Origin: a bacterium
GTDB taxonomy: Bacteria; Patescibacteriota; Gracilibacteria; UBA1369; GCA-2718715
Assembly (NCBI GenBank): GCA_002718715.1
Contig: PBFJ01000041.1
Span: 28-64,027 of the forward strand
DNA: 64,000 nucleotides
Direction: 5' to 3'
This document shows, piece after piece, positions 1-64,000 of this stretch. Positions within the stretch are counted from its first letter, which is position 1. Every line of letters begins with the position of its first letter. The translations under genes and the position numbers were made by a program. The notes below the pieces were generated by a model, which had not been told where the DNA came from, did no database searches, and saw only the letters and a program-made list of their open reading frames with translations.

Positions 1-498
1 GCTGAATATTTTGATATTAGATTTTATATCTTAAGACCAACAGAAATTGTAGGAGATAAAAGCTTGAATGCAAAAAAATTTATTAATAATTATAAGTCTA
101 GTTCTCTTATTAAGAAGTATTTTTTAAAATCATTCTACAAGAAAAGATTATCCCATTTCGTTTCATCAAATTTTTTAATCCAAAATATAATTAAAATAAT
201 TGAAGGAAAAATAACTGAAGGTATTTATATAGTTTCCCAAGATAATGAAAGTTTGAATAGTTTTTTTGAAATTTTAAAAGTAATTGATTCAAAACTATAT
301 CCAAAAATAAAAGCTAACAATTTTAATTTTTATTTACCATTATGGTTACTTTTTTCTTTTTTTTATATGATTTTCAGATCAAATCAAGTTTCAATTAAAT
401 CGAGATTCATATCTAAAAATCCGATCATTGATCCACACAATTATTTTAATTTTAAGAATGACTTTTTAGAACATATTGATTATGTTTTAAAAAAATAA
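1..498 (+). CDS. NAD-dependent epimerase/dehydratase family protein, C-terminal part (5' end outside window)
   Basis: Frame is open from base 1: AEYFDIRFYILRPTEIVGDK..., with an LRPxx(V/I)xG motif typical of extended SDRs. Confidence 0.55.
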   Translation, partial: AEYFDIRFYILRPTEIVGDKSLNAKKFINNYKSSSLIKKYFLKSFYKKRLSHFVSSNFLIQNIIKIIEGKITEGIYIVSQDNESLNSFFEILKVIDSKLYPKIKANNFNFYLPLWLLFSFFYMIFRSNQVSIKSRFISKNPIIDPHNYFNFKNDFLEHIDYVLKK

Positions 499-510
499 TA
501 AATAAATATT

Positions 511-1632
511 ATGAGAAAAATTCTATTAATTTCTAATTTTTATTCAGAATATATTTCTGCAGGTACTTCTCAAAGGACAAAAGATATTAAAAAAGGACTT
601 ACTGATTTGGGATGTGAATGTAAAGTAGTAACAATCAAGAGAAGTAGAAATCCTATTCAAAAAGAGCCTGACAAAAAAGAAATTATAGGAATTAATTCTC
701 TTTCAAGCAGATATGCAATACCTATCTATCCTTTATTAAGATTCTTTAGATTATTAAAAGGTTATAACTTGGTTCATATAATTGATCATTGGTCGGGGTT
801 GAATATTATTAGCGTAATATTTTGTTTAGTTTCTAAAACACCATATATATATTCTCCCTGCGGTGCATTAAAACCTATAGGAAGAAATATACTAATAAAA
901 AAGTTATACAACTTTATTTTTTTAAAATTTCTTTTAAATAATGCAAAATATATATTTGCAGTAACTAAAAAAGAAAAATCAGAAATAAAACTTCTTTCAA
1001 AAAAAAAGTTAAAAATTAAAGTTATACCAAATGGAATATGGGAAAAATCTGAAACTAATTTTCAAATAGATAGAAGAACTAAAAAAAAATTAGAAAATTT
1101 AATTAAACCAAAAAAGTTTATTTTATTCGTTGGAAGGCTTAGTTATGTTAAAGGACCTGATATTCTTTTTGATGCATTTTTGAAAATAAATAATATAGAT
1201 AAGTATGCTTTAGTTTATGCTGGTCCTGATGAAAATATGAAAGGAGAAATATTAAAGAAATTAAGAAATTTTCCAAATATTAATGTAATTTTTTTAGGTT
1301 CAGTTACACCAAAAGTAAGAAACTTTTGTATGAAAAATGCCCTCTTAACAGTTATTCCTTCAAGAAGAGAAGCCATGTCAATGGTTGCTCTTGAGACTTC
1401 AATTTTAGGTACACCTTTTATTGCTACAAAATCATGCGGACTATCTGATTTCTCAATTAACAATGCAGGCTTTATATGTGAACCTAATTCAAACTCGATA
1501 TCAAAAAGACTTAATTTTTTATTAAAAAATCCAGAAGAAATATTAATTACAGGTAAGAACGCACAATCCTACGTTAAAAAAAATTATACTTGGGAGAAAA
1601 TTTTATTAGAAATGAATTCTTATTTTAAATAA
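511..1632 (+). CDS. GT4 family glycosyltransferase
   Basis: VIPNG, ILFVGRLSYVKGPD, PSRREAMSMVALE (E-x7-E motif). Confidence 0.9.
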   Translation: MRKILLISNFYSEYISAGTSQRTKDIKKGLTDLGCECKVVTIKRSRNPIQKEPDKKEIIGINSLSSRYAIPIYPLLRFFRLLKGYNLVHIIDHWSGLNIISVIFCLVSKTPYIYSPCGALKPIGRNILIKKLYNFIFLKFLLNNAKYIFAVTKKEKSEIKLLSKKKLKIKVIPNGIWEKSETNFQIDRRTKKKLENLIKPKKFILFVGRLSYVKGPDILFDAFLKINNIDKYALVYAGPDENMKGEILKKLRNFPNINVIFLGSVTPKVRNFCMKNALLTVIPSRREAMSMVALETSILGTPFIATKSCGLSDFSINNAGFICEPNSNSISKRLNFLLKNPEEILITGKNAQSYVKKNYTWEKILLEMNSYFK

Positions 1633-1676
1633 TTAAACAAATTTTTATATTATGAGAATTATCTTTTTATTAGAAT

Positions 1677-2777
1677 TTAATTGGATTCAAATAAATTTTG
1701 CAAATTGTTACTCAATGTTGAATAATTAAATATAGGCATTAAGTTTTCTTCATTAATTTTTGATAGAGATTCTTTTCTTTTTTTTATCTCAATACTATTT
1801 AAAGGTTTTATTTCATCTAAAAATTTAGAAAGTTCATTGTTAGATTGAAAAAATTTAGAATTTGGGAATAACTCCCTATTTATATCAATATCTCTTACTA
1901 TCAAGGGAATTTCGTAAAGGTCTGCTTCTAAAACGGGTATACCAAATCCTTCATTTTTTGATGTAGAAATATAAGCTGAAGAGTAGAGTAAAAGATTACA
2001 AAGATCTTTTTGGCTAAGTTTTGGGAAATAATTAATATTGGATCTAATTCTATTACCATTGATTGTCTTATTGGCTTCAATTAACTTTCTTATTTTCTTG
2101 CTGGTTGGATATCCTACTAAATTAACATTAAATAAATTTTCAGTTGTCGATAAGGCTTCTAATAAATCTAAATGACACTTTCGTGGAGTTAATGTGGCTA
2201 TATATATTATGTTAGGTAAATCTAAATTCAAAGCCTTATAAATAAAATCATTTTTTTTAAGTTCATTATTAGCAATTTTATTTGATTTTCTAATGAAGTC
2301 TCTGTTAACAGAATTATATAAATATGAAACTTCTTTTTTTCTTCCTGAGAATTTTTCTATTGCTAGCTTTGAAGTTTTACTTACTGTTAATATATTTGAA
2401 TAATTTCTTATAAAGTATAAAAAAATAAAATAAGAAAATGAATTATGCCTTGCAAATTCTTTTTTTTTCCAAGATAAATCATGAATTTGAATAAAAATTC
2501 TACTCGAAAACAAGGCTAAAATTGAAGGATTAAAATCTGTTATGAAAAAATAATTTTTTAAGATAGAGTAGTAAAAAATTAAGAGCTCCACTTTTAAAAA
2601 TTTTATGAGTCTAAAAAATGTTTTTAAAAATATTGAATTATGTTTTTTCTCTTTAATTAATATTAATTTCACAGGGATGTTAATTTTTTTAATTAAATCT
2701 TTTAATAATAAGTATCTATTAAAAGCTCCACTAGTGCCATTAAAATAAGGATAAAGAAGAATTACTTTTTTATTCAT
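1677..2777 (-). CDS. GT4 family glycosyltransferase
   Basis: IQIHDL, LTVS, SKNEGFGIPVLEA motif. Confidence 0.88.
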   Translation of the reverse strand: MNKKVILLYPYFNGTSGAFNRYLLLKDLIKKINIPVKLILIKEKKHNSIFLKTFFRLIKFLKVELLIFYYSILKNYFFITDFNPSILALFSSRIFIQIHDLSWKKKEFARHNSFSYFIFLYFIRNYSNILTVSKTSKLAIEKFSGRKKEVSYLYNSVNRDFIRKSNKIANNELKKNDFIYKALNLDLPNIIYIATLTPRKCHLDLLEALSTTENLFNVNLVGYPTSKKIRKLIEANKTINGNRIRSNINYFPKLSQKDLCNLLLYSSAYISTSKNEGFGIPVLEADLYEIPLIVRDIDINRELFPNSKFFQSNNELSKFLDEIKPLNSIEIKKRKESLSKINEENLMPIFNYSTLSNNLQNLFESN

Positions 2778-3002
2778 AGTATTCTTTTAAAGCAATTTAT
2801 AGCTTTGATTTTTTGTTTTTATTAATTTACTATTTTTAATTTATATAATCAAATATTTAAAAGAAATATAAAGATTATTGTTTAATGAAATTTAAATTTC
2901 AATTTTTTTATAAAATTTGAAATAATACATAATAATTTATAATCTTATTAAAATTAATATTATTAAATTTTAGTTTCCGCTATTAACACTTAAGAAATAT
3001 TT

Positions 3003-3683
3003 CTAGATTTGGCTATCAATGATGTCCTTAAAGTCTTTAAAACAAAAGACATTATTATTTTTAGCATAGTTTTCAATATCTCTAAATTCAGACCATCTAG
3101 ATAAAAAAACAAAATCTATTCCTATTTTTTTTGCTGATAAATAATCATATCTACTATCTCCTATATAAATAGAATTAGATATTTCATCGATTTTATCTTT
3201 GAAAATATTTTTAAATATTTCATCTTTAGATAATGGACTTCCATAAATACCTCCATTAAAACTTTTATGTAATTGTTTTTTTTTAAAGATATTTATTAGT
3301 TCATTTTGGTCTGAACCACTTACTACATACCAAACTCCATCAGAGTATTTTCTATATTGCATTATTTCTATAGATATTTCGCATGATTCCAGTTTTTTCC
3401 GAACTATTGAGCCATAATTTTCTAGTAATTGTTCTACATTAATACAATTTTTATCTAAATTATGATTTGATGAAATAGTTTCAAAAAAATAATTAAATTT
3501 TTCATATCTAGATATTCCTCCATTCATTATGTGGAATTGGACTAATTCTTCAGCCGCCTCATTTCCATAATGATAAACAACCTCTTTAAAAGCTTCAGTT
3601 TTAATTTTATTTGAGTTAAGGATTATTCCGTCACAGTCAAAAATTAGGTTTTTGTATGATTGCAAATTTTTCAATTTAGCCAT
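3003..3683 (-). CDS. HAD-superfamily phosphatase
   Basis: Motif I IFDCDGIILNS, VVSGS, motif IV IGDSRYD; ATG at 3683 overlaps the kdsB 3' end. Confidence 0.85.
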   Translation of the reverse strand: MAKLKNLQSYKNLIFDCDGIILNSNKIKTEAFKEVVYHYGNEAAEELVQFHIMNGGISRYEKFNYFFETISSNHNLDKNCINVEQLLENYGSIVRKKLESCEISIEIMQYRKYSDGVWYVVSGSDQNELINIFKKKQLHKSFNGGIYGSPLSKDEIFKNIFKDKIDEISNSIYIGDSRYDYLSAKKIGIDFVFLSRWSEFRDIENYAKNNNVFCFKDFKDIIDSQI

Positions 3684-4404
3684 TAAAAGCTCCAATGATT
3701 TTTTCTATGTCATCTGGAACGTCAACTGAAATTGAACTTGAGTCACATTCGAACATAAGAACTTTTCTACCATTCTCAATGAATCTTAAGATTTCTATAT
3801 CCTCTCTTTCCTCGAGGAAACCCTTGTTTTGGTTTTTTTTTATAAAATTTAAATCATTCTTGTTATATCCATAAATGCAGACTTGTCGCTTTAATCCAGA
3901 TAAACTTTTATCTATAGATTTGAATCCAGGGATTTGGTTCCTTGACATGTAAATTAAATAATTTTGCTTATCAATAATAACTTTAGGTATATTTATTGAA
4001 TAAAAATCTTCCCAATTATTTATTGGAGCAAATCCATTTACTACTATGGATGGATTTTTAATCTTGAGTTCTATGCATTTAGTTATATCTAATGGATTAA
4101 CAAGAGGTTCATCCCCTTGAACATTGATGAAGTAATCATAATTTAAATCGTTAATAACTTCGGCAATTCTATCTGTTCCAGTTCTTGCATTCTTGCTTGT
4201 AATCAAGCAATTAAAATTATTCTTTTTAACTATATCTCTTATTCTTTCATCATCCGTAAGGATAAAAATGTCATTTCTATTAATTGCCTTTTCTGCGGCT
4301 TCAGCTACATGAAGTATCATTTCTTTTCCTATTATTTTCGCAAGAGGTTTCCCGGGAAATCTAGATGATTTATATCGTGCTGGAATTACAACGCAACTTT
4401 TCAT
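3676..4404 (-). CDS. kdsB: CMP-Kdo synthetase-like (3-deoxy-manno-octulosonate cytidylyltransferase)
   Basis: IPARYKSSRFPGKPLA, TGTDRIAE, NVQGDEP, EILRFIENG, SVDVPDD. Confidence 0.88.
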   Translation of the reverse strand: MKSCVVIPARYKSSRFPGKPLAKIIGKEMILHVAEAAEKAINRNDIFILTDDERIRDIVKKNNFNCLITSKNARTGTDRIAEVINDLNYDYFINVQGDEPLVNPLDITKCIELKIKNPSIVVNGFAPINNWEDFYSINIPKVIIDKQNYLIYMSRNQIPGFKSIDKSLSGLKRQVCIYGYNKNDLNFIKKNQNKGFLEEREDIEILRFIENGRKVLMFECDSSSISVDVPDDIEKIIGAFNG

Positions 4405-6035
4405 AAATTAAAACCATAAATACTTTTTGAACTGACATTAAAATAATTAGTTGGAGTAATGGAGTAAATATTAATTTTTTCATACTTTTTTTTGAATATA
4501 GCAAAAATACTTTCTACCTCTTGATTTCTTATATCTCCTTTTGGATAACCATCAAATCCGGCAAGTATAATATTATTTACATCAGTCGCTCCTAATGTAG
4601 CTAAGGCATAAGCTAATGCAATTGGGGAAGGAATAGTACAGTAATTTTTTAATGATTCCATAGTGCTTCGCTCAATTTCCAAACCATAATCTAATACTCT
4701 ATTATTTTTTAGTTTAAGTTTTATTTTTTCTGGAAGCATAGAATAAGGAGTTATTATTAATTGATTTAAAAATTCAAATGAGATGTTATCTGCAAGTAAT
4801 CTCATTGGATGTGCAAATACTCTCGCATCAATTAATTCTTGGTTTATATAGGACTTAGAATTTATTCCAATTACATATAAATTTTCATTGGATATAAATT
4901 CCTCTAATTTATCTTTAAAGTTTAAAATTCCTTCACTATTCCCGAGCAATAAAATTTTTTCTTGTTTGATTTTATTTTTTGGAGCATCTTGACCTCTTGG
5001 TTTACCCTCAAAAAAAGTCCTAGCTTTTAATAATTTATGAGAATTAAATGTTCTAGATTTGTCATTCTTTAAGTAATCAATTGCTCCTATTATTTCTGCT
5101 GTGCTATATCGAGAATCAGTAAGCATTGTTTGTATAAATGAGGGGTGAATTTTATATTTTGCAGATAAGAAATAAAATCTATTTTTACCCCATTTATGTT
5201 TCTCTTTTAATTTTTCGAACCATTTCTTTGAATGGTTTATTAATGGAATTATATTTATTTTTTCCCTATATTTTGGGGTTAGAGAAATTAAAAGCTCCTC
5301 AATGTCTGTGTTGCCTGGGCCACGACCCATCCCTAATATTGTCGCGTCTAGCCAAGTGCTTCCCATGCTAATTGAACTTAAGGTATTATCAGGTGCTTTA
5401 CCAAGATTATTATGTGCGTGAATTCCAATATCAAAATTTGTTTCTTGAGCTAAAATTTTTAATTTACTATTATATTCAATTGAGTCCATACTTCCAGTAC
5501 TATCTGCCAAATAAATAGCAGATAAAGATAGTTTTTTTATACTATTAGCTATATTTCTAAGATTTTTAAAATCTAAAAAAGCTCCATGCATAATATTTAT
5601 GCAAATTTCAAAACCTTTTTCTTTAAGTAATTGGTAAACAACTTTTGCTATATCAATTTCTTCGTAAGTACATGCAAGCCTTATGATATCAACTTTTGAG
5701 TTGTTGCTTTCAAAAGGAAATAATCTATTTATTTTATTTTTGATTTCATTATGGTTTTCAAATTCTTTTATATTTACCATAACAGCTATTTTTAAATTTT
5801 TGCTATCAAATTTCTCTAAAAAATCATCTCTTGTAAATGCTAAGGGACCTTTATATTGGTCATTAATTAAAGATCTAAAGCCTAATTCTAATATATCGAT
5901 ATTACAGCTTCTGATTACATCAATATGTTCTCTAATAAGATCAATATCAAAATCCCAATTATTGTAATAACCTCCATCTCTGAGGGTACAATCAAGAATC
6001 TTTAAAGATTTTTTATTTTCTTCTTTATAATTCAT
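4401..6035 (-). CDS. HMGL-like (DRE-TIM) aldolase, 4-hydroxy-2-oxovalerate aldolase-like, with extra C-terminal domain
   Basis: LDCTLRDGGY, YLADSTG, GIHAHNN, GMGRGPGN; C-terminal LAGFDGY domain. Confidence 0.85.
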   Translation of the reverse strand: MNYKEENKKSLKILDCTLRDGGYYNNWDFDIDLIREHIDVIRSCNIDILELGFRSLINDQYKGPLAFTRDDFLEKFDSKNLKIAVMVNIKEFENHNEIKNKINRLFPFESNNSKVDIIRLACTYEEIDIAKVVYQLLKEKGFEICINIMHGAFLDFKNLRNIANSIKKLSLSAIYLADSTGSMDSIEYNSKLKILAQETNFDIGIHAHNNLGKAPDNTLSSISMGSTWLDATILGMGRGPGNTDIEELLISLTPKYREKINIIPLINHSKKWFEKLKEKHKWGKNRFYFLSAKYKIHPSFIQTMLTDSRYSTAEIIGAIDYLKNDKSRTFNSHKLLKARTFFEGKPRGQDAPKNKIKQEKILLLGNSEGILNFKDKLEEFISNENLYVIGINSKSYINQELIDARVFAHPMRLLADNISFEFLNQLIITPYSMLPEKIKLKLKNNRVLDYGLEIERSTMESLKNYCTIPSPIALAYALATLGATDVNNIILAGFDGYPKGDIRNQEVESIFAIFKKKYEKINIYSITPTNYFNVSSKSIYGFNL

Positions 6036-6260
6036 ATCATGTGTTAATAATTTAGAATTATTTATTCTGCCTTATTACCTAATATTACTTAACTTATTCT
6101 ATATTAAGTTGATAGATAATTTAAATTTTAACCTTTTTTAAATTATTTTTTTTACACATAAATTAATGATTTTGCAAGCCCGCAATATTTCAAAAATGAT
6201 TATTATTTAATAATTAGCTTATTAAATAACTTAGAATGTTTACTACTGAATAATAATCTG

Positions 6261-7319
6261 GTGTTTCTTTCGGATAAAGAATGTTGTAGTGTCAAAATAC
6301 TCCAAAATGCGACTATTAAGGAGGCAGTAGAGATACTAGAAAAAAGTAATTTAAAAATAGTATTGGTAATTAATCAAGATAATATTCTTAAAGGTACAAT
6401 CTATGATGGTGATATTAGAAGAGCCTTATTAAAAGGACTTAGTTTAAATTGCAAAATTGATAAAGTTATGTCAAGAAATTATATAAAGGTTTCTATGCAA
6501 GTTACCTATAAAGAGGTTAAGGAAATAATGCAGAAAAATTCAATTTTGCATATACCTGTTACTGATGTGGAAGATAAACTTTTAGGTCTACATGTCTTGG
6601 ATAATTATTCTTTTGAAAAAGATTCAAAAAAATATCCAAATTCTGTGCTTTTAATGGCAGGAGGCAGAGGTAAAAGATTAATGCCTTTAACTGAAAACTG
6701 TCCAAAACCCTTAATTAAAATTAATGGAAAGCCTTTACTAGAAATTATATTAGAGAAATGTATAAAAGTAGGTTTAAGAAACTTTTATATTTCAGTTCAT
6801 TATTTATCTGATCAAATTATAAATTACTTTGGCAATGGAGAAAAATGGGATATTTCTATATCTTACTTACATGAAGAGAAACCTATGGGCACTGCTGGTG
6901 CCTTAAGCTTATTACCTAAAACAATTAGTCATCCATTATTAATAATGAATGGTGATATTTTAACTAAAATCAATATTCCTCAGTTTCTTGAATTTCATGA
7001 AAAAAATTGTGCCGATATTACGGTTGCAGGAAGTGAACACTATTACACGAGTCCATATGGAGTTGTAGAGGTAGAGGGTATAAATTTTAAATCTATAGTT
7101 GAAAAACCTACTTTTAAAAACTTTATAAATGCTGGCATTTATATAATTAATCCATCAATTATGAAAAAATTAAATAACGAAGAATACCTAGACATGCCCG
7201 ATCTCTTAAATGAGCGATTAGGGGATAATTATAAAAAAGTAGTTTACCCAATACATGAGTATTGGCTGGATATTGGCCGCATTGATAGTCTTAATAAGGC
7301 AAAAGATGAGTGGGAATAA
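6261..7319 (+). CDS. legX: CBS-domain sugar-1-phosphate nucleotidyltransferase (LegX/PtmE type)
   Basis: Tandem CBS N-terminus (DGDIRRALL), then MAGGRGKRLMPLT..PKPL, GTAGAL, NGD, WLDIG; leg-cluster context. Confidence 0.85.
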   Translation: MFLSDKECCSVKILQNATIKEAVEILEKSNLKIVLVINQDNILKGTIYDGDIRRALLKGLSLNCKIDKVMSRNYIKVSMQVTYKEVKEIMQKNSILHIPVTDVEDKLLGLHVLDNYSFEKDSKKYPNSVLLMAGGRGKRLMPLTENCPKPLIKINGKPLLEIILEKCIKVGLRNFYISVHYLSDQIINYFGNGEKWDISISYLHEEKPMGTAGALSLLPKTISHPLLIMNGDILTKINIPQFLEFHEKNCADITVAGSEHYYTSPYGVVEVEGINFKSIVEKPTFKNFINAGIYIINPSIMKKLNNEEYLDMPDLLNERLGDNYKKVVYPIHEYWLDIGRIDSLNKAKDEWE

Positions 7320-7387
7320 TAAAAATAACTTTGTAAGTCCTAAGTTGGACACATTAAAAATGTAATAAATTTTTGTTTTTGCATAGA

Positions 7388-9175
7388 TTATTTGTTATTT
7401 ATTATTTTATTTATTACTGAGGAAGCTGAATCAATATTATACAAACTAAGTTCGCTAAAAAGTTCTTTTGAATTACGTGAAATTTTACTATTAAATTTAT
7501 TATAACTTGATTGAATTGAAATAGACTTAATTAATTTTTCACCATTGAAAGTTAATTTTTTTATAATTGATAAAATTTTATCATTTTTTTTCTTATTAAA
7601 GAAAAAATATGAATCATTAAAGAATTTTTTATTTTCACTAAAAAAGATAATTGGTTTATTAAAAGAAAATGCTGCTTTTATTGCTGCCCCTTGAAAGCCT
7701 AGAGATATAATAAAATCAGAGTAATAAGAATTTGAAAAATTAGCTTTTTCTTGTGAGATATAAATTAAATTTGAATTCTGAATATGTTGGTTTAAAAAGC
7801 CATCTCTTTTATTGTGCACTAATACTATTTTTTCAAGCTTTGATATTTTGAGAGAATATAAGCAAGAAATTACATCTTCCTCTTTTATATGATAATTGAA
7901 GCCATATAAGCTATCGAAAATTGATATTTTTAATCTTGAAGATTTATATTTTTTAAGATCTAATTTATTAGTTGAATTTTTTTTATTTTTGCTTTGTTCT
8001 CTTGCGAATTCGATTTGTGGACATAAAGCATTTTTGATTTCCACATTTTCACTTTTTAATCTTTTTACTGCTTTATATTGTTCGCATCTTTGTGAACCGA
8101 ATGTAATAAGATAATTTGGATTTCTTATAAGGTCAATTTGAGAATTGCCAGGGTAATTTTTATTAACAGGAAAACCCATAGAAAAATCATAGAAAATTGA
8201 AAGTACATTAGTATCTCTACATGCTTGAAATAGTATATTTTCATGCTTGAATGAAATATAAGAACAAACTATATATTTTAGTTTCAATGAATTTATTGTA
8301 TTGACGCAACAAAAATAATAAATTTTACAAGAAATAATTTCTAAAATTTCACTCAAAAGATTATGTTTAATAATTTTAAAAATATTATTTTTAAAAATAT
8401 TTATACTAAAAATAAGTACATTAGAAATTAGATTAAGCTTGTTTCGATTACCATAAATATACATCGATAAATAATCTAAACTTACGAATTCATTTGAGAT
8501 AGATAAATCTTTTGTTAATTTAAAATATGCTTGTGATTTTTTAAGATTTTTATGATGAATAAATCCTTTATTAGAATTATTAAATGTATTAAATTTTTTT
8601 GTTTTAAGGAATGGTTTGGTAAAAGAGCTTTTATCAATTGATAAACTTTTCCAATCAAAATCTAAATCTTTTGAGGGTTTTATAATAACAGAGATTTTAT
8701 TAATCTTAATTTTAATTAAGTATTTTCTTAAATAATATCTTTTGAATAATTCATCAACAATTTTATTACCGCTAGAACAACAGTGAAAAATAAAATTACT
8801 TTTAGGTATAGATTTTAAGTTGATTTCAACTAATGATATTAAATATCTAATGTTAATACAATTTTGAGCCTCATCTGGGATACCAAAGATATCATTAGTT
8901 TTTAATTTAAGGATTTTCCTATAATATCTTTTCGCAACCAATATAAAATGAAATGCGAGATATTCAAAATCTTCAATTTCTGCAATTGAGATATCGGGAT
9001 ATTTTTTTTCACAATGAAAATCAAATCTTTTAGTTCCTAAAATATTTTTTAAACTTTTTTCATTTTTAAAAAATTCAATTATTAATTTAATTATTAGATT
9101 AAGATTATAGCAGGAATAAATTACTGGAATATTTTGGTTGTTGAGCTTATTATTTTTACAAATCTTTTTTATCAT
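7388..9175 (-). CDS. Large K/N/I-rich hypothetical protein, candidate nonulosonate transferase
   Basis: 595-aa ORF directly downstream of legB; C-terminal SDFIISLGFQGAAIKAAFSFNKPIIFF resembles a GT-B tail. Confidence 0.45.
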   Translation of the reverse strand: MIKKICKNNKLNNQNIPVIYSCYNLNLIIKLIIEFFKNEKSLKNILGTKRFDFHCEKKYPDISIAEIEDFEYLAFHFILVAKRYYRKILKLKTNDIFGIPDEAQNCINIRYLISLVEINLKSIPKSNFIFHCCSSGNKIVDELFKRYYLRKYLIKIKINKISVIIKPSKDLDFDWKSLSIDKSSFTKPFLKTKKFNTFNNSNKGFIHHKNLKKSQAYFKLTKDLSISNEFVSLDYLSMYIYGNRNKLNLISNVLIFSINIFKNNIFKIIKHNLLSEILEIISCKIYYFCCVNTINSLKLKYIVCSYISFKHENILFQACRDTNVLSIFYDFSMGFPVNKNYPGNSQIDLIRNPNYLITFGSQRCEQYKAVKRLKSENVEIKNALCPQIEFAREQSKNKKNSTNKLDLKKYKSSRLKISIFDSLYGFNYHIKEEDVISCLYSLKISKLEKIVLVHNKRDGFLNQHIQNSNLIYISQEKANFSNSYYSDFIISLGFQGAAIKAAFSFNKPIIFFSENKKFFNDSYFFFNKKKNDKILSIIKKLTFNGEKLIKSISIQSSYNKFNSKISRNSKELFSELSLYNIDSASSVINKIINNK

Positions 9176-9231
9176 ATTAATTTAGAGTGATTTTATGGAA
9201 GTTTATAAAATATTTCATATGCCAACATTAA

Positions 9232-10230
9232 CTAAATCTGATATGAATTTTTGGAATTATATCTTTCCAAGTTAGAAGGGTCAGTAAACCAATCGATAGT
9301 AATTCTCAATCCTTTCTCAAAACCATTAAGATCTCCAAATTCTGGTTCCCAGTTAGTTAATTTTTTTAGTAATGAATTATCACCAAATAATCTCTCAACT
9401 TCTGAATTTTTTGGCCTTAAACGATTTTCTTCACTTTTAATAGTTATTTCTACATTCATTATTTTTGCAATGAGTAAAGCTGTTTCTTCTATAGAAATTT
9501 CAAAATTACTTGCTGAATTTATTATTTTTCCAATAACTATTTCGTTATTTAGAAGTTTAACAAATGCCGAACAAGTATCGCTGACGAAATTAAAGTCCCT
9601 AGTGGGTGATATCTTTCCTAATTTTATTTCTTTTTTACCACTTGCGATTTGCGTGATGATTGTTGGAATTACAGCTCTATTACTTTGTCTAGGTCCATAA
9701 GTATTAAATGGTCTTAAAATTGTAACTGGAGTATTAAAACTTTTCCAAAAACTTGTTGCAATTTGATCTGCCGCTATTTTACTTGCTGAATATGGAGATT
9801 GACCAACAAGTGGGTGGCTTTCATTAATCGGAACAAATTGCGCTGTTCCATAAGTTTCAGAGGTAGATGTATGAATTACTTGCTTTATATTTAAATCTTT
9901 TGCGGCTTGCAATATATTTAATGTCCCATGCACATTAGTATCGATATAACTAGCAGGAGCAATATAACTATAAGGAATTGCAATCAAAGCCGCTAGGTGA
10001 AATACATGAGTACAATCTTTCATGGCTTCTTTAACGCAATTAGTATCTCTTATATCTCCTAAAAAAAAATCTATCTTTTCGATAATTTTTGCAGGTAAAG
10101 TATCTAACCAACCTTTACTTCCATATGAATTATAAATACAAAAAGCTTTTACTTTATAATCATTTTGAATTAGCTTTTCCACTAAATGTGAGCCAATAAA
10201 TCCATCAGCGCCAGTTACTAAAACTTTCAT
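9232..10230 (-). CDS. legB: NDP-GlcNAc 4,6-dehydratase, LegB
   Basis: VTGADGFIGSHL, FHLAALIAIPYSY, TSTSETYG, GQSPYSASK, RPFNTYGPRQS. Confidence 0.9.
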   Translation of the reverse strand: MKVLVTGADGFIGSHLVEKLIQNDYKVKAFCIYNSYGSKGWLDTLPAKIIEKIDFFLGDIRDTNCVKEAMKDCTHVFHLAALIAIPYSYIAPASYIDTNVHGTLNILQAAKDLNIKQVIHTSTSETYGTAQFVPINESHPLVGQSPYSASKIAADQIATSFWKSFNTPVTILRPFNTYGPRQSNRAVIPTIITQIASGKKEIKLGKISPTRDFNFVSDTCSAFVKLLNNEIVIGKIINSASNFEISIEETALLIAKIMNVEITIKSEENRLRPKNSEVERLFGDNSLLKKLTNWEPEFGDLNGFEKGLRITIDWFTDPSNLERYNSKNSYQI

Positions 10231-10413
10231 AAATAGTTTCTAAAATATTTTTAATTAATTTATCTTTTTAACTTCATTAATATTATCATTTTGCAAGTTT
10301 ATTAGTACATTGCAAAGAAATTTTCTCAACTAAGTTAATCAGATTTCTAATTGATTAATATAAAACTTTATTTAATAAAATTAATTTTCAAAAATAAAAA
10401 TAATTTTGAAATT

Positions 10414-11220
10414 TCACCAAACCCCCCATCCACCATCAACAATTATATTCTGCCCAGTAACCCAGGAGGATAAATTTGTTGAAAGATAAATAGCTGCACC
10501 TACAATATCACTCTCTGATCCCATTCTTTTTAAGGGTGTTTTTTCAATATAACGTTTTACAAATTCTTCAGGTTGGTCTCTGAAAATACCACCTGGAGAA
10601 ATTGAATTTACTCTTATTTTTGGAGCTAAAACTGTTGACATCCATCTTGTTAGTTGCAAAAGACCCGCTTTGCTTACTGAGTAAGCAGCTGGATTATTCA
10701 ATTTAGTATTTTCATATATAGATAAATCTGGCCCATATATTCCATAAATTGACCCCACATTAATAATTGATGCGTTAGATGATTTCTCTAATAATTTTTT
10801 ATTCTTTTGTATTATCTGAAAAGAAGCTGAAAGGTTAACTTCAATTGCTCTCCTCCAAGTATCTAAAGATTGATTTTCTAGAGAAGTTGCCCATCCATCT
10901 AAATTTGATGATCCTACAAAAGCAGCATTGTTAATTAATATATCTAGACAATTAAAACGGTCCTCAATAAAAGGTCCTATTTTTGCAATATCCTCTGGAG
11001 ATTCTAAATCACAAAAAATTGAAGATACTTTATTTTTAAATTTTTCGTTTAATTTATTTTTAAATTTAATTAGATCTGAATTTGGATGGTCAAGAAGTAT
11101 TAGATTGCAATCCATTTCTGCAAAAGCAAAAGTTAATGCTTGTCCTACATGCCCAGAAGCGCCTGTAATTAGACAAGTTTTTCCCTTTATATCTAACATT
11201 TCTTCTACTTTTAATGTCAT
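10414..11220 (-). CDS. SDR oxidoreductase (PtmA/ElaC-like)
   Basis: ITGASGHVG, NNAA, SIYG, YSVSKAGL, ISPGGI..QPEEF. Confidence 0.85.
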   Translation of the reverse strand: MTLKVEEMLDIKGKTCLITGASGHVGQALTFAFAEMDCNLILLDHPNSDLIKFKNKLNEKFKNKVSSIFCDLESPEDIAKIGPFIEDRFNCLDILINNAAFVGSSNLDGWATSLENQSLDTWRRAIEVNLSASFQIIQKNKKLLEKSSNASIINVGSIYGIYGPDLSIYENTKLNNPAAYSVSKAGLLQLTRWMSTVLAPKIRVNSISPGGIFRDQPEEFVKRYIEKTPLKRMGSESDIVGAAIYLSTNLSSWVTGQNIIVDGGWGVW

Positions 11221-11248
11221 TAATTTACTTTAAAAGTCACATAATAAA

Positions 11249-11965
11249 CTATCTTAAAGAATTTTTATCAAAAATCAAATCTTTTCTTTTTTTTATTAAA
11301 TGTTCAGCAACTGTAAAATCATATTTATCATCGATATCTAAAGCTCTTTCTTTGGGAATGATTACCCCTTTAACATTACCTTCCCAAATTGATGAAGAAT
11401 TTAAAATGAAATCTGTGCTAGTTGTGTAAGCAATGGTAGTTATATCAAAGCTTTTTGGAGCATCTTGTCTTCTATTTATTGTTTTCCCAGTTATTAATCT
11501 TGAAGCAAAACCCTCATTATCTAACTTAACCATATTAAACCAAGGATTTCTTTGTGAAGGAGTAACAGTAATAACTATCTCATTTTTGGAATTTAATTTA
11601 TCTAGACAAATTTCTGTATCCTTTAAGGATCTAAGAGGAGAAGTTGGAGGTAAACTTATAAACTTATCAAAATATAATCCTTTATTAAATAAAGTATTTA
11701 CAGCATGTTTCCAAGATAAAAACTCTGGCGCGTTATCTCGAGCAAGTTCTAAAGGCCTTATTATAACTTTTGAACCATAATCAATTGCTATTTTTTCAAT
11801 TTCCTTGGAATCTGTTGAAACATAAACCTCATCAATGAATTTATTTATTTTTGCAATGTAAATTGAATAAGCTATCAAAGGATGATCTGATAATAATAAT
11901 TGATTTTTTTGAGGTAATCCCTTAGAACCTCCTCTGGCAAATATAAATGCAATTGTTTTTTTCAT
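11249..11965 (-). CDS. neuA: CMP-nonulosonic acid synthetase (LegF/PtmB/ElaB/NeuA type)
   Basis: FARGGSKGLPQKN, VSTDS, PTSPLRS, RRQDAP, DIDDKYDF. Confidence 0.9.
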   Translation of the reverse strand: MKKTIAFIFARGGSKGLPQKNQLLLSDHPLIAYSIYIAKINKFIDEVYVSTDSKEIEKIAIDYGSKVIIRPLELARDNAPEFLSWKHAVNTLFNKGLYFDKFISLPPTSPLRSLKDTEICLDKLNSKNEIVITVTPSQRNPWFNMVKLDNEGFASRLITGKTINRRQDAPKSFDITTIAYTTSTDFILNSSSIWEGNVKGVIIPKERALDIDDKYDFTVAEHLIKKRKDLIFDKNSLR

Positions 11966-12948
11966 TAATTTTTAGATGACATTTTTTTTGCGCAACAAAT
12001 TAAATTAAGTGATTCAAATGCATCATATACACTGCATCGAGAAGATTCTATATTTTCTGCAAACTTGAAGAAATTTTCAAATTGTTTTACATATTTGTAA
12101 TCTAAATCATTTTCTGATTTATATAAAATCGATTCTTTACATTCTGGTTCTTTAATTCTGATGATTTGATTATTTAAATCCCAGGTAATATTGGCATTGG
12201 AAAATCTTATTTTAATATATCTTTCTTGCGGCTTAGTACAGAAGTTAAGTTTCATAGTGAGAAATTTGCATGATAAACATTCTGCCTGAATCAAAGCTAT
12301 ATCCTCTACATCTATTTCTAGTGAATTAGTATTCATTGATGAGGCGTATTTGATTTCAATTGGACCAAAAAGATAGTTTATCAAGTCAATTTCATGGCTA
12401 AGTTCTAAAAGTACTCCTCCACCGAATTTATTTTGAGCAGAAACTGTTTTTTTATAGTCTGAATTTGGTCTCCAATCTGGCAACCATGAACCGCAATAAC
12501 TCTCTATATCAATTATTTCCCCATAACTATTTAAACTTAAAATGTTCTCTAACTCTTTAAGACATTCATCATGTCTAAATACATAACCGACCATAATAGG
12601 TACAGTTTTGGAATATGCGAAAAGTTCATCCCAAGAGCTTTTTGACTCATTTCCTTTTCCTATAGGCTTCTCTATAAAAGTGGGAATGCCCTGCTTGGCA
12701 AAAAATAATGCTTGGTTAAGATGAAAAGAGCATGGACTTGCAATTATCACGTAATTTGGTCGCCACTCTATACATTCTTGATAAGTAGTAAATTTCCTCT
12801 TACATAAATTTAATTCATCGGATTTAAAAAAAATTCCTTTTTTATATATTCCAATTTCAAAACCTGGCCAATTTTGATTTAAAATTCTTGCGTGTTTTCT
12901 AGCGATACTACCAAATCCAATTATTAGTATTCTCTTGGAATCTTTCAT
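11965..12948 (-). CDS. Gfo/Idh/MocA oxidoreductase (PtmF/ElaA-like)
   Basis: IGFGSIARKH, EKP, WLPDWRP..DY, GGGVLLELSHEID. Confidence 0.85.
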   Translation of the reverse strand: MKDSKRILIIGFGSIARKHARILNQNWPGFEIGIYKKGIFFKSDELNLCKRKFTTYQECIEWRPNYVIIASPCSFHLNQALFFAKQGIPTFIEKPIGKGNESKSSWDELFAYSKTVPIMVGYVFRHDECLKELENILSLNSYGEIIDIESYCGSWLPDWRPNSDYKKTVSAQNKFGGGVLLELSHEIDLINYLFGPIEIKYASSMNTNSLEIDVEDIALIQAECLSCKFLTMKLNFCTKPQERYIKIRFSNANITWDLNNQIIRIKEPECKESILYKSENDLDYKYVKQFENFFKFAENIESSRCSVYDAFESLNLICCAKKMSSKN

Positions 12949-13205
12949 ATAACTAATAATGAATTTTAAAATTATTTGATTTTATTATCTCATGAAGTAT
13001 GTTTTATATTTAAAAATTTTTTAATTTAAAAACTAAAGAAAACGCATTATATAGGTTGGAAAATAGATTATCCAATTTTTTTTTCATGCATATTAATCTT
13101 CTAAGATTTAAAGAAAAATTTAAATTATTATGTATTGTAGGATTGGTTCAACTTTATAATTTTACTAATCTGATCTTGATTAAGTAACTCTGTTTTTCAT
13201 GATTT

Positions 13206-14363
13206 ATGAATAATCTAAGCAATAAGATAATCAATGGTATAAGGACAGTAGCAGGAAAAAATAACTTGCCCTTGCATGAACCAAGGTTTGATGAAGTTGA
13301 AATCAAAAATTTGCAGAAATGTATAGATTCTTCCTATGTCTCAACTGTTGGCAAGTATGTAAATATCTTTGAAAAAAATATTTCTGATTTTACAGGAGCA
13401 AAATACGCTATAGCAGTTGTAAATGGTACCTCAGCCTTACATCTTGCTCTTAAATTAGTTGGTGTTGATAGAAATCATGAAGTTATTTGTCCATCTCTTA
13501 CTTTCATTGGAACTGTTAACGCAATTAGTTATCTCGGCGCTAAGCCTCATTTCGTTGATTGTGAAGAGAAAACTCTTGGGATTGATCCTTTAGCATTATC
13601 TAATTGGTTAGATGAAATATCAATTAAAAAGGGTAATAAAACCATTAATAAAAAAACAGGAAGACTAATTTCTGCAATCATTCCAATGCATACTTATGGT
13701 CATCCAGCTAAAATAGACCAATTACTAAAAATATCAAAAGAATACAATTTAAATCTTGTAGAGGATGCAGCTGAATCTCTAGGGAGTTTTTACAACAAAA
13801 AACATACTGGAACATTTGGTAAGATAGGCATATTAAGTTTTAACGGAAATAAAATTATTACTACTGGAGGTGGAGGTGCATTAATAACTAATGATAGTTC
13901 ATTAGCTAAAAAAGCAAAACATATTTCTACTACAGCTAAGGTGCCTCATAAATGGCGTTATATTCATAATGAAATAGGTTTCAACTATCGATTGCCCAAT
14001 ATAAATGCTGCTTTAGGATGTGCTCAATTTGAAAAAATAGAAAAATTCTTAAAGTCAAAAAGAGATCTTTTTAACAAATATAGGGAAGTTTTAGATTCCA
14101 TAGAGGGAATAAAGTTATTTAAAGAACCTAAAAACTCAAAAAGTAATTATTGGCTTCAAACAATTATTCTTGAAAATGGTTATGAGAATGAGTTTGAAAT
14201 GATTTTAGAAAATACAAATAGAAATAACATTATGACAAGACCTGCTTGGGATCTAATACATGAATTGGAAATGTATATTGACTGTCCAAGATCACCTTTA
14301 CCAGTATCAAAGTCATTATCAAAAAGAATAATTAATATACCTAGTAGCGCCTTTTTACTATGA
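13206..14363 (+). CDS. legC: LegC PLP-dependent aminotransferase
   Basis: LHEP, NGTSALH, EDAAESLGS, SFNGNKIITTGGGG, GFNYRLPNINAALG. Confidence 0.9.
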   Translation: MNNLSNKIINGIRTVAGKNNLPLHEPRFDEVEIKNLQKCIDSSYVSTVGKYVNIFEKNISDFTGAKYAIAVVNGTSALHLALKLVGVDRNHEVICPSLTFIGTVNAISYLGAKPHFVDCEEKTLGIDPLALSNWLDEISIKKGNKTINKKTGRLISAIIPMHTYGHPAKIDQLLKISKEYNLNLVEDAAESLGSFYNKKHTGTFGKIGILSFNGNKIITTGGGGALITNDSSLAKKAKHISTTAKVPHKWRYIHNEIGFNYRLPNINAALGCAQFEKIEKFLKSKRDLFNKYREVLDSIEGIKLFKEPKNSKSNYWLQTIILENGYENEFEMILENTNRNNIMTRPAWDLIHELEMYIDCPRSPLPVSKSLSKRIINIPSSAFLL

Positions 14364-14980
14364 AATCAATTATTTTGTTAGGCAATGGCGGCCACTGTAA
14401 ATCTTGTATAGATGTTATTGAAAATTCAGATGAATTTCAGATTAAAGGCATTATTACCAAAGACAAAAATTTTTCAGAGAGATTTATGAATTACAAGATT
14501 CTTGGAAATGATGCAGCCATATCAAGTTCTTTTGATAAAGATGATTTTGGATTAATTGCGGTTGGTCAAATTAAGAGTGCAATTAAAAGAGTTTTATTAT
14601 TTGATTTACTTAGAAAGAATAAAATTAAGTTAGCAACAGTTAGATCAAAAAATTCTTTAGTCTCAAGAACAGCCTTATTAGGGGAAGGGACAATAACTAT
14701 GCATAATGCAATTATTAATAGTGATGCAAAGATTGGAATGAATTGCATTTTAAATACTAATTGTTTAGTTGAACATGATGTGACAATTGGCAATCACTGC
14801 CATATTTCAACTGGTGTAATACTTAATGGAGGAGTCTCTATAGGAAATCAATCTTTTATTGGTAGCGGTTGTGTTGTCAAAGAGGGAATTACCATAGGAG
14901 ATAATGTTTTAGTATCTGCAGGTCAAATAGTAATGAAAGATCTGGCATCTAATACTTTACATAAGAAGATTCTCGATTGA
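14360..14980 (+). CDS. NeuD/PglD-type hexapeptide-repeat acetyltransferase (LegH role)
   Basis: GNGGHCKSCIDVI, VEHD, left-handed beta-helix repeats; ATGA overlap with legC. Confidence 0.88.
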   Translation: MKSIILLGNGGHCKSCIDVIENSDEFQIKGIITKDKNFSERFMNYKILGNDAAISSSFDKDDFGLIAVGQIKSAIKRVLLFDLLRKNKIKLATVRSKNSLVSRTALLGEGTITMHNAIINSDAKIGMNCILNTNCLVEHDVTIGNHCHISTGVILNGGVSIGNQSFIGSGCVVKEGITIGDNVLVSAGQIVMKDLASNTLHKKILD

Positions 14981-15056
14981 AGATTTATGAGTAATAAAAA
15001 AAAGATGATTAAATAAAGGTAAATAGGTTTAAGATTAAGTAAATATCTTTTTTATA

Positions 15057-16055
15057 TTGGTTTTAATTATTGCTGAAGCTGGTGTTAATCATAATGGGAG
15101 TCTAATTCGGGCTAAAGAATTAGTAGATGTTGCTAAAAACTGTGGAGCAGATATTGTAAAATTTCAGTCATTCAAGTCAAATAATCTAGTAATAAAAGAT
15201 ACAAAAAAAGCAGAATATCAAAGTATAAATACCAATAATGAAGATTCTCAGCTTGAAATGTTGAGCAAACTTGAACTTACATCTGAAGAACTATTAGATT
15301 TAAAAAATTACTGCACCAGCAAAAATATTGAATTTCTTTCTACAGCGTTTGATCTGGAAAGTTTAGATTTAATAAATAAAATGAATTTGAAAAGATTTAA
15401 AATACCTTCTGGAGAAATAACAAATTTACCTTATTTGAGAAAAATTGGATCTTTTGGTAAGTCGATTATATTATCAACTGGTATGGCAAATATAACTGAG
15501 ATAGGCAATGCTTTAAATGAATTATATTTAGCTGGTACCTTAAGAAAAGATGTATCAATTTTGCATTGTACTTCAGAATATCCTGCTCCTTTTAAAGATG
15601 TTAATTTAAGAGCAATGTCTACAATAAAGAAAGAATTTAATGTAAAAGTTGGTTACTCGGATCATACTTTAGGAGTTGAAGTCGCTCTCGCAGCAGTTTC
15701 GTTAGGCGCACATATAATCGAAAAACATTTAACTTTAGATAAGAATTTAAGTGGTCCTGACCATAAAGCAAGTTTAGAACCTCAAGAATTTAACAACCTA
15801 GTAAAGGGAATTAGAAATATAACTGTGGCATTAGGCAAAAATGAAAAAAAAATTGCCAATTCAGAAATAAAAAATTTACAAATAGTTAGAAAATCTATAG
15901 TTGCAAAAAAGGATATAAAAAAGGGTGAATTTTATACTGAAGAAAATTTAACAACAAAAAGACCTGCTATTGGAATATGCCCTATGAGATGGGATGAAAT
16001 TATAGGGAAAAAATCTAATAAATACTACAAAATTGATGATTTAATTGAGTTTTGA
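15057..16055 (+). CDS. neuB: Nonulosonic (legionaminic) acid synthase NeuB/LegI
   Basis: IAEAGVNHNG, KIPSGEITNLP, LHCTSEYP, GYSDHT, IEKH, C-terminal SAF domain. Confidence 0.93.
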   Translation: MVLIIAEAGVNHNGSLIRAKELVDVAKNCGADIVKFQSFKSNNLVIKDTKKAEYQSINTNNEDSQLEMLSKLELTSEELLDLKNYCTSKNIEFLSTAFDLESLDLINKMNLKRFKIPSGEITNLPYLRKIGSFGKSIILSTGMANITEIGNALNELYLAGTLRKDVSILHCTSEYPAPFKDVNLRAMSTIKKEFNVKVGYSDHTLGVEVALAAVSLGAHIIEKHLTLDKNLSGPDHKASLEPQEFNNLVKGIRNITVALGKNEKKIANSEIKNLQIVRKSIVAKKDIKKGEFYTEENLTTKRPAIGICPMRWDEIIGKKSNKYYKIDDLIEF

Positions 16056-17187
16056 TATTAAAAATATGAAAAGAATTGCTTTATTTACTGGAACTAGAGC
16101 AGAATATGGATTAATGAGGACTTTAATTCTCAAATTAATTGATAATAATAAATTTGATTTTAATTTATTAGTATCATCAACTCATTTAAATGATAGATAT
16201 GGAAAGACAATCAAAGAAATAGAAAATGATGGAGTAACTTTTTTACATCAATTGCCAATTAAATTTAATAATCCACGAGAATTAGATATGCCATATCAGA
16301 CCGCTGATACCATAAAAGTAATTTCAAAAGCATTAAATAATATTAAACCAGACTATTTAATTCTCTTGGGTGATAGATATGAAACTTTTGCTGCGGCTTC
16401 AGCTGCCCATTTATTGGGAATAAAAATAGTACACCTACATGGAGGAGAAACTACATTAGGAGCTATTGATGATAAATTAAGAAATGCGATTTCACAGTTA
16501 AGTTCAATACATTTTACTTCAGCGGATATTCATAAACAAAAAGTCCAAAATATGATTTTAAGCGAAAAGAATATTTTTGATATTGGCCCATTAATAATTG
16601 ATGGCTTATTAAATTTTGAAAAAATCTCAAAAGAACAATTTGAAGATAAAACTGGATTTAATTTTCAAGAAAAAAACTTTTTAATTACATATCATCCTGA
16701 AACTATGTCTAATGATTTGGGGATTTCTGGTTTGGATAATTTATTGAAGGCTCTTTTAAATTTTAAGTGTAATATACTTTTTACCTCTCCAAATGCGGAT
16801 AAAGGTTCAGATATAATTTTGGATAAAATTCAAAATTTCGTTGAGAGAAATAAGAATAATTACTTTTTTGTTCCCTCTTTAGGTCAAATATTATATTTAA
16901 ACGCATTATTGCTTTTTGATTGTATTATTGGAAATTCTTCAAGTGGTATAAATGAAGCCTCTATGTTAAAAAAAAGCGTTATTAATATCGGAAATCGTCA
17001 AAAAGGAAGATATAAATTTGGAAAAGTTATTGATGTTAAAAGTGATTATAAATCTATTTCAAATGCCATCGATCAAATATTTAAATTCCCAAAGGGAAAT
17101 TTGTTTAACTTAGAAGAATTTAAGAAATCCTACATATCAAAATCACCTTCTGATCAAATTATTCAGTTCTTAGAGGATGATATTTAA
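16045..17187 (+). CDS. neuC: Hydrolysing NDP-sugar 2-epimerase NeuC/LegG (ATG at 16066 is an alternative start)
   Basis: TGTRAEYG, LGDRYE, HLHGGE, TYHPET, GNSSSG, NIGNRQ. Confidence 0.92.
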   Translation: MSFDIKNMKRIALFTGTRAEYGLMRTLILKLIDNNKFDFNLLVSSTHLNDRYGKTIKEIENDGVTFLHQLPIKFNNPRELDMPYQTADTIKVISKALNNIKPDYLILLGDRYETFAAASAAHLLGIKIVHLHGGETTLGAIDDKLRNAISQLSSIHFTSADIHKQKVQNMILSEKNIFDIGPLIIDGLLNFEKISKEQFEDKTGFNFQEKNFLITYHPETMSNDLGISGLDNLLKALLNFKCNILFTSPNADKGSDIILDKIQNFVERNKNNYFFVPSLGQILYLNALLLFDCIIGNSSSGINEASMLKKSVINIGNRQKGRYKFGKVIDVKSDYKSISNAIDQIFKFPKGNLFNLEEFKKSYISKSPSDQIIQFLEDDI

Positions 17188-17436
17188 TAAAATAAGAAAA
17201 TTATATTCTTGGAAAAAGATAAAATATTCTAATTTACTAGTTATTTTATACGTTTGTTTTAATCCCTTTATTTCTAATAGGACAACATCATATTAAATCC
17301 TAAAAAGATATAAATACAAATATCCTAAACCAAAGCACAGCATTAAGACGTTTACAAATTGGAATAAAATTACCAACATGTGAAATAATTAATAGACTAA
17401 ATCACTATTAAATAATTTTTTATTTAGTTATCAAAA

Positions 17437-18789
17437 ATGCTTATCAAATTCCCAAAAAAGATAGATAAAGAAATTTTTAAATATAATAATGAAGGCCAAA
17501 CGAAGTATGGTTTACCAAAGGAAGTTCTGTTCTGTAAATCTTGTGTAATAAGTAATCAGAGGCCTAATAGCAGTATTGAATTTAAAAACAAAAAAGATTC
17601 AAAAAAAAATACTATTAATTTTGATGAGAATTTAATTTGTGATGCCTGCAAGGTAAAAGATAAGAAAGCAAAAATAAATTGGGAACTGAGAGAACAAGAA
17701 TTAAAAGAACTTTGTGAAAAATTTAGAAAGAATGATGGAACTTATGATTGTCTTGTTCCTGGGAGTGGCGGAAAAGATAGTTTTATGCAGGCTCATTTAT
17801 TAAAATATAAATATGGAATGAACCCTCTTACATGTACTTGGGCACCTCATATCTATACAGATTGGGGATGGCGTAATCATCAAGCATGGATTCATGCTGG
17901 GTTTGATAATATTCTTTTTACTCCTAATGGTAGGGTTCATAGACTTTTAACAAGATTAGCTGTTGATAACTTATTACACCCCTTTCAGCCATTTATACTA
18001 GGACAAAAGAATTTAGCACCTAAAATAGCAAAAAACTATGGGATTTCTCTAATTTTTTATGGAGAAAATGAGGCGGAATATGGCAATCCTCTTAGTGATA
18101 TGTCCCAGGCAATTAGAGATAAAAAATATTTAACAATTGATAATCAAGATGAAATAGTTCTTGGAGGTTCAAGTCTACATGAGCTTTATGAGATGGGTTT
18201 AAAAAAAGGGGATTTGGATCCTTATTTCCCTGTTAGTTCAGATTTAATCTTAGATAATAATATTCAGGTACATTATTTGGGATATTATATAAAATGGCAT
18301 CCACAGAATGCTTATTACTACAGCGTTGAAAATGGAGGCTTTGAAAGCTCTCCTGAGAGAACTGCTGGAACTTATAGTACTTACAACTCAATAGATGACC
18401 GAATTGATGATTTTCATTATCATACAACTTGGATAAAATTTGGTATTGGGAGGGCGACATATGATGCTGCACAAGAGATAAGATCTGGAGAATTGACAAG
18501 GGAGGAAGGTGTTGCATTAGTTAATAAGTATGATGGGGAATTCCCTTTAAGGTGGAGTGATCAAATTTTCGATTACTTAACTGTAGATAAAGAAAATTTT
18601 CCAAAAGCAAGTCAATTTTTTGAGAAACCTATTTTTGATAGAAATTACTATGATTTATTGTGCGATCAGTTTAGATCTCCACACCTTTGGAAATGGGATG
18701 AAGAAGAAGGTTGGCAGTTAAGACATATAATATCAAATATTAAAGGAGATCAATCAGATACAGCTAAGTATTGGGTTGGTAATAATTAA
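17437..18789 (+). CDS. N-acetyl sugar amidotransferase (WbuX/PseA/PtmG family)
   Basis: CKSC...CDAC zinc site, PP-loop SGGKDS, YGENEAEYG, KFGIGRAT. Confidence 0.9.
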   Translation: MLIKFPKKIDKEIFKYNNEGQTKYGLPKEVLFCKSCVISNQRPNSSIEFKNKKDSKKNTINFDENLICDACKVKDKKAKINWELREQELKELCEKFRKNDGTYDCLVPGSGGKDSFMQAHLLKYKYGMNPLTCTWAPHIYTDWGWRNHQAWIHAGFDNILFTPNGRVHRLLTRLAVDNLLHPFQPFILGQKNLAPKIAKNYGISLIFYGENEAEYGNPLSDMSQAIRDKKYLTIDNQDEIVLGGSSLHELYEMGLKKGDLDPYFPVSSDLILDNNIQVHYLGYYIKWHPQNAYYYSVENGGFESSPERTAGTYSTYNSIDDRIDDFHYHTTWIKFGIGRATYDAAQEIRSGELTREEGVALVNKYDGEFPLRWSDQIFDYLTVDKENFPKASQFFEKPIFDRNYYDLLCDQFRSPHLWKWDEEEGWQLRHIISNIKGDQSDTAKYWVGNN

Positions 18790-18793
18790 TCAA

Positions 18794-20251
18794 ATGGGAT
18801 TAGCAAAAAGGATTATTGCCAGATTAGATATAAAAGGAAAGAAATTAATTAAGGGTATAAGGTTCGAGGGATTAAGAGTAATAGGTGACGCTATAGATTT
18901 TGCAGAAAAATATTACTTAAATGGCGTAGATGAGATTTTATATATAGATGCAGTAGCAAGCTTATATGGAAGAAATAGCCTCTATGAAATTCTATCAGAG
19001 ACCTCTAAAAGGATATTTGTCCCTATTACTGCGGGAGGTGGAATTAGATCAATCGAGGATGCAAAAGCATTAATTTCTAATGGAGCTGACAAAGTTGCTA
19101 TAAATACAGGATTAGTTGAAGATATAGGATTGGCTAATAGATTAGTTAAAGTATTTGGAAGTCAATGTATTGTCGCATCAATTCAGGCTAAAAAGAATCC
19201 TAATTTAGGATGGGAGGTAATGAAAGCTTCAGGTAGAGAAAGAACAGGTATAGCGGTAAATGATTGGATAAATGTAATTCAACAAGAAGGAGTTGGGGAA
19301 ATATTGATAACTTCAGTAGATAATGATGGTTTAAGTAAAGGTATTGATAAAGATTTAATAGAGATGAGTTCAAAAATTTGTAAAATTCCTCTTATTGTTG
19401 GAGGTGGTTTTGGGGATGAAAATGAAATATATAGTTCTATCAAAAAACCAAAAATTTCAGGCGTGTCTATTGGCGCTTCATTTCATAAAAATAAATTATT
19501 AATAAAAACCTTAAAAGATAAGATTAATTTAAATGACTCAAATTTAATAAGAGTTATTAATAGTGAAATTGATTTTGGAACAAAAAATATAAATAAAAAT
19601 ATTTATGATTTATTTAGAAAGAAGAATCTTTTGATAGTTGATTATGGTTTAGGCAATCATCACAGTTTATTTAATTCTCTAGAAAAACTTGATTATAAAG
19701 TGGAGATATCTTCTTCAATAAAAAAAATAAAAGAAGCAGATCTTATATTTCTTCCTGGAGTAGGTTCTTTCTCAGAAGGTATTAAAAATTTAAAGAATAA
19801 AGGTATTTATAATTTATTGATTGAAAGTGTTAATTTAGGCAAGCCAATAATTGGAATATGTTTAGGAATGCAAATGATGCTGGATAAAGGTTATGAAGAT
19901 GGGATTAATAAAGGGTTGGGTTTAATAAAGGGTGAAGTTCAATATATGGGAAAAATTCATTCAGAAAAAAAAATGTTAATTCCACATATTGGATGGAATT
20001 ATATAAAAAGTAATCAGGAAGATCTTAACTTTAAAGAATTAAATTCAATGCAATATTTTGTGCATAGTTTCAATGCAATATCAGTCCCAGCTGAAAATAA
20101 ATTATTTAGTTTTAATTATTATCAAAGAGACTGGATTGCTTCAATTATCCATGAAAATATAATTGGATTTCAGTTCCATCCTGAAAGAAGTGGAATTCAT
20201 GGCTTAAGATTATTAGATTATTTTGTAGAGTTTTTATTAAAACAAAAGTAA
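18794..20251 (+). CDS. HisF-like cyclase-fold domain fused to HisH-like glutaminase (WbuZ-WbuY-type ammonia donor)
   Basis: N-half RIIARLDIK, GGGIRS, GADKVAIN, GEILITSVDNDG; C-half VDYGLGN, PGVGSF, GICLGMQ, YFVHS, FQFHPE. Confidence 0.88.
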   Translation: MGLAKRIIARLDIKGKKLIKGIRFEGLRVIGDAIDFAEKYYLNGVDEILYIDAVASLYGRNSLYEILSETSKRIFVPITAGGGIRSIEDAKALISNGADKVAINTGLVEDIGLANRLVKVFGSQCIVASIQAKKNPNLGWEVMKASGRERTGIAVNDWINVIQQEGVGEILITSVDNDGLSKGIDKDLIEMSSKICKIPLIVGGGFGDENEIYSSIKKPKISGVSIGASFHKNKLLIKTLKDKINLNDSNLIRVINSEIDFGTKNINKNIYDLFRKKNLLIVDYGLGNHHSLFNSLEKLDYKVEISSSIKKIKEADLIFLPGVGSFSEGIKNLKNKGIYNLLIESVNLGKPIIGICLGMQMMLDKGYEDGINKGLGLIKGEVQYMGKIHSEKKMLIPHIGWNYIKSNQEDLNFKELNSMQYFVHSFNAISVPAENKLFSFNYYQRDWIASIIHENIIGFQFHPERSGIHGLRLLDYFVEFLLKQK

Positions 20252-20391
20252 ATAATTATCATTAAAACTCAAAAAAGGTATCTCATAAATAATAAAAATA
20301 GATTTAAAACATAAGTTTTCTTTAAAAAATTAAAAAAAATAAAAAATTTACGTTTTAAAATTGTAGCTTAAATCAATTTAAAATTTTAATA

Positions 20392-21390
20392 TTACTTTTG
20401 AAAAATTGTATTGGATAAAGAATCAATTTCCCAACCATTTTTCTTTAAGAGATTATAATCTTTACCTGACTTTAAACTCTTGATTTTTAAAATCCTTCTT
20501 AAACATGTACGATAATCTAATGAGTTAGTAAATCTTTGGAAAATACTTGATCTTTTGTGAAGAGGTATTTCATTTAAATCTCTATTATTTGATGAATTAA
20601 AATTAAATTTTAACTCATATTTCTCATGCAAAATATCAATTATCGAAAAATCTTGGAATTTATTTTTCTTTAGATCAGATTTATTTGATTTGTGAAACTT
20701 CATATGAAAATCAAGTCTATCTTTAAAATTAGAACCTTGATGTAATAAGAGTGGATCAAAAAATAAAGCAGTACCAATTTTCCCATCAATGACATCATAT
20801 GATTCTTTAATAGGAGAAAGGGGAAAAGGAAATGTCCTTATTAAATTATCAATTTTTTTTGATGCTATTAATGATTTATGCCCATTATATTCATATTCTT
20901 TTTTTAAAATACGAAAGCCTTTTTGAGGAAGTAGGTAAATACCAACCAAAACAACATTTCGTTGATCCGAATCTAATTGAATATTTTTTAAATCACTTTC
21001 ATAATCTCTATGCCAATTGCCTCTATAATTGAAATTACCCATACAAAATAGTCTTGCTAAATCACAACATGGATTATCCCAATCCATCAAGGCTCTGACT
21101 AAAGATCCAATCTTAGCTTCTACAAAAAAATCTTTTATATTTTCATTACAAATATTTTGATTAAAGGGAAGTTCAATTGCTGCAAGGTTATTTGTAAATA
21201 AATGATCATAATATATTCTTCTAGGTTTAAAGTCGTCTCTTATTGAGACATGCTTCATTATCTTTAATCCACTAATTGCATTATTTAAAGATTCTTTAGG
21301 TAATTTAAGATCAATTAAAGTCCAGCCTTTTTTTTTGAATTGAAGTTTATTCTCTTGAGATATTCTTGAATCAATGAAATTACTATCCAT
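20392..21390 (-). CDS. Putative PhyH-like Fe(II)/2-oxoglutarate dioxygenase
   Basis: WHRD (HxD) and distal LLHQGS..RLDFH. Confidence 0.65.
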   Translation of the reverse strand: MDSNFIDSRISQENKLQFKKKGWTLIDLKLPKESLNNAISGLKIMKHVSIRDDFKPRRIYYDHLFTNNLAAIELPFNQNICNENIKDFFVEAKIGSLVRALMDWDNPCCDLARLFCMGNFNYRGNWHRDYESDLKNIQLDSDQRNVVLVGIYLLPQKGFRILKKEYEYNGHKSLIASKKIDNLIRTFPFPLSPIKESYDVIDGKIGTALFFDPLLLHQGSNFKDRLDFHMKFHKSNKSDLKKNKFQDFSIIDILHEKYELKFNFNSSNNRDLNEIPLHKRSSIFQRFTNSLDYRTCLRRILKIKSLKSGKDYNLLKKNGWEIDSLSNTIFQK

Positions 21391-21476
21391 TAATAATTTT
21401 TATAATATTCTCTAATATTGATCATACAGCAAATTAACTCTAGTAAAATTGGTTATTCTTTTTTTGCTAATATTGT

Positions 21477-22454
21477 TTATCCAAAAAAGTTGTTTGCGAT
21501 TTCCCTGAAATTTTTATATTTGTAAATCAGATTCTTAATTTTATGTAAAATAAGTTTTGGTTTTAGTAAATATTGTTTAGTAGAATAAATACCACCATAT
21601 TGGTCAAAATTCTTAAAATAAAAAATTTTCTTTTTATATTCTAAATCTAAGGATTTTCCTAAATCATATCTTTTTATATTTTTTTGAAGATTAAAAAAAA
21701 CTTCATTGAAATTCTCATATTGTTGCATAGAAGAAAAATTAGTTATTCCTCTTGAAAATTTATTAATATTAATATTATTTAAAAAATAAACTATATTTTT
21801 ATTTAAGAAATCTGCATTAAAAGTCCTAGGGAAGTTTTTATTTTGAATCCCTTTACCAAGAATTCCAATAAAAATAATATTGGTACGATTCTTAGAAAAC
21901 TCCTGTAAATCAGAATCCATGAAACTCCTGTTAAGATAATTTTGGTAACTTGATACTCCAAATATCACTTCTCCTTCATAAAAGTTATTCAATATTTGAA
22001 TTTTTTCTATATTGAAATTGTATATTGGATAAATTTCTAAAAATATCTTATTAATTCCAAATTCGAAGTTGATTTTCCTAAAGAATTTTTGAGCATTTTT
22101 ACTAATTAATTTGTTTAATGGGCAATAACAACAAATTTGGAGATTCCATTCTGAAGGGACAAAACCTAATCTTTCTCTTTGTTCTTTGATCTGAGAAAAT
22201 AGAGACCTAAATCTCCTATGTTTTATGTCAGGATAGTTGAAGTAAATTTTAGAAATTATTTTTACTTGATTTTTTAGATTGCAAGATGCTTCTTTTATAA
22301 CTTCAAGAGATTTATCGTAGTCATTACAAGTATGAATAAACAAACCATCTCTTATTTGTATTTCTCTAAGCTTAATGTTCTCATTATTAAGATCCATTAA
22401 TCCTCCTGCAATTATATAGTCTTTTAAAAATAATTTATTCATTTTGTAGATCAA
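21477..22454 (-). CDS. Hypothetical protein, possibly a degenerate aldo/keto reductase fold
   Basis: GLFIHTCNDYDKS...IISKI weakly echoes the AKR pattern FDTAxxY..SE...TK. Confidence 0.35.
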   Translation of the reverse strand: MIYKMNKLFLKDYIIAGGLMDLNNENIKLREIQIRDGLFIHTCNDYDKSLEVIKEASCNLKNQVKIISKIYFNYPDIKHRRFRSLFSQIKEQRERLGFVPSEWNLQICCYCPLNKLISKNAQKFFRKINFEFGINKIFLEIYPIYNFNIEKIQILNNFYEGEVIFGVSSYQNYLNRSFMDSDLQEFSKNRTNIIFIGILGKGIQNKNFPRTFNADFLNKNIVYFLNNININKFSRGITNFSSMQQYENFNEVFFNLQKNIKRYDLGKSLDLEYKKKIFYFKNFDQYGGIYSTKQYLLKPKLILHKIKNLIYKYKNFREIANNFFG

Positions 22455-22710
22455 GTTTTTTACTAATATTTCTTTTTGACAAGGATATCAATATTAAAAT
22501 ATAAATCATACAATTATTTATTAAATTAAGATAATTATAAAAAATAAATCATTTTTAATGGGTATCTCCTTAAGTAAAAATTTTTTCTTATTATTAATTT
22601 TTAAAAACCTTTACAGATTTTTATTGAAAAGGATTGAGTATCTTTTGAAATTCTATATTTATAGACAAAATAATAATTTGATTTTCTTGCAATCTAATAA
22701 TTAAAATTTA

Positions 22711-23709
22711 TTATTCTTTTGATGAGATACTTTTAAGGGTACTTTTGAAATCTCTATAATAAATAGATTTTCTAAATAATTTATTTTTAAAAGTATAGTA
22801 AATTCTTCTAAATAATTTATAAAAAACATCAAAAACTTTTAGTTTCTTTCTAAGATTAAAATAAGAGCTACTTTCGTACCCAGATAGGATTTTCTTTATG
22901 TATTTTTTAGAAAGTAATGAAGCATATTTTTTCTTTATCCCTTGATTTAATAAAGCCTTAGATAATGCATCTATAAAGTCTGGTATCGCTTCAGCCAAAT
23001 TATCATCAATTAAAGTACTTTCTAGGGTGGTATCCATTAAATATCTTGCTGGATGAACTTGTCTTATTAGATAGGGATGATTTAAAAATTTCCCCTTACC
23101 CCTAATAATTGTAAGATAATTTGTAAGTATTTCAGCTGCTGTTCTTGAGGGTAAATTACTTGAAACTTTATAATCATCTTTAAGTTCTTTAGATCTATGT
23201 ACACCAAATAAATTTACTAAATAGTTAGAGGATAATTTGTCTAATCTAGTGATTAAGTTTTTATCTTCAAAAGAAAGATTACCCCAATAGTTTGAAGCAC
23301 TAATTTTAGCTTTTTTATTATTTAAAGATTTTCCATCAACAATAATAGCTTTTCCGTAAGCAACTCTAAAATCATTATTTTTTTTTAGAAAATCTGCACA
23401 TTTGATTAAACCTGAGGGAACAAAAAAGTCATCATCCCCGCTAAAAGCTGCAAAGGGTGTTTCTGTTTTGCCCATTAAAAAAAAAATTGCTTCTCTATCA
23501 GAAAAATTAATTTTATGATAATAATTTATACTTAATTCTTTTGATAAGTAATTAATCCTTTCTAGAAAAGACCTCCCATTTTTTTTAGTTGAATCACAAA
23601 TGTTAAAAACAAATTTTACTCTATTTCTGTAATAAAAATTTAAAGTTTCAAGAAGAATTTCCTGTCTGGATAAGGTAGGAATTAGAATGCTTATTTCGTT
23701 TTCTTTCAA
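22711..23709 (-). CDS. GT2-like glycosyltransferase (TIGR00180-type)
   Basis: ILIPTLSR, ICDS, TPFAAFSGDDDF, FGVHR. Confidence 0.75.
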   Translation of the reverse strand: MKENEISILIPTLSRQEILLETLNFYYRNRVKFVFNICDSTKKNGRSFLERINYLSKELSINYYHKINFSDREAIFFLMGKTETPFAAFSGDDDFFVPSGLIKCADFLKKNNDFRVAYGKAIIVDGKSLNNKKAKISASNYWGNLSFEDKNLITRLDKLSSNYLVNLFGVHRSKELKDDYKVSSNLPSRTAAEILTNYLTIIRGKGKFLNHPYLIRQVHPARYLMDTTLESTLIDDNLAEAIPDFIDALSKALLNQGIKKKYASLLSKKYIKKILSGYESSSYFNLRKKLKVFDVFYKLFRRIYYTFKNKLFRKSIYYRDFKSTLKSISSKE

Positions 23710-23978
23710 TTTTATTTATTAAATTAACTTTATTATATCTTTAATGACTACTTTTTAAAAATTATTAATTTTTAAATTTTATTTAATAAATAAACAAATG
23801 AATTTATCATTTTTATTCTTGATTTAATGCTAATTCCCAATATTTAATAAATTTTTTTATTACGACATATTGTTGTATATTTGTAAAAGGTTTCAAAAGT
23901 AACAATTTAATATGATTTTAAGATAAACCTATTCAAATTCAAAAGTAAATCTATCTTCTAACTGATCAGTATTAATTC

Positions 23979-25868
23979 ATGCTATTTATTTTAATCCTTT
24001 TAGTATTTACTTATGCAATAAAAGTATTCATCGATACCCGTGGAATTACATTTTATTCTCCTAAATTAAATACCGATAATGAAAAGATGTTAGCTTTAGC
24101 CTCTCAATTAGGCAAAGAGGGTTTATTAAGGTGGCCAGGTTCTATTCATAATTTAAACAATGGTAAAGGTAGAGCAGAACTACGGGAATTTTGGATTTTT
24201 TTCATGGCGTTTGTTCAAAAAATGTTCCCAAGGGAAAAAAGAATTAAAGAACATGTGAATATAACCTTGTCGATTATTTCGCACGGCTTTTCTACACTTC
24301 TGATTTATGGTATTTCAAATTACTTTCTTCCAAGTTATTATGCATTTTTAATATCAACAATATATTTATTTTCTACTTGGTGCACTGAAGTTGTTTTATA
24401 TCTTGGACATATAATTTACTCGCAATTTTGGTTTTTATGCTCGCTTGGTTTAATTATTTTTGCCTATATCAATCAAAATATTAGTATTTCATTTTTGTTA
24501 TGTATATTTTTTGCTGGTTTTCTATCTTCAATATGTTTTACATCCTCAAGTGCATCTAGAAAATTTCCACCGATATTGATACTAAGCCAGATTTTTATTT
24601 GTATAAATATATTTTCTGATTCTCCAGAAAAATCTCTATTAATAACATTATTATTTATTACCGCAATATTGATTCTTGCAAAAATATTTTTGACAAAAAC
24701 TTATAAATTGATTAACAAATTTATAATTTCTAAAATAAATAATAATTCTGTAGAAAGTGAGAGAAACACATTTTTAGTATTTAACTTCTTATCTCCAGTG
24801 ATAATTTTTTCCCTTATTATCGTTTTTCCTGCTTTTATAGTTAATCAACTTACATCTTATTTACAAACACAATTAGTTTTTTCTGTAGGTATTTTTAGTG
24901 GATTTTTTCTTGTCCTTATGCCAAATCCTATTAAAAATCTAAAGCGCTACATGACATTTCTAGATATTGGTTCATGGGCTTCGCATTTTTTAGCTTATCC
25001 AGATCAAAAAAAAGTTTTTGGAAAAACATTACCTCGTAATTTTAGAGGAGCTGGGTTAAGGTGGCTTCCACCATTTTTTTGGAGCTTGATGCCAATAGAA
25101 TTATTTTTATTTTTTTTGACGTTAATCTCAATGGTTTATTGCTACTTTCAAGGAGAAACGAGCTTTTTAAGTATTTTCCTTATTTTATTAATTGGAATCA
25201 TGCCAACTCTTATTGTGGAAATTACAAATGGATTACAGGTTGGCAAATCCTACTTATCTAGTTTAACTGGTCTTTTAATAACTATAGTTTTGGGGTTTAG
25301 GTTTTTTCAAATAACCTTTAATCAAGCTACGCCTTATATCTTTACTTTATTAGCTTTTTTTCAATTATTCAGACTAATAAGTAATTATAAGAAAGATCTT
25401 CTTCCTTGTAGAATGGGACCTGCTTGGTTAAGACAGTTTTTATTAAAAAATAATCTAAATAATATTTATACATACGACACTTCTTATAATAATTGCTTTG
25501 TAAGAACATTAATGTATGGATTTGAATCTGAATTGAAGGTTAACTTTGTAAAAAAAATTGATGAGTGTCCTGAAGGATCAATATTTGTAGTTCCTCCTAC
25601 TTCATCAAAGTCAGTTTCAATGGAAACCGAATCTGAGGCAATAATAAATGGTAATTTTCGCGATGATCCAACGTTGAATACTTTACTTGATAATAATTCT
25701 ATTGAAAATTATGCTATCGCAAAATTTAAAACACTTGGCAGTAGTAAATACTATGTTAATGAAAGTGAGGTTACAAGTTATAGATACCACATACTAAATC
25801 AAATAAAGGATCATGATAGAGTATTATCTTGTGGCTGGGTACTTGATCTAAAATTATTAAAAATGTGA
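23979..25868 (+). CDS. Polytopic membrane protein with soluble C-terminal domain, GT-C-like candidate
   Basis: Roughly 11-13 hydrophobic segments; stop overlaps the methyltransferase start. Confidence 0.5.
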   Translation: MLFILILLVFTYAIKVFIDTRGITFYSPKLNTDNEKMLALASQLGKEGLLRWPGSIHNLNNGKGRAELREFWIFFMAFVQKMFPREKRIKEHVNITLSIISHGFSTLLIYGISNYFLPSYYAFLISTIYLFSTWCTEVVLYLGHIIYSQFWFLCSLGLIIFAYINQNISISFLLCIFFAGFLSSICFTSSSASRKFPPILILSQIFICINIFSDSPEKSLLITLLFITAILILAKIFLTKTYKLINKFIISKINNNSVESERNTFLVFNFLSPVIIFSLIIVFPAFIVNQLTSYLQTQLVFSVGIFSGFFLVLMPNPIKNLKRYMTFLDIGSWASHFLAYPDQKKVFGKTLPRNFRGAGLRWLPPFFWSLMPIELFLFFLTLISMVYCYFQGETSFLSIFLILLIGIMPTLIVEITNGLQVGKSYLSSLTGLLITIVLGFRFFQITFNQATPYIFTLLAFFQLFRLISNYKKDLLPCRMGPAWLRQFLLKNNLNNIYTYDTSYNNCFVRTLMYGFESELKVNFVKKIDECPEGSIFVVPPTSSKSVSMETESEAIINGNFRDDPTLNTLLDNNSIENYAIAKFKTLGSSKYYVNESEVTSYRYHILNQIKDHDRVLSCGWVLDLKLLKM

Positions 25869-27079
25869 TGAAATGCAGATGCTGTGGATCTGAAAAACTT
25901 GATTTAGTACTAGACCTAGGTGACCAACCTTGGGGAAACAATTTTATTTCAATTGAAAGTGAAGAGAAAGCTAAAGATTATCCTTTAAAACTTTTTTTTT
26001 GCTGTATTTGCAAGATGTTACAGCTTGATTATGCAATACCTAAGGAAGAAATGTTCGTTAAACATACCTATTTATCTGGAACAACAAGTTCTTTGAGAAA
26101 ACACTTTTTAGAAGTAACAAATTATGCTTTAACTCAAATAAACTTAGAAAAAAATAACTACATATTAGATATAGGAGGTAACGATGGAACTTTCTTGGAA
26201 CACTTTAAAGAAATGGGCCAATCAGTCCTTAATGTTGATTCAGGATTATTGCAAGCAGAAAAGTGTAAAGAAAAAGGTATTCCTTGCCTAAATAACTTTT
26301 TTAATCAAGAATTGGCAGATGAAATTCTATCTGATTATGGATATGCGTCTGTAATTCATGGTTCAGGAATTTTTTTCCATCTTGAGGAACTTCATAGTGT
26401 TTTTTCATGTGTAAGAAAATTACTAGATCCTAAAGATGGCTTATTAATAGCTGAATTTATTTATTTACCGGACATGATAGAAAATGTTGCATATGATCAG
26501 ATCTATCATGAACATTTATTGTATTACTCTCTTTCAACTTTTCAAAATCTTCTTGATTTATATGAATTAGAAATAGTTGATGCGATACGCAAACCGATCC
26601 ATGGAGGCAGCTGTATAGCCTTTGTAAGGCATAAGGGTAAATTTGCAAAATCAAAACAACTCAACGAACTATTAAAGTATGAAGAAGAAAAAAGATTTAA
26701 TTCGATTGATATATACCTAGATTTTGCGAAAAAGGTAAAACATAATAGAGAAATTTTAAAAAATATTTTATCTGATATCAGAAGCCAAGGTAAAACAATA
26801 ATTGCTTTAGGAGCGCCCGTAAAAGGAAGTACCCTAATTAATTATTGTAATTTAACCACCAATGAGATTGATTGCGGTGTGGAGATAAACCCCCATAAGT
26901 GCGGTACATATTATCCTGGCACTTCAATACCCGTTTTCCATCAGGACGATGTTGCACCTCCAGATTATTTTCTACTGTTATCTTGGAATTTTAAAGCTGA
27001 AATTTTATCAAAAATCAAACCTATTCTGGATAATGGAACGAAGATTATTGTGCCAATTCCTTATCCACAAGTTTTATAG
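25865..27079 (+). CDS. NDP-sugar C-methyltransferase (zinc-binding, class I SAM)
   Basis: CRCCG...CCIC, DIGGNDG, YDQIYHEH, HGGS, GAPVKG, LSWNF. Confidence 0.88.
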   Translation: MMKCRCCGSEKLDLVLDLGDQPWGNNFISIESEEKAKDYPLKLFFCCICKMLQLDYAIPKEEMFVKHTYLSGTTSSLRKHFLEVTNYALTQINLEKNNYILDIGGNDGTFLEHFKEMGQSVLNVDSGLLQAEKCKEKGIPCLNNFFNQELADEILSDYGYASVIHGSGIFFHLEELHSVFSCVRKLLDPKDGLLIAEFIYLPDMIENVAYDQIYHEHLLYYSLSTFQNLLDLYELEIVDAIRKPIHGGSCIAFVRHKGKFAKSKQLNELLKYEEEKRFNSIDIYLDFAKKVKHNREILKNILSDIRSQGKTIIALGAPVKGSTLINYCNLTTNEIDCGVEINPHKCGTYYPGTSIPVFHQDDVAPPDYFLLLSWNFKAEILSKIKPILDNGTKIIVPIPYPQVL

Positions 27080-27999
27080 TGAAAGTACTTGTAACAGGTT
27101 CTTCTGGTTTTTTAGGGAAATCATTATGCAAGCATTTGGAAGCTTTGGGATATGAATTGACTAGATCAAATAGTAATATTTGTGACTTGCGAAATCCTCT
27201 TTCTCTTGAGATTTATAATCAAATTAAATTTGATCAAATATTTCATCTTGCTGCTTGGACACAAGCAGGAGATTTTTGTCTATATCATCCAGGTGAACAA
27301 TGGATCATTAATCAGAAAATCAATTCTAATCTTTTGTCATGGTGGTCAACAAAACAACCGCAGGCAAAGCTAATTTCTATTGGAACAAGTTGTTCATATG
27401 ATCCTCAATTACCTTTAATTGAGGATAATTATCTTGAAGGAAAACCTATAGATAGCCTTTATACTTATGCCATGTGTAAAAGAATGCTTCAAATTGGTAA
27501 GGTTGCTCTTTCTAAGCAATTTGGATTGACCTATCTAACAGTGGTCCCTTCGACTCTTTATGGACTTGAATATGGAACTAAAGGTAAACAAATGCATTTT
27601 ATTTTTGATTTAATTAGAAAATTTCTAGAATTTAAATACTTTAAGCGTCCAATAGTTTTGTGGGGTGATGGTAATCAAAGAAGAGAATTGGTTTTTATAG
27701 AAGATTTTATTAATAATCTTATTGAGTTAGATAAATCAGAAAATAATAATATTTTTAATATTGGTGCAGGGGAAGATTACTCAATTAAGGAATTTGCTCA
27801 AATACTTGGAAATATTACGGGGGTAAATATTTCTAATGTACAGTTTGACGAATCCAAATACGTTGGAGCTTTATCGAAAGTTTTAGATAATACGAAAATA
27901 GATTCGAAGTTACCTAAAAGATTTAAAACTAATTTAAAAGATGGATTAAATAAAGTCGTTAATGAGTTTGAGCAGAAATTTCTTTCAAACATTAATTAA
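27079..27999 (+). CDS. Fcl-like GDP-sugar epimerase/reductase
   Basis: TGSSGFLG, IGTSCSY, YAMCKR, WGDGNQRRE. Confidence 0.8.
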   Translation: MKVLVTGSSGFLGKSLCKHLEALGYELTRSNSNICDLRNPLSLEIYNQIKFDQIFHLAAWTQAGDFCLYHPGEQWIINQKINSNLLSWWSTKQPQAKLISIGTSCSYDPQLPLIEDNYLEGKPIDSLYTYAMCKRMLQIGKVALSKQFGLTYLTVVPSTLYGLEYGTKGKQMHFIFDLIRKFLEFKYFKRPIVLWGDGNQRRELVFIEDFINNLIELDKSENNNIFNIGAGEDYSIKEFAQILGNITGVNISNVQFDESKYVGALSKVLDNTKIDSKLPKRFKTNLKDGLNKVVNEFEQKFLSNIN

Positions 28000-28095
28000 T
28001 GATTATTAATAAGAATTTTATTTTTTTTAATATTTATAATTAAGGTAATTTTACAATGACAATAAGATTTAAATTAAAAGTTATATTTAATAAAT

Positions 28096-29085
28096 ATGTT
28101 GATTAGTAGAACACCTTATAGATTATCTCTTTACGGCGGAGGGCTTGATTATCCATCTTGGTTTGAGAAAAGAAATATTGAAGTCTTATGTGCTGGACTA
28201 GATTACTACTGTTATCAGGCAGTAAGGGAATTGCCACCATTTTTTTCTCATAAGTATAGAATTGCATATTCAAAAATTGAAGAAGTCAGTGAAATAAATA
28301 ATATTAAGCATCCAACAGCCAGAGAAGTAATAAGGGAATTCGGGTGTGGCAAAAGTTTGGAAATAACCTACTGCAGCGATTTACCATCAAGGAGTGGTAT
28401 AGGAAGCTCTTCCGCATTTACTGTAGGTTTGATTTCTTCCATATATGCTTTGACTAAAGAAGAGAAACTAGGGGAAGCCGAATTAGCAAGACTGGCTATT
28501 GATATAGAGCAGAATAAGACAGGAGAAACTATAGGTATTCAAGACCAATGTGCTTCAGCTTTTGGAGGATTTGTTCATATTACTGCTAATAAAGAAGGTG
28601 TGAAACCAAGAAGGATAGAAGTTAGAAAAGATTACCAAAATTATATTGAGTCTTCGCTTTTGATGGGTTTTACTGGTATTCAGAGATATTCACATCATGC
28701 ATCTAAAAAAGTTGATAATTATTTAAAGTATTCGGAACAATGTGAGAAATTAAACGAATTGCAAGAAATTTCTCAAAAAGGAATTGAGGCGTTTTCAAGA
28801 GAAGCTGATTTAGAAGAGAATGCACGACTTACTAGGCTTTGTAGAGATATTAAATTGTCCATTAATAACGATATACAAAACTCTCAGTTAATGGAAATTA
28901 TTGAAGAATCTGAAAAAGCCGGTTCATTATGTACTCGAATAATGGGAGCAGGAGGCGGAGGTTTCTTTATATGTTGGGCTCCAGAATCACGACATCAAGC
29001 AATTAAAGAAAGAATAAATGTTAAAACATGGGTTAAAGTCAAAATAAGTTCTTCAGGAAGTCAAGTAATATTATCTGAAAGATAA
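28096..29085 (+). CDS. hddA: D-glycero-alpha-D-manno-heptose-7-phosphate kinase (GHMP family)
   Basis: RTPYRLSLYGGGLDYP, LPSRSGIGSSSAF, GIQDQ, GAGGGGF. Confidence 0.85.
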   Translation: MLISRTPYRLSLYGGGLDYPSWFEKRNIEVLCAGLDYYCYQAVRELPPFFSHKYRIAYSKIEEVSEINNIKHPTAREVIREFGCGKSLEITYCSDLPSRSGIGSSSAFTVGLISSIYALTKEEKLGEAELARLAIDIEQNKTGETIGIQDQCASAFGGFVHITANKEGVKPRRIEVRKDYQNYIESSLLMGFTGIQRYSHHASKKVDNYLKYSEQCEKLNELQEISQKGIEAFSREADLEENARLTRLCRDIKLSINNDIQNSQLMEIIEESEKAGSLCTRIMGAGGGGFFICWAPESRHQAIKERINVKTWVKVKISSSGSQVILSER

Positions 29086-29263
29086 TTTGCTAATTTATTA
29101 ATTCTTTAGAATCTTTAAAAAATTACCAAGTTAAAAATAAAAAATTATGGAGATAAAGCAAAAAACTAATTTCAACAATTTTCAACGCTATAATAATAGA
29201 TATTGACAATCAAAAAGTGCTCTAATAAATCAAAGATTTAACGGTCAGAGTGAGTAAATTTCT

Positions 29264-30445
29264 ATGAAATACCCTTTAATGAAAAATAATTTATTAGAAC
29301 AGGATTTATTACCTGTAATTGAATTGTTAAAAACAAAAGATCCAATTTTAACTTCAGGTCCTAAGGTAAAGGAATTCGAAAAAGCTTGGTCTAATTGGTT
29401 AGGTGTGAAATATAGTGTTTTTGTTAATAGTGGCTCTTCAGCTAATTTATTATGTTTAGCTTTATTAAAAGAAAAATTTCCTGAGGGAGGGGATGTTATT
29501 GTTCCTCCATTCACTTGGAGTTCAGATATAAGTTCAATAATGTGGATGGGCTTTAATCCTGTATTTGTAGACATAAATTTATCTTCACTAAGCTTGAATA
29601 CTGAACTAGTTATTAAAGAGTTTGAAAAAAATAAAAATATTAAAGCTATTTTTTTAACTCATGCCCAAGGTATCAATGGCTTAAACAAAAAATTAATTGA
29701 ATTTATTAATAAAAATGATATTTTTCTAATTGAAGATGTTTGTGAATCTCATGGTGTAGTATCGGAAAATAATAAAAAAGCAGGCTCAATAGGTGACTTA
29801 TCTTGTTTCTCTTTTTATTATGCACATCATATGAGCACTATTGAAGGGGGCATGGTTTGTACAGATGATGAAGAAAAATATGAGGTTTTGAGAATGCTTA
29901 GGAGTCATGGAATGGTTAGAGAAATGGATAATCCTTTAAGAAAGAAGATTTGGATTGATAATTATAAGGATTTAAATGAAAAGTTTATTTTTACTAGACC
30001 TGCATTTAATTTAAGGAATAATGAGATAGGAGCAACTATCGGTCTCGAACAATTGAAAAGATTAGATTGGATGGTCAAAAAAAGGTCTGAAAATTTTAAA
30101 TTATTTTTAGAGTTGCTTCCTGATTGGTGTTATAAGGGCTTTGATCTTGAAGGGCAAAGTAATTACGCCTTTAATTTAATCCTAAAAGAAAAAGATGAAT
30201 ACTTAATGAGCGATTTGCAAAAACGTCTTGAGAAAAATGAGATTGAATTTAGAAGGGGTAGTGCAGGAGGAGGTAATCAGATGAGGCAGCCTTATGTTAG
30301 AGAATGTTTTAATTTTACTGAACAAGATATAAATAAAATCGCACCCGTTACGGACCATATCCATTTCTTTGGAATGTATTTAGGTAATTATCCAGAATTA
30401 AGTTCAGAATCAATTAAAGAAATTGTAAATGTAATTAATGGATAA
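29264..30445 (+). CDS. PLP/PMP-dependent GDP-4-keto-6-deoxy sugar 3-dehydratase (ColD-type)
   Basis: NSGSSANL, EDVCESHG, SFYYAHHMSTIEGG (His in place of the Schiff-base Lys), RSHG. Confidence 0.8.
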   Translation: MKYPLMKNNLLEQDLLPVIELLKTKDPILTSGPKVKEFEKAWSNWLGVKYSVFVNSGSSANLLCLALLKEKFPEGGDVIVPPFTWSSDISSIMWMGFNPVFVDINLSSLSLNTELVIKEFEKNKNIKAIFLTHAQGINGLNKKLIEFINKNDIFLIEDVCESHGVVSENNKKAGSIGDLSCFSFYYAHHMSTIEGGMVCTDDEEKYEVLRMLRSHGMVREMDNPLRKKIWIDNYKDLNEKFIFTRPAFNLRNNEIGATIGLEQLKRLDWMVKKRSENFKLFLELLPDWCYKGFDLEGQSNYAFNLILKEKDEYLMSDLQKRLEKNEIEFRRGSAGGGNQMRQPYVRECFNFTEQDINKIAPVTDHIHFFGMYLGNYPELSSESIKEIVNVING

Positions 30446-31183
30446 ATGAATTTAAATATTGTTATTCTTGCTGGTGGGAAAGGAACAAGAGTAAGAGAAG
30501 TCCTAAAGGATACACCCAAAATAATGGCCCAAATTGAGGGGAAGCCTTTTTTGGAATGGCTATTAGCTTGGATTGACTCATGGAACTTAGAAATTTCAAA
30601 AAATATTATTTTGTCTACTTGTATCGGGCAAGAAATAATAAAGAAATATTGTGAAATAAATAATTTGAATGTGAAATGTGTACCAGAGCAAAAACCTCTT
30701 GGAACACTTGGAGCACTAGCTAATGTGGCATCTATAAATAATGCTAAAAATTATTTAGTTTTAAATGGAGATACAATTTTTAAAGCAGATTTTTATAAAT
30801 TTCATAAAAGGTTCAGTTTAGAAGAGGATAAGCCCCTAATAATGTTAAAAAAAATTTTAAAGAATGATCGATACGGAGGTTTTGAACAGATTGATAATGA
30901 ATGGTTATTCAGTAAAAAAAGAACAGAATTTATATCATTAGGTGCATTTTTAATTTCAAGAGATAACTTGAAAAAAAGATGGTTAAGCGCAACTCAAATA
31001 CCTTTTGAACATGACCTCATTAACAATTGTGGGAAAGAAATTTTGATTGATGAAAACCTTTTTGGTAGAGAGCCAGTTTCAGCAGAAGTCCTTAATATCA
31101 ATACACCATTTATAGATATTGGCATACCCAAAACATTAAAAGAAGCTCAAACATTTATACCTAAAATTATTAATTTGAAGTAA
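30446..31183 (+). CDS. hddC: Heptose-1-phosphate guanylyltransferase, HddC-like
   Basis: LAGGKGTR..PK, PLGTLGA, LNGDT, FIDIG; hddA/gmhA context. Confidence 0.75.
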   Translation: MNLNIVILAGGKGTRVREVLKDTPKIMAQIEGKPFLEWLLAWIDSWNLEISKNIILSTCIGQEIIKKYCEINNLNVKCVPEQKPLGTLGALANVASINNAKNYLVLNGDTIFKADFYKFHKRFSLEEDKPLIMLKKILKNDRYGGFEQIDNEWLFSKKRTEFISLGAFLISRDNLKKRWLSATQIPFEHDLINNCGKEILIDENLFGREPVSAEVLNINTPFIDIGIPKTLKEAQTFIPKIINLK

Positions 31184-31191
31184 TTGAAACT

Positions 31192-32388
31192 ATGAAATTC
31201 GTTATTATTGGTTCTGGTATTATTGGACTCTCAATAGCTAAAGCCTTAATAGATAAGAAGATTCATAAACCTTTAAATATTCTAATTTTAGATAAATATG
31301 CTATCCCCTCTAAAGGGACATCAGTTCATAATAGTGGAGTTTTGCATGCTGGTTTGTACTATAAACCTGGATCAATGAAAGCAAAACTTTCAATAGATGG
31401 AGGAATAAAACTGAGAGAATGGTGCAAAAAGATTAATCTTCCAATATTAGAATGTGGCAAATTATTAATACCTTTTAATGAAAATGATTATGTAAATTTA
31501 GAAAAAATTGAAAAAAATGCATTAAATAATGGTTGCAATGTTGAAATGATAGATCATGATAGGGCTTCAAATATTCAACCTTTCCTAATTAAAAAAGATA
31601 AGTACTTGTGGTCCCCAAATACTAGTGTTTTCGATCCAAAATTAATAGTAGAAAGACTTTATAAATCTTTGAAGGAAATGGGAGTTAATTTCTTGAAAAA
31701 ATCAGTAATTTTAGATGATTCAGATAAAAAAAGGTTGATTTTTGATGACTACACTAATTTAAGTTATGAGAATTATATAAATTGTGCTGGACCAGGCGCT
31801 CTAGATATTGCTAAATCAGTCACTAATAAATTTGATAATCTAACTATTCTTCCTTTTTTAGGACAATACGCGGTTCAAAAATCTGGATTGGAAATTAAAA
31901 CAAATCTATACCCAGTTCCAGATCCTGAGTTACCTTTTTTAGGAATTCACTTAACTCCTAGAATAAATAAATCATCTTTGATTGGACCTAATGCTATCCC
32001 AGTATTTAAGAAAGATATTCAAGGTTATGATTTAAAAGATATGAGAGATATTCCTTCAATAATTACGAATAATATTATTTTATTTGCATCGAATAAATCT
32101 AATTATCGCAACCATGCTCTATCAGAATTATCTTTCAATTCTAAAAATAAATTTTATGTTAATGCACTGAGGTACTTTTCAAGTGATCTTAAGTCTAATT
32201 TTCAAATAGAAATGGACTCTAAAACGTACGGGATAAGAGCTCAGTTACTTAATCGAAATACATATGAATTGGAAAATGATTTTATTTATGAGAAAATAAA
32301 TAATAATATACATATTGTTAATGCTGTTAGTCCTGCATTTACATCATGTTTCTCTTTGGCTGAATTTATAGTGAATAAGGTAATTTAA
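31192..32388 (+). CDS. lhgO: L-2-hydroxyglutarate oxidase family FAD oxidoreductase
   Basis: IGSGIIG, HNSGVLHAGLYYKPGSMKA, YPVPDPELPFLGIHLT, GIRAQ, NAVSPAFT. Confidence 0.88.
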   Translation: MKFVIIGSGIIGLSIAKALIDKKIHKPLNILILDKYAIPSKGTSVHNSGVLHAGLYYKPGSMKAKLSIDGGIKLREWCKKINLPILECGKLLIPFNENDYVNLEKIEKNALNNGCNVEMIDHDRASNIQPFLIKKDKYLWSPNTSVFDPKLIVERLYKSLKEMGVNFLKKSVILDDSDKKRLIFDDYTNLSYENYINCAGPGALDIAKSVTNKFDNLTILPFLGQYAVQKSGLEIKTNLYPVPDPELPFLGIHLTPRINKSSLIGPNAIPVFKKDIQGYDLKDMRDIPSIITNNIILFASNKSNYRNHALSELSFNSKNKFYVNALRYFSSDLKSNFQIEMDSKTYGIRAQLLNRNTYELENDFIYEKINNNIHIVNAVSPAFTSCFSLAEFIVNKVI

Positions 32389-32407
32389 TTTCAAATAAGA
32401 TAAAACT

Positions 32408-33346
32408 ATGAAAATAATTATTTGTGGTGCAACTGGCTTTATTGGTAGAAATCTTGTTGAATACTTTAATAAAAATGGCAATGAAATAATTGCAGTTTTT
32501 AATAAAAGAGATCCTTTTCCTGTTAATTCAGGAAAGGTTAAATGGATAAAAGCAGATTTACGTATACCTGGAGTCCTTAAAGAACATTTGCCAGGAACTG
32601 ATGTTCTTCTTCAATTTGCGGCAACAACCTCTGGAGCTAAAGACATAATCGAAAGACCTTATATCCATGTAACTGATAACGCTGTAATTAATTCATATTT
32701 GCTTAGAGAATGTTTTGAAAAAAAAGTAAGACATTTTATTTTTCCTAGTTGTACTGTTATGTTAAGTTCTATTGAGAATCAAAAAGAATCTGATTGGGAT
32801 CCAAATAATCAAATTTTTGGTAATTATTTTGGGGTTGGTAATACAAAAATTTATATTGAAAAAATGTGTGAGTTTTATAGTTCACTAGGTCTTAAAACAA
32901 CAGCTTTAAGACATTCAAATGTATATGGGAAATACGATAAATTTGATCTTTATAAAAGTCATGTTTTAGGCGCAACTATTAGGAAGGTTATCAATGCTAA
33001 AGAAAATGAAGTACTGGAAGTCTGGGGATCGGGCAAAGCAAAAAGAGATTTTATATTTGTTGATGATCTTGTTGAAATGATAGAAAAATCAATCTTAAAT
33101 CAATCAGATAGTTTTGGGCTTTATAATTGTGGAATGGGATATTCCATATCAATAAATGATTTGGTAAAGAAAATAATAAAAATATCAGGTAAAAATCTAA
33201 GTATTAAAAATAACATTGATAAACCAGATTTCCCAACAGCTCTTTCACTTAATTGTGAAAAGGCTTTTACTGAATTGAAATGGAAAGTTAATACTAATTT
33301 AGAAGAGGGGTTAAAAAAAACATATCAATGGGTTAATGAGAACTAG
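32408..33346 (+). CDS. Fcl-like NAD(P)-dependent epimerase/reductase
   Basis: GATGFIG, AATTSGA, FPSCT, RHSNVYG, SHVLGA, WGSG..RDF. Confidence 0.8.
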   Translation: MKIIICGATGFIGRNLVEYFNKNGNEIIAVFNKRDPFPVNSGKVKWIKADLRIPGVLKEHLPGTDVLLQFAATTSGAKDIIERPYIHVTDNAVINSYLLRECFEKKVRHFIFPSCTVMLSSIENQKESDWDPNNQIFGNYFGVGNTKIYIEKMCEFYSSLGLKTTALRHSNVYGKYDKFDLYKSHVLGATIRKVINAKENEVLEVWGSGKAKRDFIFVDDLVEMIEKSILNQSDSFGLYNCGMGYSISINDLVKKIIKISGKNLSIKNNIDKPDFPTALSLNCEKAFTELKWKVNTNLEEGLKKTYQWVNEN

Positions 33347-33379
33347 AGAAGAAATTTAAAATTTAAGAATTAACATTTT

Positions 33380-34354
33380 TTAATTAGGCATTGTTTCTCT
33401 TACTTCTTTTAGTAAAAATTCAACACTTTCTTCTAAGGAATAAATTGGACGCCAATCGTTAAGTTTTTCAAACTTAGTTGTATCAGGAACTTGTAAAGTA
33501 ATATCTACTGGTCTAAATAATGTAGGGTCTGACTCACAAACAATTTTTGAAGAGGAATATTTAATAAGCATATTTAAAAATTCTCCTACTAATAAAGCGT
33601 TCTTTCCTCCAAGATTATAAGCCTCTCCAGTTTTCCCATAAAGAGCAATGTCAATATAACAATCCATTGCATCTCTTACATCGATCAGTGTACGAAGAGA
33701 TTCAAGATTCCCATGTTTAAGAATTTTTGTTTTACCTCTTTCAATTGATACTATCTGCCTAGCAAATGATGTAGCAAAAAGGTCAGCACGTCTGGGATTT
33801 ATATATGCAAACATTCGTGTTCTAATAGCTGAAATGTCATAAGCTTTCCCATAAGAATAAACTAACTGATCTTGTGAGCATTTTGAAACTGAATATGGAT
33901 TTACTGGGTTAATAGGACAATTCTCATTTATTGGGATCTGATTTTTATCTACTTGACCATATACTTCAGAAGTACTGCAATGAACAACTAATGGTTTGAT
34001 TTCTGTGATTCTTATAGCTTCAAGTAAATTAAGGGTCGAAAGAATATTATTCTGTACCACACTTACTGGTGTTTCAAAACATGCCCTTACGTTTGCATGA
34101 GAAGCTAAGTTAAATATTAAATCTGGTTTAACAAGATTTAATGAACGAATTACTGAAGATAAATCACAGAGATCGCATTCATAAAGATTAATTTTATTTT
34201 GAATTTTCCTTAAATTATTAATTGTTGTAGTGCTATGCCATCTTGATATTCCATGTATAGATGTTTGTGGAAATCTCGTAAGTATTTGTTCAGCTAAATA
34301 ACTACCACCAGAACCACTTATTCCTGTTATTAGGACTGTTTTGAAATTTCGCAT
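33380..34354 (-). CDS. GDP-mannose/GDP-heptose 4,6-dehydratase (Gmd/DmhA-like)
   Basis: ITGISGSGGSYL, CSTSEVYG, PYSVSK, GNL..R..DVRD, RPVD. Confidence 0.82.
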   Translation of the reverse strand: MRNFKTVLITGISGSGGSYLAEQILTRFPQTSIHGISRWHSTTTINNLRKIQNKINLYECDLCDLSSVIRSLNLVKPDLIFNLASHANVRACFETPVSVVQNNILSTLNLLEAIRITEIKPLVVHCSTSEVYGQVDKNQIPINENCPINPVNPYSVSKCSQDQLVYSYGKAYDISAIRTRMFAYINPRRADLFATSFARQIVSIERGKTKILKHGNLESLRTLIDVRDAMDCYIDIALYGKTGEAYNLGGKNALLVGEFLNMLIKYSSSKIVCESDPTLFRPVDITLQVPDTTKFEKLNDWRPIYSLEESVEFLLKEVRETMPN

Positions 34355-34358
34355 TAAT

Positions 34359-34378
34359 ATATCTAAACAATTAGATAT
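34359..34378. promoter_or_regulatory. 8-bp inverted repeat in a divergent promoter region
   Basis: ATATCTAA-acaa-TTAGATAT immediately upstream of the dehydratase start; AT-rich, so it may be chance. Confidence 0.25.
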
Positions 34379-34490
34379 TTAGACTACCACAGTTTCAAAA
34401 TAACTAATTTTGTTAATATAAAGTTTTTTTAAATTCTCAGTTATCTTGTTTTGATTGATGCATTAATATTAATTAATTGTTTTACAAAAT

Positions 34491-35459
34491 TTGATGAAAA
34501 AAGTTCTAGTAACAGGTGGTACTGGGATGATAGGGAGATATTTAGTTCCTAAACTATTGTCTAGGAATTATGAAGTATTTATTGCCTCATTAGATGGAGA
34601 AGAACTCTGCCCAAAAGGTGCAAATTTTAGAAAATTAGATTTGCGAAATTTTGATAATTGTTTGTCAGTATGTAGAGAGATGGATGAAGTTTATCATTTG
34701 GCGGGAGTGAAAGGATCCCCAAAAATGTGTAGAGAACAACCTGCGGATTTTTTTGTTCCCACTATTACTTTTAGTTTAAATATGATGGAGGCAGCAAGAA
34801 TATGCGGAGTTGATAAATACTTATATACAAGTTCAGTGGGTGTTTATCATCCAGCAGATATATTCAATGAAGATGATGTATGGAGAACATTCCCTTCAGA
34901 AAATGATAAATTTGCTGGCTGGGCCAAAAGAATGGGAGAACTTCAAGTGGAAGCTTATTTGCAGCAATACAAAAAAGGTAATTATTGTATCGTAAGGCCA
35001 GGAAACGTTTATGGAAGATTTGATAACTTTGACCCTGATAATGCAATGGTTATTCCATCATTAATTGCAAGAATATATAATGGAGAAAATCCACTCAAAG
35101 TTTGGGGAAATGGCAAGCCAATTAGAGACTTTATTCATGCTGATGATGTGGCATCAGCAATGATTTTCGTTATGGATAATAATATTAATATCCCAGTAAA
35201 TGTATCAAGTGGTAATGAAAATACTATAAAATCAATAGTAGAAATTATAAGTGAATCATTTGATCATATAGATTATGAATTTACTAATGAAGGCCCCTCA
35301 GGCGATAATAAAAGGCTTATGAATGTTAGTAGGCTAAAAAGTTACGGATGGGAACCAAATGTAGGAATAAAAGATGGGATTGACGATACAGTGAAATGGT
35401 ATATAGCTGAAGGACATACTGGTTATCAAAGATATAATGCTTTTAAAGAAAAAAATTAA
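34491..35459 (+). CDS. Fcl/GME-like GDP-sugar epimerase/reductase
   Basis: TGGTGMIG, TSSVGVY, GWAKR, RPGNVYG, WGNG..RDFIH. Confidence 0.82.
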   Translation: MMKKVLVTGGTGMIGRYLVPKLLSRNYEVFIASLDGEELCPKGANFRKLDLRNFDNCLSVCREMDEVYHLAGVKGSPKMCREQPADFFVPTITFSLNMMEAARICGVDKYLYTSSVGVYHPADIFNEDDVWRTFPSENDKFAGWAKRMGELQVEAYLQQYKKGNYCIVRPGNVYGRFDNFDPDNAMVIPSLIARIYNGENPLKVWGNGKPIRDFIHADDVASAMIFVMDNNINIPVNVSSGNENTIKSIVEIISESFDHIDYEFTNEGPSGDNKRLMNVSRLKSYGWEPNVGIKDGIDDTVKWYIAEGHTGYQRYNAFKEKN

Positions 35460-35559
35460 ACTTAGCATAAAATAATAATTCTTAAATTTTTTTATAACTA
35501 ATCAATATTTGATTACAGTTTTCAAGATATGTTAATTTACAGGGACATAATTTAATCAA

Positions 35560-36153
35560 ATGTTAGTTAAAGATTTAATAGATTTTGAAAAAGACATAGC
35601 TGACATTTTTAATCAAGCTAAAATTAGGGCTCCAATCCATTTACATGGCAATAATGAAAATCAATTATTAAAAATATTTGAAAATATTAATTCAGATGAT
35701 TGGATTTTCAGTTCATGGAGAAGTCATTATCACTGTTTGTTAAAGGGAGTTCCCCCCCAACAATTAAAAAAGGATATTCTCGATGGCAAAAGTATGACCC
35801 TCCTTTACCCAGAATATAAAATTTATACTAGTGCAATAGTCGCAGGGGTTATTCCTATTGCCTTGGGTACAGCACTTTCTCTAAAAAGAGAGGGAAAGAA
35901 TGAAAAGGTTTTTCTTTTTATGGGTGGTATGACTTCTGAAACAGGTGCAGCTCATGAAGCACACAAATATGCAACATCGCATAACTTGCCATTAGAATTT
36001 ATTATTGAAATTAATCATAAATCAGTTTGCACAGACACCTTAAAGACATGGAATATGAAAAAATATTCCTTAGTGGGAAAGAAAAATGTAACTCATTACG
36101 AATATGATTTGCCTTGGCCTCATGCAGGCTCTGGGGTTAGAGTACAATTCTAG
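35560..36153 (+). CDS. ThDP-dependent enzyme, E1-alpha-like subunit (short)
   Basis: PIHL, WRSHYH, SAIVAG, ThDP-motif region GGMTSETG...EIN, PHAG. Confidence 0.8.
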   Translation: MLVKDLIDFEKDIADIFNQAKIRAPIHLHGNNENQLLKIFENINSDDWIFSSWRSHYHCLLKGVPPQQLKKDILDGKSMTLLYPEYKIYTSAIVAGVIPIALGTALSLKREGKNEKVFLFMGGMTSETGAAHEAHKYATSHNLPLEFIIEINHKSVCTDTLKTWNMKKYSLVGKKNVTHYEYDLPWPHAGSGVRVQF

Positions 36154-36158
36154 GAATA

Positions 36159-36701
36159 TTGGTTATGAAATATTTTGATGAATTAAAAAGAACTATGGAA
36201 TGGCTGAGTGATCAAGAAAATACTATTTTTATTGGTCAAGCTGTTGAAGTCCCTGGGACTGCCATGTTCAATACTTTAAAAGATATAGACATGAATAAAA
36301 GAATAGAAATGCCTGTTTTTGAAGATACTCAGTTAGGGATTTCTGTTGGGATGTCGCTTACTGGTAAAAGAGTAATAAGCATTTTTCCTCGATGGAATTT
36401 TTTACTATGTGCAACAAATCAGCTTGTTAACCACTTAGATAAATTCCCCATTATGAGTGACGGTAAAATTAATCCAAAAATTATTGTTAGAACAGCTGTT
36501 GGTTCAGAAAGGCCCTTATTCCCAGGTCATCAACATATTGGTAATATGTCGAATGCATTTAGAGGAATGTTATCCTCCGTAAATGTTATTGAACTTAATG
36601 AGCCTGAAGAGATTTTTCCTGCTTACGAAAAAGCATATAATAGCGAGGACGGAAAAAGTACAATATTAGTAGAGTTTCAAGACTTTTATAATGAGAAATA
36701 A
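36159..36701 (+). CDS. ThDP-dependent enzyme, E1-beta-like pyrimidine-binding subunit (no C-terminal domain)
   Basis: FIGQAV, EMPVFE, NQLVNH, GHQH. Confidence 0.8.
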   Translation: MVMKYFDELKRTMEWLSDQENTIFIGQAVEVPGTAMFNTLKDIDMNKRIEMPVFEDTQLGISVGMSLTGKRVISIFPRWNFLLCATNQLVNHLDKFPIMSDGKINPKIIVRTAVGSERPLFPGHQHIGNMSNAFRGMLSSVNVIELNEPEEIFPAYEKAYNSEDGKSTILVEFQDFYNEK

Positions 36702-36729
36702 TTATATTAATAACAAAAAATTTATTTGA

Positions 36730-36774
36730 TTTAAATTTGAGTAATTAAAAAAAATTGGAATTACTCAATTTAAA
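36730..36774. terminator. Hairpin downstream of the ThDP gene pair (terminator or operator)
   Basis: TTGAGTAATT (36737-46) pairs with AATTACTCAA (36759-68); extends about 6 bp further past a 1-nt bulge. Confidence 0.4.
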
Positions 36775-36996
36775 AATTTAATAAAAATTTTCTTTAGAAA
36801 AAATACTCTTTAATATTCATAGCAATAAAAATTAAGTACTTTTAAGATATTTTTCATAAATAATTTAGAAGATCCATACATAGTTGTTATTTGGTAATTG
36901 TGTTTGACCTTTGCAATGTAAAATAATTTATTAGAACAACTTTAAGATGATAAAGTTAGGGCTTATTAATTCAATTAATGTTTTGAAAGGGTTTTT

Positions 36997-37929
36997 ATGA
37001 CAAAAATTTTAGTGACAGGTGGTGCTGGTTATATTGGATCAGTCTTGATCCCGAAACTTCTCTCGGATGGTTATGAAGTAACTTGTGTAGATAACTTAAT
37101 GTATGAGCCAACGAGCTTAATGATGGCAACAATTAATAAAAACTTTAAATTAATTGTAGGTGATGCGAGAGATAAAGAATTAATGAAACCTTTGATAGAA
37201 AAAAACGATGTCATAATTCCACTTGCTTGTATGACGGGCGCACCTTTATGTAATAAAGATAAAGTTGCAGCAGCCTCAGTAAATAAAGACTCTGTTGTAA
37301 TGTGTTCAGAACTCAGTTCTCAAGACCAGTTGCTGATTTATCCATGTACGAATAGTGGATACGGAATTGGGGAGGAGGGAATTTTTTGTACAGAAGAATC
37401 GCCTCTAAAGCCTATTTCTCTATATGGGAAATTAAAGGTTGAGGCTGAAAATATTCTCCTTCAAAAAGGGAATGCTATTACATTTAGACTAGCTACAGTA
37501 TTTGGAATAAGTCCTAGACCAAGGCTTGACCTCTTAGTAAATGATTTTACGTACCGAGCCTATTTTGATAAAACAGTTGTACTCTTTGAAGCAGAATTCA
37601 AAAGAAATTATTTGCATATTGAAGATGCCGCTGATGGATTTAGATTCGCTATAAAAAATCCCAATTTAATGGGAAATTGCTTTAATTTGGGATATAGTGA
37701 AGCAAATCTATCTAAACGTGAATTATGCGAAGAAATCAAAAAAGTTATTCCTGACTTTGTATATCTAATTTCTGAAATAGGTTCAGATATAGATAAGAGA
37801 AACTACATCGTAAGTAATCAAAAGATAGAGGATGCAGGATTTAAGGCAAAAAGAGATTTATCAACCGGAATTAAGGAATTAGTGAAGGCTTTGCCATTAT
37901 TAAAAAGAACTCAGTTTGCAAATATTTAA
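36997..37929 (+). CDS. GDP-D-glycero-alpha-D-manno-heptose C4-dehydrogenase-like SDR (Campylobacter Cj1427/WcaG type)
   Basis: TGGAGYIGSVL, IIPLAxxxGAPLC, YPCTNSGYGIGE, CTEESPLKPIS, FRLATVFGISPRxRLDLLVNDFTYRAY, C-terminal FAN match Cj1427 as recalled. Confidence 0.8.
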   Translation: MTKILVTGGAGYIGSVLIPKLLSDGYEVTCVDNLMYEPTSLMMATINKNFKLIVGDARDKELMKPLIEKNDVIIPLACMTGAPLCNKDKVAAASVNKDSVVMCSELSSQDQLLIYPCTNSGYGIGEEGIFCTEESPLKPISLYGKLKVEAENILLQKGNAITFRLATVFGISPRPRLDLLVNDFTYRAYFDKTVVLFEAEFKRNYLHIEDAADGFRFAIKNPNLMGNCFNLGYSEANLSKRELCEEIKKVIPDFVYLISEIGSDIDKRNYIVSNQKIEDAGFKAKRDLSTGIKELVKALPLLKRTQFANI

Positions 37930-37990
37930 TCCTATATCGATAAACTCTATTTAAAAATATTTTTTAAATTGAAAATCAAGATTCAAATTT

Positions 37991-38581
37991 ATGAATAAAA
38001 AATTTACAACTAAAGAATATGTTAAAGCTTCTCTTTCAAAAACTATGGATCTCCTGCGAGATCTAATAAATTTAGATGATTATATATTTAATATTCAAGA
38101 AGCTTCTCAGCTTATAGTCGATTCTATATCAAGCAATCATACTATTTATCTTGCAGGTAATGGAGGAAGCGCTGCTCAGTCACAACACTTTGCGGCTGAA
38201 TTGGTCTCTAGATTTAATTTTGATAGAAATCCTTTGCCCGCAGTAGCACTAACTACCGATACCTCAGTTTTAACAGCAGTATCAAATGATTATGGTTATG
38301 AAAAGGTTTTTGAGAGGCAGTTAGCTGGATTAGCCCAAAAAGGAGATGTTTTTATTGGATTTTCAACTTCAGGAACTTCAAAAAATATCCTTAATTGCTT
38401 TAAAAAAGCTAGAGAAATGAAATTATCATCAATTGGTATTTCAGGAGAAGTAGGTATGAAAGAATCTAGACCAGATATATTAATCTCTATCCCCTCACAA
38501 AATACCCCTTTAATTCAAGAAATTCACTGCATTACTTCCCATTTAATTTGTGACATAGTTGAAAAGACAATTTTTAATTAA
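37991..38581 (+). CDS. gmhA: Sedoheptulose-7-phosphate isomerase
   Basis: GNGGSAAQSQHFAAE, SNDYGY, STSGTS, IQEIH. Confidence 0.93.
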   Translation: MNKKFTTKEYVKASLSKTMDLLRDLINLDDYIFNIQEASQLIVDSISSNHTIYLAGNGGSAAQSQHFAAELVSRFNFDRNPLPAVALTTDTSVLTAVSNDYGYEKVFERQLAGLAQKGDVFIGFSTSGTSKNILNCFKKAREMKLSSIGISGEVGMKESRPDILISIPSQNTPLIQEIHCITSHLICDIVEKTIFN

Positions 38582-38623
38582 ATTAAAGAATTGCTTATTA
38601 ATCAATATAAAATTAAAAAATAA

Positions 38624-39265
38624 ATGTCAGAAATAATTAATCTAGATAAATTTTACTTTGAAGAGTTTTCAAGATCAATATCAAAATTTACTCTCAAATC
38701 GAAAAAAAAATTATTTAAGAAGGCATTATTTTTAGATAGAGATGGAGTTCTTATTGAGGATGTACATCATATTAATTCACCTAAAAAAGTAAAATTATGC
38801 CCGAAAGTTTTAGATTTTTTGAAAGATGCTAGAAAAAAAAATTATGGTTTAATTGTCGTAACCAATCAATCTTCAGTATCAAGGTCAATAATTTCATACC
38901 AAGAATATAAAGCTATAACAAGTAAATTTCTATCACTACTTACTGAAGATATATACCCCGAATTTATTTTAAGTAGTTTTCATTTACCAAAAAATACAAA
39001 TAATTTAGAAAATTATAATTGGCGAAAACCTGGAACAGGAATGATAGATTATGTATTAAATATTTCTAAATTCAATACATCTCAGTCATATATAATAGGA
39101 GATAAATTAACAGATCTAATCGCTGGTTACAGAAGTGGATTATCAAACTTCATATATGTAAAGTCAAAGCTTCATTCAAATCAATCAAATTTAATAAAAA
39201 ACTGGTCTATAAAAGAAAGTATTCCTTATAAAGAATTGATAGAACTAGATTCTTCTTTTATTTGA
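38624..39265 (+). CDS. gmhB: Heptose-1,7-bisphosphate phosphatase
   Basis: FLDRDGVL, VTNQS, RKPGTGM, IGDKLTD. Confidence 0.88.
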   Translation: MSEIINLDKFYFEEFSRSISKFTLKSKKKLFKKALFLDRDGVLIEDVHHINSPKKVKLCPKVLDFLKDARKKNYGLIVVTNQSSVSRSIISYQEYKAITSKFLSLLTEDIYPEFILSSFHLPKNTNNLENYNWRKPGTGMIDYVLNISKFNTSQSYIIGDKLTDLIAGYRSGLSNFIYVKSKLHSNQSNLIKNWSIKESIPYKELIELDSSFI

Positions 39266-39396
39266 AAGGAATTAAATATATTAAATTCTTAGCTGCTTAA
39301 TTAATTGATAATAATCAAATTATAATTTGTTATAAATAATCTTAATAACCTAGAGTAAAATCCATATGAACTGGACTTTATTTCTGAAACAATTGT

Positions 39397-39999
39397 ATGT
39401 TTAAATCTAAATATAAATTTATTGGAAGAAAAAGAATCTGTTCAAATAGCAAATTTGATGTTTTATTTGATAATCTTATTTCTCAAGATAATCAAGAAAT
39501 CAATGATTTTCTTGTCATTAAACCTAAAGTTAACCATAAAGGTTATATTTCTGGAATATGTGTACTCCCTATGTATAGAGATAAATTTTGTTTAATGAAC
39601 GTCTGGCGACATCAATTTAAAAATTTTGTTTATCAAGCTCCTGCAGGTTTTATAGAAAAAAATGAGAAACCATATCAAACTGCTATTCGTGAATTAAAAG
39701 AAGAAACGTCTTTCATTTGCGAACAAAAGAATATGATTTCTCTTGGTACTTATATCCCTGATGCAGCACTTATTGAGTGTCGAGTAGCCTTATTTTTAGC
39801 AAAAGATTGTATGAAATCCTCTTCCAAAGTCGAAAGTGAAATTGGTTCTAGTGATGTTATTTACTTTTCTAAAAAAGAAATTAAAGAATTGATTTTAAAA
39901 GAGGAAAATATTGGAGGTTCAACATTAGTTACCTGTATAAGATCATTAATACATTTGGATTTAAAAGATTCATCAACTTGCTCTTTTTATAAAGATTAA
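39397..39999 (+). CDS. NUDIX hydrolase (ADP-ribose/NDP-sugar pyrophosphatase-like)
   Basis: Nudix box GFIEKNEKPYQTAIRELKEET. Confidence 0.85.
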   Translation: MFKSKYKFIGRKRICSNSKFDVLFDNLISQDNQEINDFLVIKPKVNHKGYISGICVLPMYRDKFCLMNVWRHQFKNFVYQAPAGFIEKNEKPYQTAIRELKEETSFICEQKNMISLGTYIPDAALIECRVALFLAKDCMKSSSKVESEIGSSDVIYFSKKEIKELILKEENIGGSTLVTCIRSLIHLDLKDSSTCSFYKD

Positions 40000-40170
40000 T
40001 TTGTTAATGAGAATTTTTCAAAAGGAAATTACTCAAGATATAACTATCTATTCATTTAAAATAATTAGTTATAAAGCAAGAAATTGTCACTTTATTTTTT
40101 GTAAGGAATCTTTTTTAATTATATATTTTTGGCCCTATTCGCATAGAATTAATATAAATATTTAAAATCA

Positions 40171-41730
40171 GTGAATAGAATTTCTATCAATAAATTACGA
40201 GAACTTTATAATCAAATATCAGAAAAAAGGATAATTAAGCCAAGATTGAAAAAAGGGATTTTTAATTATTTAAATTTATCTATTCATATTAGTAGGGATG
40301 AGAGAGATTTTGACCTTACGAATTATAAATTATTTAGAAGTCTTATTTCATCAAATCAATTAGATTTAAGAGAAATAAAAAATAATAAATCAAAAAAAAT
40401 TTACGAAGACTATTTTTGTAATTTTAAGGAATTTAATTATTTATTATCAAAAGATATACCTTTTTTATTTTTAATTGATATTTTGAAATTTATTAAACAA
40501 ATGTTTGATACAATAATAATATTAATAATAAGCACTATATCGTCTTTTAAAAACTCTTTTAAGATTATTTTATTTGGAAAGAATAAACTTATTAGAAAAA
40601 AAATTCATAGTATTTATTATTGGGAAAAAAGAGATAATTCAGCTTTGTATTATTATCCTAGTATTTTTGATGATAGTAATAACTTAATATTCGTATCATC
40701 CTTTGCGGACAGTAAAAAATTTTTATTTTTGGGTTTATTAGGTTCTTTGAGAAATAGTAAATATATTTCTCCAGTAAAAAATTTAGATATAAAAAGTCTT
40801 ATATTAAGCTTATTTCAGTTTATACATCTTTATTTAAATGATTTATCTTTAGTATTTACAAATAAGGATTGTTCATTTTTGAAATTTTGGTATGGCTGGA
40901 AAAAATGTTCAGAAATTTTTTATAGTATTCTCATCTATAATTCCATTTTTGAATTAGTTAAAAATTCCTATGAATGTGAATTCATCTCTTGGCATGAGAA
41001 TCAAGTCTCTAATCGTGCATTTTCATTGGCAGTATCAAATGCAATAAAAAAGTTTAATTGTAAATCAACTTTATCTACATATAATGGTTCTCCAATTTCA
41101 CAACGAAATAAAAGGCAATTTTTCCCTACTAAAGATGAATTAAGAATAGGTTTTTGGGGTAAAAAATATTATGTACAAGATAAAGAATCAAAATATGAAT
41201 TAGCTTCCTACTTAAATAAAAAAAAGATCAAAATAGATTTACAAATTGTTCCTGAAAATATGATTAGAATTCAAAATGATAAATTTGAAGGTTTTAAAAA
41301 AGTTAAATTAATTAGAGAAATTACAATATTTACTCATGACTCATATTGGGATCTTCTGGCATGTTTATCAGGAGTAATTAATTTTAGAAATGATTTTCAT
41401 AAAAAAAATTGTTCAACAATTAAAGAAAATAACTTAATATATATAAGGCTTCATCCTTGCTTAATTAAAAAAGAAGCATTAAAAAGAATATTGAGTATGC
41501 AAGAGATTTCTACAAACTACAGATTCGAATTTATAAGTAATAATAGTGAATCAATTATGGATTCAATTAAAAAAAGTTCATTTTGTTTTTTTGGATTATC
41601 ATCATATATTAATTTAGCGATTTCTCTTAATTCAAATGTAATTTCAGTTGATACAAATCATATTGATAAATCTCCAATAAATTCAAAATTCTTAAGTACT
41701 AGAAAATTTCTAGTTTCTAATCCATGGTAA
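40171..41730 (+). CDS. Hypothetical surface-carbohydrate biosynthesis protein (possible GT-B transferase)
   Basis: 519 aa; SWHENQ, IRLHP, GLSSYINLAI motifs resemble GT-B C-terminal domains. Confidence 0.45.
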   Translation: MNRISINKLRELYNQISEKRIIKPRLKKGIFNYLNLSIHISRDERDFDLTNYKLFRSLISSNQLDLREIKNNKSKKIYEDYFCNFKEFNYLLSKDIPFLFLIDILKFIKQMFDTIIILIISTISSFKNSFKIILFGKNKLIRKKIHSIYYWEKRDNSALYYYPSIFDDSNNLIFVSSFADSKKFLFLGLLGSLRNSKYISPVKNLDIKSLILSLFQFIHLYLNDLSLVFTNKDCSFLKFWYGWKKCSEIFYSILIYNSIFELVKNSYECEFISWHENQVSNRAFSLAVSNAIKKFNCKSTLSTYNGSPISQRNKRQFFPTKDELRIGFWGKKYYVQDKESKYELASYLNKKKIKIDLQIVPENMIRIQNDKFEGFKKVKLIREITIFTHDSYWDLLACLSGVINFRNDFHKKNCSTIKENNLIYIRLHPCLIKKEALKRILSMQEISTNYRFEFISNNSESIMDSIKKSSFCFFGLSSYINLAISLNSNVISVDTNHIDKSPINSKFLSTRKFLVSNPW

Positions 41731-41736
41731 TTTTTA

Positions 41737-43485
41737 ATGAAATTTTTAAAGGATAAATCTTTTTATAAAATACTTTCTTTATTAAGTAAAAAAAGAAAAA
41801 AACAACTTTATTTTCTTATATTTTTTTTAACTCTCAATGGTGCTTTAGAGTTTTTTTCCGTAGCATCAATAATCCCTTTATTATCAATTATTAGTTCAGA
41901 AAATATTAGTAATTCAATTCCAATTATTGGAAAATATATTACATTGCTAAATATAAATGATCCCTCTTTAAGATTGCTTTTTTTTACTTTATCTTTTTGT
42001 ATATTTGTCTTCTCATCAACTCTTTTAAGGATATTCAATATTGCTTATATTTTTAGACTTTCTGCTAAGGTAAATATTGATATAAGTAATTTAATATTTA
42101 GAAATAACATGTATCAATCATATGCAAAATATACAAATAAAAATTCATCAGAAATAATAACATTGGCTCTAGAAAAGGTTGATATAGCTACTGCATGTAT
42201 TGATTCTTTATTAACAGTAATAGCGAGTACTATGCTTGGAATATCTATTATTATTTCTTTATTAATACTCAAATGGCAGGTTGTAATGATTGGAATAATT
42301 TTTATTTATTTTTATTATTCTTTGGTTTATACAAATATAAAAAAAATGTTATATAAAGATGGAAAAATAACTTCAAGAATAATCCCACTTCGTTTGAAGG
42401 TTCTACAAGAGGGACTGGAAGGCTATAAAGATATAATTATCAATAGTTTAGAAAAAGTTTATACTAGCTTATTTTATGAATATCAATCAGTAATTAAATT
42501 AAAACAAGCAAATTTAAATTTCTTTTTGACAATTCCTAGAATTTTAATAGAAGGAATAATATTAACTATAATAGCAATTTTGGCTTATTTTTTATTTAAA
42601 TCTCAACAAAATATTGCCTCTTCCATTCCCCTTATAGGTTCTTTTATTTATGCATTTCAAAGATTATTACCACTTACCCAGCAAATTTATGCTGCTTCTG
42701 CGAATTATAAATATAAATCTACAGTAATTAATGACTTGGTAAATGATTTGGAAGAAGGTAAAAATAATCAGGCTTTATATCTTTCTAAGAAAAGAATTTA
42801 TTTTAAAAAAAAGCTACTTTTTAAAGGTATCAAATTTGGTTTTAAAAATAAAAATAATGTACTAAATAATATAAATATTAGAATTGATAAAGGAGATATA
42901 ATAGGAATTTATGGAGAGACTGGAAGTGGAAAAAGTACTTTATTAAATATTATTATGGGTTTAGTTTCTCCTTCTAGTGGGAATATAAAAATAGATAATA
43001 TTGATATTTCGAATGAAAATTCTCTCGTTAATTGGACAATAAATTTTGCCCATGTTCCACAAAATATTTTTTTAAAAGAAGCTACTATTGAAGAAAATAT
43101 AGCGTTTGGAGAAGAAAAGGAAAATATAGACTTTGAATTGTTAGTTAAGGCCGCTAAGGTTGCACATATTTATTCTTTTATTAAAAATACTGATAAGGGG
43201 TTTAAAACACTTGTTGGAGAAAGGGGGATACTTTTGAGTGGAGGTCAAAGGCAAAGAATTGCGATAGCTAGAGCAATTTATAAGTCAAGAAATATCTTAG
43301 TTTTAGATGAAGCAACCAGCGCTCTTGATGATTCTACTGAAGAAAAGATTCTTAGATCTATTTTGGATATGTATAGGAACTTAACAATAATAATGGTTAC
43401 TCATAGAACTAGCACACTCAAAAATTGTAATCGTATTTTTAAAGTTCAAAATGGAAAGATAATTGAAGAAAAAAAAGTTACATAG
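41737..43485 (+). CDS. ABC exporter, fused TMD-NBD (PglK/MsbA-like glycan flippase)
   Basis: N-terminal TM helices; Walker A GETGSGKST, LSGGQRQR, Walker B LDEATSALD. Confidence 0.9.
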   Translation: MKFLKDKSFYKILSLLSKKRKKQLYFLIFFLTLNGALEFFSVASIIPLLSIISSENISNSIPIIGKYITLLNINDPSLRLLFFTLSFCIFVFSSTLLRIFNIAYIFRLSAKVNIDISNLIFRNNMYQSYAKYTNKNSSEIITLALEKVDIATACIDSLLTVIASTMLGISIIISLLILKWQVVMIGIIFIYFYYSLVYTNIKKMLYKDGKITSRIIPLRLKVLQEGLEGYKDIIINSLEKVYTSLFYEYQSVIKLKQANLNFFLTIPRILIEGIILTIIAILAYFLFKSQQNIASSIPLIGSFIYAFQRLLPLTQQIYAASANYKYKSTVINDLVNDLEEGKNNQALYLSKKRIYFKKKLLFKGIKFGFKNKNNVLNNINIRIDKGDIIGIYGETGSGKSTLLNIIMGLVSPSSGNIKIDNIDISNENSLVNWTINFAHVPQNIFLKEATIEENIAFGEEKENIDFELLVKAAKVAHIYSFIKNTDKGFKTLVGERGILLSGGQRQRIAIARAIYKSRNILVLDEATSALDDSTEEKILRSILDMYRNLTIIMVTHRTSTLKNCNRIFKVQNGKIIEEKKVT

Positions 43486-43574
43486 AAGAATTTATAACTC
43501 TTACTTTTATATGGGTAAAATAGATAATAAATTCAAATTTATTTATTTAAAATTAAAAATTTATATTTAATTTT

Positions 43575-44561
43575 ATGAGTTTTATTAATCACGAACAGAA
43601 ATTTGTAGTTTTTGGATCTACCGGTATGGTTGGCAGCTCTATCCTTAGGATATTAACAAATAAAGGGTATAAAAGAATTTTTAATCCAACTAGAAAGGAA
43701 TTAAACCTGCTTGATATGAATTCTGTTGAATCATGGTTTAATAAGCATAAACCTGATGTTGTAATATTGTGTGCAGCTAAAGTTGGTGGGATTCATGCTA
43801 ATAATTCCCATCCAGCAGACTTTATTCTGGAAAATTTAAAAATTCAAACAAATGTTATTGATGCATCTTGGAAATTTAATGTAAAAAAATTTTTATTTTT
43901 AGGAAGTAGTTGTATTTATCCAAAACATGCTAATCAACCTATTATTGAAGAGGAATTACTTAAAGGTGAATTAGAACTAACAAATCAGTGGTATGCTATT
44001 GCTAAGATCTCTGGAATTAAGCTCTGCGAAGCATTAAAAAAACAATATGGTTTTAATGCAATAAGTTTGATGCCTACAAATTTGTATGGTCCAGGAGATA
44101 ATTATGATGAAATAAATAGTCACGTTCTAGCAAGTTTTATAAGACGTTTTTATAAAGCTAAAATGGAAAAATCAGAAAAAGTTATTTGCTGGGGATCTGG
44201 TAATCCTATGAGAGAATTTTTGCATGTAGATGATTTGGGAAATGCAATTTTATTTGTTTTGGAGAATTGGGATATAAATGGTGATTTTATTCCTTTGGAT
44301 TTAAATGGTGAACCTCTCTCTTTTTTAAATGTTGGGACTGGAAAGGATATTTCAATTAAAGAACTAGCAAATCTAGTTGCAGAAATTATAGGATTTAAAG
44401 GAACAATTAAATGGGATAAATCTATGCCTGATGGCACACCAAGGAAGTTACTAGATATTAGCAGGTTAAAAAATTTAGGTTGGAGTCCAAAAATTAATTT
44501 TAAGGATGGTTTGAAATCAACTATTGAGAGTTTTGAAAGACAATCAAAAAGCAAAAATTAA
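43575..44561 (+). CDS. fcl: GDP-L-fucose synthase
   Basis: GMVGS, AAKVGGIHAN, LGSSCIYPK, YAIAKI, MPTNLYGPGDNY, SHV, REFLHVDD, PDGTPRK. Confidence 0.93.
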   Translation: MSFINHEQKFVVFGSTGMVGSSILRILTNKGYKRIFNPTRKELNLLDMNSVESWFNKHKPDVVILCAAKVGGIHANNSHPADFILENLKIQTNVIDASWKFNVKKFLFLGSSCIYPKHANQPIIEEELLKGELELTNQWYAIAKISGIKLCEALKKQYGFNAISLMPTNLYGPGDNYDEINSHVLASFIRRFYKAKMEKSEKVICWGSGNPMREFLHVDDLGNAILFVLENWDINGDFIPLDLNGEPLSFLNVGTGKDISIKELANLVAEIIGFKGTIKWDKSMPDGTPRKLLDISRLKNLGWSPKINFKDGLKSTIESFERQSKSKN

Positions 44562-44583
44562 TTTTTTTAATTCAAACATTTAA

Positions 44584-45456
44584 TTATTTTCTACTTACTA
44601 TATTTAACAAAAGGCTTATCCTGTTTGATGTGAAAAATTTTATTTCTTTTAAGCTTATAGGAAAGTATATCAAGTCCTTTTTATGAGTCGATATAGGATG
44701 TCTATTAAGTAGTTTGCTTCTATTAGTTAATTTATCTGAATAATTGGAACCTCTAATTCCTAAATGAATATATTTAAAATATTTTTTTAAAACTCTATTC
44801 GATCTTTGATTGAAACTACTTTTATTGCCAAACGGATAAGCAAAATGATTAATTGGAATATTCAATTTTTTAAAAATATCAATACCCTCCTTAATTATTT
44901 TTTTAATTTGATTTTCGTTTAATTCACTAAAGTTTTCATGATTGAAACCATGCATGCCAATTGTATGGCCAAGTTTTTGAATCTTTACAATATGTTCTTT
45001 TGATAATGGGATAAATTGACTTTTTAAATTATAGATTAATCTTTCATCATAATTGGGATATAAAATTTGGAAAAATTCTTGATTTTTATTTTTTTTATCT
45101 TTTAGCAAGCATGGAATTATAAAAAATATTGCTTTAATATTTAAGGGTTTTAAAACTTTTTCGGCAAATTCAAGATTGTTATAAAAGCCATCATCAAGAG
45201 TTAATAAAGAGTATGATTGGTCAGTGTATTTTTTATTGAAAAAATTATCAATATTTTCTGGGTTTAAAAATTTTTCTTGAGAATCTATCTTTTTAAGAAT
45301 TGATTTATAATGAGAGAAATAATTTTCTTGAGTGCTATGAAGATTATAAATAGTTAATCTTGATTTTTTGTATTTCTCTTTAATTAAAAAAATCTTGGGG
45401 AAAACAACCCCTAGAAAATCTGATATATTGATAATTATTTTTCTTAATAATAACAT
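44584..45456 (-). CDS. Polysaccharide deacetylase (CE4/NodB)
   Basis: LTLDDG, GMHGFNH, FAYPFG. Confidence 0.85.
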   Translation of the reverse strand: MLLLRKIIINISDFLGVVFPKIFLIKEKYKKSRLTIYNLHSTQENYFSHYKSILKKIDSQEKFLNPENIDNFFNKKYTDQSYSLLTLDDGFYNNLEFAEKVLKPLNIKAIFFIIPCLLKDKKNKNQEFFQILYPNYDERLIYNLKSQFIPLSKEHIVKIQKLGHTIGMHGFNHENFSELNENQIKKIIKEGIDIFKKLNIPINHFAYPFGNKSSFNQRSNRVLKKYFKYIHLGIRGSNYSDKLTNRSKLLNRHPISTHKKDLIYFPISLKEIKFFTSNRISLLLNIVSRK

Positions 45457-45463
45457 TTAAAAT

Positions 45464-46816
45464 TTAAAAAATATTAAGTCTTTTTGATAAATCTGAGCAA
45501 AAAATATTCTTAGGATCCATTTTGCTTTTTACTTCTCTCCATTCATTAAGTCTTGGGTAAGTGCTCTTAAACATTTCAGAAGACTGCATTGAGTCCTTCG
45601 CTAAATATATTCTTCCTCCAGCGCTAAGAACCTTCGCATCAAGTTTTAATAAAGTTTGATTAAGATTGCTAAGATATAAAGGAAAATCTATAGCTAAAGT
45701 CCATCCTTTAATTGGAAAAGATAAAAATGCTTTATTTCCAGGGCCAAATTTTTTTAGAACAGTTAAGAAACTAGGGGTACTAATTTTCTTTGTTATTTCT
45801 AAAATTTCAAAGATAGTCTTATATTCATTCTCAGGTACAACGAACTGATACTGTATAAATCCTTTCGATCCATAAAACTTGTTCCAATTCTTTATACCAT
45901 CAAGTGGATGAAAAAAGTTACTTATGGACTTAATTTCATCTTTTTGTTCTTTTGGTGTTTTTCTAAACCAAACTTCATTAAATGCTTTTACTGTAAATTT
46001 ATTAAGTAATCTAAATGGCAGAATAGATGGAGCTGAAGCAATTGATTTTGAATGATAAGATAATATATTTTTATTAGGATCTTTTTTTAAAAGATCACTA
46101 TCATCTGCATGATTACCAACCGTTAATACTCCTCTATTTTTTTGACTTAGACTATCTACCCAGGCAACAATATATTGGTAATTATCTTGAGAATTTGTCA
46201 TTGCATCCATAAGATCATCTAGATCTTTATATTTGTATGTATTTGCTTTCATTTTTGAAGTTTTTATTGGTATTAGAGAAAAAGTAGCTTCTATAATTAC
46301 GCCAGTTAATCCCATTCCACCTATGGTCGCCCAAAACTGATTCTTTATTTCAATAGTTTCATTATTATTTGAAGAAAGTTTTTTTAAATTACCCAATCCA
46401 TCTATTAGAAGTATTTCTTTGATGTGATTGCCAAAACTCCCATTTAAATGATGATTTTTACCATGAACATCTGAAGCTATTGCTCCCCCAATAGTAACGT
46501 TTCTTGTGCCAGGTGAAACGGGAATGAAGAATCCCTCTGGGATGATTTTTTTTAAAAGCGAATCAATACTTACCCCACTTCCTGCAGTTATAAATCCTTC
46601 TTTTTTATTTAAATAAATATGATCAAAGTCATGTAAACTAAAAACTGATTCATTTTTAAGTTGAGCAGCATCCCCATAAGAACGCCCAAGACCTCTTGCT
46701 AAAAGCGAGTTTTTATTAGAATTGACTATTATATTTTCTAATTGCTCAAATTTATTTGGTTTTAATATTCTTACATTTGCTGGATTATGTAGACCCCAAC
46801 CACTAATTAAATTCAT
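45464..46816 (-). CDS. dprE1: Polyprenyl-phosphoryl-ribose 2'-oxidase, DprE1-like
   Basis: RGLGRSYGDAA, TIGGAIASDVHGKNHH, GGMGLTG, QYQFVVP, GWTLAIDF, YLAKD. Confidence 0.88.
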   Translation of the reverse strand: MNLISGWGLHNPANVRILKPNKFEQLENIIVNSNKNSLLARGLGRSYGDAAQLKNESVFSLHDFDHIYLNKKEGFITAGSGVSIDSLLKKIIPEGFFIPVSPGTRNVTIGGAIASDVHGKNHHLNGSFGNHIKEILLIDGLGNLKKLSSNNNETIEIKNQFWATIGGMGLTGVIIEATFSLIPIKTSKMKANTYKYKDLDDLMDAMTNSQDNYQYIVAWVDSLSQKNRGVLTVGNHADDSDLLKKDPNKNILSYHSKSIASAPSILPFRLLNKFTVKAFNEVWFRKTPKEQKDEIKSISNFFHPLDGIKNWNKFYGSKGFIQYQFVVPENEYKTIFEILEITKKISTPSFLTVLKKFGPGNKAFLSFPIKGWTLAIDFPLYLSNLNQTLLKLDAKVLSAGGRIYLAKDSMQSSEMFKSTYPRLNEWREVKSKMDPKNIFCSDLSKRLNIF

Positions 46817-46839
46817 CTTTTCTTTAAATTTTATAATTT

Positions 46840-47568
46840 TTATAGCTTTGAAGCATATTTTCTAGGTAAATGACGAATAAAAAACATAATTATACTCCAC
46901 CACCAAGGTAAGTATTCAATCCCTCTTTTTTGAGGATTACGCATTAAATAATCTGCAACTTTATTAGTAGATATACAAAGAAAATTTGGAGCTCCTATTG
47001 CCATCCGAGTGGAAATGAATCCTGATTTTATTATACGGACAGAGAACGGCTTTTTTTCACATCTAAGTAATATGCCCTCACAGAAGGTTGATAATGCAGC
47101 TTTTGCTGCGCCATAATGATAATTAGAGGGTCTTCCTCTATCAGATGCAACAGATGTAAAAACCCAAAGACTTCCGAATTTTTCAAAACGTTTTTCGTTT
47201 GTTATTTCTGTTAACCAAGGTAATAATCCAAGATAGTTAACATAATTAATTTTTAATGCTTCAGTAATATTTTTCTTAGCCAAATCTGGATTACCAAGAG
47301 TACCAGCTGTAATTAAATAAAGATCATATAAGTCAACTTTAGGTTTGAAACTTTTTTCTGGATAACAATTAAAAATTAGATCATTTTTCTCTTGAGTTAC
47401 ATTAGCTCTATAAACATCTTTGAGTATATGGAATAGCTCTAAATTACTATCTAAATCTCTGCAAACTAAATGAAATTTTTCACATCCCTTTTGGGCTAAT
47501 TTTATACAGATTGATTTTGCAACGGCACTTGTACTTCCAATTATTAATGCGCTTTTAAAATACTTCAT
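46840..47568 (-). CDS. dprE2: Polyprenyl-phosphoryl-2-keto-pentose reductase, DprE2-like SDR
   Basis: IGSTSAVA, SVASDRGRPSNYHYGAAKA, GFISTRM; adjacent to dprE1. Confidence 0.85.
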   Translation of the reverse strand: MKYFKSALIIGSTSAVAKSICIKLAQKGCEKFHLVCRDLDSNLELFHILKDVYRANVTQEKNDLIFNCYPEKSFKPKVDLYDLYLITAGTLGNPDLAKKNITEALKINYVNYLGLLPWLTEITNEKRFEKFGSLWVFTSVASDRGRPSNYHYGAAKAALSTFCEGILLRCEKKPFSVRIIKSGFISTRMAIGAPNFLCISTNKVADYLMRNPQKRGIEYLPWWWSIIMFFIRHLPRKYASKL

Positions 47569-47657
47569 TCAAAGATTTGATATTAAATATCTTTTTTAAT
47601 TTACCATTACATTTAAATTAAATAAAATAATTTTATTCATTTTAACTTTTACAATTT

Positions 47658-49244
47658 TTAATTAGATCCAATTTTATTATTTGAATTGAAATGCCTTTTT
47701 AAATTTATTGAAATAATTATTGATAATGCAGTTATACTCCATATTGTTATTAATCTTCTAAGAATAGAAATAGTTAATGCGCTCATTCCAGATAGTCCTT
47801 CTTGTTGAAGCAAAATTGTTGAAGTAACTTCATTAACTCCTAAACCTCCAGGTAAACCTGATAAAACCCCCAGCATTCCAGATATAAAATATATAATTAT
47901 CGCATCAGATAAAGTTATTGAAGCTGGAGAAATTACATATACAAGCAACCATAGAATTAAAGCTTCAATACCCCATAAATAAAAACTTGTAAAAAGTGAA
48001 AAAATAAAAGTTTTAAAAGGTTTTTCTTTGGGGATATATTTCTTTAAATCATCCCAATATTTTGTAAAAAATTGGAAAAAATTTTTTTTTAAAAAAATTA
48101 AAATTATTAAAATCATACAAATTAAAAAAATTAAATATTCAAATCTTATAAATAAAAATAAATTTATTAATTGTTGATATTTAACATAAATAAAATTTGG
48201 AGATAAAATACATAACCAAATCAGCACAGATAGAAGATCAAAAAATCTTTCTATGAAAAATACAGGGAATAATTTTTTTATTGGATATCCTAAATATTTA
48301 TTTAAGAGCTGAACTCTAGAAATTTCACCAATTTTCCCAGGAGTTGCGGTAAGTGCAAAACCACTAAACCACCACATGAAATCTTTAATATTAAAATTTC
48401 CTATTGATAATGAGTTAAGTATAATTCTCCAACGTAGATATCTACCTAAATAACTTAAGCCGAGTATGAAATACAGAAGAGGTAGCCATGATATTAATTT
48501 AATTATTGAAGCTTTTAAATCAGTAACTTGTACTACATCTAAATTTAAAAGTTTATTAATGCCAAAAATAAAAATAAATATTGAAACAATAATGAAAATA
48601 TTACTCTCATAATTATTTTCTTTATATTTATTAGGTTTATTTTTAAAACTACGAAAATGAGGGTATGAACTTGCCTCAAGAAGTTCTTTGTCGCCAAAGC
48701 TATCACCATATACCTCTAAATCCTTTGGTTCTGGCATATATCCAAGATAATCTCGTAAACGATTCACTTTTTCTGCTCCTTTGCAGTTGGGGGTTTTCAA
48801 TACAAATTTTTCTTTACTTTTAATTTTTAAAATGTCATTGCATTCAGTAGCAATAAGCTCAACATTAAAATAACTAGATAAAGATGAAATTATAGGTTTA
48901 GGAGAAGCACTAATTATTAAAATTCTGTGTCCTTTATTTTTGTGCCATTTTAATCTTTCCATAGCGGCTGGTTTAATAAGCCTTTTTAAGATAATAGGAA
49001 GTTTTTTTAAGAGTACTTTTTTTCTTTTTGCGATAGTACTAGAATTAATGGCTTTGTTAATTAAAGTTTCTTTTAATTTGGTAGAAAAATCTTTTTCAAA
49101 AATAAATTTAAATAACTTTGGCAAGATATAAATCAAATCTAAAATCAAACCAAATAATCCTCTTGATAAAAAAAGAAAAATTAACGTCGAATCTCCTCTT
49201 ATAAGAGTCTTATCACAATCAAAAACTACTATATATTCTCTCAT
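47658..49244 (-). CDS. HAD-IB phosphatase fused to an LPG-synthase-TM (YbhN/AglD2-like) flippase domain
   Basis: N-terminal FDCDKTL, ISAS, NCKGAEK, YGDSFGD; C-terminal RYLRW, TPGKIGE, ERFFD, LPGGLGVNE, RLITIW. Confidence 0.85.
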   Translation of the reverse strand: MREYIVVFDCDKTLIRGDSTLIFLFLSRGLFGLILDLIYILPKLFKFIFEKDFSTKLKETLINKAINSSTIAKRKKVLLKKLPIILKRLIKPAAMERLKWHKNKGHRILIISASPKPIISSLSSYFNVELIATECNDILKIKSKEKFVLKTPNCKGAEKVNRLRDYLGYMPEPKDLEVYGDSFGDKELLEASSYPHFRSFKNKPNKYKENNYESNIFIIVSIFIFIFGINKLLNLDVVQVTDLKASIIKLISWLPLLYFILGLSYLGRYLRWRIILNSLSIGNFNIKDFMWWFSGFALTATPGKIGEISRVQLLNKYLGYPIKKLFPVFFIERFFDLLSVLIWLCILSPNFIYVKYQQLINLFLFIRFEYLIFLICMILIILIFLKKNFFQFFTKYWDDLKKYIPKEKPFKTFIFSLFTSFYLWGIEALILWLLVYVISPASITLSDAIIIYFISGMLGVLSGLPGGLGVNEVTSTILLQQEGLSGMSALTISILRRLITIWSITALSIIISINLKRHFNSNNKIGSN

Positions 49245-49251
49245 AATATGT

Positions 49252-49662
49252 TTATTTAAAAGTTATGTATTTATGACCATAGAAACTTGTAAAAACTAAT
49301 ATTCCAAGACCACAAGTATGAGAGATAAGCTCAATAAGTAATAAATTATCAAAGAAAATCATTAACCAGTTTTTCATCAAAATACTTACGAAGAATGTTT
49401 GTAAAACAGAAATAAGATTTACAAGTGCAAATGCTGGAAAAGATTTTTTAATTGATTTGTTTGAATTTAAGAAAACATATCTTTTAGCGAGAAGAAAAGC
49501 AATAATCATACCTATCCCATATGAAATAAGTATTGCAATCTCAAATCTAAAAAAAATTGATAAAATTATCCTGCAAATGATATTTATAATTGCGGAAGTA
49601 CTACCGGTAATTATAAAAAGAATAAATTGTATTTTCCCTTCTCTTTTTTTTGAATATATCAT
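49252..49662 (-). CDS. gtrA: GtrA-family polyprenyl-P-sugar flippase
   Basis: 136 aa, four TM helices, F..G....IN, RYVF, HKYITF. Confidence 0.85.
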   Translation of the reverse strand: MIYSKKREGKIQFILFIITGSTSAIINIICRIILSIFFRFEIAILISYGIGMIIAFLLAKRYVFLNSNKSIKKSFPAFALVNLISVLQTFFVSILMKNWLMIFFDNLLLIELISHTCGLGILVFTSFYGHKYITFK

Positions 49663-50957
49663 TTACTTTTTAATATTTTTTTCACTAAATTTCTTCCAAA
49701 ATCTATACTTTCACTTATACCTCTATCTTCTGGATAATAAGCAGTGGTATCTACTGTAAAAATACCATTAAAAGGTTCTTGATCTGGTAATTTGTCTTTA
49801 AAATTTTTCTCGCAGATAGGTTGGGCATATTTATATCTACTACAGTGTGAAGATATTAAATCTTTATTTTTTAAATTAGGATTTATTGATTTTACGCATT
49901 GCCAAGCATCTTCTTTGAAAGATTCATCATCTCTTAAATAATCAGGATGATTTTGTGGCATGTAGAAAGGTATATAAGTTATATTTTCAGGAAGGTTTCT
50001 TAAATTGCTCATTTCTATAATACCTGGAATTGAGAATCTTGAATCATTTATATTAGTCCAAAAATTATTAGTTACTTTTTCACTGGTCTTTAAAATTACG
50101 CAAACACATGCTACGTAATTTAATTTTTTATATGAATTAGTAATTAAATTATTTATATTACTTTTGCTGAATATTTCTCCAATAAGTGGCAATGGGATAG
50201 TACTAATAACTAAATCAAATTTATATTCATCTGTGGGCGTATTTATATATGCTCCAGATTTTTTTAAAGGCTTAATATTTATAATTGGGCTAGAAATTTT
50301 TATTTCACCTCCATTTGCCATTATTATTTTTGACATTTCATTAATAAGCTGTATAGATCCATTTTTAAGGAATCCCAAATTCTCTTTAAGCTTTTTTCTT
50401 GATTTACCTAATCTATTAATTCTGCTCCAGATCCAAGCTGCAGAAATCTGATTTGAAAATTGATAAAATTTATAAGAAAATAGTTTTTCCCATAATTCTT
50501 CATATCCCTCATCTCCCAACCATTTTCTCAACCAATTTATGGCATCTATATTGTCTAAATGATTCCAGTCTTTTATAGTTAAGCATCTGGCAGCGTGTAA
50601 CAAATATCTTAATCTAGTTAAAAAGGAAACTTTTGAAAACATTATTACCGATATTAAGGAACCCCACTTATATAATTTCCCTTGATAGTAAAACCCCATT
50701 TTTGTTCTTTTCCAATTTAGTTGACTCTTTAATCCAATTTCATCAAGTATTCTAAAAAATCCTTTATCATTTAAACAATGAAAATGATAATAACGTTCAA
50801 TTTCTAAACCTTCAAAATCAAAACAAGATGCCATACCACCCAATCTATTATCGGCTTCAAAAATTACAGGTTTATAACCTTGAATGGTCAATTCATATGC
50901 AACAGCAAGACCCATAGGCCCACCTCCTATAACTGCTATTTTGGAACTTTTTCTCAT
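49659..50957 (-). CDS. FAD-dependent oxidoreductase (protoporphyrinogen-oxidase/amine-oxidase fold)
   Basis: IGGGPMGL, LGGMA, IERYYHF, YAQPI, YYPEDRG. Confidence 0.82.
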   Translation of the reverse strand: MRKSSKIAVIGGGPMGLAVAYELTIQGYKPVIFEADNRLGGMASCFDFEGLEIERYYHFHCLNDKGFFRILDEIGLKSQLNWKRTKMGFYYQGKLYKWGSLISVIMFSKVSFLTRLRYLLHAARCLTIKDWNHLDNIDAINWLRKWLGDEGYEELWEKLFSYKFYQFSNQISAAWIWSRINRLGKSRKKLKENLGFLKNGSIQLINEMSKIIMANGGEIKISSPIINIKPLKKSGAYINTPTDEYKFDLVISTIPLPLIGEIFSKSNINNLITNSYKKLNYVACVCVILKTSEKVTNNFWTNINDSRFSIPGIIEMSNLRNLPENITYIPFYMPQNHPDYLRDDESFKEDAWQCVKSINPNLKNKDLISSHCSRYKYAQPICEKNFKDKLPDQEPFNGIFTVDTTAYYPEDRGISESIDFGRNLVKKILKSK

Positions 50958-51008
50958 AAAAAAATTGATTTCATATTAAATTGTACATTTTAAATTTATT
51001 CAGAACAT

Positions 51009-51947
51009 TTAATAGAATATTATTCCAACTATTAATACTGATATTAGCCATAAAAATACAACTAGTCTTATTGCTTTATCATGTATCAAAATAAGCTCTG
51101 GGTTTTCAGTAGTTATTGATTTACCATTATATTTTCTTATTTCAGAGATCTCAGGATCACTTATGAATTGATACCGGAATAAACCCATTAAAACAAAAGG
51201 TAAGGTTACCAGCATCCATGATGATGAAGCTCCATTTAGAGATGGACCAGCTGCCCATAAACTGTAGCTTATGAAAGTGCTTGATACTAATAAGCTTTCA
51301 TATCTAAGAAGTAAAGGAAGAGAATAGCTTCTAAGAATATCCCTTGTTAAGATAAGTGTTTTTTTGTAATACAAAAGTTCCGCTTTTCTCTTCTCAACTG
51401 CTAAAAATAGAGCTAAAAGACCAATTGTTAAAATAAACCATGGTGAAAATCTGAGTTCTGTCGCTACTAAACCTGCTATTGCTCTTAGTAGAAATCCTGA
51501 GGCAATACAAAAAATATCTAAAATAGGTTCCCTTTTTAATCTTATGCAATATGCAATTTGAATAAAGACATAAAGAAGAATTATAAAGAAAAATTGAAAA
51601 GATATTAATTGAGCTATCTTTAAACTAATTAATCCAAAAATTAAAGAAGCATTCTTAGCCAATGTTTTTGAGATTTTACCGCTTGCAATAGGTCTATAAC
51701 GTTTAATTGGATGCATTTTATCTTTAGATATATCTCTAAGATCATTAAATAAGTATATGGCTGAAGATATAAAGCAAAAACTTATAAACCCATAAAATGA
51801 TTTTAAAAAGATATACTGATTAAATTGAAAAGAAAATAATAATGATGCGAAAACTAATAAATTTTTAGACCATTGTATTGGTCTTATCGCTTGAAAAAAT
51901 GAAATAAAAAGTTTTAAAAAATAAGTTTTTGAAATTATCCCTTTCAA
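51009..51947 (-). CDS. Polyprenyl-phosphate 5-phosphoribosyltransferase (UbiA family, DPPR-synthase-like)
   Basis: RPIQWSKNLLVF, YLFNDLRD..D..HPIKRYRPIASG, GFLLRAIAG, KRKAE. Confidence 0.88.
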   Translation of the reverse strand: MKGIISKTYFLKLFISFFQAIRPIQWSKNLLVFASLLFSFQFNQYIFLKSFYGFISFCFISSAIYLFNDLRDISKDKMHPIKRYRPIASGKISKTLAKNASLIFGLISLKIAQLISFQFFFIILLYVFIQIAYCIRLKREPILDIFCIASGFLLRAIAGLVATELRFSPWFILTIGLLALFLAVEKRKAELLYYKKTLILTRDILRSYSLPLLLRYESLLVSSTFISYSLWAAGPSLNGASSSWMLVTLPFVLMGLFRYQFISDPEISEIRKYNGKSITTENPELILIHDKAIRLVVFLWLISVLIVGIIFY

Positions 51948-52065
51948 AATAATGATTGATTAAATTTTTATTTTATTTTTTATTGCAAATTTAAGGGTTG
52001 TTTTGTTTTAATTATTTATAAATTAATAATTAAAAAATAGCTTATTTTAACAAATATAAATTTAA

Positions 52066-53226
52066 TTAAAAATTATAGTGCTTTAAAAGTGGTAATGGAT
52101 CATAAGATCCAATTCCCCAAGGTCCTAGTAAGAAAATTGTAATCAGAAAAATATAAGTTAATAAACCAAAAAATTTTGGAAAATATAATTTTGATTCTTT
52201 TGCAGAAATAAGCATTAATAAGTTACAGCAAATTGTTGACGCAGCAAGAAATCTTGTATCATCTCTAGCAATAAAAGATAAAATTAAGGGAGAAAAGATA
52301 GATAATTTAAGATAAAGTGGCAATTTCACGAATTTAAAAACTAAATATAAAATAAAGCAGTAGTAAATAGTAATAAGATAACTTCCACCTAATAATGATT
52401 TTGGAGTAAGTAAAATAATGGAATGTTCAAAACTATCTTTTAAAGTATGAATTAGTTCTACATTCATAGAAGTTTCTAATTCCTTGCTTATATTTGTTAA
52501 ATAAATCCCTAGTTCCTCTCTGCCTGGTTCATATCTACCAAAAACTAATAGTAAAAAACCTGTAATTAAAGGGAGTAAAAAAATTGGTAGGATTTTTGAA
52601 ATTTTCTTATATCTTATATTCGGATATTTATAAAATAAAAGTCCAATAATTAAAGGGATATAGAAAAAAAGTGAAGCTTCATGAATTAGAAGCTGTAGAG
52701 AAATAATTAGTGAAATAAATATACATTTTTTAGTAAAAGAATAAGACTCACTAAGAGTTAATATTATTGTAAAAAGAGAAAAAACTAAGCATATTAGATC
52801 CATTCTCCCAATGTCATATCCTAACCTAAAAAATAAAACTGGACTTAAAGTAAATAAAGTATAAAAAGGTATTTTTTCTTTTAATTTCCAATCCTTAAAA
52901 CATGATCTTGTAAATATCCAGAAAGTAGTGCTAAATAAAACTGAAAAAAATAAATGAGAAGTTAATACCAATGATGAGGGATTAAGATTATCTGATAAAC
53001 GCAATATCTTAAATAGTGATCCTATTAAACCTCTTTTTATAAATCCTAAATCGAAATAATTAACATAATAATATCCTTTTAAAGTTGAACTTATAGAGCT
53101 TAAAGATCGAAAGGGGGGTAAAGAGACTATGAAAACTAAAAATATAGATGATATAAAATAATAAATTTCTATTAAATTCTCGCGGATAAGAAGACTTGTT
53201 TTGGATCTGTTATATTTAAAAAACAT
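52066..53226 (-). CDS. Integral membrane protein, candidate GT-C pentofuranosyltransferase
   Basis: About 9-10 TM segments; GFIKRGLIG, GRMD, IHEA, DDTRF; upstream of the ubiA operon. Confidence 0.5.
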   Translation of the reverse strand: MFFKYNRSKTSLLIRENLIEIYYFISSIFLVFIVSLPPFRSLSSISSTLKGYYYVNYFDLGFIKRGLIGSLFKILRLSDNLNPSSLVLTSHLFFSVLFSTTFWIFTRSCFKDWKLKEKIPFYTLFTLSPVLFFRLGYDIGRMDLICLVFSLFTIILTLSESYSFTKKCIFISLIISLQLLIHEASLFFYIPLIIGLLFYKYPNIRYKKISKILPIFLLPLITGFLLLVFGRYEPGREELGIYLTNISKELETSMNVELIHTLKDSFEHSIILLTPKSLLGGSYLITIYYCFILYLVFKFVKLPLYLKLSIFSPLILSFIARDDTRFLAASTICCNLLMLISAKESKLYFPKFFGLLTYIFLITIFLLGPWGIGSYDPLPLLKHYNF

Positions 53227-53235
53227 AATTAAAGT

Positions 53236-54264
53236 TTAAAAAAAACTAATATAAATATATTCGCCTAATGTTTCTATAATTCTTCCATTTAAACCTTCTT
53301 TAAATTTCTTAATGCCATTTGACGTTTTTTTATTAAAACCACCAAGATCAAATTCTTTCAAGCCCTTTTTTTTACTCTCAATAATTGCATGCCAAAGTAA
53401 TAAGGTATTTGCTTGAAATTTTCTACCCATATCATTCGTGAATCCAAATAAATATAAAGCTTTATCTTTGAATAACAATACACCAATACTACCTAAATTC
53501 TTGTCAGGTTCTTTTAAACTAGATGCCTGATATATTTTTAAACTTAATAGTCCATTATTTTCTGAATCGTTAAATAACCAATTTAAACATTTTTCATGAC
53601 TTATTGGAATAAATGATAAATTCATTGCATATTTATTGTATTCAATGAGAATATTTTTAATCATATTAATATCATTGATTTCTTTAGCTTTTGCAAATTT
53701 TAATCCTTTTTTAAGTCCATTTCGCCAATTCCCTCTAAGCTTTTTAAAAAGTTCTTGCTCTGATTTAAGTAAATCCACTATGTAGGTTTTTGTTGGATAT
53801 GATCTTAACTTTATAAAATTTAATTTTTTTAAATGCTTATCATATGAGTAAATATAAGAAGGTGAGAAAGATATCAATTTTGTGTATTTTTTTTTGATGA
53901 ATCTAATAATTTCAATTAATACAAGGTATTTATATTTATGGAATTCTTTACATATTAAAGGACCATCATTAATTCTAAAAAATTTAATTAATCCCAAACA
54001 AAAAGATTTTTTCGTTAAACTTACAATCCCATATATATTATTTTTATGGTAAATTTTTAGATAATATGAATAATCTTTATTAAGGTAATATCCAGGTGTT
54101 TGAATATGAGAAATATTTCTGAAATTTAATTTTTCATATATTTTTTTGTATTCAGATAAATCTATTTCATCAACAATAAATTTATTTTTTTTCCCCTTTA
54201 ATTTTTTTATTGGATTCTTACAAAATGAGTAATTTAATTTTGTAAAAATTTTTTCAATTCTCAT
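53236..54264 (-). CDS. FemAB/GNAT-type aminoacyl(-tRNA) transferase-like protein
   Basis: VDLLKSEQELFKKLRGNWRNGLKK, LLLWHAI, FDLGG, GIKKFKEGLNG. Confidence 0.8.
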   Translation of the reverse strand: MRIEKIFTKLNYSFCKNPIKKLKGKKNKFIVDEIDLSEYKKIYEKLNFRNISHIQTPGYYLNKDYSYYLKIYHKNNIYGIVSLTKKSFCLGLIKFFRINDGPLICKEFHKYKYLVLIEIIRFIKKKYTKLISFSPSYIYSYDKHLKKLNFIKLRSYPTKTYIVDLLKSEQELFKKLRGNWRNGLKKGLKFAKAKEINDINMIKNILIEYNKYAMNLSFIPISHEKCLNWLFNDSENNGLLSLKIYQASSLKEPDKNLGSIGVLLFKDKALYLFGFTNDMGRKFQANTLLLWHAIIESKKKGLKEFDLGGFNKKTSNGIKKFKEGLNGRIIETLGEYIYISFF

Positions 54265-54297
54265 ATTCAGAATTTTTAAAAAAATTGTACAACTTAA

Positions 54298-55701
54298 TTA
54301 ATATAATTTTAAAACAAAATTTTGAGGAAAATTAAATTGTTTTTTTATTAATAATCTTTTTATTATACCTCTACCAAGTTTATAAAAAAACTTTCGAGAA
54401 TCACTATATGTATCTTTAAATTTTTTGTAAAATTTTAAATTAAGAATATTCTGATTATTTTTTGAGTCATAAAAAATTAAAAACTTACCAATAATTTTTC
54501 CGTTTTCCAGTATTTTTATTTCTTTTTTTGTTGAGGAGTAAACTATTTTGAACGAATTTATATATTCTTCAAAACATCTTTCTATACAATTCTCAATGAT
54601 TTTTGAATTGATATCTTGATGAACGGGCAGTGTAATTTGATTCTTGAACCTTCTTTTGGCATTTTTATATTTATCTCTTGATTGCACTACTTCAGGCGGC
54701 AGGTCAGGCCAATTTCCAAAAGGCAAGCCATATAAATTATATTGTTTTAAAATCTTTGTTCTTTCTTTTGTATTTTTAAAATTAACTATACCTAGATACG
54801 GTATATATTCTAAATTTTCCATTTTCAAAAAAGGAAGTATCAATTTTAAATTTTTTTTCCATGAGTTAAAGTTTGATACTCTTTTCTTTTTTATAAAATC
54901 TATTTTTTCGTAATAAAGATTGAATAATCTTTTTGACATCACACCTAAATTATAATTTATCTTATAGTTTGAGCTATTATGATTATTGAAGTTCAGTTTT
55001 GGATATTTATATCCAAAGTATTTTCTAATCTTTCGCTTGAAAAATAAATACAGAAAATCTATTATTCTTCGTAGTTTAAAATCTTGATAATTCCTTTTCA
55101 GAACTAAATCAAAATTATTAAATTGTTTGTAATCAAAAGAATCTTTAAATTTAATGATGCTTCCATCTTCTATTCCAAATAATTTATGAGGACTATATAT
55201 CTCTATATCAGAAAAACTCTTTTCAAATGCAGTTAAACAATGAGTATTATCTTCTATTAATGTTATATTCTTTCTATTAATATATTCTAGTAAATCACTA
55301 TTTATTCTATTTTTTTTTCCAAAGTAGTTTACAAACAAAAAAATATCTACTTTGTTAAATTTTAATATTGAGATTAGTTTTTTACTTTTCAGAAGGTCGT
55401 GTTCATAAAAAATTATTTTTGCATTAGTTCTTCTTAATAAAGATAATGATTCGTTGCAAATAAAATCTGGAATAAAAATTGTTCTTTTACTCTTGAAAAT
55501 ACTTAGGTATTGGTAAATTCTTAATAAAGATAATGTTGAACGTGGATATAGAATTAGATTTTTGGATTTATAAAGAATCTTGTAGTGATCATTTTTTTTA
55601 TCTTTAAAAGCTTTGTAAAAAGAAAAGAATATATTTTTAGTTTTCATCAAGGGATATAGCGATATCCTATTTTTATAATTAATTTTTTGTGTTTGAGTCA
55701 T
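54298..55701 (-). CDS. Divergent DegT/DnrJ-type PLP-dependent enzyme with C-terminal extension
   Basis: IPDFICNE, VNYFG, IEDNTH, IYSPHKLFG, WPDLP, ITLPVHQ. Confidence 0.72.
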   Translation of the reverse strand: MTQTQKINYKNRISLYPLMKTKNIFFSFYKAFKDKKNDHYKILYKSKNLILYPRSTLSLLRIYQYLSIFKSKRTIFIPDFICNESLSLLRRTNAKIIFYEHDLLKSKKLISILKFNKVDIFLFVNYFGKKNRINSDLLEYINRKNITLIEDNTHCLTAFEKSFSDIEIYSPHKLFGIEDGSIIKFKDSFDYKQFNNFDLVLKRNYQDFKLRRIIDFLYLFFKRKIRKYFGYKYPKLNFNNHNSSNYKINYNLGVMSKRLFNLYYEKIDFIKKKRVSNFNSWKKNLKLILPFLKMENLEYIPYLGIVNFKNTKERTKILKQYNLYGLPFGNWPDLPPEVVQSRDKYKNAKRRFKNQITLPVHQDINSKIIENCIERCFEEYINSFKIVYSSTKKEIKILENGKIIGKFLIFYDSKNNQNILNLKFYKKFKDTYSDSRKFFYKLGRGIIKRLLIKKQFNFPQNFVLKLY

Positions 55702-55745
55702 GAATTATATTTAAATTAATTTGTAATTTTAAAAGATTAAAAAAT

Positions 55746-56729
55746 CTAATAATTATTAATTGATATTTTGTGCCAATCCCATGCTGATTGAAGAATGGTT
55801 TCAATTTTAGAGTATTTTGGCTCCCAATTAAGAATATTCTTTGCCTTTTTTATATCCGCAAATAATTTAGATGGATCACCAATTCTTTTAGGGCAAAATT
55901 CCTTTTTAATCTTCAAGCCTGTAATCGATTCTAGTGTATTTACAATATTCATAATACTTGTTCCAGAACCACTGCCTAAATTAAAAAAATCAGATTTGCC
56001 ATTTGAGTTAAGATACTCAATTGCGTTTAAATGAGCTCTAGCTAAATCATTTACATGTATATAATCTCTCACCGCAGTCCCATCTTTTGTATTGTAGTTA
56101 TTTCCAAATATTTTTAGCTTAATTCCTTTATTAATAGATTTAATTACAAGAGGTATTAAATGAGTTTCTGGATTATGATTTTCTCCAATTTCTTTATCAA
56201 AATCGGCTCCCGCAGCATTGAAATATCTCAAAGAAACATACTTTAAGTTAGATGATTTCTCGCACCATTTTAAAATCTTCTCACATAAAAGCTTTGTTTC
56301 TCCATAAGGACTTAAAGGTATAAGTTCTGAGTCCTCATTTACTGGTAAACTTTTTACTTCTCCATATACTGAGCAAGAAGATGAAAATATAATAGGTATT
56401 GAAAGTTCTGTGCAAATTCTCGTAACTGATTCCATTCCACCAATATTATTGGAAATGTAATCTAGAGGATTAATAAAAGATTCCTGTACATAGGCTGATG
56501 CTGCAAAATGCACTAAATAGTTTGGTTTTATTTTTGAGATTAGATCATATAATTTATTAGATTCCCTAACATCCATCAAGAAAAAATCACCCCATTTTAC
56601 GAACTCTTTATATCCTGTAGATAAATTATCTATAGTAAATATCTGATGTCCTTTACTTTTCGCATATTTACAGAAATGTGAGCCAATATAACCGGCCCCT
56701 CCCGTTACAATAATTCTTTGGCTATACAT
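55746..56729 (-). CDS. galE: UDP-glucose 4-epimerase
   Basis: TGGAGYIGSH, SSSCSVYG, PYGETK, LRYFNAAGA, ETHLIP, DGTAVRDYIHV. Confidence 0.93.
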   Translation of the reverse strand: MYSQRIIVTGGAGYIGSHFCKYAKSKGHQIFTIDNLSTGYKEFVKWGDFFLMDVRESNKLYDLISKIKPNYLVHFAASAYVQESFINPLDYISNNIGGMESVTRICTELSIPIIFSSSCSVYGEVKSLPVNEDSELIPLSPYGETKLLCEKILKWCEKSSNLKYVSLRYFNAAGADFDKEIGENHNPETHLIPLVIKSINKGIKLKIFGNNYNTKDGTAVRDYIHVNDLARAHLNAIEYLNSNGKSDFFNLGSGSGTSIMNIVNTLESITGLKIKKEFCPKRIGDPSKLFADIKKAKNILNWEPKYSKIETILQSAWDWHKISINNY

Positions 56730-57655
56730 TTAAGCCGCTTGTATTTAGATAATGTTAACACTATTCCTTGTATCTTTCTAAAAATTAACCTAAATAAAAT
56801 TCTAATAAATGAATAAGTTAATAAATATCTAAAACCACCTTTAATAAGATGCTCCCTAATAGAAATTAAATTTGTTTTAAGAGGATGGTTTATAAAATTA
56901 CTAATAAGTAGAAAAGTCTCCCAATTTTTAATATCTGCAGTTGAAATAATACCTTTAGAATGAAAATATCTAGAATTATTTCTGTGAATATTAATAATTC
57001 GCTTAGTAAATTCCTTGGATTTGCTCATGTTTTGTATATCTCTTCTATAAATCCCCAATGGCTCTGGAAAGTGCTTAATCTTTTCACCATTATCAATTAC
57101 TCTTATCCAAAAATCCCAATCCTCAACACCTAAGAATTTTTTGCCCTCTTTAAAAAAACCAACTTTATCAAAGATTTCTTTTTTTATAGTTATTGCTGAG
57201 GGAGATAAAGTATTACCCGAAATTAATAAATTTGAGAGATTTTTAGGCGGATTATTCCTTAAATAAAATAAATAATTATTACCTACAATAATCTCATCAT
57301 TTGATATTAATGAGTATCTTTTATTCTTAATAATTTCATATATTTTAGTAAGTTTGTTTGGAACCCACAAGTCATCAGCATCAAGCAAGCAAATATAAAT
57401 ACCATCAGAAGCTTTGATACCTGAATTTCTTGCAGCTCCAAGACCTTTATTTGATTGTGTTATAACTTTAATATTATTTTTAAGTTTGCAATTATTTAAG
57501 ATTTGAGAAGTATTATCAAAAGATCCGTCATCAACTGCAACTATCTCATAATTATTAAAATCTTGCTTCAGAATTGAATCAATTGTTCCTTCTAAAGTAT
57601 CTTCCACGTTGTAGCAAGGAACTATTATTGAAAAAAATATTTTGTTAGATTTCAT
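56705..57655 (-). CDS. GT2 family glycosyltransferase
   Basis: IIVPCYN, VDDGSFD, GLGAARN, LDADD, EDWDFW. Confidence 0.92.
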   Translation of the reverse strand: MKSNKIFFSIIVPCYNVEDTLEGTIDSILKQDFNNYEIVAVDDGSFDNTSQILNNCKLKNNIKVITQSNKGLGAARNSGIKASDGIYICLLDADDLWVPNKLTKIYEIIKNKRYSLISNDEIIVGNNYLFYLRNNPPKNLSNLLISGNTLSPSAITIKKEIFDKVGFFKEGKKFLGVEDWDFWIRVIDNGEKIKHFPEPLGIYRRDIQNMSKSKEFTKRIINIHRNNSRYFHSKGIISTADIKNWETFLLISNFINHPLKTNLISIREHLIKGGFRYLLTYSFIRILFRLIFRKIQGIVLTLSKYKRLKCIAKELL

Positions 57656-57786
57656 TATTATTATTCAATGTAAACCTTAATATCTAATCAAATAATCTTA
57701 ATATGAAAAAAATTGATTATAAAAATAACAATTAAAAATGTAATTAAAATTGTTAAATATTTATTAACTCTAATAATAAAAAGTTT

Positions 57787-59517
57787 CTAATAAACATTAT
57801 CTAAGTTCCTTGGGGGGAGATTTTTATAAATAAACTTTTTTTGAAGGCAATCTTCAATTAATTGTAAATTATTCTTTTTAAAATGAATTCTCTGAGTTTT
57901 TTGTTTTTTTATATTTTCGTAATTTATTAAATGATTATATTCTGGCAACCCATAACACATTACAGGTTTTTTATTCTCAAGTCCTTCTTCTAAAACTGTA
58001 GATGAATAAGATATCATACAGTCACAATTTTCTATTTCTTTATCTAGTGAAGTATCGTTTCTTAAAGTTATAAAATCCTTTAAATCTTCAAAAGCATTAT
58101 TTAAAATCTCAAGATTTATTTCATTCGGAACATCTCTTATTCTTACTATTAATTCAAAAATATTTTTATATTTTGAGATTTTTTTATATATTTCAAAAAT
58201 ACTCCCAAAAAACTCAGGTGATGATTCATAATAATATCTTCTCGCACCTAATTCTTTAACGGTCCCAACATATAAGATCTGAGTCCTTTTATTTCTTTTT
58301 TTTATATTTATTTCTTTTTTCGGAGAAGCTTTTTTATTATTAATAAAATTAATTTTTGAGTATTTTTTATCTAACGAATCTAAATAATCATCACAAAAAT
58401 GAGACTGACTTAATAAACTTATTTTTTTTTCCTTTGTAAAGGCTAGTCCAATACCAATTGATTTTGAAGCTAGTAAATTTGCTTGACCATTTTTTTGAGT
58501 TGTTTGAGAACCATGACTTATTAGATAAACGTTTTTATTTTTTTGACTTAAAACTCTTGATAAAGAAAAAAGATCAGGGAATCTTACTGAATGAAAAAAT
58601 GACTTTTTTATTTTTGAACTTCTAAATATTTTTTCAAGATATAAAGTAAAATTAAAGGTCGTGGATAAGTTTGAATATATTTGTTTGATTAAATAATTGT
58701 AAAATCTCTCATCGAGTAATGTCGAATTAACATTACTAATAAAATTAAAATTGTAATTTTTGCTAACAGGAAGTAAAAAAAATCCTACTTCTTTAAATTC
58801 TTTCCAAAAAATTAATTTAATTAATTGTTCAAATATTAATTTAATGATTCTTATATATGAGTTAGATGAGCAAAAGTAAATTACTGATTTGCCTTCAGAT
58901 ATAAATTTAGATTTTAAATAATCTAAAAAATATACCTTACTATCTGAAATTAAATAAACCTCCTTTCTATTTTTAAATAATAAATTCTTAAGTAGAAAGC
59001 TTTGAAAATATAAAACTGAATTATAAAATAAATTACCTCTTATTTCAGAATATCTATCAATATAAGAAAGTTTTCTTGTTTTGTTATCACTATATAAATA
59101 GTCTATTGCAATAAGGAGATCAATTTTTTTTGAATATTTAATCCGTTTATTTTTTTTTATAAGAATATAGTATTCAAAATCAGGTATAATTTCTTGCATA
59201 TAAAAAAAACGAGATATTTTAATTTCTAGGAATGGATCAAGTAATTCATCAAAATCTTTAACTTGATTAAAAACTTTAAATTTTTTTAAATTGTCTATCA
59301 GAAGATTCTTTGCTTTATTAGTTTTTAATAATAAACTTTCTGCATTTGAAGATACAATTATTGGGTTTGGGAAATAATGATTTATTTTTTTACGTTCAAA
59401 TTTGTTAAGTATGTATTTATTTAAAGTGAAGATATTTTTTTCTTTTTTGAAAAATCTTTTTCCTAATTTACTTTTATCAATTAGTACATAGAGGCTATTT
59501 TTATTGGTTTTAGACAT
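57787..59517 (-). CDS. Hypothetical surface-carbohydrate biosynthesis protein (possible GT-B transferase)
   Basis: 576 aa; LISHG, CDCMISYSSTVLEEGLENKKPV typical of GT-B/KpsS-like tails. Confidence 0.5.
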   Translation of the reverse strand: MSKTNKNSLYVLIDKSKLGKRFFKKEKNIFTLNKYILNKFERKKINHYFPNPIIVSSNAESLLLKTNKAKNLLIDNLKKFKVFNQVKDFDELLDPFLEIKISRFFYMQEIIPDFEYYILIKKNKRIKYSKKIDLLIAIDYLYSDNKTRKLSYIDRYSEIRGNLFYNSVLYFQSFLLKNLLFKNRKEVYLISDSKVYFLDYLKSKFISEGKSVIYFCSSNSYIRIIKLIFEQLIKLIFWKEFKEVGFFLLPVSKNYNFNFISNVNSTLLDERFYNYLIKQIYSNLSTTFNFTLYLEKIFRSSKIKKSFFHSVRFPDLFSLSRVLSQKNKNVYLISHGSQTTQKNGQANLLASKSIGIGLAFTKEKKISLLSQSHFCDDYLDSLDKKYSKINFINNKKASPKKEINIKKRNKRTQILYVGTVKELGARRYYYESSPEFFGSIFEIYKKISKYKNIFELIVRIRDVPNEINLEILNNAFEDLKDFITLRNDTSLDKEIENCDCMISYSSTVLEEGLENKKPVMCYGLPEYNHLINYENIKKQKTQRIHFKKNNLQLIEDCLQKKFIYKNLPPRNLDNVY

Positions 59518-60865
59518 TTTTAAATCTATCGCTAATTAAATCAGCATCATCTTGATTTCTAACTTCTATAAAAGAGACTTGATCATGAATTTTATGAAGA
59601 TAAACTTTATTTCCAACTAGTGAATTTTTTCTAATAACTTCTGTATGCGTAATACAACCAAGTCCATGTGATCCTAATAATAATGACTTTTTAAATTCTC
59701 TTGGAATATCTCCTTCATCTAACCTAACTAAATTGTTTTTACTTTTTTCCTGCCATGCCCAAGCATACTCTGATTTCGCTGGCATAACAGTATCTGCGCC
59801 TGAATTTAGGAAAGCTTTTATTAACTCATCAATTAAATTTTTATTTCTAAATGGGAAAGTAATTTCTGCATGAATAATAATATCTGGATGATAATTTAGT
59901 TCATTCTCAAGAACCTTCAGATGCCAACAATGAACATCTTCGATTGTTGACTTTGGGGTTGATAAATTAGACTCTCTTAGCTTTGCTATTGAAAATCCAA
60001 GATTCTTTGCCGTTTTGGCAGTATCTTCATTATCTGTAGCGACAAAATATGAGTCTACGAATTTACTAGAAAATATTGATTCTGACATATACTCTAATAA
60101 ATTAATATTTTTAAATTTGGGGATCACACCTTTAATTGGTATAACAAGGCATTTTTCGAAATTTTGATGATCTATAATTCCAGGTTTATGTTCAGTTGAT
60201 ATCTTTTCAATTATTTTGGTAACTCCTTCAAGTCTTTTACTATTCCCTGATTGATGTATCCCATGATAATGATAAACAGGTGCTTTGGGAGTATATTTGA
60301 TTTTATAGTTTTTCTTCAAAATCTCTCCAGCCCAGATTCTATCTTCAATATTCTCTACGTCATTGTTAAAGTTAATCTCTTCCCATACATCTCTTTTGAT
60401 AATAGAATTAGCATTATGAAAAAAACTATCTTTTTTCTGTATTCTCTCATCCTCTCCAAAAACAATAAGTAAATCTCTCTTATCTTCGTCACTTGAAAAG
60501 TCCATTGGAACTTGCTTTCCATAAACTCCGGCAAGTTTAGGATCTGAATTTATTTCTTCAAAAAGATCAGTTAGCCAATTGCTATTTATCGGTAGGCAAT
60601 GAGCAGATAAAATAACAATATGTAATCCTTCAGAGGCTTGAATACCCATATTAATTGCTTTACCAGGTTTATATTCTTTTATTTTTACTATTTTTTCAAC
60701 TCCATGTCTTTTCGCCTTTTCAACAGTTTTGTCATCACTAAAAGAATCTACAAGAATTATTTCGAAATTTTTATAGGATTGTTTTTTAATTCTTTCAATA
60801 CAAAGTCCTATCCATCGCTCTTCATTTTTTGTTCTTATAATTATTGATATTAAATTTTTCTTCAT
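59510..60865 (-). CDS. GT2 glycosyltransferase fused to a degenerate cytidylyltransferase (NeuA-like) domain
   Basis: N-terminal IIRTKNEE, VDSFSDD, LSAHC, FHNANS, EDRIW; C-terminal VATDN, TFPFR, IEVRNQDD. Confidence 0.8.
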   Translation of the reverse strand: MKKNLISIIIRTKNEERWIGLCIERIKKQSYKNFEIILVDSFSDDKTVEKAKRHGVEKIVKIKEYKPGKAINMGIQASEGLHIVILSAHCLPINSNWLTDLFEEINSDPKLAGVYGKQVPMDFSSDEDKRDLLIVFGEDERIQKKDSFFHNANSIIKRDVWEEINFNNDVENIEDRIWAGEILKKNYKIKYTPKAPVYHYHGIHQSGNSKRLEGVTKIIEKISTEHKPGIIDHQNFEKCLVIPIKGVIPKFKNINLLEYMSESIFSSKFVDSYFVATDNEDTAKTAKNLGFSIAKLRESNLSTPKSTIEDVHCWHLKVLENELNYHPDIIIHAEITFPFRNKNLIDELIKAFLNSGADTVMPAKSEYAWAWQEKSKNNLVRLDEGDIPREFKKSLLLGSHGLGCITHTEVIRKNSLVGNKVYLHKIHDQVSFIEVRNQDDADLISDRFKNV

Positions 60866-60927
60866 TAGGAATTAAATAATTTAAAAACCTTAGGGTCATT
60901 TTAACATTGAAAATAGTTTATTTATCT

Positions 60928-62103
60928 TTAAATAACTAATGGTTCAATGTCCGTCCAAGTCGAATTATTTTTAAGACTTTTAAAAGCCGATTCAATTACT
61001 GCTGTTGAGTATATTGCTTCTTTTGCATCACAAACCCTAGTATCATTTTTAGAACTGAATTTATTTATTACATTAAATAAATAATTATTAATTGACTCAA
61101 TTCCATATCCCTCAAATATAAAAGAATCTTTATAAGAATAAATTTTAGTAAAGTCTGGATTAACCTCTTCTGTAAATGCATCGTCAGTTAAGATTTTTAA
61201 TCCTCTCTCTTTTTGTTCACAATCTAATCTTCCTTTAGTACCGACAATATGAAAATCTTGCTTTGACATTGAGGATGATTTATTGGATTCTATCCAACTA
61301 CAAATTATAAATTGATTAAAAGAAATGTTTTTATTAGTTTCCCACTCAATGTTACATTGAATACTATCGTAAGAATTAATGCCTTTTTTTATTAAAAAAG
61401 ATTTTTGACCTGACGCATTTACTCTTTTTGGGACTGCACCTGTTACATATCTCATAACGTCAACATAATGTACACCTAAGTAAGAAAAAATATTGCTTCT
61501 TTCTACCCAATTTTTAAAGTTTTCCATTGGCACCTCTTTTCTTTGAGTATATTCCGTATATGAGTAAAGAGGTTCACCAATAAGACCATTTTGAAAAGAA
61601 TCTCTGACATATTTTATTTGTCTATCAAATCTTTTATGAAATTCAACGAAAATAGGTACAGCTAATTTTTTACTTAATTCGTATAATTTTATAGATTCAT
61701 TAAGTTTTAAAGTAAGAGGCTTAACTACCATTAATGGAATTTTGGCTTTTAAAAGTGCCTCTGACCATTCATAGTGCAGATCATCAGGAATTGAAATAAT
61801 TCCAGCAAGAAAGTTTTTACTAATTTTATATTCCTTTAAAAATATTTTTGGTAATCCTTTGCAAAAAATAAATTTGTATTTTACAAGATCTTTTGTATCA
61901 ATTAATTTTTTCAAGGATTCATATTTTTCTAAAAAATGATTTTTACTATTTTCTTTATTAATCGCAATGATTATTTTTACATTAATTTGATTTAATTTTG
62001 CGAATGAGAATATTGCAGGCAGAATAGTTCCATATTCTTTTTTATTCTTTCCACAAACATAGAATCCAGTCCCAACTAAAATTATTTCTAAAGATTTTTT
62101 CAT
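60928..62103 (-). CDS. Gfo/Idh/MocA oxidoreductase
   Basis: PDDLH, VVKPL, EFHKRFD, YLGVHYVD. Confidence 0.82.
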   Translation of the reverse strand: MKKSLEIILVGTGFYVCGKNKKEYGTILPAIFSFAKLNQINVKIIIAINKENSKNHFLEKYESLKKLIDTKDLVKYKFIFCKGLPKIFLKEYKISKNFLAGIISIPDDLHYEWSEALLKAKIPLMVVKPLTLKLNESIKLYELSKKLAVPIFVEFHKRFDRQIKYVRDSFQNGLIGEPLYSYTEYTQRKEVPMENFKNWVERSNIFSYLGVHYVDVMRYVTGAVPKRVNASGQKSFLIKKGINSYDSIQCNIEWETNKNISFNQFIICSWIESNKSSSMSKQDFHIVGTKGRLDCEQKERGLKILTDDAFTEEVNPDFTKIYSYKDSFIFEGYGIESINNYLFNVINKFSSKNDTRVCDAKEAIYSTAVIESAFKSLKNNSTWTDIEPLVI

Positions 62104-62105
62104 TT

Positions 62106-63116
62106 TTATTCAATAGATATTAAATCTAAGATATTTTTCATAACTGGAATACCTTTTTTTTCTCTTTCTTTCGAAAAAATGATTTGAGGATCATTTGGCA
62201 TTAATACGGGTTGATTCTTATTATTTGGATCTTGTTCTCTAACTTCATCAGACATTATTTTTAATGCCTCATTAAATACATCTGAATGTATATTGACATC
62301 ATTTCTAAATACAAGATAGAACTGACCTAAATTTCTATTTTGTTCAATAGATGAGCCATACATACTTGGTATATGCGGACCAAAAGGCATTCCTGAAAGA
62401 GTAGAACAAAGGACTTCAACCATTGAAGCTAATGCAAAACCTTTATAGTTTCCAATTCCAAGAAGTGCTTTTGCCTTTTCAGGATTATTGGTAGGGTTGC
62501 CTTCGGCATCAACGGCTACATTATCTTTAAGTGTTTCATTTTTTTCTTTAGATTCAAGTATTTTATTCCAAGGAATAAAAGTGGGAGCCATATCAACGCA
62601 AAATGGTTCTTCATTTTTTCTTGGAGCAGCAAAGCAAATTGGGTTTGTCCCAAAAAAAGAGTTTTTTCCTCCATAACTCTTTAATAATGAATCTGCATGA
62701 GTAAAAGAAAAGCTACAAAATCCATTTCTTGCCGCCTTTAATGAAAAAGAGGCCATAGCACCAGGATGACTCGAATTGAAGACAGAAATTGCTGAAATTC
62801 CATATTTATTTGCTAAATCCATTCCTATTTCTATACTTTTAAATCCTGCCGCATGGCCAAATCCATTATCAGCATCGAGGCCTACAAAAGCAGGAAATGT
62901 ATTTATTACGTCTAGTTTTGGATTGCCATTTATTCTTCCATTTTTTAAAGAATTAATATAATGCGGTAATAACCTGATTCCATGTGAATCTACCCCTCTT
63001 AAAGAAGTTTCAACTAATCCTTTGGAAACAGATTCGGCTGAAAAATCGTTAGCTCCGTTTTTAATTAAACATTCCTTTATTTTGATCTCTAAAATTTTAT
63101 GATCTATCTTTTTCAT
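62106..63116 (-). CDS. Ldh2 family (AllD/ComC/YiaK-like) 2-hydroxyacid dehydrogenase
   Basis: RGVDSHGIRL, DADNGFG, SHPGAM, GTNPI, DMA, YKGFAL; ATG at 63116 chosen because it avoids overlap with the upstream gene. Confidence 0.88.
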   Translation of the reverse strand: MKKIDHKILEIKIKECLIKNGANDFSAESVSKGLVETSLRGVDSHGIRLLPHYINSLKNGRINGNPKLDVINTFPAFVGLDADNGFGHAAGFKSIEIGMDLANKYGISAISVFNSSHPGAMASFSLKAARNGFCSFSFTHADSLLKSYGGKNSFFGTNPICFAAPRKNEEPFCVDMAPTFIPWNKILESKEKNETLKDNVAVDAEGNPTNNPEKAKALLGIGNYKGFALASMVEVLCSTLSGMPFGPHIPSMYGSSIEQNRNLGQFYLVFRNDVNIHSDVFNEALKIMSDEVREQDPNNKNQPVLMPNDPQIIFSKEREKKGIPVMKNILDLISIE

Positions 63117-63120
63117 AATA

Positions 63121-63828
63121 TTATTCAGAGTAATATTCAACTTTATTATTGTATGACTTGAATCCCTCAATAACTGATCTTATTAATTTAAAGTCATCTT
63201 CATTTTTAATAACTAAAGAGGTGAGCCTTGATTGTATTTCATAATATCCTACTGATCCTGAAAAGAAGCTGTATTTGTTTTTTAAATAGTTTTGTTTGAA
63301 AACTTTACTTTCCCAACCCATCATGGATGGAACAAAAGATTTAATTGGTTTTAAATCTTGAGTTTTTGAAAACTTGTCTTTAGTTGTAAAATTTATTGGA
63401 GATTCTTCAAATAAAGCTTGTATATAATTAGATTGGACTGAAAATAATGAATTAAAACCTTCTTGAATTAAAGTAGTAGTAAAGTTTATAATATCTTTTT
63501 TTGTCTGGAGCGGTGCTATTGCATTAAACCAAACAATATAATCACAATCAAATTGATTTATAAAGTCATATATAACGTCATCTGATTTCGCATCACTAGA
63601 AGAAAGTAAGGAATTTCTATTGTAATATTGCAAATTATAGTTTTCTGCAATTTTCTTAAAAAGAATATTATCACCATTAATGACAATTTGATCAAATATT
63701 TCTGAATTTATAGCAGATTCAATCCCCCACGCTAAAACTGGTTTGCCTTCTATAAGTGCTAGATTTTTTTGCTTAAATCTTTGTGACCCTATTCTTGCAG
63801 GTATCATACAAATAATTTTATTTTTCAT
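63121..63828 (-). CDS. NeuA/KdsB-family cytidylyltransferase
   Basis: MIPARIGSQRFKQKNL, KTQDLKP, IKNEDDF. Confidence 0.85.
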   Translation of the reverse strand: MKNKIICMIPARIGSQRFKQKNLALIEGKPVLAWGIESAINSEIFDQIVINGDNILFKKIAENYNLQYYNRNSLLSSSDAKSDDVIYDFINQFDCDYIVWFNAIAPLQTKKDIINFTTTLIQEGFNSLFSVQSNYIQALFEESPINFTTKDKFSKTQDLKPIKSFVPSMMGWESKVFKQNYLKNKYSFFSGSVGYYEIQSRLTSLVIKNEDDFKLIRSVIEGFKSYNNKVEYYSE

Positions 63829-63918
63829 TTTTTGATTAATATAACAAAGACTGATAATGTAAGAAAAAATTTTTAAGTAAATTAAATCCTTTACATAGAA
63901 ACTTTTTAAAGTAAAAAA

Positions 63919-64000
63919 ATGAAATTATTAATACTTGGATCAAATGGACTTTTAGGTAATACATTAATAAAATATTTTTTTGAAAAAAACAATTATGAAA
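63919..64000 (+). CDS. RmlD-like SDR (dTDP-4-dehydrorhamnose reductase family), 5' fragment running off the window
   Basis: MKLLILGSNGLLGNTLIKYF, Rossmann GxxGxxG motif. Confidence 0.6.
   Translation, partial: MKLLILGSNGLLGNTLIKYFFEKNNYE

Follow-up and report, generated by a model that had tools for sequence, protein, structure and literature searches.

A Prochlorococcus nucleotide-sugar island combining a Cj1427 orthologue with an LhgO-family flavoenzyme: a possible route for 2-oxoglutarate recycling

The window analysed in this study is a stretch of 64,000 nucleotides which, across 35 kb, shows 99.1-99.4% identity to a Prochlorococcus SAG contig. A search of the assembly that holds it (G000) detected no photosystem genes. 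The window is Prochlorococcus DNA mis-binned into a non-cyanobacterial assembly, and the match to the SAG contig upholds the cyanobacterial host implied by the original prediction.

The window carries a surface-sugar island whose genes lie on the forward strand, with a single exception. Among them are heptose-pathway candidates: (i) a GmhA-type sedoheptulose-7-phosphate isomerase (37991-38581; NCBIfam gmhA 168 bits, cut-off 209; PRK13936 180 bits; Pfam SIS_2), (ii) a GmhB-like HAD phosphatase (38624-39265; TIGR01656 89 bits, above the cut-off; GmhB models 70-81 bits), (iii) a GHMP kinase, the candidate heptose-7-phosphate kinase (28096-29085; GHMP kinase domains, with HddA as top model at 99.9 bits, the cut-off being 600), and (iv) an SDR on the reverse strand (33380-34354), which among solved structures best matches 7us5, the GDP-heptose 4,6-dehydratase of C. 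jejuni. A putative sugar-1-phosphate nucleotidyltransferase (30446-31183) has HddC as its top model. Three further SDRs resemble GDP-fucose synthase: SDR_A (27079-27999; NCBIfam GDPFucSynFcl 120 bits, below the cut-off; Pfam Epimerase), SDR_B, of the epimerase/reductase type (32408-33346; Pfam Epimerase; 111 bits), and SDR_C (34491-35459), in whose region approximately 830 bp are unmatched in L004, a related Prochlorococcus locus. A predicted sugar C-methyltransferase (25865-27079; Pfam PF08484, PF08421 and PF13489) is a tailoring enzyme of the same locus. Two short genes probably encode a split thiamine-diphosphate enzyme: TPPa, E1-alpha-like (35560-36153; Pfam E1_dh, E 8e-15; a weak PDB match to pyruvate dehydrogenase E1 alpha), and TPPb, with an E1-beta/transketolase-pyrimidine domain (36159-36701; Pfam Transket_pyr 26.3 bits, slightly below the cut-off; a PDB match). 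These two are kept together in close-clade loci, where TPPa identity is 64-79%. Outside this group of genes, a 2-oxoglutarate dioxygenase had been proposed at 20.4 kb; Pfam and PDB searches of that gene gave no match, and the sole lead, to PhyH, came from a language model.

The ColD-like enzyme that had been predicted was confirmed, at 29264-30445, as a candidate PLP/PMP-dependent sugar 3-dehydratase (Pfam DegT_DnrJ_EryC1; PDB 2gms, E 1.9e-51). One of its histidines aligns with the ColD residue that distinguishes 2gms from 3b8x, which we take to be the catalytic His188.

Alignment with Cj1427 (PDB 6vo6/6vo8) likewise bore out the dehydrogenase predicted at 36997-37929 (310 aa). The match covers residues 3-309 (E 4.2e-110, 371 bits, against 72 bits for the second-ranked SDR), with approximately 56% identity by hand count of the HMMER midline, and the same alignment has the N-terminal TGGAGYIGS and Y-x-x-x-K motifs in common. 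Judged by this alignment, the protein is a full-length Cj1427 orthologue and the candidate GDP-heptose C4-dehydrogenase of the island. Both halves of the chemistry on which the original prediction drew are documented: Cj1427 has tightly bound NADH, and 2-oxoglutarate reoxidises the enzyme in a ping-pong mechanism that yields L-2-hydroxyglutarate (L-2HG), while the PLP-dependent C3-dehydratase converts glutamate into 2-oxoglutarate and NH3 (PMC10680097). The pairing of the two enzymes is, as far as the account in PMC10680097 extends, an in vitro one so far.

The C. jejuni locus and the window both combine genes for GDP-heptose synthesis with heptose 4,6-dehydratase-like and C3-dehydratase-like genes. 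The window differs in its host, a marine cyanobacterium, and in its additional LhgO-family gene, split minimal TPP enzyme and C-methyltransferase. C. jejuni capsule loci are not known to contain LhgO. The GDP-3,6-dideoxy-heptose pathway of C. jejuni HS:5 consists of a 4,6-dehydratase, a PLP-dependent C3-dehydratase, an epimerase and a C4-reductase. The window has likely equivalents in the ColD-like dehydratase with its histidine, the 4,6-dehydratase-like gene and the GDP-fucose-synthase-like reductases, but no cupin-type epimerase was seen in it, and, unlike HS:5, it also carries the Cj1427-type dehydrogenase.

The LhgO-family FAD-dependent oxidoreductase (31192-32388; 398 aa; Pfam DAO) belongs to a same-strand gene run. 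The preceding nucleotidyltransferase frame ends at 31183 and the LhgO start codon lies at 31192, which leaves 8 bases between them. The proposal of an LhgO-family gene 8 bp after hddC therefore holds for the family and the distance, whereas the name hddC is tentative (106 bits, where the cut-off is 300). The top NCBIfam model of the flavoenzyme is LhgO (NF008726), at 251.6 bits and thus under the curated equivalog cut-off of 299; it matches fly L2HGDH (8w75) with an E value of 4e-44 and is 27% identical to E. coli LhgD (E 2e-40). Neither of the two Prochlorococcus genomes with the island has a genuine NF008726 match besides the island gene. Six residues bind 2-oxoglutarate in fly L2HGDH, including His302 and Leu299, both of which are absent from GlpO (PMC10726252). 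All six have identical counterparts in the window protein (S48, H52, Y240, L250, H253 and R349), the His302 and Leu299 equivalents among them, and the signature is retained in 97 of 99 fetched members of the family. This conservation supports a predicted competence for binding 2-oxoglutarate and L-2HG. The protein shares its fold with E. coli LhgO/LhgD and animal L2HGDH, but forms a separate, well-supported clade; lhgD of E. coli K-12, as annotated, adjoins glaH and gabDTP, whereas the window gene lies in a nucleotide-sugar operon.

That the flavoenzyme acts on some other 2-hydroxy acid, or on a phosphorylated polyol or sugar of the precursor arm, either in the manner of a glycerol-3-phosphate oxidase or by producing a glycan-decorating acid, would agree with its sub-cut-off score, with type 2 glycerol-3-phosphate oxidase as the second NCBIfam match, and with a gene position between a nucleotidyltransferase and a HAD phosphatase or SIS isomerase, these three being constant LhgO neighbours in both glycan clades. 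We nevertheless consider it improbable, given the six of six conserved residues (including the arginine for the C5-carboxylate and the His/Leu pair that GlpO lacks) and a known GDP-heptose route in which, as outlined in PMC10680097, a redox step is unnecessary.

Comparison of LhgO neighbourhoods covered 18 close relatives (at least 42% identity) and 62 distant loci (384 kb of flank). The close loci share a block of GHMP kinase, SIS, ColD, nucleotidyltransferase, LhgO, HAD, TPPa/b and Cj1427 genes. The nucleotidyltransferase stands immediately upstream of LhgO in 15 of the 18. A Cj1427 orthologue (72-87% identical) was found in five, which amounts to five of the eight with sufficiently long contigs, and in none of the 62 distant loci. 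It is the nucleotidyltransferase and the HAD phosphatase that constantly accompany LhgO, not Cj1427, which in the window lies 4.6 kb away; for many LhgO genes of glycan loci, no close orthologue of Cj1427 lies in the vicinity, and ColD is inconstant among LhgO-bearing loci. In the LhgO tree, clade A (16 entries, SH-aLRT 100), which includes the window protein, contains all six Cj1427-linked entries, spread over three subclades, and the GHMP kinase is kept across its block. The LhgO copy adjoining Cj1427 in genome G805 falls in the second glycan clade, which implies at least two origins of the link.

Across 381 picocyanobacterial genomes, an LhgO-family gene is present in five of seven Cj1427-positive and 40 of 374 Cj1427-negative ones (odds ratio 20.9, p 3e-4, among kin that are not independent), and in four of the five genomes carrying both it lies within 11 kb of Cj1427. 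A phylum-wide sample gave a genome-level association of 20 in 20, although from approximately two lineages; its 19 Cj1427 orthologues are 78-99% identical to one another. The co-occurrence proposed originally thus finds support in picocyanobacteria and in the clade-A block, but not in the other cyanobacterial Cj1427 loci, where LhgO was within 10 kb in none of 19 (distances from 40 kb to 5 Mb), nor in genome G813. The latter carries the block of GHMP kinase, SIS, ColD, nucleotidyltransferase, HAD, TPPa/b and Cj1427 (74% identity), with no LhgO between transferase and phosphatase and none found elsewhere in the 1.7 Mb of this possibly incomplete genome. Similarly, no LhgO was found in genome G850, which has a Cj1427-like gene, and in G1056 the block lacks LhgO, the copy of this genome being located in a different module on a different contig. 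Conversely, G844 and locus L016 have a clade-A-like LhgO with no Cj1427 orthologue nearby.

These exceptions bear on the possibility that the LhgO-like gene performs general clean-up of L-2HG from any source and rides on variable islands with no specific tie to Cj1427. The distances in other cyanobacteria, the absence from G813 and the G844 copy, which is flanked by a zinc transporter and a carbamoyltransferase and has no heptose genes nearby, would all fit. We regard this explanation as unlikely, though as the strongest of the alternatives: it is opposed by the tight placement of the gene behind the transferase, by glycan-gene surroundings for most of 80 metagenome relatives and for 12 of 16 fetched picocyanobacterial and other cyanobacterial copies, by the picocyanobacterial enrichment, and by the lack of any LhgO match in 336 of the 381 genomes, because of which LhgO is not a core repair gene in this group. 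Least probable of all is a partnership with the E1-like thiamine enzyme, in which the flavoenzyme, instead of serving the dehydrogenase, would provide a 2-oxo acid as donor when a carbon branch is added to the 4-keto sugar: both glycan clades do combine LhgO with E1-like TPP genes (7 of the 18 close loci have TPPa/b, the L112 operon has a fused E1 of 685 aa, and L111, L047, L057 and L135 gave TPP-like matches), but the fetched flanks of LhgO-SDR-aminotransferase loci (L110, L113, L116, L120 and similar) contain no TPP gene, G813 keeps TPPa/b without LhgO, and the E1-like proteins resemble pyruvate dehydrogenase E1, whose substrate, pyruvate, would call for no special source.

We therefore return to recycling, with LhgO as an accessory step from L-2HG to 2-oxoglutarate that may serve the Cj1427-type dehydrogenase of the island, a proposal in which our confidence is evenly divided. 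GmhA, the GHMP kinase, GmhB and the HddC-like transferase would yield a GDP-activated heptose, which is afterwards tailored. The Cj1427 orthologue would oxidise C4 with permanently bound NAD(H) and be reset by reduction of 2-oxoglutarate to L-2HG, as suggested by its identity to the characterised enzyme, and the ColD-like enzyme would remove the 3-hydroxyl at the cost of glutamate, releasing 2-oxoglutarate and ammonia. The flavoenzyme would then oxidise L-2HG back to 2-oxoglutarate and pass the electrons to quinone or another acceptor. Every catalytic step of this scheme, and the electron acceptor, is one that we infer. The recycling loop of the original prediction gains from the three enzyme identities, the published chemistry and the enrichment, and loses in that the link is not obligatory and ColD not constant. 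LhgO is an optional helper and not one that the pathway requires, since natural variants such as G813 carry the same block without it.

In the literature we found no published description of Cj1427-LhgO recycling. Our best reading, which we hold no more firmly than the proposal itself, is that the LhgO step may be the L-enantiomer counterpart of a published coupling in P. aeruginosa O-antigen synthesis. There, WbpB binds NADH tightly and, as proposed here, is reset by reducing 2-oxoglutarate (to D-2-hydroxyglutarate); a flavin-dependent D2HGDH (PA0317) regenerates 2-oxoglutarate and sustains the pathway, and its loss reduces O-antigen (PMC8651671). SerA and D2HGDH form a further coupling of this type in serine synthesis (PMC9504171). 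Both systems differ from the window in using the D-enantiomer and an unrelated D2HGDH fold, and in that their recycling gene is reported to stand apart as a housekeeping gene, while the window has its own within the operon. WbpB, moreover, is not an SDR.

If the proposal is correct, the 2-oxoglutarate/glutamate pool would be spared during sugar oxidation and no dead-end acid would be left, in a cell without a second LhgO.

We showed that the short-chain dehydrogenase/reductase (SDR) encoded at 36997-37929 (+) is an orthologue of Campylobacter jejuni Cj1427, as proposed in the original prediction. The alignment with Cj1427 (PDB 6vo6) covers the whole length of the protein (371 bits, E 4e-110; the next SDR scores 72 bits), and both the SDR nucleotide-binding motif and the catalytic Y-x-x-x-K motif are kept. 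Directly downstream lie GmhA (37991-38581, +) and GmhB (38624-39265, +), and a GHMP kinase (28096-29085, +; best model HddA) and an HddC-like nucleotidyltransferase (30446-31183, +) are found 6-9 kb upstream. According to Pfam, NCBIfam and PDB sequence searches, these genes belong to a nucleotide-sugar locus (25.9-39.3 kb), nearly all of it on the + strand, which begins with a C-methyltransferase (25865-27079, +) and an SDR resembling GDP-fucose synthase (GFS; 27079-27999, +). The kinase is followed by a ColD-like dehydratase (29264-30445, +), the transferase and an LhgO-family flavoenzyme (31192-32388, +). Between the latter and the Cj1427 orthologue are an SDR (32408-33346, +), a dehydratase (33380-34354, -) matched best, among solved structures, by the C. 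jejuni GDP-heptose 4,6-dehydratase (7us5), a second GFS-like SDR (34491-35459, +), and the E1-alpha-like and E1-beta-like thiamine subunits TPPa (35560-36153, +) and TPPb (36159-36701, +). Most of this second GFS-like gene (about 830 bp, window 34575-35408) has no counterpart in the related Prochlorococcus locus L004. TPPa and TPPb (197 and 180 aa), kept at 64-79% identity in related loci, form a minimal two-subunit thiamine enzyme, apparently without the transketolase C-terminal domain; a parallel operon (L112) has in their place a full fused E1 alpha-beta protein of 685 aa (17728-19785). The presence of the thiamine enzyme (35560-36701) together with the C-methyltransferase suggests a branched-chain heptose product.

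The ColD-like assignment also held: the protein has a DegT fold in which His replaces the Schiff-base Lys, and its “AHH” is aligned with the “SHH” of ColD (2gms), the first His of which is the residue altered in entry 3b8x (presumably His188). The enzyme is a candidate glutamate-dependent 3-dehydratase, which would release 2-oxoglutarate and ammonia. The flavoenzyme had been placed 8 bp after hddC; its ATG does lie 8 bases past the transferase stop codon, although the HddC model, the top scorer for this transferase, reaches only 106 bits against an equivalog cut-off of 300. Further upstream, a UDP-GlcNAc 2-epimerase (16045-17187) and a fused HisF/HisH-like protein (18776-20251) suggest that the island also holds a second sugar pathway. 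No Pfam family was matched at E<=1e-3 by five ORFs (325-629 aa; at 20392-23709 (-), 23979-25868 (+) and 40171-41730 (+)), and the three minus-strand ORFs at 20392-23709 showed no paralogy to one another. One of these (20392-21390) had been taken for a 2-oxoglutarate dioxygenase at 20.4 kb. It gave neither a Pfam (E<=1e-3) nor a PDB match, and what is left of this assignment is a lead from protein-atlas features, by which the ORF resembles PhyH-type dioxygenase clusters (score 0.96). A promoter and terminator scan (49 promoter-like sites versus 79.5 expected) was uninformative in such AT-rich DNA.

The flavoenzyme was confirmed as an LhgO-family protein. It has a DAO-type FAD fold over its full length (PF01266, E 8e-37), its residues 3-397 are aligned with the fly L-2-hydroxyglutarate (L-2HG) dehydrogenase L2HGDH (PDB 8w75; E 4e-44), and it shares 27% identity with E. 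coli LhgD. The 2-oxoglutarate site of the fly enzyme is described as consisting of Ser88, His92, Tyr289, Leu299, His302 and Arg393, just four of which are reported to be common to GlpO (PMC10726252). In the window protein, the alignment with 8w75 places S48, H52, Y240, L250, H253 and R349 at these positions, so that all six are kept, and the complete set is present in 97 of the 99 LhgO-family members fetched. Judged by these residues, the flavoenzyme very probably acts on L-2HG. Since it misses the NCBIfam equivalog cut-off (NF008726; 251.6 bits versus 299), we file it as an LhgO-family member and not as a proven isofunctional LhgO.

The assembly in which the locus was found (G000) is 1.55 Mb in size with 9.2% contamination, and its phylum comprises genomes of about 1 Mb. 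The cyanobacterial frame of the original prediction applies to the window and not to this bin. Over 35 kb the window is 99.1-99.4% identical to the start of a 158-kb single-cell contig of an uncultured Prochlorococcus, which also bears a Photo_RC gene, and its identity to a second Prochlorococcus record is about 90%. By comparison, a 12-kb piece of the bulk of G000 matched those Prochlorococcus genomes only over one conserved gene (69%), and searches of G000 for Photo_RC, PsaA/PsaB and photosystem II antenna genes found none, with a positive Synechococcus control. The window is therefore Prochlorococcus island DNA, most likely mis-binned, and G000 looks chimeric. Eleven other contigs of G000 have a GC content of 20-24%, versus approximately 29-30% for the rest. 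Among 400 other genomes of the phylum of G000, a match as high as 41% to the Cj1427-like protein was present in only one, a count that is uninformative for genomes of about 1 Mb. A second LhgO-family gene of G000 (C47:9575-13580, L002; 36% identity) has a PglK-like ABC exporter on one side and a 4-epimerase-type SDR on the other, the stop and start codons overlapping. This gene falls in a separate clade of the LhgO tree (clade D) and probably comes from the other organism in the bin.

A scan of genome contigs with the single LhgO-like protein returned two loci, both from Prochlorococcus. As these were too few for a neighbourhood test, an alignment of this protein's clade was scanned against metagenome contigs, and the 80 loci obtained were mapped against the window proteins. 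About 110 cluster-level relatives of the window protein were found at >=42% identity, beyond which scores drop. The 18 close loci have a block in common: GHMP kinase, SIS isomerase, ColD, nucleotidyltransferase, LhgO, HAD phosphatase, TPPa, TPPb and Cj1427. The transferase is directly upstream of LhgO in 15 of the 18, ColD is present in nine, TPPa in seven and a Cj1427 orthologue (72-87% identity) in five. When only the eight contigs that extend far enough are counted, Cj1427 is found in five of them. Among the three exceptions, L019 and L020 have only 1.4 kb and 0.2 kb of sequence, respectively, on the upstream side of LhgO; the LhgO of L020 is 80% identical to that of the picocyanobacterial genome G1113, where Cj1427 occupies the side missing from L020. 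The third (L016) is a different glycan locus and a real exception. The remaining 62 loci are more distant (30-39% identity), and their flanks (384 kb) held no close Cj1427 orthologue. In a quick IQ-TREE phylogeny (SH-aLRT support, midpoint root), the window groups with the close loci in clade A (16 rows, SH-aLRT 100), which is adjoined by one long branch (L080) and is separate both from the clade of E. coli LhgD with the housekeeping cyanobacterial copies and from the large glycan clade D. All six Cj1427-linked rows fall in clade A and occur in each of its three subclades.

Seen from Cj1427, the association is partial. In a phylum sample of 401 genomes, an orthologue-level Cj1427 match was present in 20, all of which carry an LhgO-family gene, compared with 74 of the 381 others (p 5e-14). 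This is weak evidence, because the 19 non-island orthologues, with mutual identities of 78-99%, represent one lineage, and because the LhgO of those genomes is of the housekeeping type and is found on other contigs or at distances of 40 kb to 5 Mb. None of these 19 cyanobacterial loci (L089-L107) has LhgO within 10 kb of Cj1427. Seventeen of them have no heptose-route kinase, isomerase or phosphatase nearby, the full heptose gene set being confined to L097 and L103 and the transferase alone to L095 and L096; in most, a small ABC-ATPase-like gene adjoins the Cj1427 orthologue. The substrate of the orthologue may differ in the loci lacking heptose genes.

In the picocyanobacterial family (381 genomes), LhgO is not a core gene (45/381). 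Five of the seven Cj1427-positive genomes in this family carry LhgO (odds ratio 20.9, p 3e-4, among kin that are not independent), and in four (G001, G1113, G805 and G851) the two genes are within 11 kb. G1113 carries the clade-A block. In G805 a clade-D LhgO sits as a reverse-oriented insertion within a Cj1427 block of a second type, and in G851 a clade-D module adjoins this second block type; the LhgO-Cj1427 link has therefore arisen at least twice. The LhgO of G805 (L131:8405-9651) is split into two overlapping frames (8405-8722 and 8653-9651), which reflects either a frameshift in a pseudogene or an error in sequencing. Against these cases, G813 has a clade-A-type block with ColD, Cj1427 (74%) and TPPa/b in which a phosphatase directly follows the transferase, and LhgO was found neither in the block nor in the genome. 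A second-type block without LhgO is present in G1056, and G850 has a Cj1427-like gene alone. In G844 (a complete genome of 2.03 Mb) a clade-A-like LhgO stands among unrelated genes, its neighbours including a carbamoyltransferase and a small SxtJ-domain (Pfam) protein (L136:12032-14295). For the predicted co-occurrence, the enrichment among picocyanobacteria and the linkage in three subclades of clade A speak in favour; set against them are the kinship of the genomes compared and the counter-examples G813, G844 and the 19 other loci.

C. jejuni Cj1427 is reported to hold a non-exchangeable NADH, which is reoxidised in a ping-pong reaction by 2-oxoglutarate, yielding L-2HG, and the C3-dehydratase of C. 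jejuni HS:5 to convert glutamate to 2-oxoglutarate and ammonia (PMC10680097). This bound-NADH chemistry is known for the C. jejuni enzyme only, and the window SDR is a candidate for it by sequence. Each turnover of a Cj1427-type enzyme would convert one 2-oxoglutarate to L-2HG, each turnover of a ColD-type enzyme would release one 2-oxoglutarate and ammonia from glutamate, and an island-borne L-2HG dehydrogenase would close the loop in a cell without another LhgO. In the two Prochlorococcus genomes with this island, no LhgO-family gene was found beyond the island copy. We consider the chances evenly balanced that the LhgO-like enzyme recycles L-2HG to 2-oxoglutarate for the Cj1427-type enzyme; the G813 block without LhgO indicates that such recycling would be accessory and not required. 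The three-enzyme loop originally proposed is best reduced to two enzymes (Cj1427-type and LhgO) with ColD as an optional source of 2-oxoglutarate, since ColD does not regularly accompany LhgO outside clade A. That the flavoenzyme is a general clean-up enzyme for L-2HG seems unlikely, and its use of another substrate in the precursor arm quite unlikely. A partnership with the thiamine enzyme is improbable, the clade D patterns, which include operons without a thiamine enzyme, arguing by inference against it.

These patterns come from complete picocyanobacterial genomes, where clade D LhgO genes are tightly packed into operons. That of L112 comprises an ABC exporter, HAD, LhgO, nucleotidyltransferase, SIS, methyltransferase and Zn-ADH genes, followed by an HldE-like heptose kinase, a 4,6-dehydratase-like SDR, a further SDR whose best solved match is Cj1427 (E 4e-34) and the fused thiamine enzyme. 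Other clade D LhgO genes stand immediately upstream of a 4-epimerase-type SDR and a PseC/ArnB-like aminotransferase, in operons that lack a thiamine enzyme. Both patterns hold an SDR that could oxidise a sugar without dehydration, for which an external oxidant would be needed; they would fit a general version of the recycling idea. We tentatively suggest, as a possibility somewhat against the balance of chances, that the two deep clades A and D are pathway-dedicated L-2HG dehydrogenases marking glycan loci with sugar-oxidising SDRs of the bound-NAD, 2-oxoglutarate ping-pong type.

The concept of 2-oxoglutarate/2-hydroxyglutarate coupling is already known. The closest experimental precedent is Pseudomonas aeruginosa WbpB, described as reducing 2-ketoglutarate to D-2-HG with a tightly held NADH and as being inhibited by D-2-HG; deletion of D2HGDH is reported to lower the amount of O-antigen (PMC8651671). 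In contrast to that D-enantiomer system, the form considered here is linked to the L-enantiomer and an SDR and is embedded in an operon, and therein lies its novelty. A full-text literature search, with the primary Cj1427 papers outside its scope, found no paper tying LhgO/L2HGDH to a glycan or heptose pathway.

If the recycling reading is true, it would explain the fate of the L-2HG that Cj1427-type enzymes make (one molecule per sugar), and would extend to SDR enzymes and to the L-enantiomer the D-2-HG coupling shown by experiment for D2HGDH with WbpB or SerA. Enzymologists would gain a partner flavoenzyme with which catalytic amounts of 2-oxoglutarate could suffice for Cj1427 reactions, and genome annotators could account for LhgO genes that look “out of place” in glycan loci. 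In Prochlorococcus, 2-oxoglutarate both supplies the carbon skeleton onto which nitrogen is assimilated and signals the C/N status, so the loss of one molecule per heptose would be costly; a streamlined ocean cyanobacterium would then have imported the recycling step along with the pathway. Should the wider reading of clades A and D also hold, it would reach beyond Cj1427 orthologues and cover Cj1427-related SDRs with E1-type thiamine enzymes (operons of the L112 type) as well as 4-epimerase-like SDRs with aminotransferases (L110 type). In that case the presence of LhgO in a genome would flag nucleotide-sugar oxidation wired to the quinone pool, and the 2-oxoglutarate/L-2HG shuttle would be widespread and so far unrecognised.

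Follow-up and report, generated by a model that had tools for sequence, protein, structure and literature searches.

This locus raises two questions: whether seven neighbouring genes encode a pathway that delivers a lipid-linked sugar to the cell surface, and from which organism they come. The DNA analysed (the window) is 64,000 nucleotides long, and the initial annotation had read seven genes on one strand as a complete mycobacterial-type pathway for lipid-linked arabinofuranose. All seven ORFs were found where they had been placed (45464-53226), on the reverse strand, intact and tightly spaced with intergenic gaps of -4 to 118 nt. None is broken, and their lengths agree with those of homologues (Table 1). 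Among 80 related loci, the short-chain reductase (SDR) gene adjoins that of DprE1 in 71 and UbiA is present in 69, and Cyanobium usitatum has the same gene order, UbiA-flavoprotein-GtrA-HAD/flippase-SDR-DprE1, with a single epimerase gene added after UbiA; because of this co-occurrence and recurring order, the grouping is not due to chance. Together, the seven genes correspond to the three-component systems for extracytoplasmic pentofuranose glycosylation, as far as the cited parts of a 2024 publication describe this system type (PMC11127046). Judging from the sequence, the module very probably makes a pentose on a lipid carrier and adds this sugar, beyond the cell membrane, to a surface glycan.

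Table 1. Genes of the module and its two flanking genes, with positions in the window.
Feature	Length (aa)	Position	Strand	Identification
Polysaccharide deacetylase-family gene		44584..45456	-	PF01522, E 1.4e-13
DprE1-type FAD oxidase (polyprenyl-phospho-ribofuranose 2'-oxidase)	450	45464..46816	-	NF053785
DprE2-type short-chain reductase	242	46840..47568	-	PDB DprE2 match
HAD-IB phosphatase + MprF-type flippase-like domain fusion	528	47658..49244	-	PF12710 + PF03706
GtrA-family small membrane protein	136	49252..49662	-	PF04138
FAD flavoprotein, protoporphyrinogen-oxidase/phytoene-desaturase fold	432	49659..50957	-	PRK07233
UbiA-family polyprenyl-phosphate 5-phosphoribosyltransferase (Rv3806c type)	312	51009..51947	-	NF008978
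Polytopic membrane protein with GT-C glycosyltransferase fold	386	52066..53226	-	AlphaFold model
FemAB/GNAT-like gene		53236..54264	-	PF02388, E 1e-13 over residues 256-338

UbiA scored 216.8 bits against the decaprenyl-phosphate phosphoribosyltransferase model (cut-off 207) and matched the solved enzyme 8j8j with E 3.3e-44 over residues 16-302, the Asp-rich N-D-x-R-D...H-P-x-K-R-x-R-P-I-A-x-G stretch aligning between the two. By homology, UbiA would carry out the first step, moving ribose-5-phosphate from PRPP onto polyprenyl phosphate. The score of DprE1 against its equivalog model (496.6 bits) fell just below the NCBI cut-off of 500, and solved DprE1 structures were matched with E values of 1.4e-99 (4aut) and 3e-95 (residues 4-449). 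In DprE1, the aligned positions of His132, Lys134, Gln334/336 and Lys418 are retained, whereas the position of the mycobacterial Cys387, the target of benzothiazinones, is occupied by an alanine (Ala375). For the SDR, the sole PDB match at E <= 1e-5 was DprE2 in the DprE1-DprE2 complex (21gq_C, 4.8e-13), the alignment spanning the full length, with the S...Y-x-x-x-K site and C-terminal tail included. Its score against the NCBIfam DprE2 model (80.4 bits) was far under the cut-off of 250, and its best model was the generic SDR model PRK07102 (144 bits). The SDR is predicted to give the arabino configuration by reducing the 2-keto intermediate; in a third step, DprE1 would oxidise C2' and the DprE2-type reductase would reduce it again to give polyprenyl-phospho-D-arabinofuranose.

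The second step, removal of the 5-phosphate, may be performed by the fusion protein's HAD domain, as suggested by domain type and context. This domain occupies the N-terminal part (residues 6-190, PF12710 with E 8e-21; 65.2 bits against TIGR01488, cut-off 45), and the D-x-D-x-T motif is present in the translation. The C-terminal part is the flippase-like domain (PF03706, LPG_synthase_TM; residues 223-507, E 1.6e-31; 67.1 bits against TIGR00374, cut-off 43.2). This two-domain architecture is shared by an Atlas cluster of 478 members, in which Cyanobacteriota is the commonest known phylum. The substrate of the HAD domain is a guess, since it showed no detectable resemblance to the corresponding domain of HAD-UbiA fusions, NF006088 being absent even at E 10. 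The GtrA-family protein (E 3.1e-10; 40.7 bits, cut-off 26.1) is a candidate flippase or helper for a lipid-linked sugar, and this family is presumably also that of the mycobacterial Rv3789. Its gene start overlaps the stop of the upstream gene by 4 nt, and homologues in cyanobacterial modules are 45-48% identical. In a fourth step, GtrA, the MprF-type domain or both would carry the donor to the outer face of the membrane.

The fifth step, transfer of the sugar to an acceptor, may fall to the GT-C-fold protein, which gave no Pfam or NCBIfam match. We obtained an AlphaFold model (pLDDT 79, pTM 0.84) and compared it with 48161 chains by VIA-align. The best 20 comprised 17 GT-C transferases and three GPI-transamidase chains, with Z scores of 15.3 for ALG12, 14.4 for AftB (320 aa aligned), 12.4 for AftA, 11.5 for ArnT, 11.1 for AftD, 10.6 for EmbA/B and 8.6 for PimE and a drop from 8.1 to 5.7 right after these 20, and helical bundles can score Z 13-14 through arrangement alone. 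Foldseek gave the same families on top, weakly (E >= 0.015). The GT-C fold, until then a suggestion of the initial annotation, is supported by the model and VIA-align. Conserved motifs lie in the predicted outward loops, and D59, an acidic residue in the first loop, is D or E in all 18 close relatives; this conservation is not kept across 61 distant family members. The family is large (2047 representative clusters at E <= 0.001), and in the nearest Atlas cluster Pseudomonadota is the commonest known phylum, the phylum being known for 13 of its 64 members. On the basis of the modelled fold, we regard this protein as a candidate pentofuranosyltransferase using a lipid-linked donor outside the membrane, whose acceptor could be, for example, a protein or an O-antigen- or capsule-like polysaccharide made by the 64-kb island around the module.

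Alternatively, the GT-C-fold protein could serve another lipid-linked sugar or be a polymerase or ligase, with the arabinosyltransferase encoded elsewhere. Consistent with this, by sequence it matches none of the characterised GT-C families, marginal Pfam matches were found for only two of 61 family members (GtrII, 0.002; GT87, 0.0072), and one Atlas cluster is automatically named EpsG. Moreover, none of the 80 loci has this gene next to the module, and profile comparison showed the membrane proteins adjoining the cyanobacterial modules to be unrelated to it. However, in the window it precedes UbiA by 118 nt within one array, and at least three relatives carry it on a contig together with DprE1: P0139 and P0002 each have a longest contig of 109026 nt, P0158 and P0124 each one of 25049 nt, and G524:C16 carries both genes. 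Two further genomes of the picocyanobacterial family (G583:C93 and G506:C1) have weak matches to the GT-C's family immediately next to DprE1; among 401 genomes of the picocyanobacterial family, a strong match occurs in only 3. In addition, no Wzy, WaaL or SEDS structure was among the best 20 structural matches, and variable GT-C partners are to be expected in such systems according to the cited parts of PMC11127046. We consider this alternative unlikely, and a role of the GT-C-fold protein in the module remains our preferred reading.

The systems described by Kelly, Duong, Nothof, Lowary & Whitfield (2024), exemplified by ORF15-ORF14-ORF12 of Citrobacter youngae O1/O2, share with the window a UbiA-type, PRPP-dependent synthase of polyprenyl-phosphoribose, a phosphatase of the HAD type, a candidate flippase and a GT-C transferase, all inside a surface-polysaccharide locus, and in the sections cited here homologues of DprE1/E2 go with those systems that add Araf (PMC11127046). 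Compared with what is described there for Citrobacter youngae, the fusion partner of the HAD domain is an MprF-type flippase-like domain rather than the synthase, GtrA and the MprF-like domain stand in place of a MATE protein as flippase candidates, the protoporphyrinogen-oxidase-like flavoprotein is an addition, and the GT-C is short (386 aa) and without a carbohydrate-binding module (PMC11127046). Within the mycobacterial decaprenyl-phospho-arabinose pathway (Rv3806c, Rv3807c, DprE1 Rv3790, DprE2 Rv3791, Rv3789), the UbiA transferase, DprE1, DprE2 and the GtrA-family protein are homologous to those of the window, and AftA, AftB, AftD and EmbA/B are among the structural neighbours of our GT-C model. 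In contrast, mycobacteria use a battery of large Emb/Aft GT-C enzymes instead of one small one. Their phosphatase is, as far as the cited account goes, of the Rv3807c type instead of the HAD type (PMC11127046). The same donor pathway is found outside actinobacteria in the D-Araf glycosylation of Pseudomonas aeruginosa Pa5196 pilin (TfpW with DprE1/DprE2/Rv3806c homologues), where, in the portion of the report drawn on, a GT-C-type transferase acts outside the cytoplasm, as proposed here (10.1101/2020.04.19.049825). Gammaproteobacterial DprE1 proteins were the most distant in our sample (36-39% identity) and formed the outgroup branch of the tree. The initial annotation's interpretation holds in part, and its pathway reading is supported in silico: DprE1, the DprE2-type reductase and the Rv3806c-type transferase are clear homologues with key motifs kept, and the HAD phosphatase, two flippase candidates and the GT-C-fold protein fill the remaining steps. 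The flavoprotein lies outside the known pathway. What looks distinctive in the module is the phosphatase-flippase-like fusion, the conserved extra flavoenzyme and a GT-C from a large family outside the coverage of the Pfam version used.

Closer counterparts were found in picocyanobacteria. Like the window, the modules of Cyanobium usitatum (L006) and Synechococcus sp. MIT S9503 (L008) contain all six donor genes, the former in the same order bar its extra epimerase gene, whereas that of Prochlorococcus sp. AG-412-F02 (L020) has four, with no flavoprotein or GtrA match. Donor proteins of these three loci are 34-57% identical to those of the window and their DprE1 proteins fall in the same tree clade, but the membrane proteins encoded nearby are not related to the GT-C of the window. 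This clade comprises 29 rows (SH-aLRT 100), of which the eight named ones are all Cyanobacteriota, in a tree whose rows are of biased composition.

The host is uncertain because the contig sits in a mixed metagenome bin. The initial annotation's 'probable marine cyanobacterial island' is plausible, though unproven: the closest named relatives are picocyanobacteria, but the assembly, in which no PsaA/PsaB or cyanobacterial core genes were found, stands among genomes of about 1 Mb. DprE1 was present in 35 of the 401 picocyanobacterial-family genomes, compared with none of 60 relatives and none of 400 genomes of the assigned class, and the neighbouring 20 kb gave nucleotide matches in 87 of the 401 versus 2 of 280 in that class. 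Several neighbouring genes show 57-75% protein identity to picocyanobacterial-family genomes, in syntenic blocks. An argument against a cyanobacterial origin is that, within these 401 genomes, DprE1 identity over the full length was at best 56%, while other relatives reach 83-92%. The lead of Pseudomonadota in the nearest Atlas cluster of the GT-C, the biased composition of the tree rows and the lack of cyanobacterial core genes in the assembly weigh on the same side. As gene order, the DprE1 tree and the neighbouring genes point to picocyanobacterial, Prochlorococcus-type islands, the contig was probably mis-binned with a small-genome bacterium and would derive from a Prochlorococcus-like cell.

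Should the contig truly belong to the small-genome organism, the islands would have been gained by horizontal transfer. The shared bin, similar codon usage (RSCU correlation with the core 0.986) and similarly low Shine-Dalgarno use (3.5% vs 3.7%) are in line with this, as are polysaccharide contigs in two bins of the same order, G011 (one related gene at 56% protein identity, others at 25-44%) and G006 (39-46%). However, the core (24 contigs, 997 kb) already has the size of the genus mate (about 1.0 Mb), at 99% completeness and 9% contamination. The contig falls into a set of 13 (group B, 301 kb) that carry only polysaccharide genes and are compositionally apart from this core, tetranucleotide PC1 separating the two. 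These 13 hold redundant clusters (at least six NeuB and at least six PglF-like genes), match only one another at the DNA level and have no contig-end overlap with the core, and only 14 proteins outside group B (13 core, one from a low-GC group) have weak homologues among them. Together with the absence of DprE1 from relatives and class, this makes horizontal gain improbable, and we consider it likely that the module is a self-contained extracytoplasmic pentofuranose system, a picocyanobacterial version of the three-component systems, on a mis-binned, Prochlorococcus-like contig.

Finally, the flavoprotein bears on the identity of the sugar. It scored 456.7 bits against its Amino_oxidase-type model (cut-off 252), and its structure model (pLDDT 86) gave protoporphyrinogen oxidases as best Foldseek matches (E 2.7e-25) and a TM score of 0.81 with rice phytoene desaturase, with UDP-galactopyranose mutase first appearing at rank 39. 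As a conserved seventh part, it may act on a lipid-linked intermediate or on the isoprenoid carrier. That it instead oxidises another pentose position or modifies the lipid carrier, so that ribo-, xylo- or lyxo-furanose or an oxidised derivative would be transferred, would fit its fold (typical of enzymes with hydrophobic substrates), its place inside the module in all five of the 80 loci where it adjoins it (all cyanobacterial, 53-57% identity), the NAD-dependent epimerase between UbiA and the flavoprotein in Cyanobium and the several candidate epimerases noted by Kelly et al. for some systems, but appears quite improbable, as profile searches revealed no second reductase in the module to partner it and, in all studied cases covered by the cited text, DprE1 paired with a DprE2-type enzyme marks C2 epimerisation to Araf (PMC11127046). 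D-arabinofuranose is thus, on sequence grounds, most likely the sugar made.

Neither of the two flanking genes was found beside the module in any of the 80 loci. The polysaccharide deacetylase-family gene is possibly co-transcribed with the module, lying 7 nt downstream of DprE1 on the same strand, and the FemAB/GNAT-like gene precedes the GT-C gene by 9 nt within the same run of co-directional genes.

All seven genes of the cluster described in the initial annotation were borne out one by one, by their open reading frames, family profiles and structural matches; they are intact and co-directional, with intergenic distances of -4 to 118 nt. Terminator-like sites in the window (9, against 3.8 expected) all lie within genes and promoter-like sites are not enriched (101 found, 114 expected), so operon boundaries could not be drawn. 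Two further genes of the same array, directly upstream of the GT-C gene, encode a FemAB/GNAT-like protein and a protein without family, which may modify the acceptor glycan.

Genes of the cluster and other features with their locations. The last column gives the loci with a homologue among 80 genomic loci fetched with the DprE1 alignment (blastp E <= 1e-5, at least 50% query coverage; many loci end at contig ends).
Feature	Location	Strand	Content or match	Loci
Whole cluster	window 45464-53226	-	genes 1 to 7
Gene 1, GT-C candidate		-	386-aa polytopic membrane protein; without Pfam or NCBIfam match	0/80
Gene 2, UbiA-family protein		-	NF008978	69/80
Gene 3, amine-oxidase-type flavoprotein		-	PRK07233, 456.7 against a cut-off of 252	5/80
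Gene 4, GtrA-family protein		-	family match	4/80
Gene 5, HAD/flippase fusion		-	HAD-IB phosphatase (residues 6-190) and LPG_synthase_TM/flippase-like domain (223-507)	4/80
Gene 6, short-chain reductase (SDR)		-	DprE2 the sole PDB match at E <= 1e-5	71/80 (adjoins DprE1)
Gene 7, DprE1		-	NF053785; solved DprE1, E 1.4e-99	80/80
Upstream genes	window 53236-55701	-	342-aa FemAB/GNAT-like protein; 467-aa protein without family
Sugar-nucleotide block	window 28096-39265	+ (33380-34354 on -)	GHMP kinase, DegT aminotransferase, nucleotidyltransferase, DAO flavoprotein, epimerases, SIS isomerase, HAD phosphatase, split E1-dehydrogenase/transketolase-like pair
NeuB-type nonulosonic-acid clusters	window 13206-20251; contigs C28, C31, C44, C29		DegT, PglD-like acetyltransferase, 2-epimerase, HisF/HisH-like amidotransferase genes
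Shared contig starts	C39 1-2636; C29 1-2972		same starting genes, 81-86% nucleotide identity, then divergent
GT-C homologue and DprE1 fragment	G524:C16 13691-14833 and 27159-27787 (L141, L142)		each with an internal TAA stop
Possible 5-methylthio-pentofuranose genes	C23 11653-16525 (L109); C43 17261-18058 (L108)		purine/MTA-phosphorylase-family gene, IF-2B/MtnA-like isomerase, 712-aa SDR fusion

The proposed correspondence with the mycobacterial enzymes held in part when profiles were compared: UbiA scored above its cut-off, DprE1 just below, and the SDR did not attain the DprE2 equivalog score. UbiA reached 216.8 bits with the decaprenyl-phosphate phosphoribosyltransferase model (cut-off 207) and aligned with the solved structure 8j8j (E 3.3e-44) through the Asp-rich N-D-x-R-D...D...H-P-x-K-R motif; by score and motif, it is predicted to be an Rv3806c-type polyprenyl-phosphate phosphoribosyltransferase. 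DprE1 scored 496.6 bits against an equivalog cut-off of 500, with positions 5-448 of the 449 in the profile aligned, and contains the FAD-binding domain PF01565 (E 2e-16). Its residues H118, K120, Q322/Q324 and K407 align with H132, K134, Q334/Q336 and K418 of the Mtb enzyme, which we take to be active-site residues, and are invariant across 16 homologues; Ala375 occupies the position of Mtb Cys387. A PCMH domain together with the active-site His, Lys, Gln and Lys suggests a genuine DprE1. For the SDR, the best model was the generic SDR PRK07102 (144 bits, cut-off 267), and as its score with the DprE2 model NF053786 was far below the cut-off (80.4 bits against 250), we term it DprE2-like by function and context, not as an equivalog. 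The alignment to its structural match, DprE2 chain 21gq_C (E 4.8e-13; residues 6-241 on 11-251), spans the full length and includes the catalytic S...Y-x-x-x-K. The catalytic Ser, Tyr and Lys, the full-length similarity and the adjacency to DprE1 all point to a DprE2 role. On homology and kept motifs, the pathway first put forward, with a DprE1/DprE2 pair, UbiA and a phosphatase, appears sound in silico.

The GT-C candidate had no match in Pfam or NCBIfam even at E 10. We modeled it with AlphaFold from 18 homologues (pLDDT 79, pTM 0.84) and aligned the model, which has 11 hydrophobic segments, to 48161 representative PDB chains with VIA-align. The best 20 of these chains comprised 17 GT-C glycosyltransferases and three GPI-transamidase chains (Z 15.3-8.1, 253-340 residues aligned), and the row after them was a designed protein at Z 5.7. 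Among the glycosyltransferases were ALG12 (Z 15.3), AftB (Z 14.4, 320 residues aligned), Pmt4 (Z 14.1), PglB (Z 12.6), AftA (Z 12.4), ArnT (Z 11.5), AftD (Z 11.1), EmbA/B (Z 10.6) and PimE (Z 8.6). Since helical bundles may score high in VIA-align through arrangement alone, and since Foldseek against the PDB ranked the same families with E >= 0.015 and nothing at E <= 0.001, the model-based assignment of a GT-C fold is good but not beyond doubt. D138, D143 and E183 are conserved among close relatives and also in at least 90% of the 61 distant members of the family. Position 59 holds D or E in all 18 close relatives, an acid that is not kept family-wide. At least 90% conserved in the 61 members are also the first-loop Y..GF.KRG..G, a YD.GR.D stretch and an H-E pair. 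The polytopic fold, the first loop, whose sidedness is a prediction, and the acidic residues are those expected of the GT-C superfamily.

A family profile search of 1.84 billion representatives found 2047 proteins at E <= 0.001, 840 of them at <= 1e-10. Only two of the 61 distant members gave matches to Pfam GT-C models, both marginal. The candidate appears to belong to a family of about 2000 representative clusters that is unclassified as far as the Pfam and NCBIfam searches show. One distant homologue (P0182, 30% identity) and 13% of the nearest Atlas cluster carry the label PF27463 (Rv1490-like membrane protein), and none of the papers listed in our literature search dealt with the function of Rv1490. 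The gene travels with DprE1: homologues of the two proteins 87% and 92% identical to those of the window are both tied to a longest contig of 109026 nt, and another pair to one of 25049 nt. The DprE1 homologues with 99% and 92% identity are encoded on public contigs of 158 kb and 109 kb, respectively. In addition, the picocyanobacterial-family genome G524 has a 51% identical GT-C copy, interrupted by one TAA, and a DprE1 fragment on the same 27.8-kb contig; this cluster may be decaying, or there may be assembly errors.

The flavoprotein is not required by the known pathway. The nearest structures to its model (pLDDT 86) were protoporphyrinogen oxidases (E 2.7e-25) and a phytoene desaturase from plants (TM 0.81), with UDP-galactopyranose mutase first appearing at rank 39, and the predicted fold is typical of enzymes with hydrophobic substrates. 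The fusion protein has an intact HAD-IB domain with the D-x-D-x-T motif. Comparison of this domain with the HAD half of HAD-UbiA fusions (model NF006088) showed no detectable resemblance; from its context, it is a putative 5-phosphatase. The two-domain architecture is common to an Atlas cluster of 478 proteins.

Polyprenyl-phosphoribose synthase, flippase and GT-C enzyme have been described as a widespread three-component system for the extracytoplasmic addition of alpha-linked pentofuranoses to glycans, with DprE1/E2 homologues in the systems that add Araf (Kelly et al, 2024; PMC11127046). The cluster fits this scheme overall. It encodes a UbiA synthase, GtrA and flippase-like domains and a GT-C-fold protein, all in one 7.8-kb stretch on a single strand of the 64-kb polysaccharide island, so that the three components, with a predicted flippase function, would be encoded together in a glycan locus. 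The mechanism, as read from these genes, would be the known three-component pentofuranose route plus a DprE1/DprE2 epimerase pair, and we regard this reading as sound. Compared with the prototype, the phosphatase is joined to a flippase-like domain instead of the synthase, the flippase candidates are GtrA and MprF-like instead of a MATE protein, and the flavoprotein is extra (PMC11127046). What is new is the architectural variant (HAD-flippase fusion, extra flavoprotein and unclassified GT-C family), together with a likely picoplankton host. Literature searches with the terms DprE1, decaprenylphosph and arabinofuranose found no paper that links this pathway to Prochlorococcus, to Pelagibacter or to cyanobacteria.

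DprE1 homologues are extremely common (at least 8000 at E <= 1e-20). Among the 80 loci, those with homologues of the flavoprotein, GtrA and the HAD/flippase fusion were picocyanobacterial without exception. The module of Cyanobium usitatum has the gene order of the window with one added epimerase, that of Synechococcus sp. MIT S9503 all six donor genes and that of Prochlorococcus sp. AG-412-F02 four of them, with protein identities to the window of 34% to 57% across the picocyanobacterial loci. The GT-C protein was not found in a search of three named picocyanobacterial genomes, and profile comparison of its family with the membrane proteins that flank the module in Cyanobium and in Synechococcus indicated no relationship (probabilities 0.4 and 0.1). 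When viral contigs were scanned with the DprE1 alignment, 59 pattern matches came up, none of which is a relative.

The assembly to which the contig (C41) belongs is composite. This bacterial bin of 1.55 Mb in 48 contigs is rated 99% complete and 9% contaminated, and its relatives have about 1 Mb. It divides into a core of 24 contigs (997 kb, 29.7% G+C), which alone is about the size of its genus mate (about 1.0 Mb), a low-GC group of 11 contigs (248 kb, 21.9% G+C) and a polysaccharide group of 13 contigs that includes C41 (301 kb, 28.7% G+C) and is set apart from the core by the first principal component of tetranucleotide usage. The low-GC contigs have a codon usage of their own and 88% TAA stops, and the sole rhodopsin gene of the assembly is in the low-GC part of contig C1. 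We scanned 57 proteins from the window and 142 plus 58 from the other 12 contigs of the polysaccharide group: all those assigned by Pfam were sugar-nucleotide, glycosyltransferase, export or related enzymes, many had no match at the thresholds used, and no ribosomal, replication or photosynthesis families were found. At the DNA level these contigs match one another alone (66-86% identity); 14 weak homologues of their proteins occur elsewhere in the assembly (13 core, one low-GC; 27-42% identity), and no contig-end overlaps with C41 were found in the assembly. The group holds at least six NeuB and at least six PglF-like genes, and at least six NeuB paralogues over 13 contigs are far above the expected need of one 1-Mb genome. 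Contigs C39 and C29, which share their starting genes, look like variants of a single locus that come from related populations and were assembled and binned together. With about one-third of the assembly outside the 1.0-Mb core, as polysaccharide islands and 22% G+C contigs, taxon-based claims for genes on those contigs are unsafe, which is a practical warning.

We consider it reasonably probable that C41 is a mis-binned island of a Prochlorococcus-like picocyanobacterium. The picocyanobacterial family had DprE1 in 35 of its 401 sampled genomes (best full-length identity 56%, one fragment 61%), and none was found in 60 relatives or in 400 sampled genomes of the assigned class. As a matched control, window positions 25001-45000 were searched at the nucleotide level, and matched 87 of the 401 picocyanobacterial-family genomes at 65-79% identity, several of them with multiple genes, against two of 280 assigned-class genomes, each with one gene at 66%. 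In three picocyanobacterial-family genomes, one of which is a 1.70-Mb single contig with an island of 27-28% G+C, blocks of up to eight neighboring genes have C41 counterparts with 40-75% protein identity; for five to eight of them, depending on the genome, the identity is 57-75%. Up to eight genes of the sugar-nucleotide block, which resembles a heptose-type pathway, recur in syntenic order in genomes of this family, most of them with protein identities of 57-75%. A DprE1 tree with 52 rows (31 drawn from the 80 loci so as to span taxa, 20 from the 120 metagenome proteins listed, plus the window; quick IQ-TREE search, midpoint rooting) placed the window inside a 29-row clade (SH-aLRT 100) whose eight named rows are all Cyanobacteriota, and within it in an 18-row subclade (SH-aLRT 99) whose sole named row is Prochlorococcus, with compositional bias flagged in many rows, including that of the window.

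Some results speak against a cyanobacterial host. In the Atlas cluster nearest to the GT-C protein, Pseudomonadota is the commonest phylum among the 13 of 64 members whose phylum is known. The Atlas cluster of the HAD-flippase fusion has Cyanobacteriota as the commonest known phylum, and as the two labels conflict they serve as leads only. That C41 came from another marine bacterium sharing the picocyanobacterial gene pool we find rather unlikely. Codon usage and Shine-Dalgarno use also speak against a cyanobacterial host, in that C41 is near the core, though as near as expected of any genome of about 29% G+C; that C41 is genuinely part of the small-genome organism of the bin seems improbable in view of the DprE1 counts in its class. 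The assembly as a whole is not a cyanobacterium, as PsaA and PsaB are absent from the 99%-complete bin. In a search of sequencing runs, 85-95% of the sampled words occurred in two marine metagenome runs, which are probably the source, and small shares in 18 others.

Starting from a picocyanobacterial host, we tentatively propose a broader scenario, which is possible but doubtful as a whole. In a hypervariable island of Prochlorococcus type, the cluster would place D-arabinofuranose, or a derivative made by the flavoprotein, on the cell surface via the widespread unclassified GT-C family; the 5-phosphatase fused to an MprF-type flippase would couple dephosphorylation to export, and strain-specific pentofuranose caps would be a determinant of cyanophage adsorption in the most abundant phototroph of the ocean. 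If the predicted pathway is right, marine picoplankton, probably picocyanobacteria, would vary their surface glycans by a mycobacterial-style lipid-linked arabinofuranose route. The HAD-flippase fusion, the conserved flavoenzyme and the GT-C family provide three testable items. Lastly, polysaccharide clusters on contigs C23 and C43 contain genes that recall the MTA-derived 5-methylthio-pentofuranose route mentioned by Kelly et al (PMC11127046).
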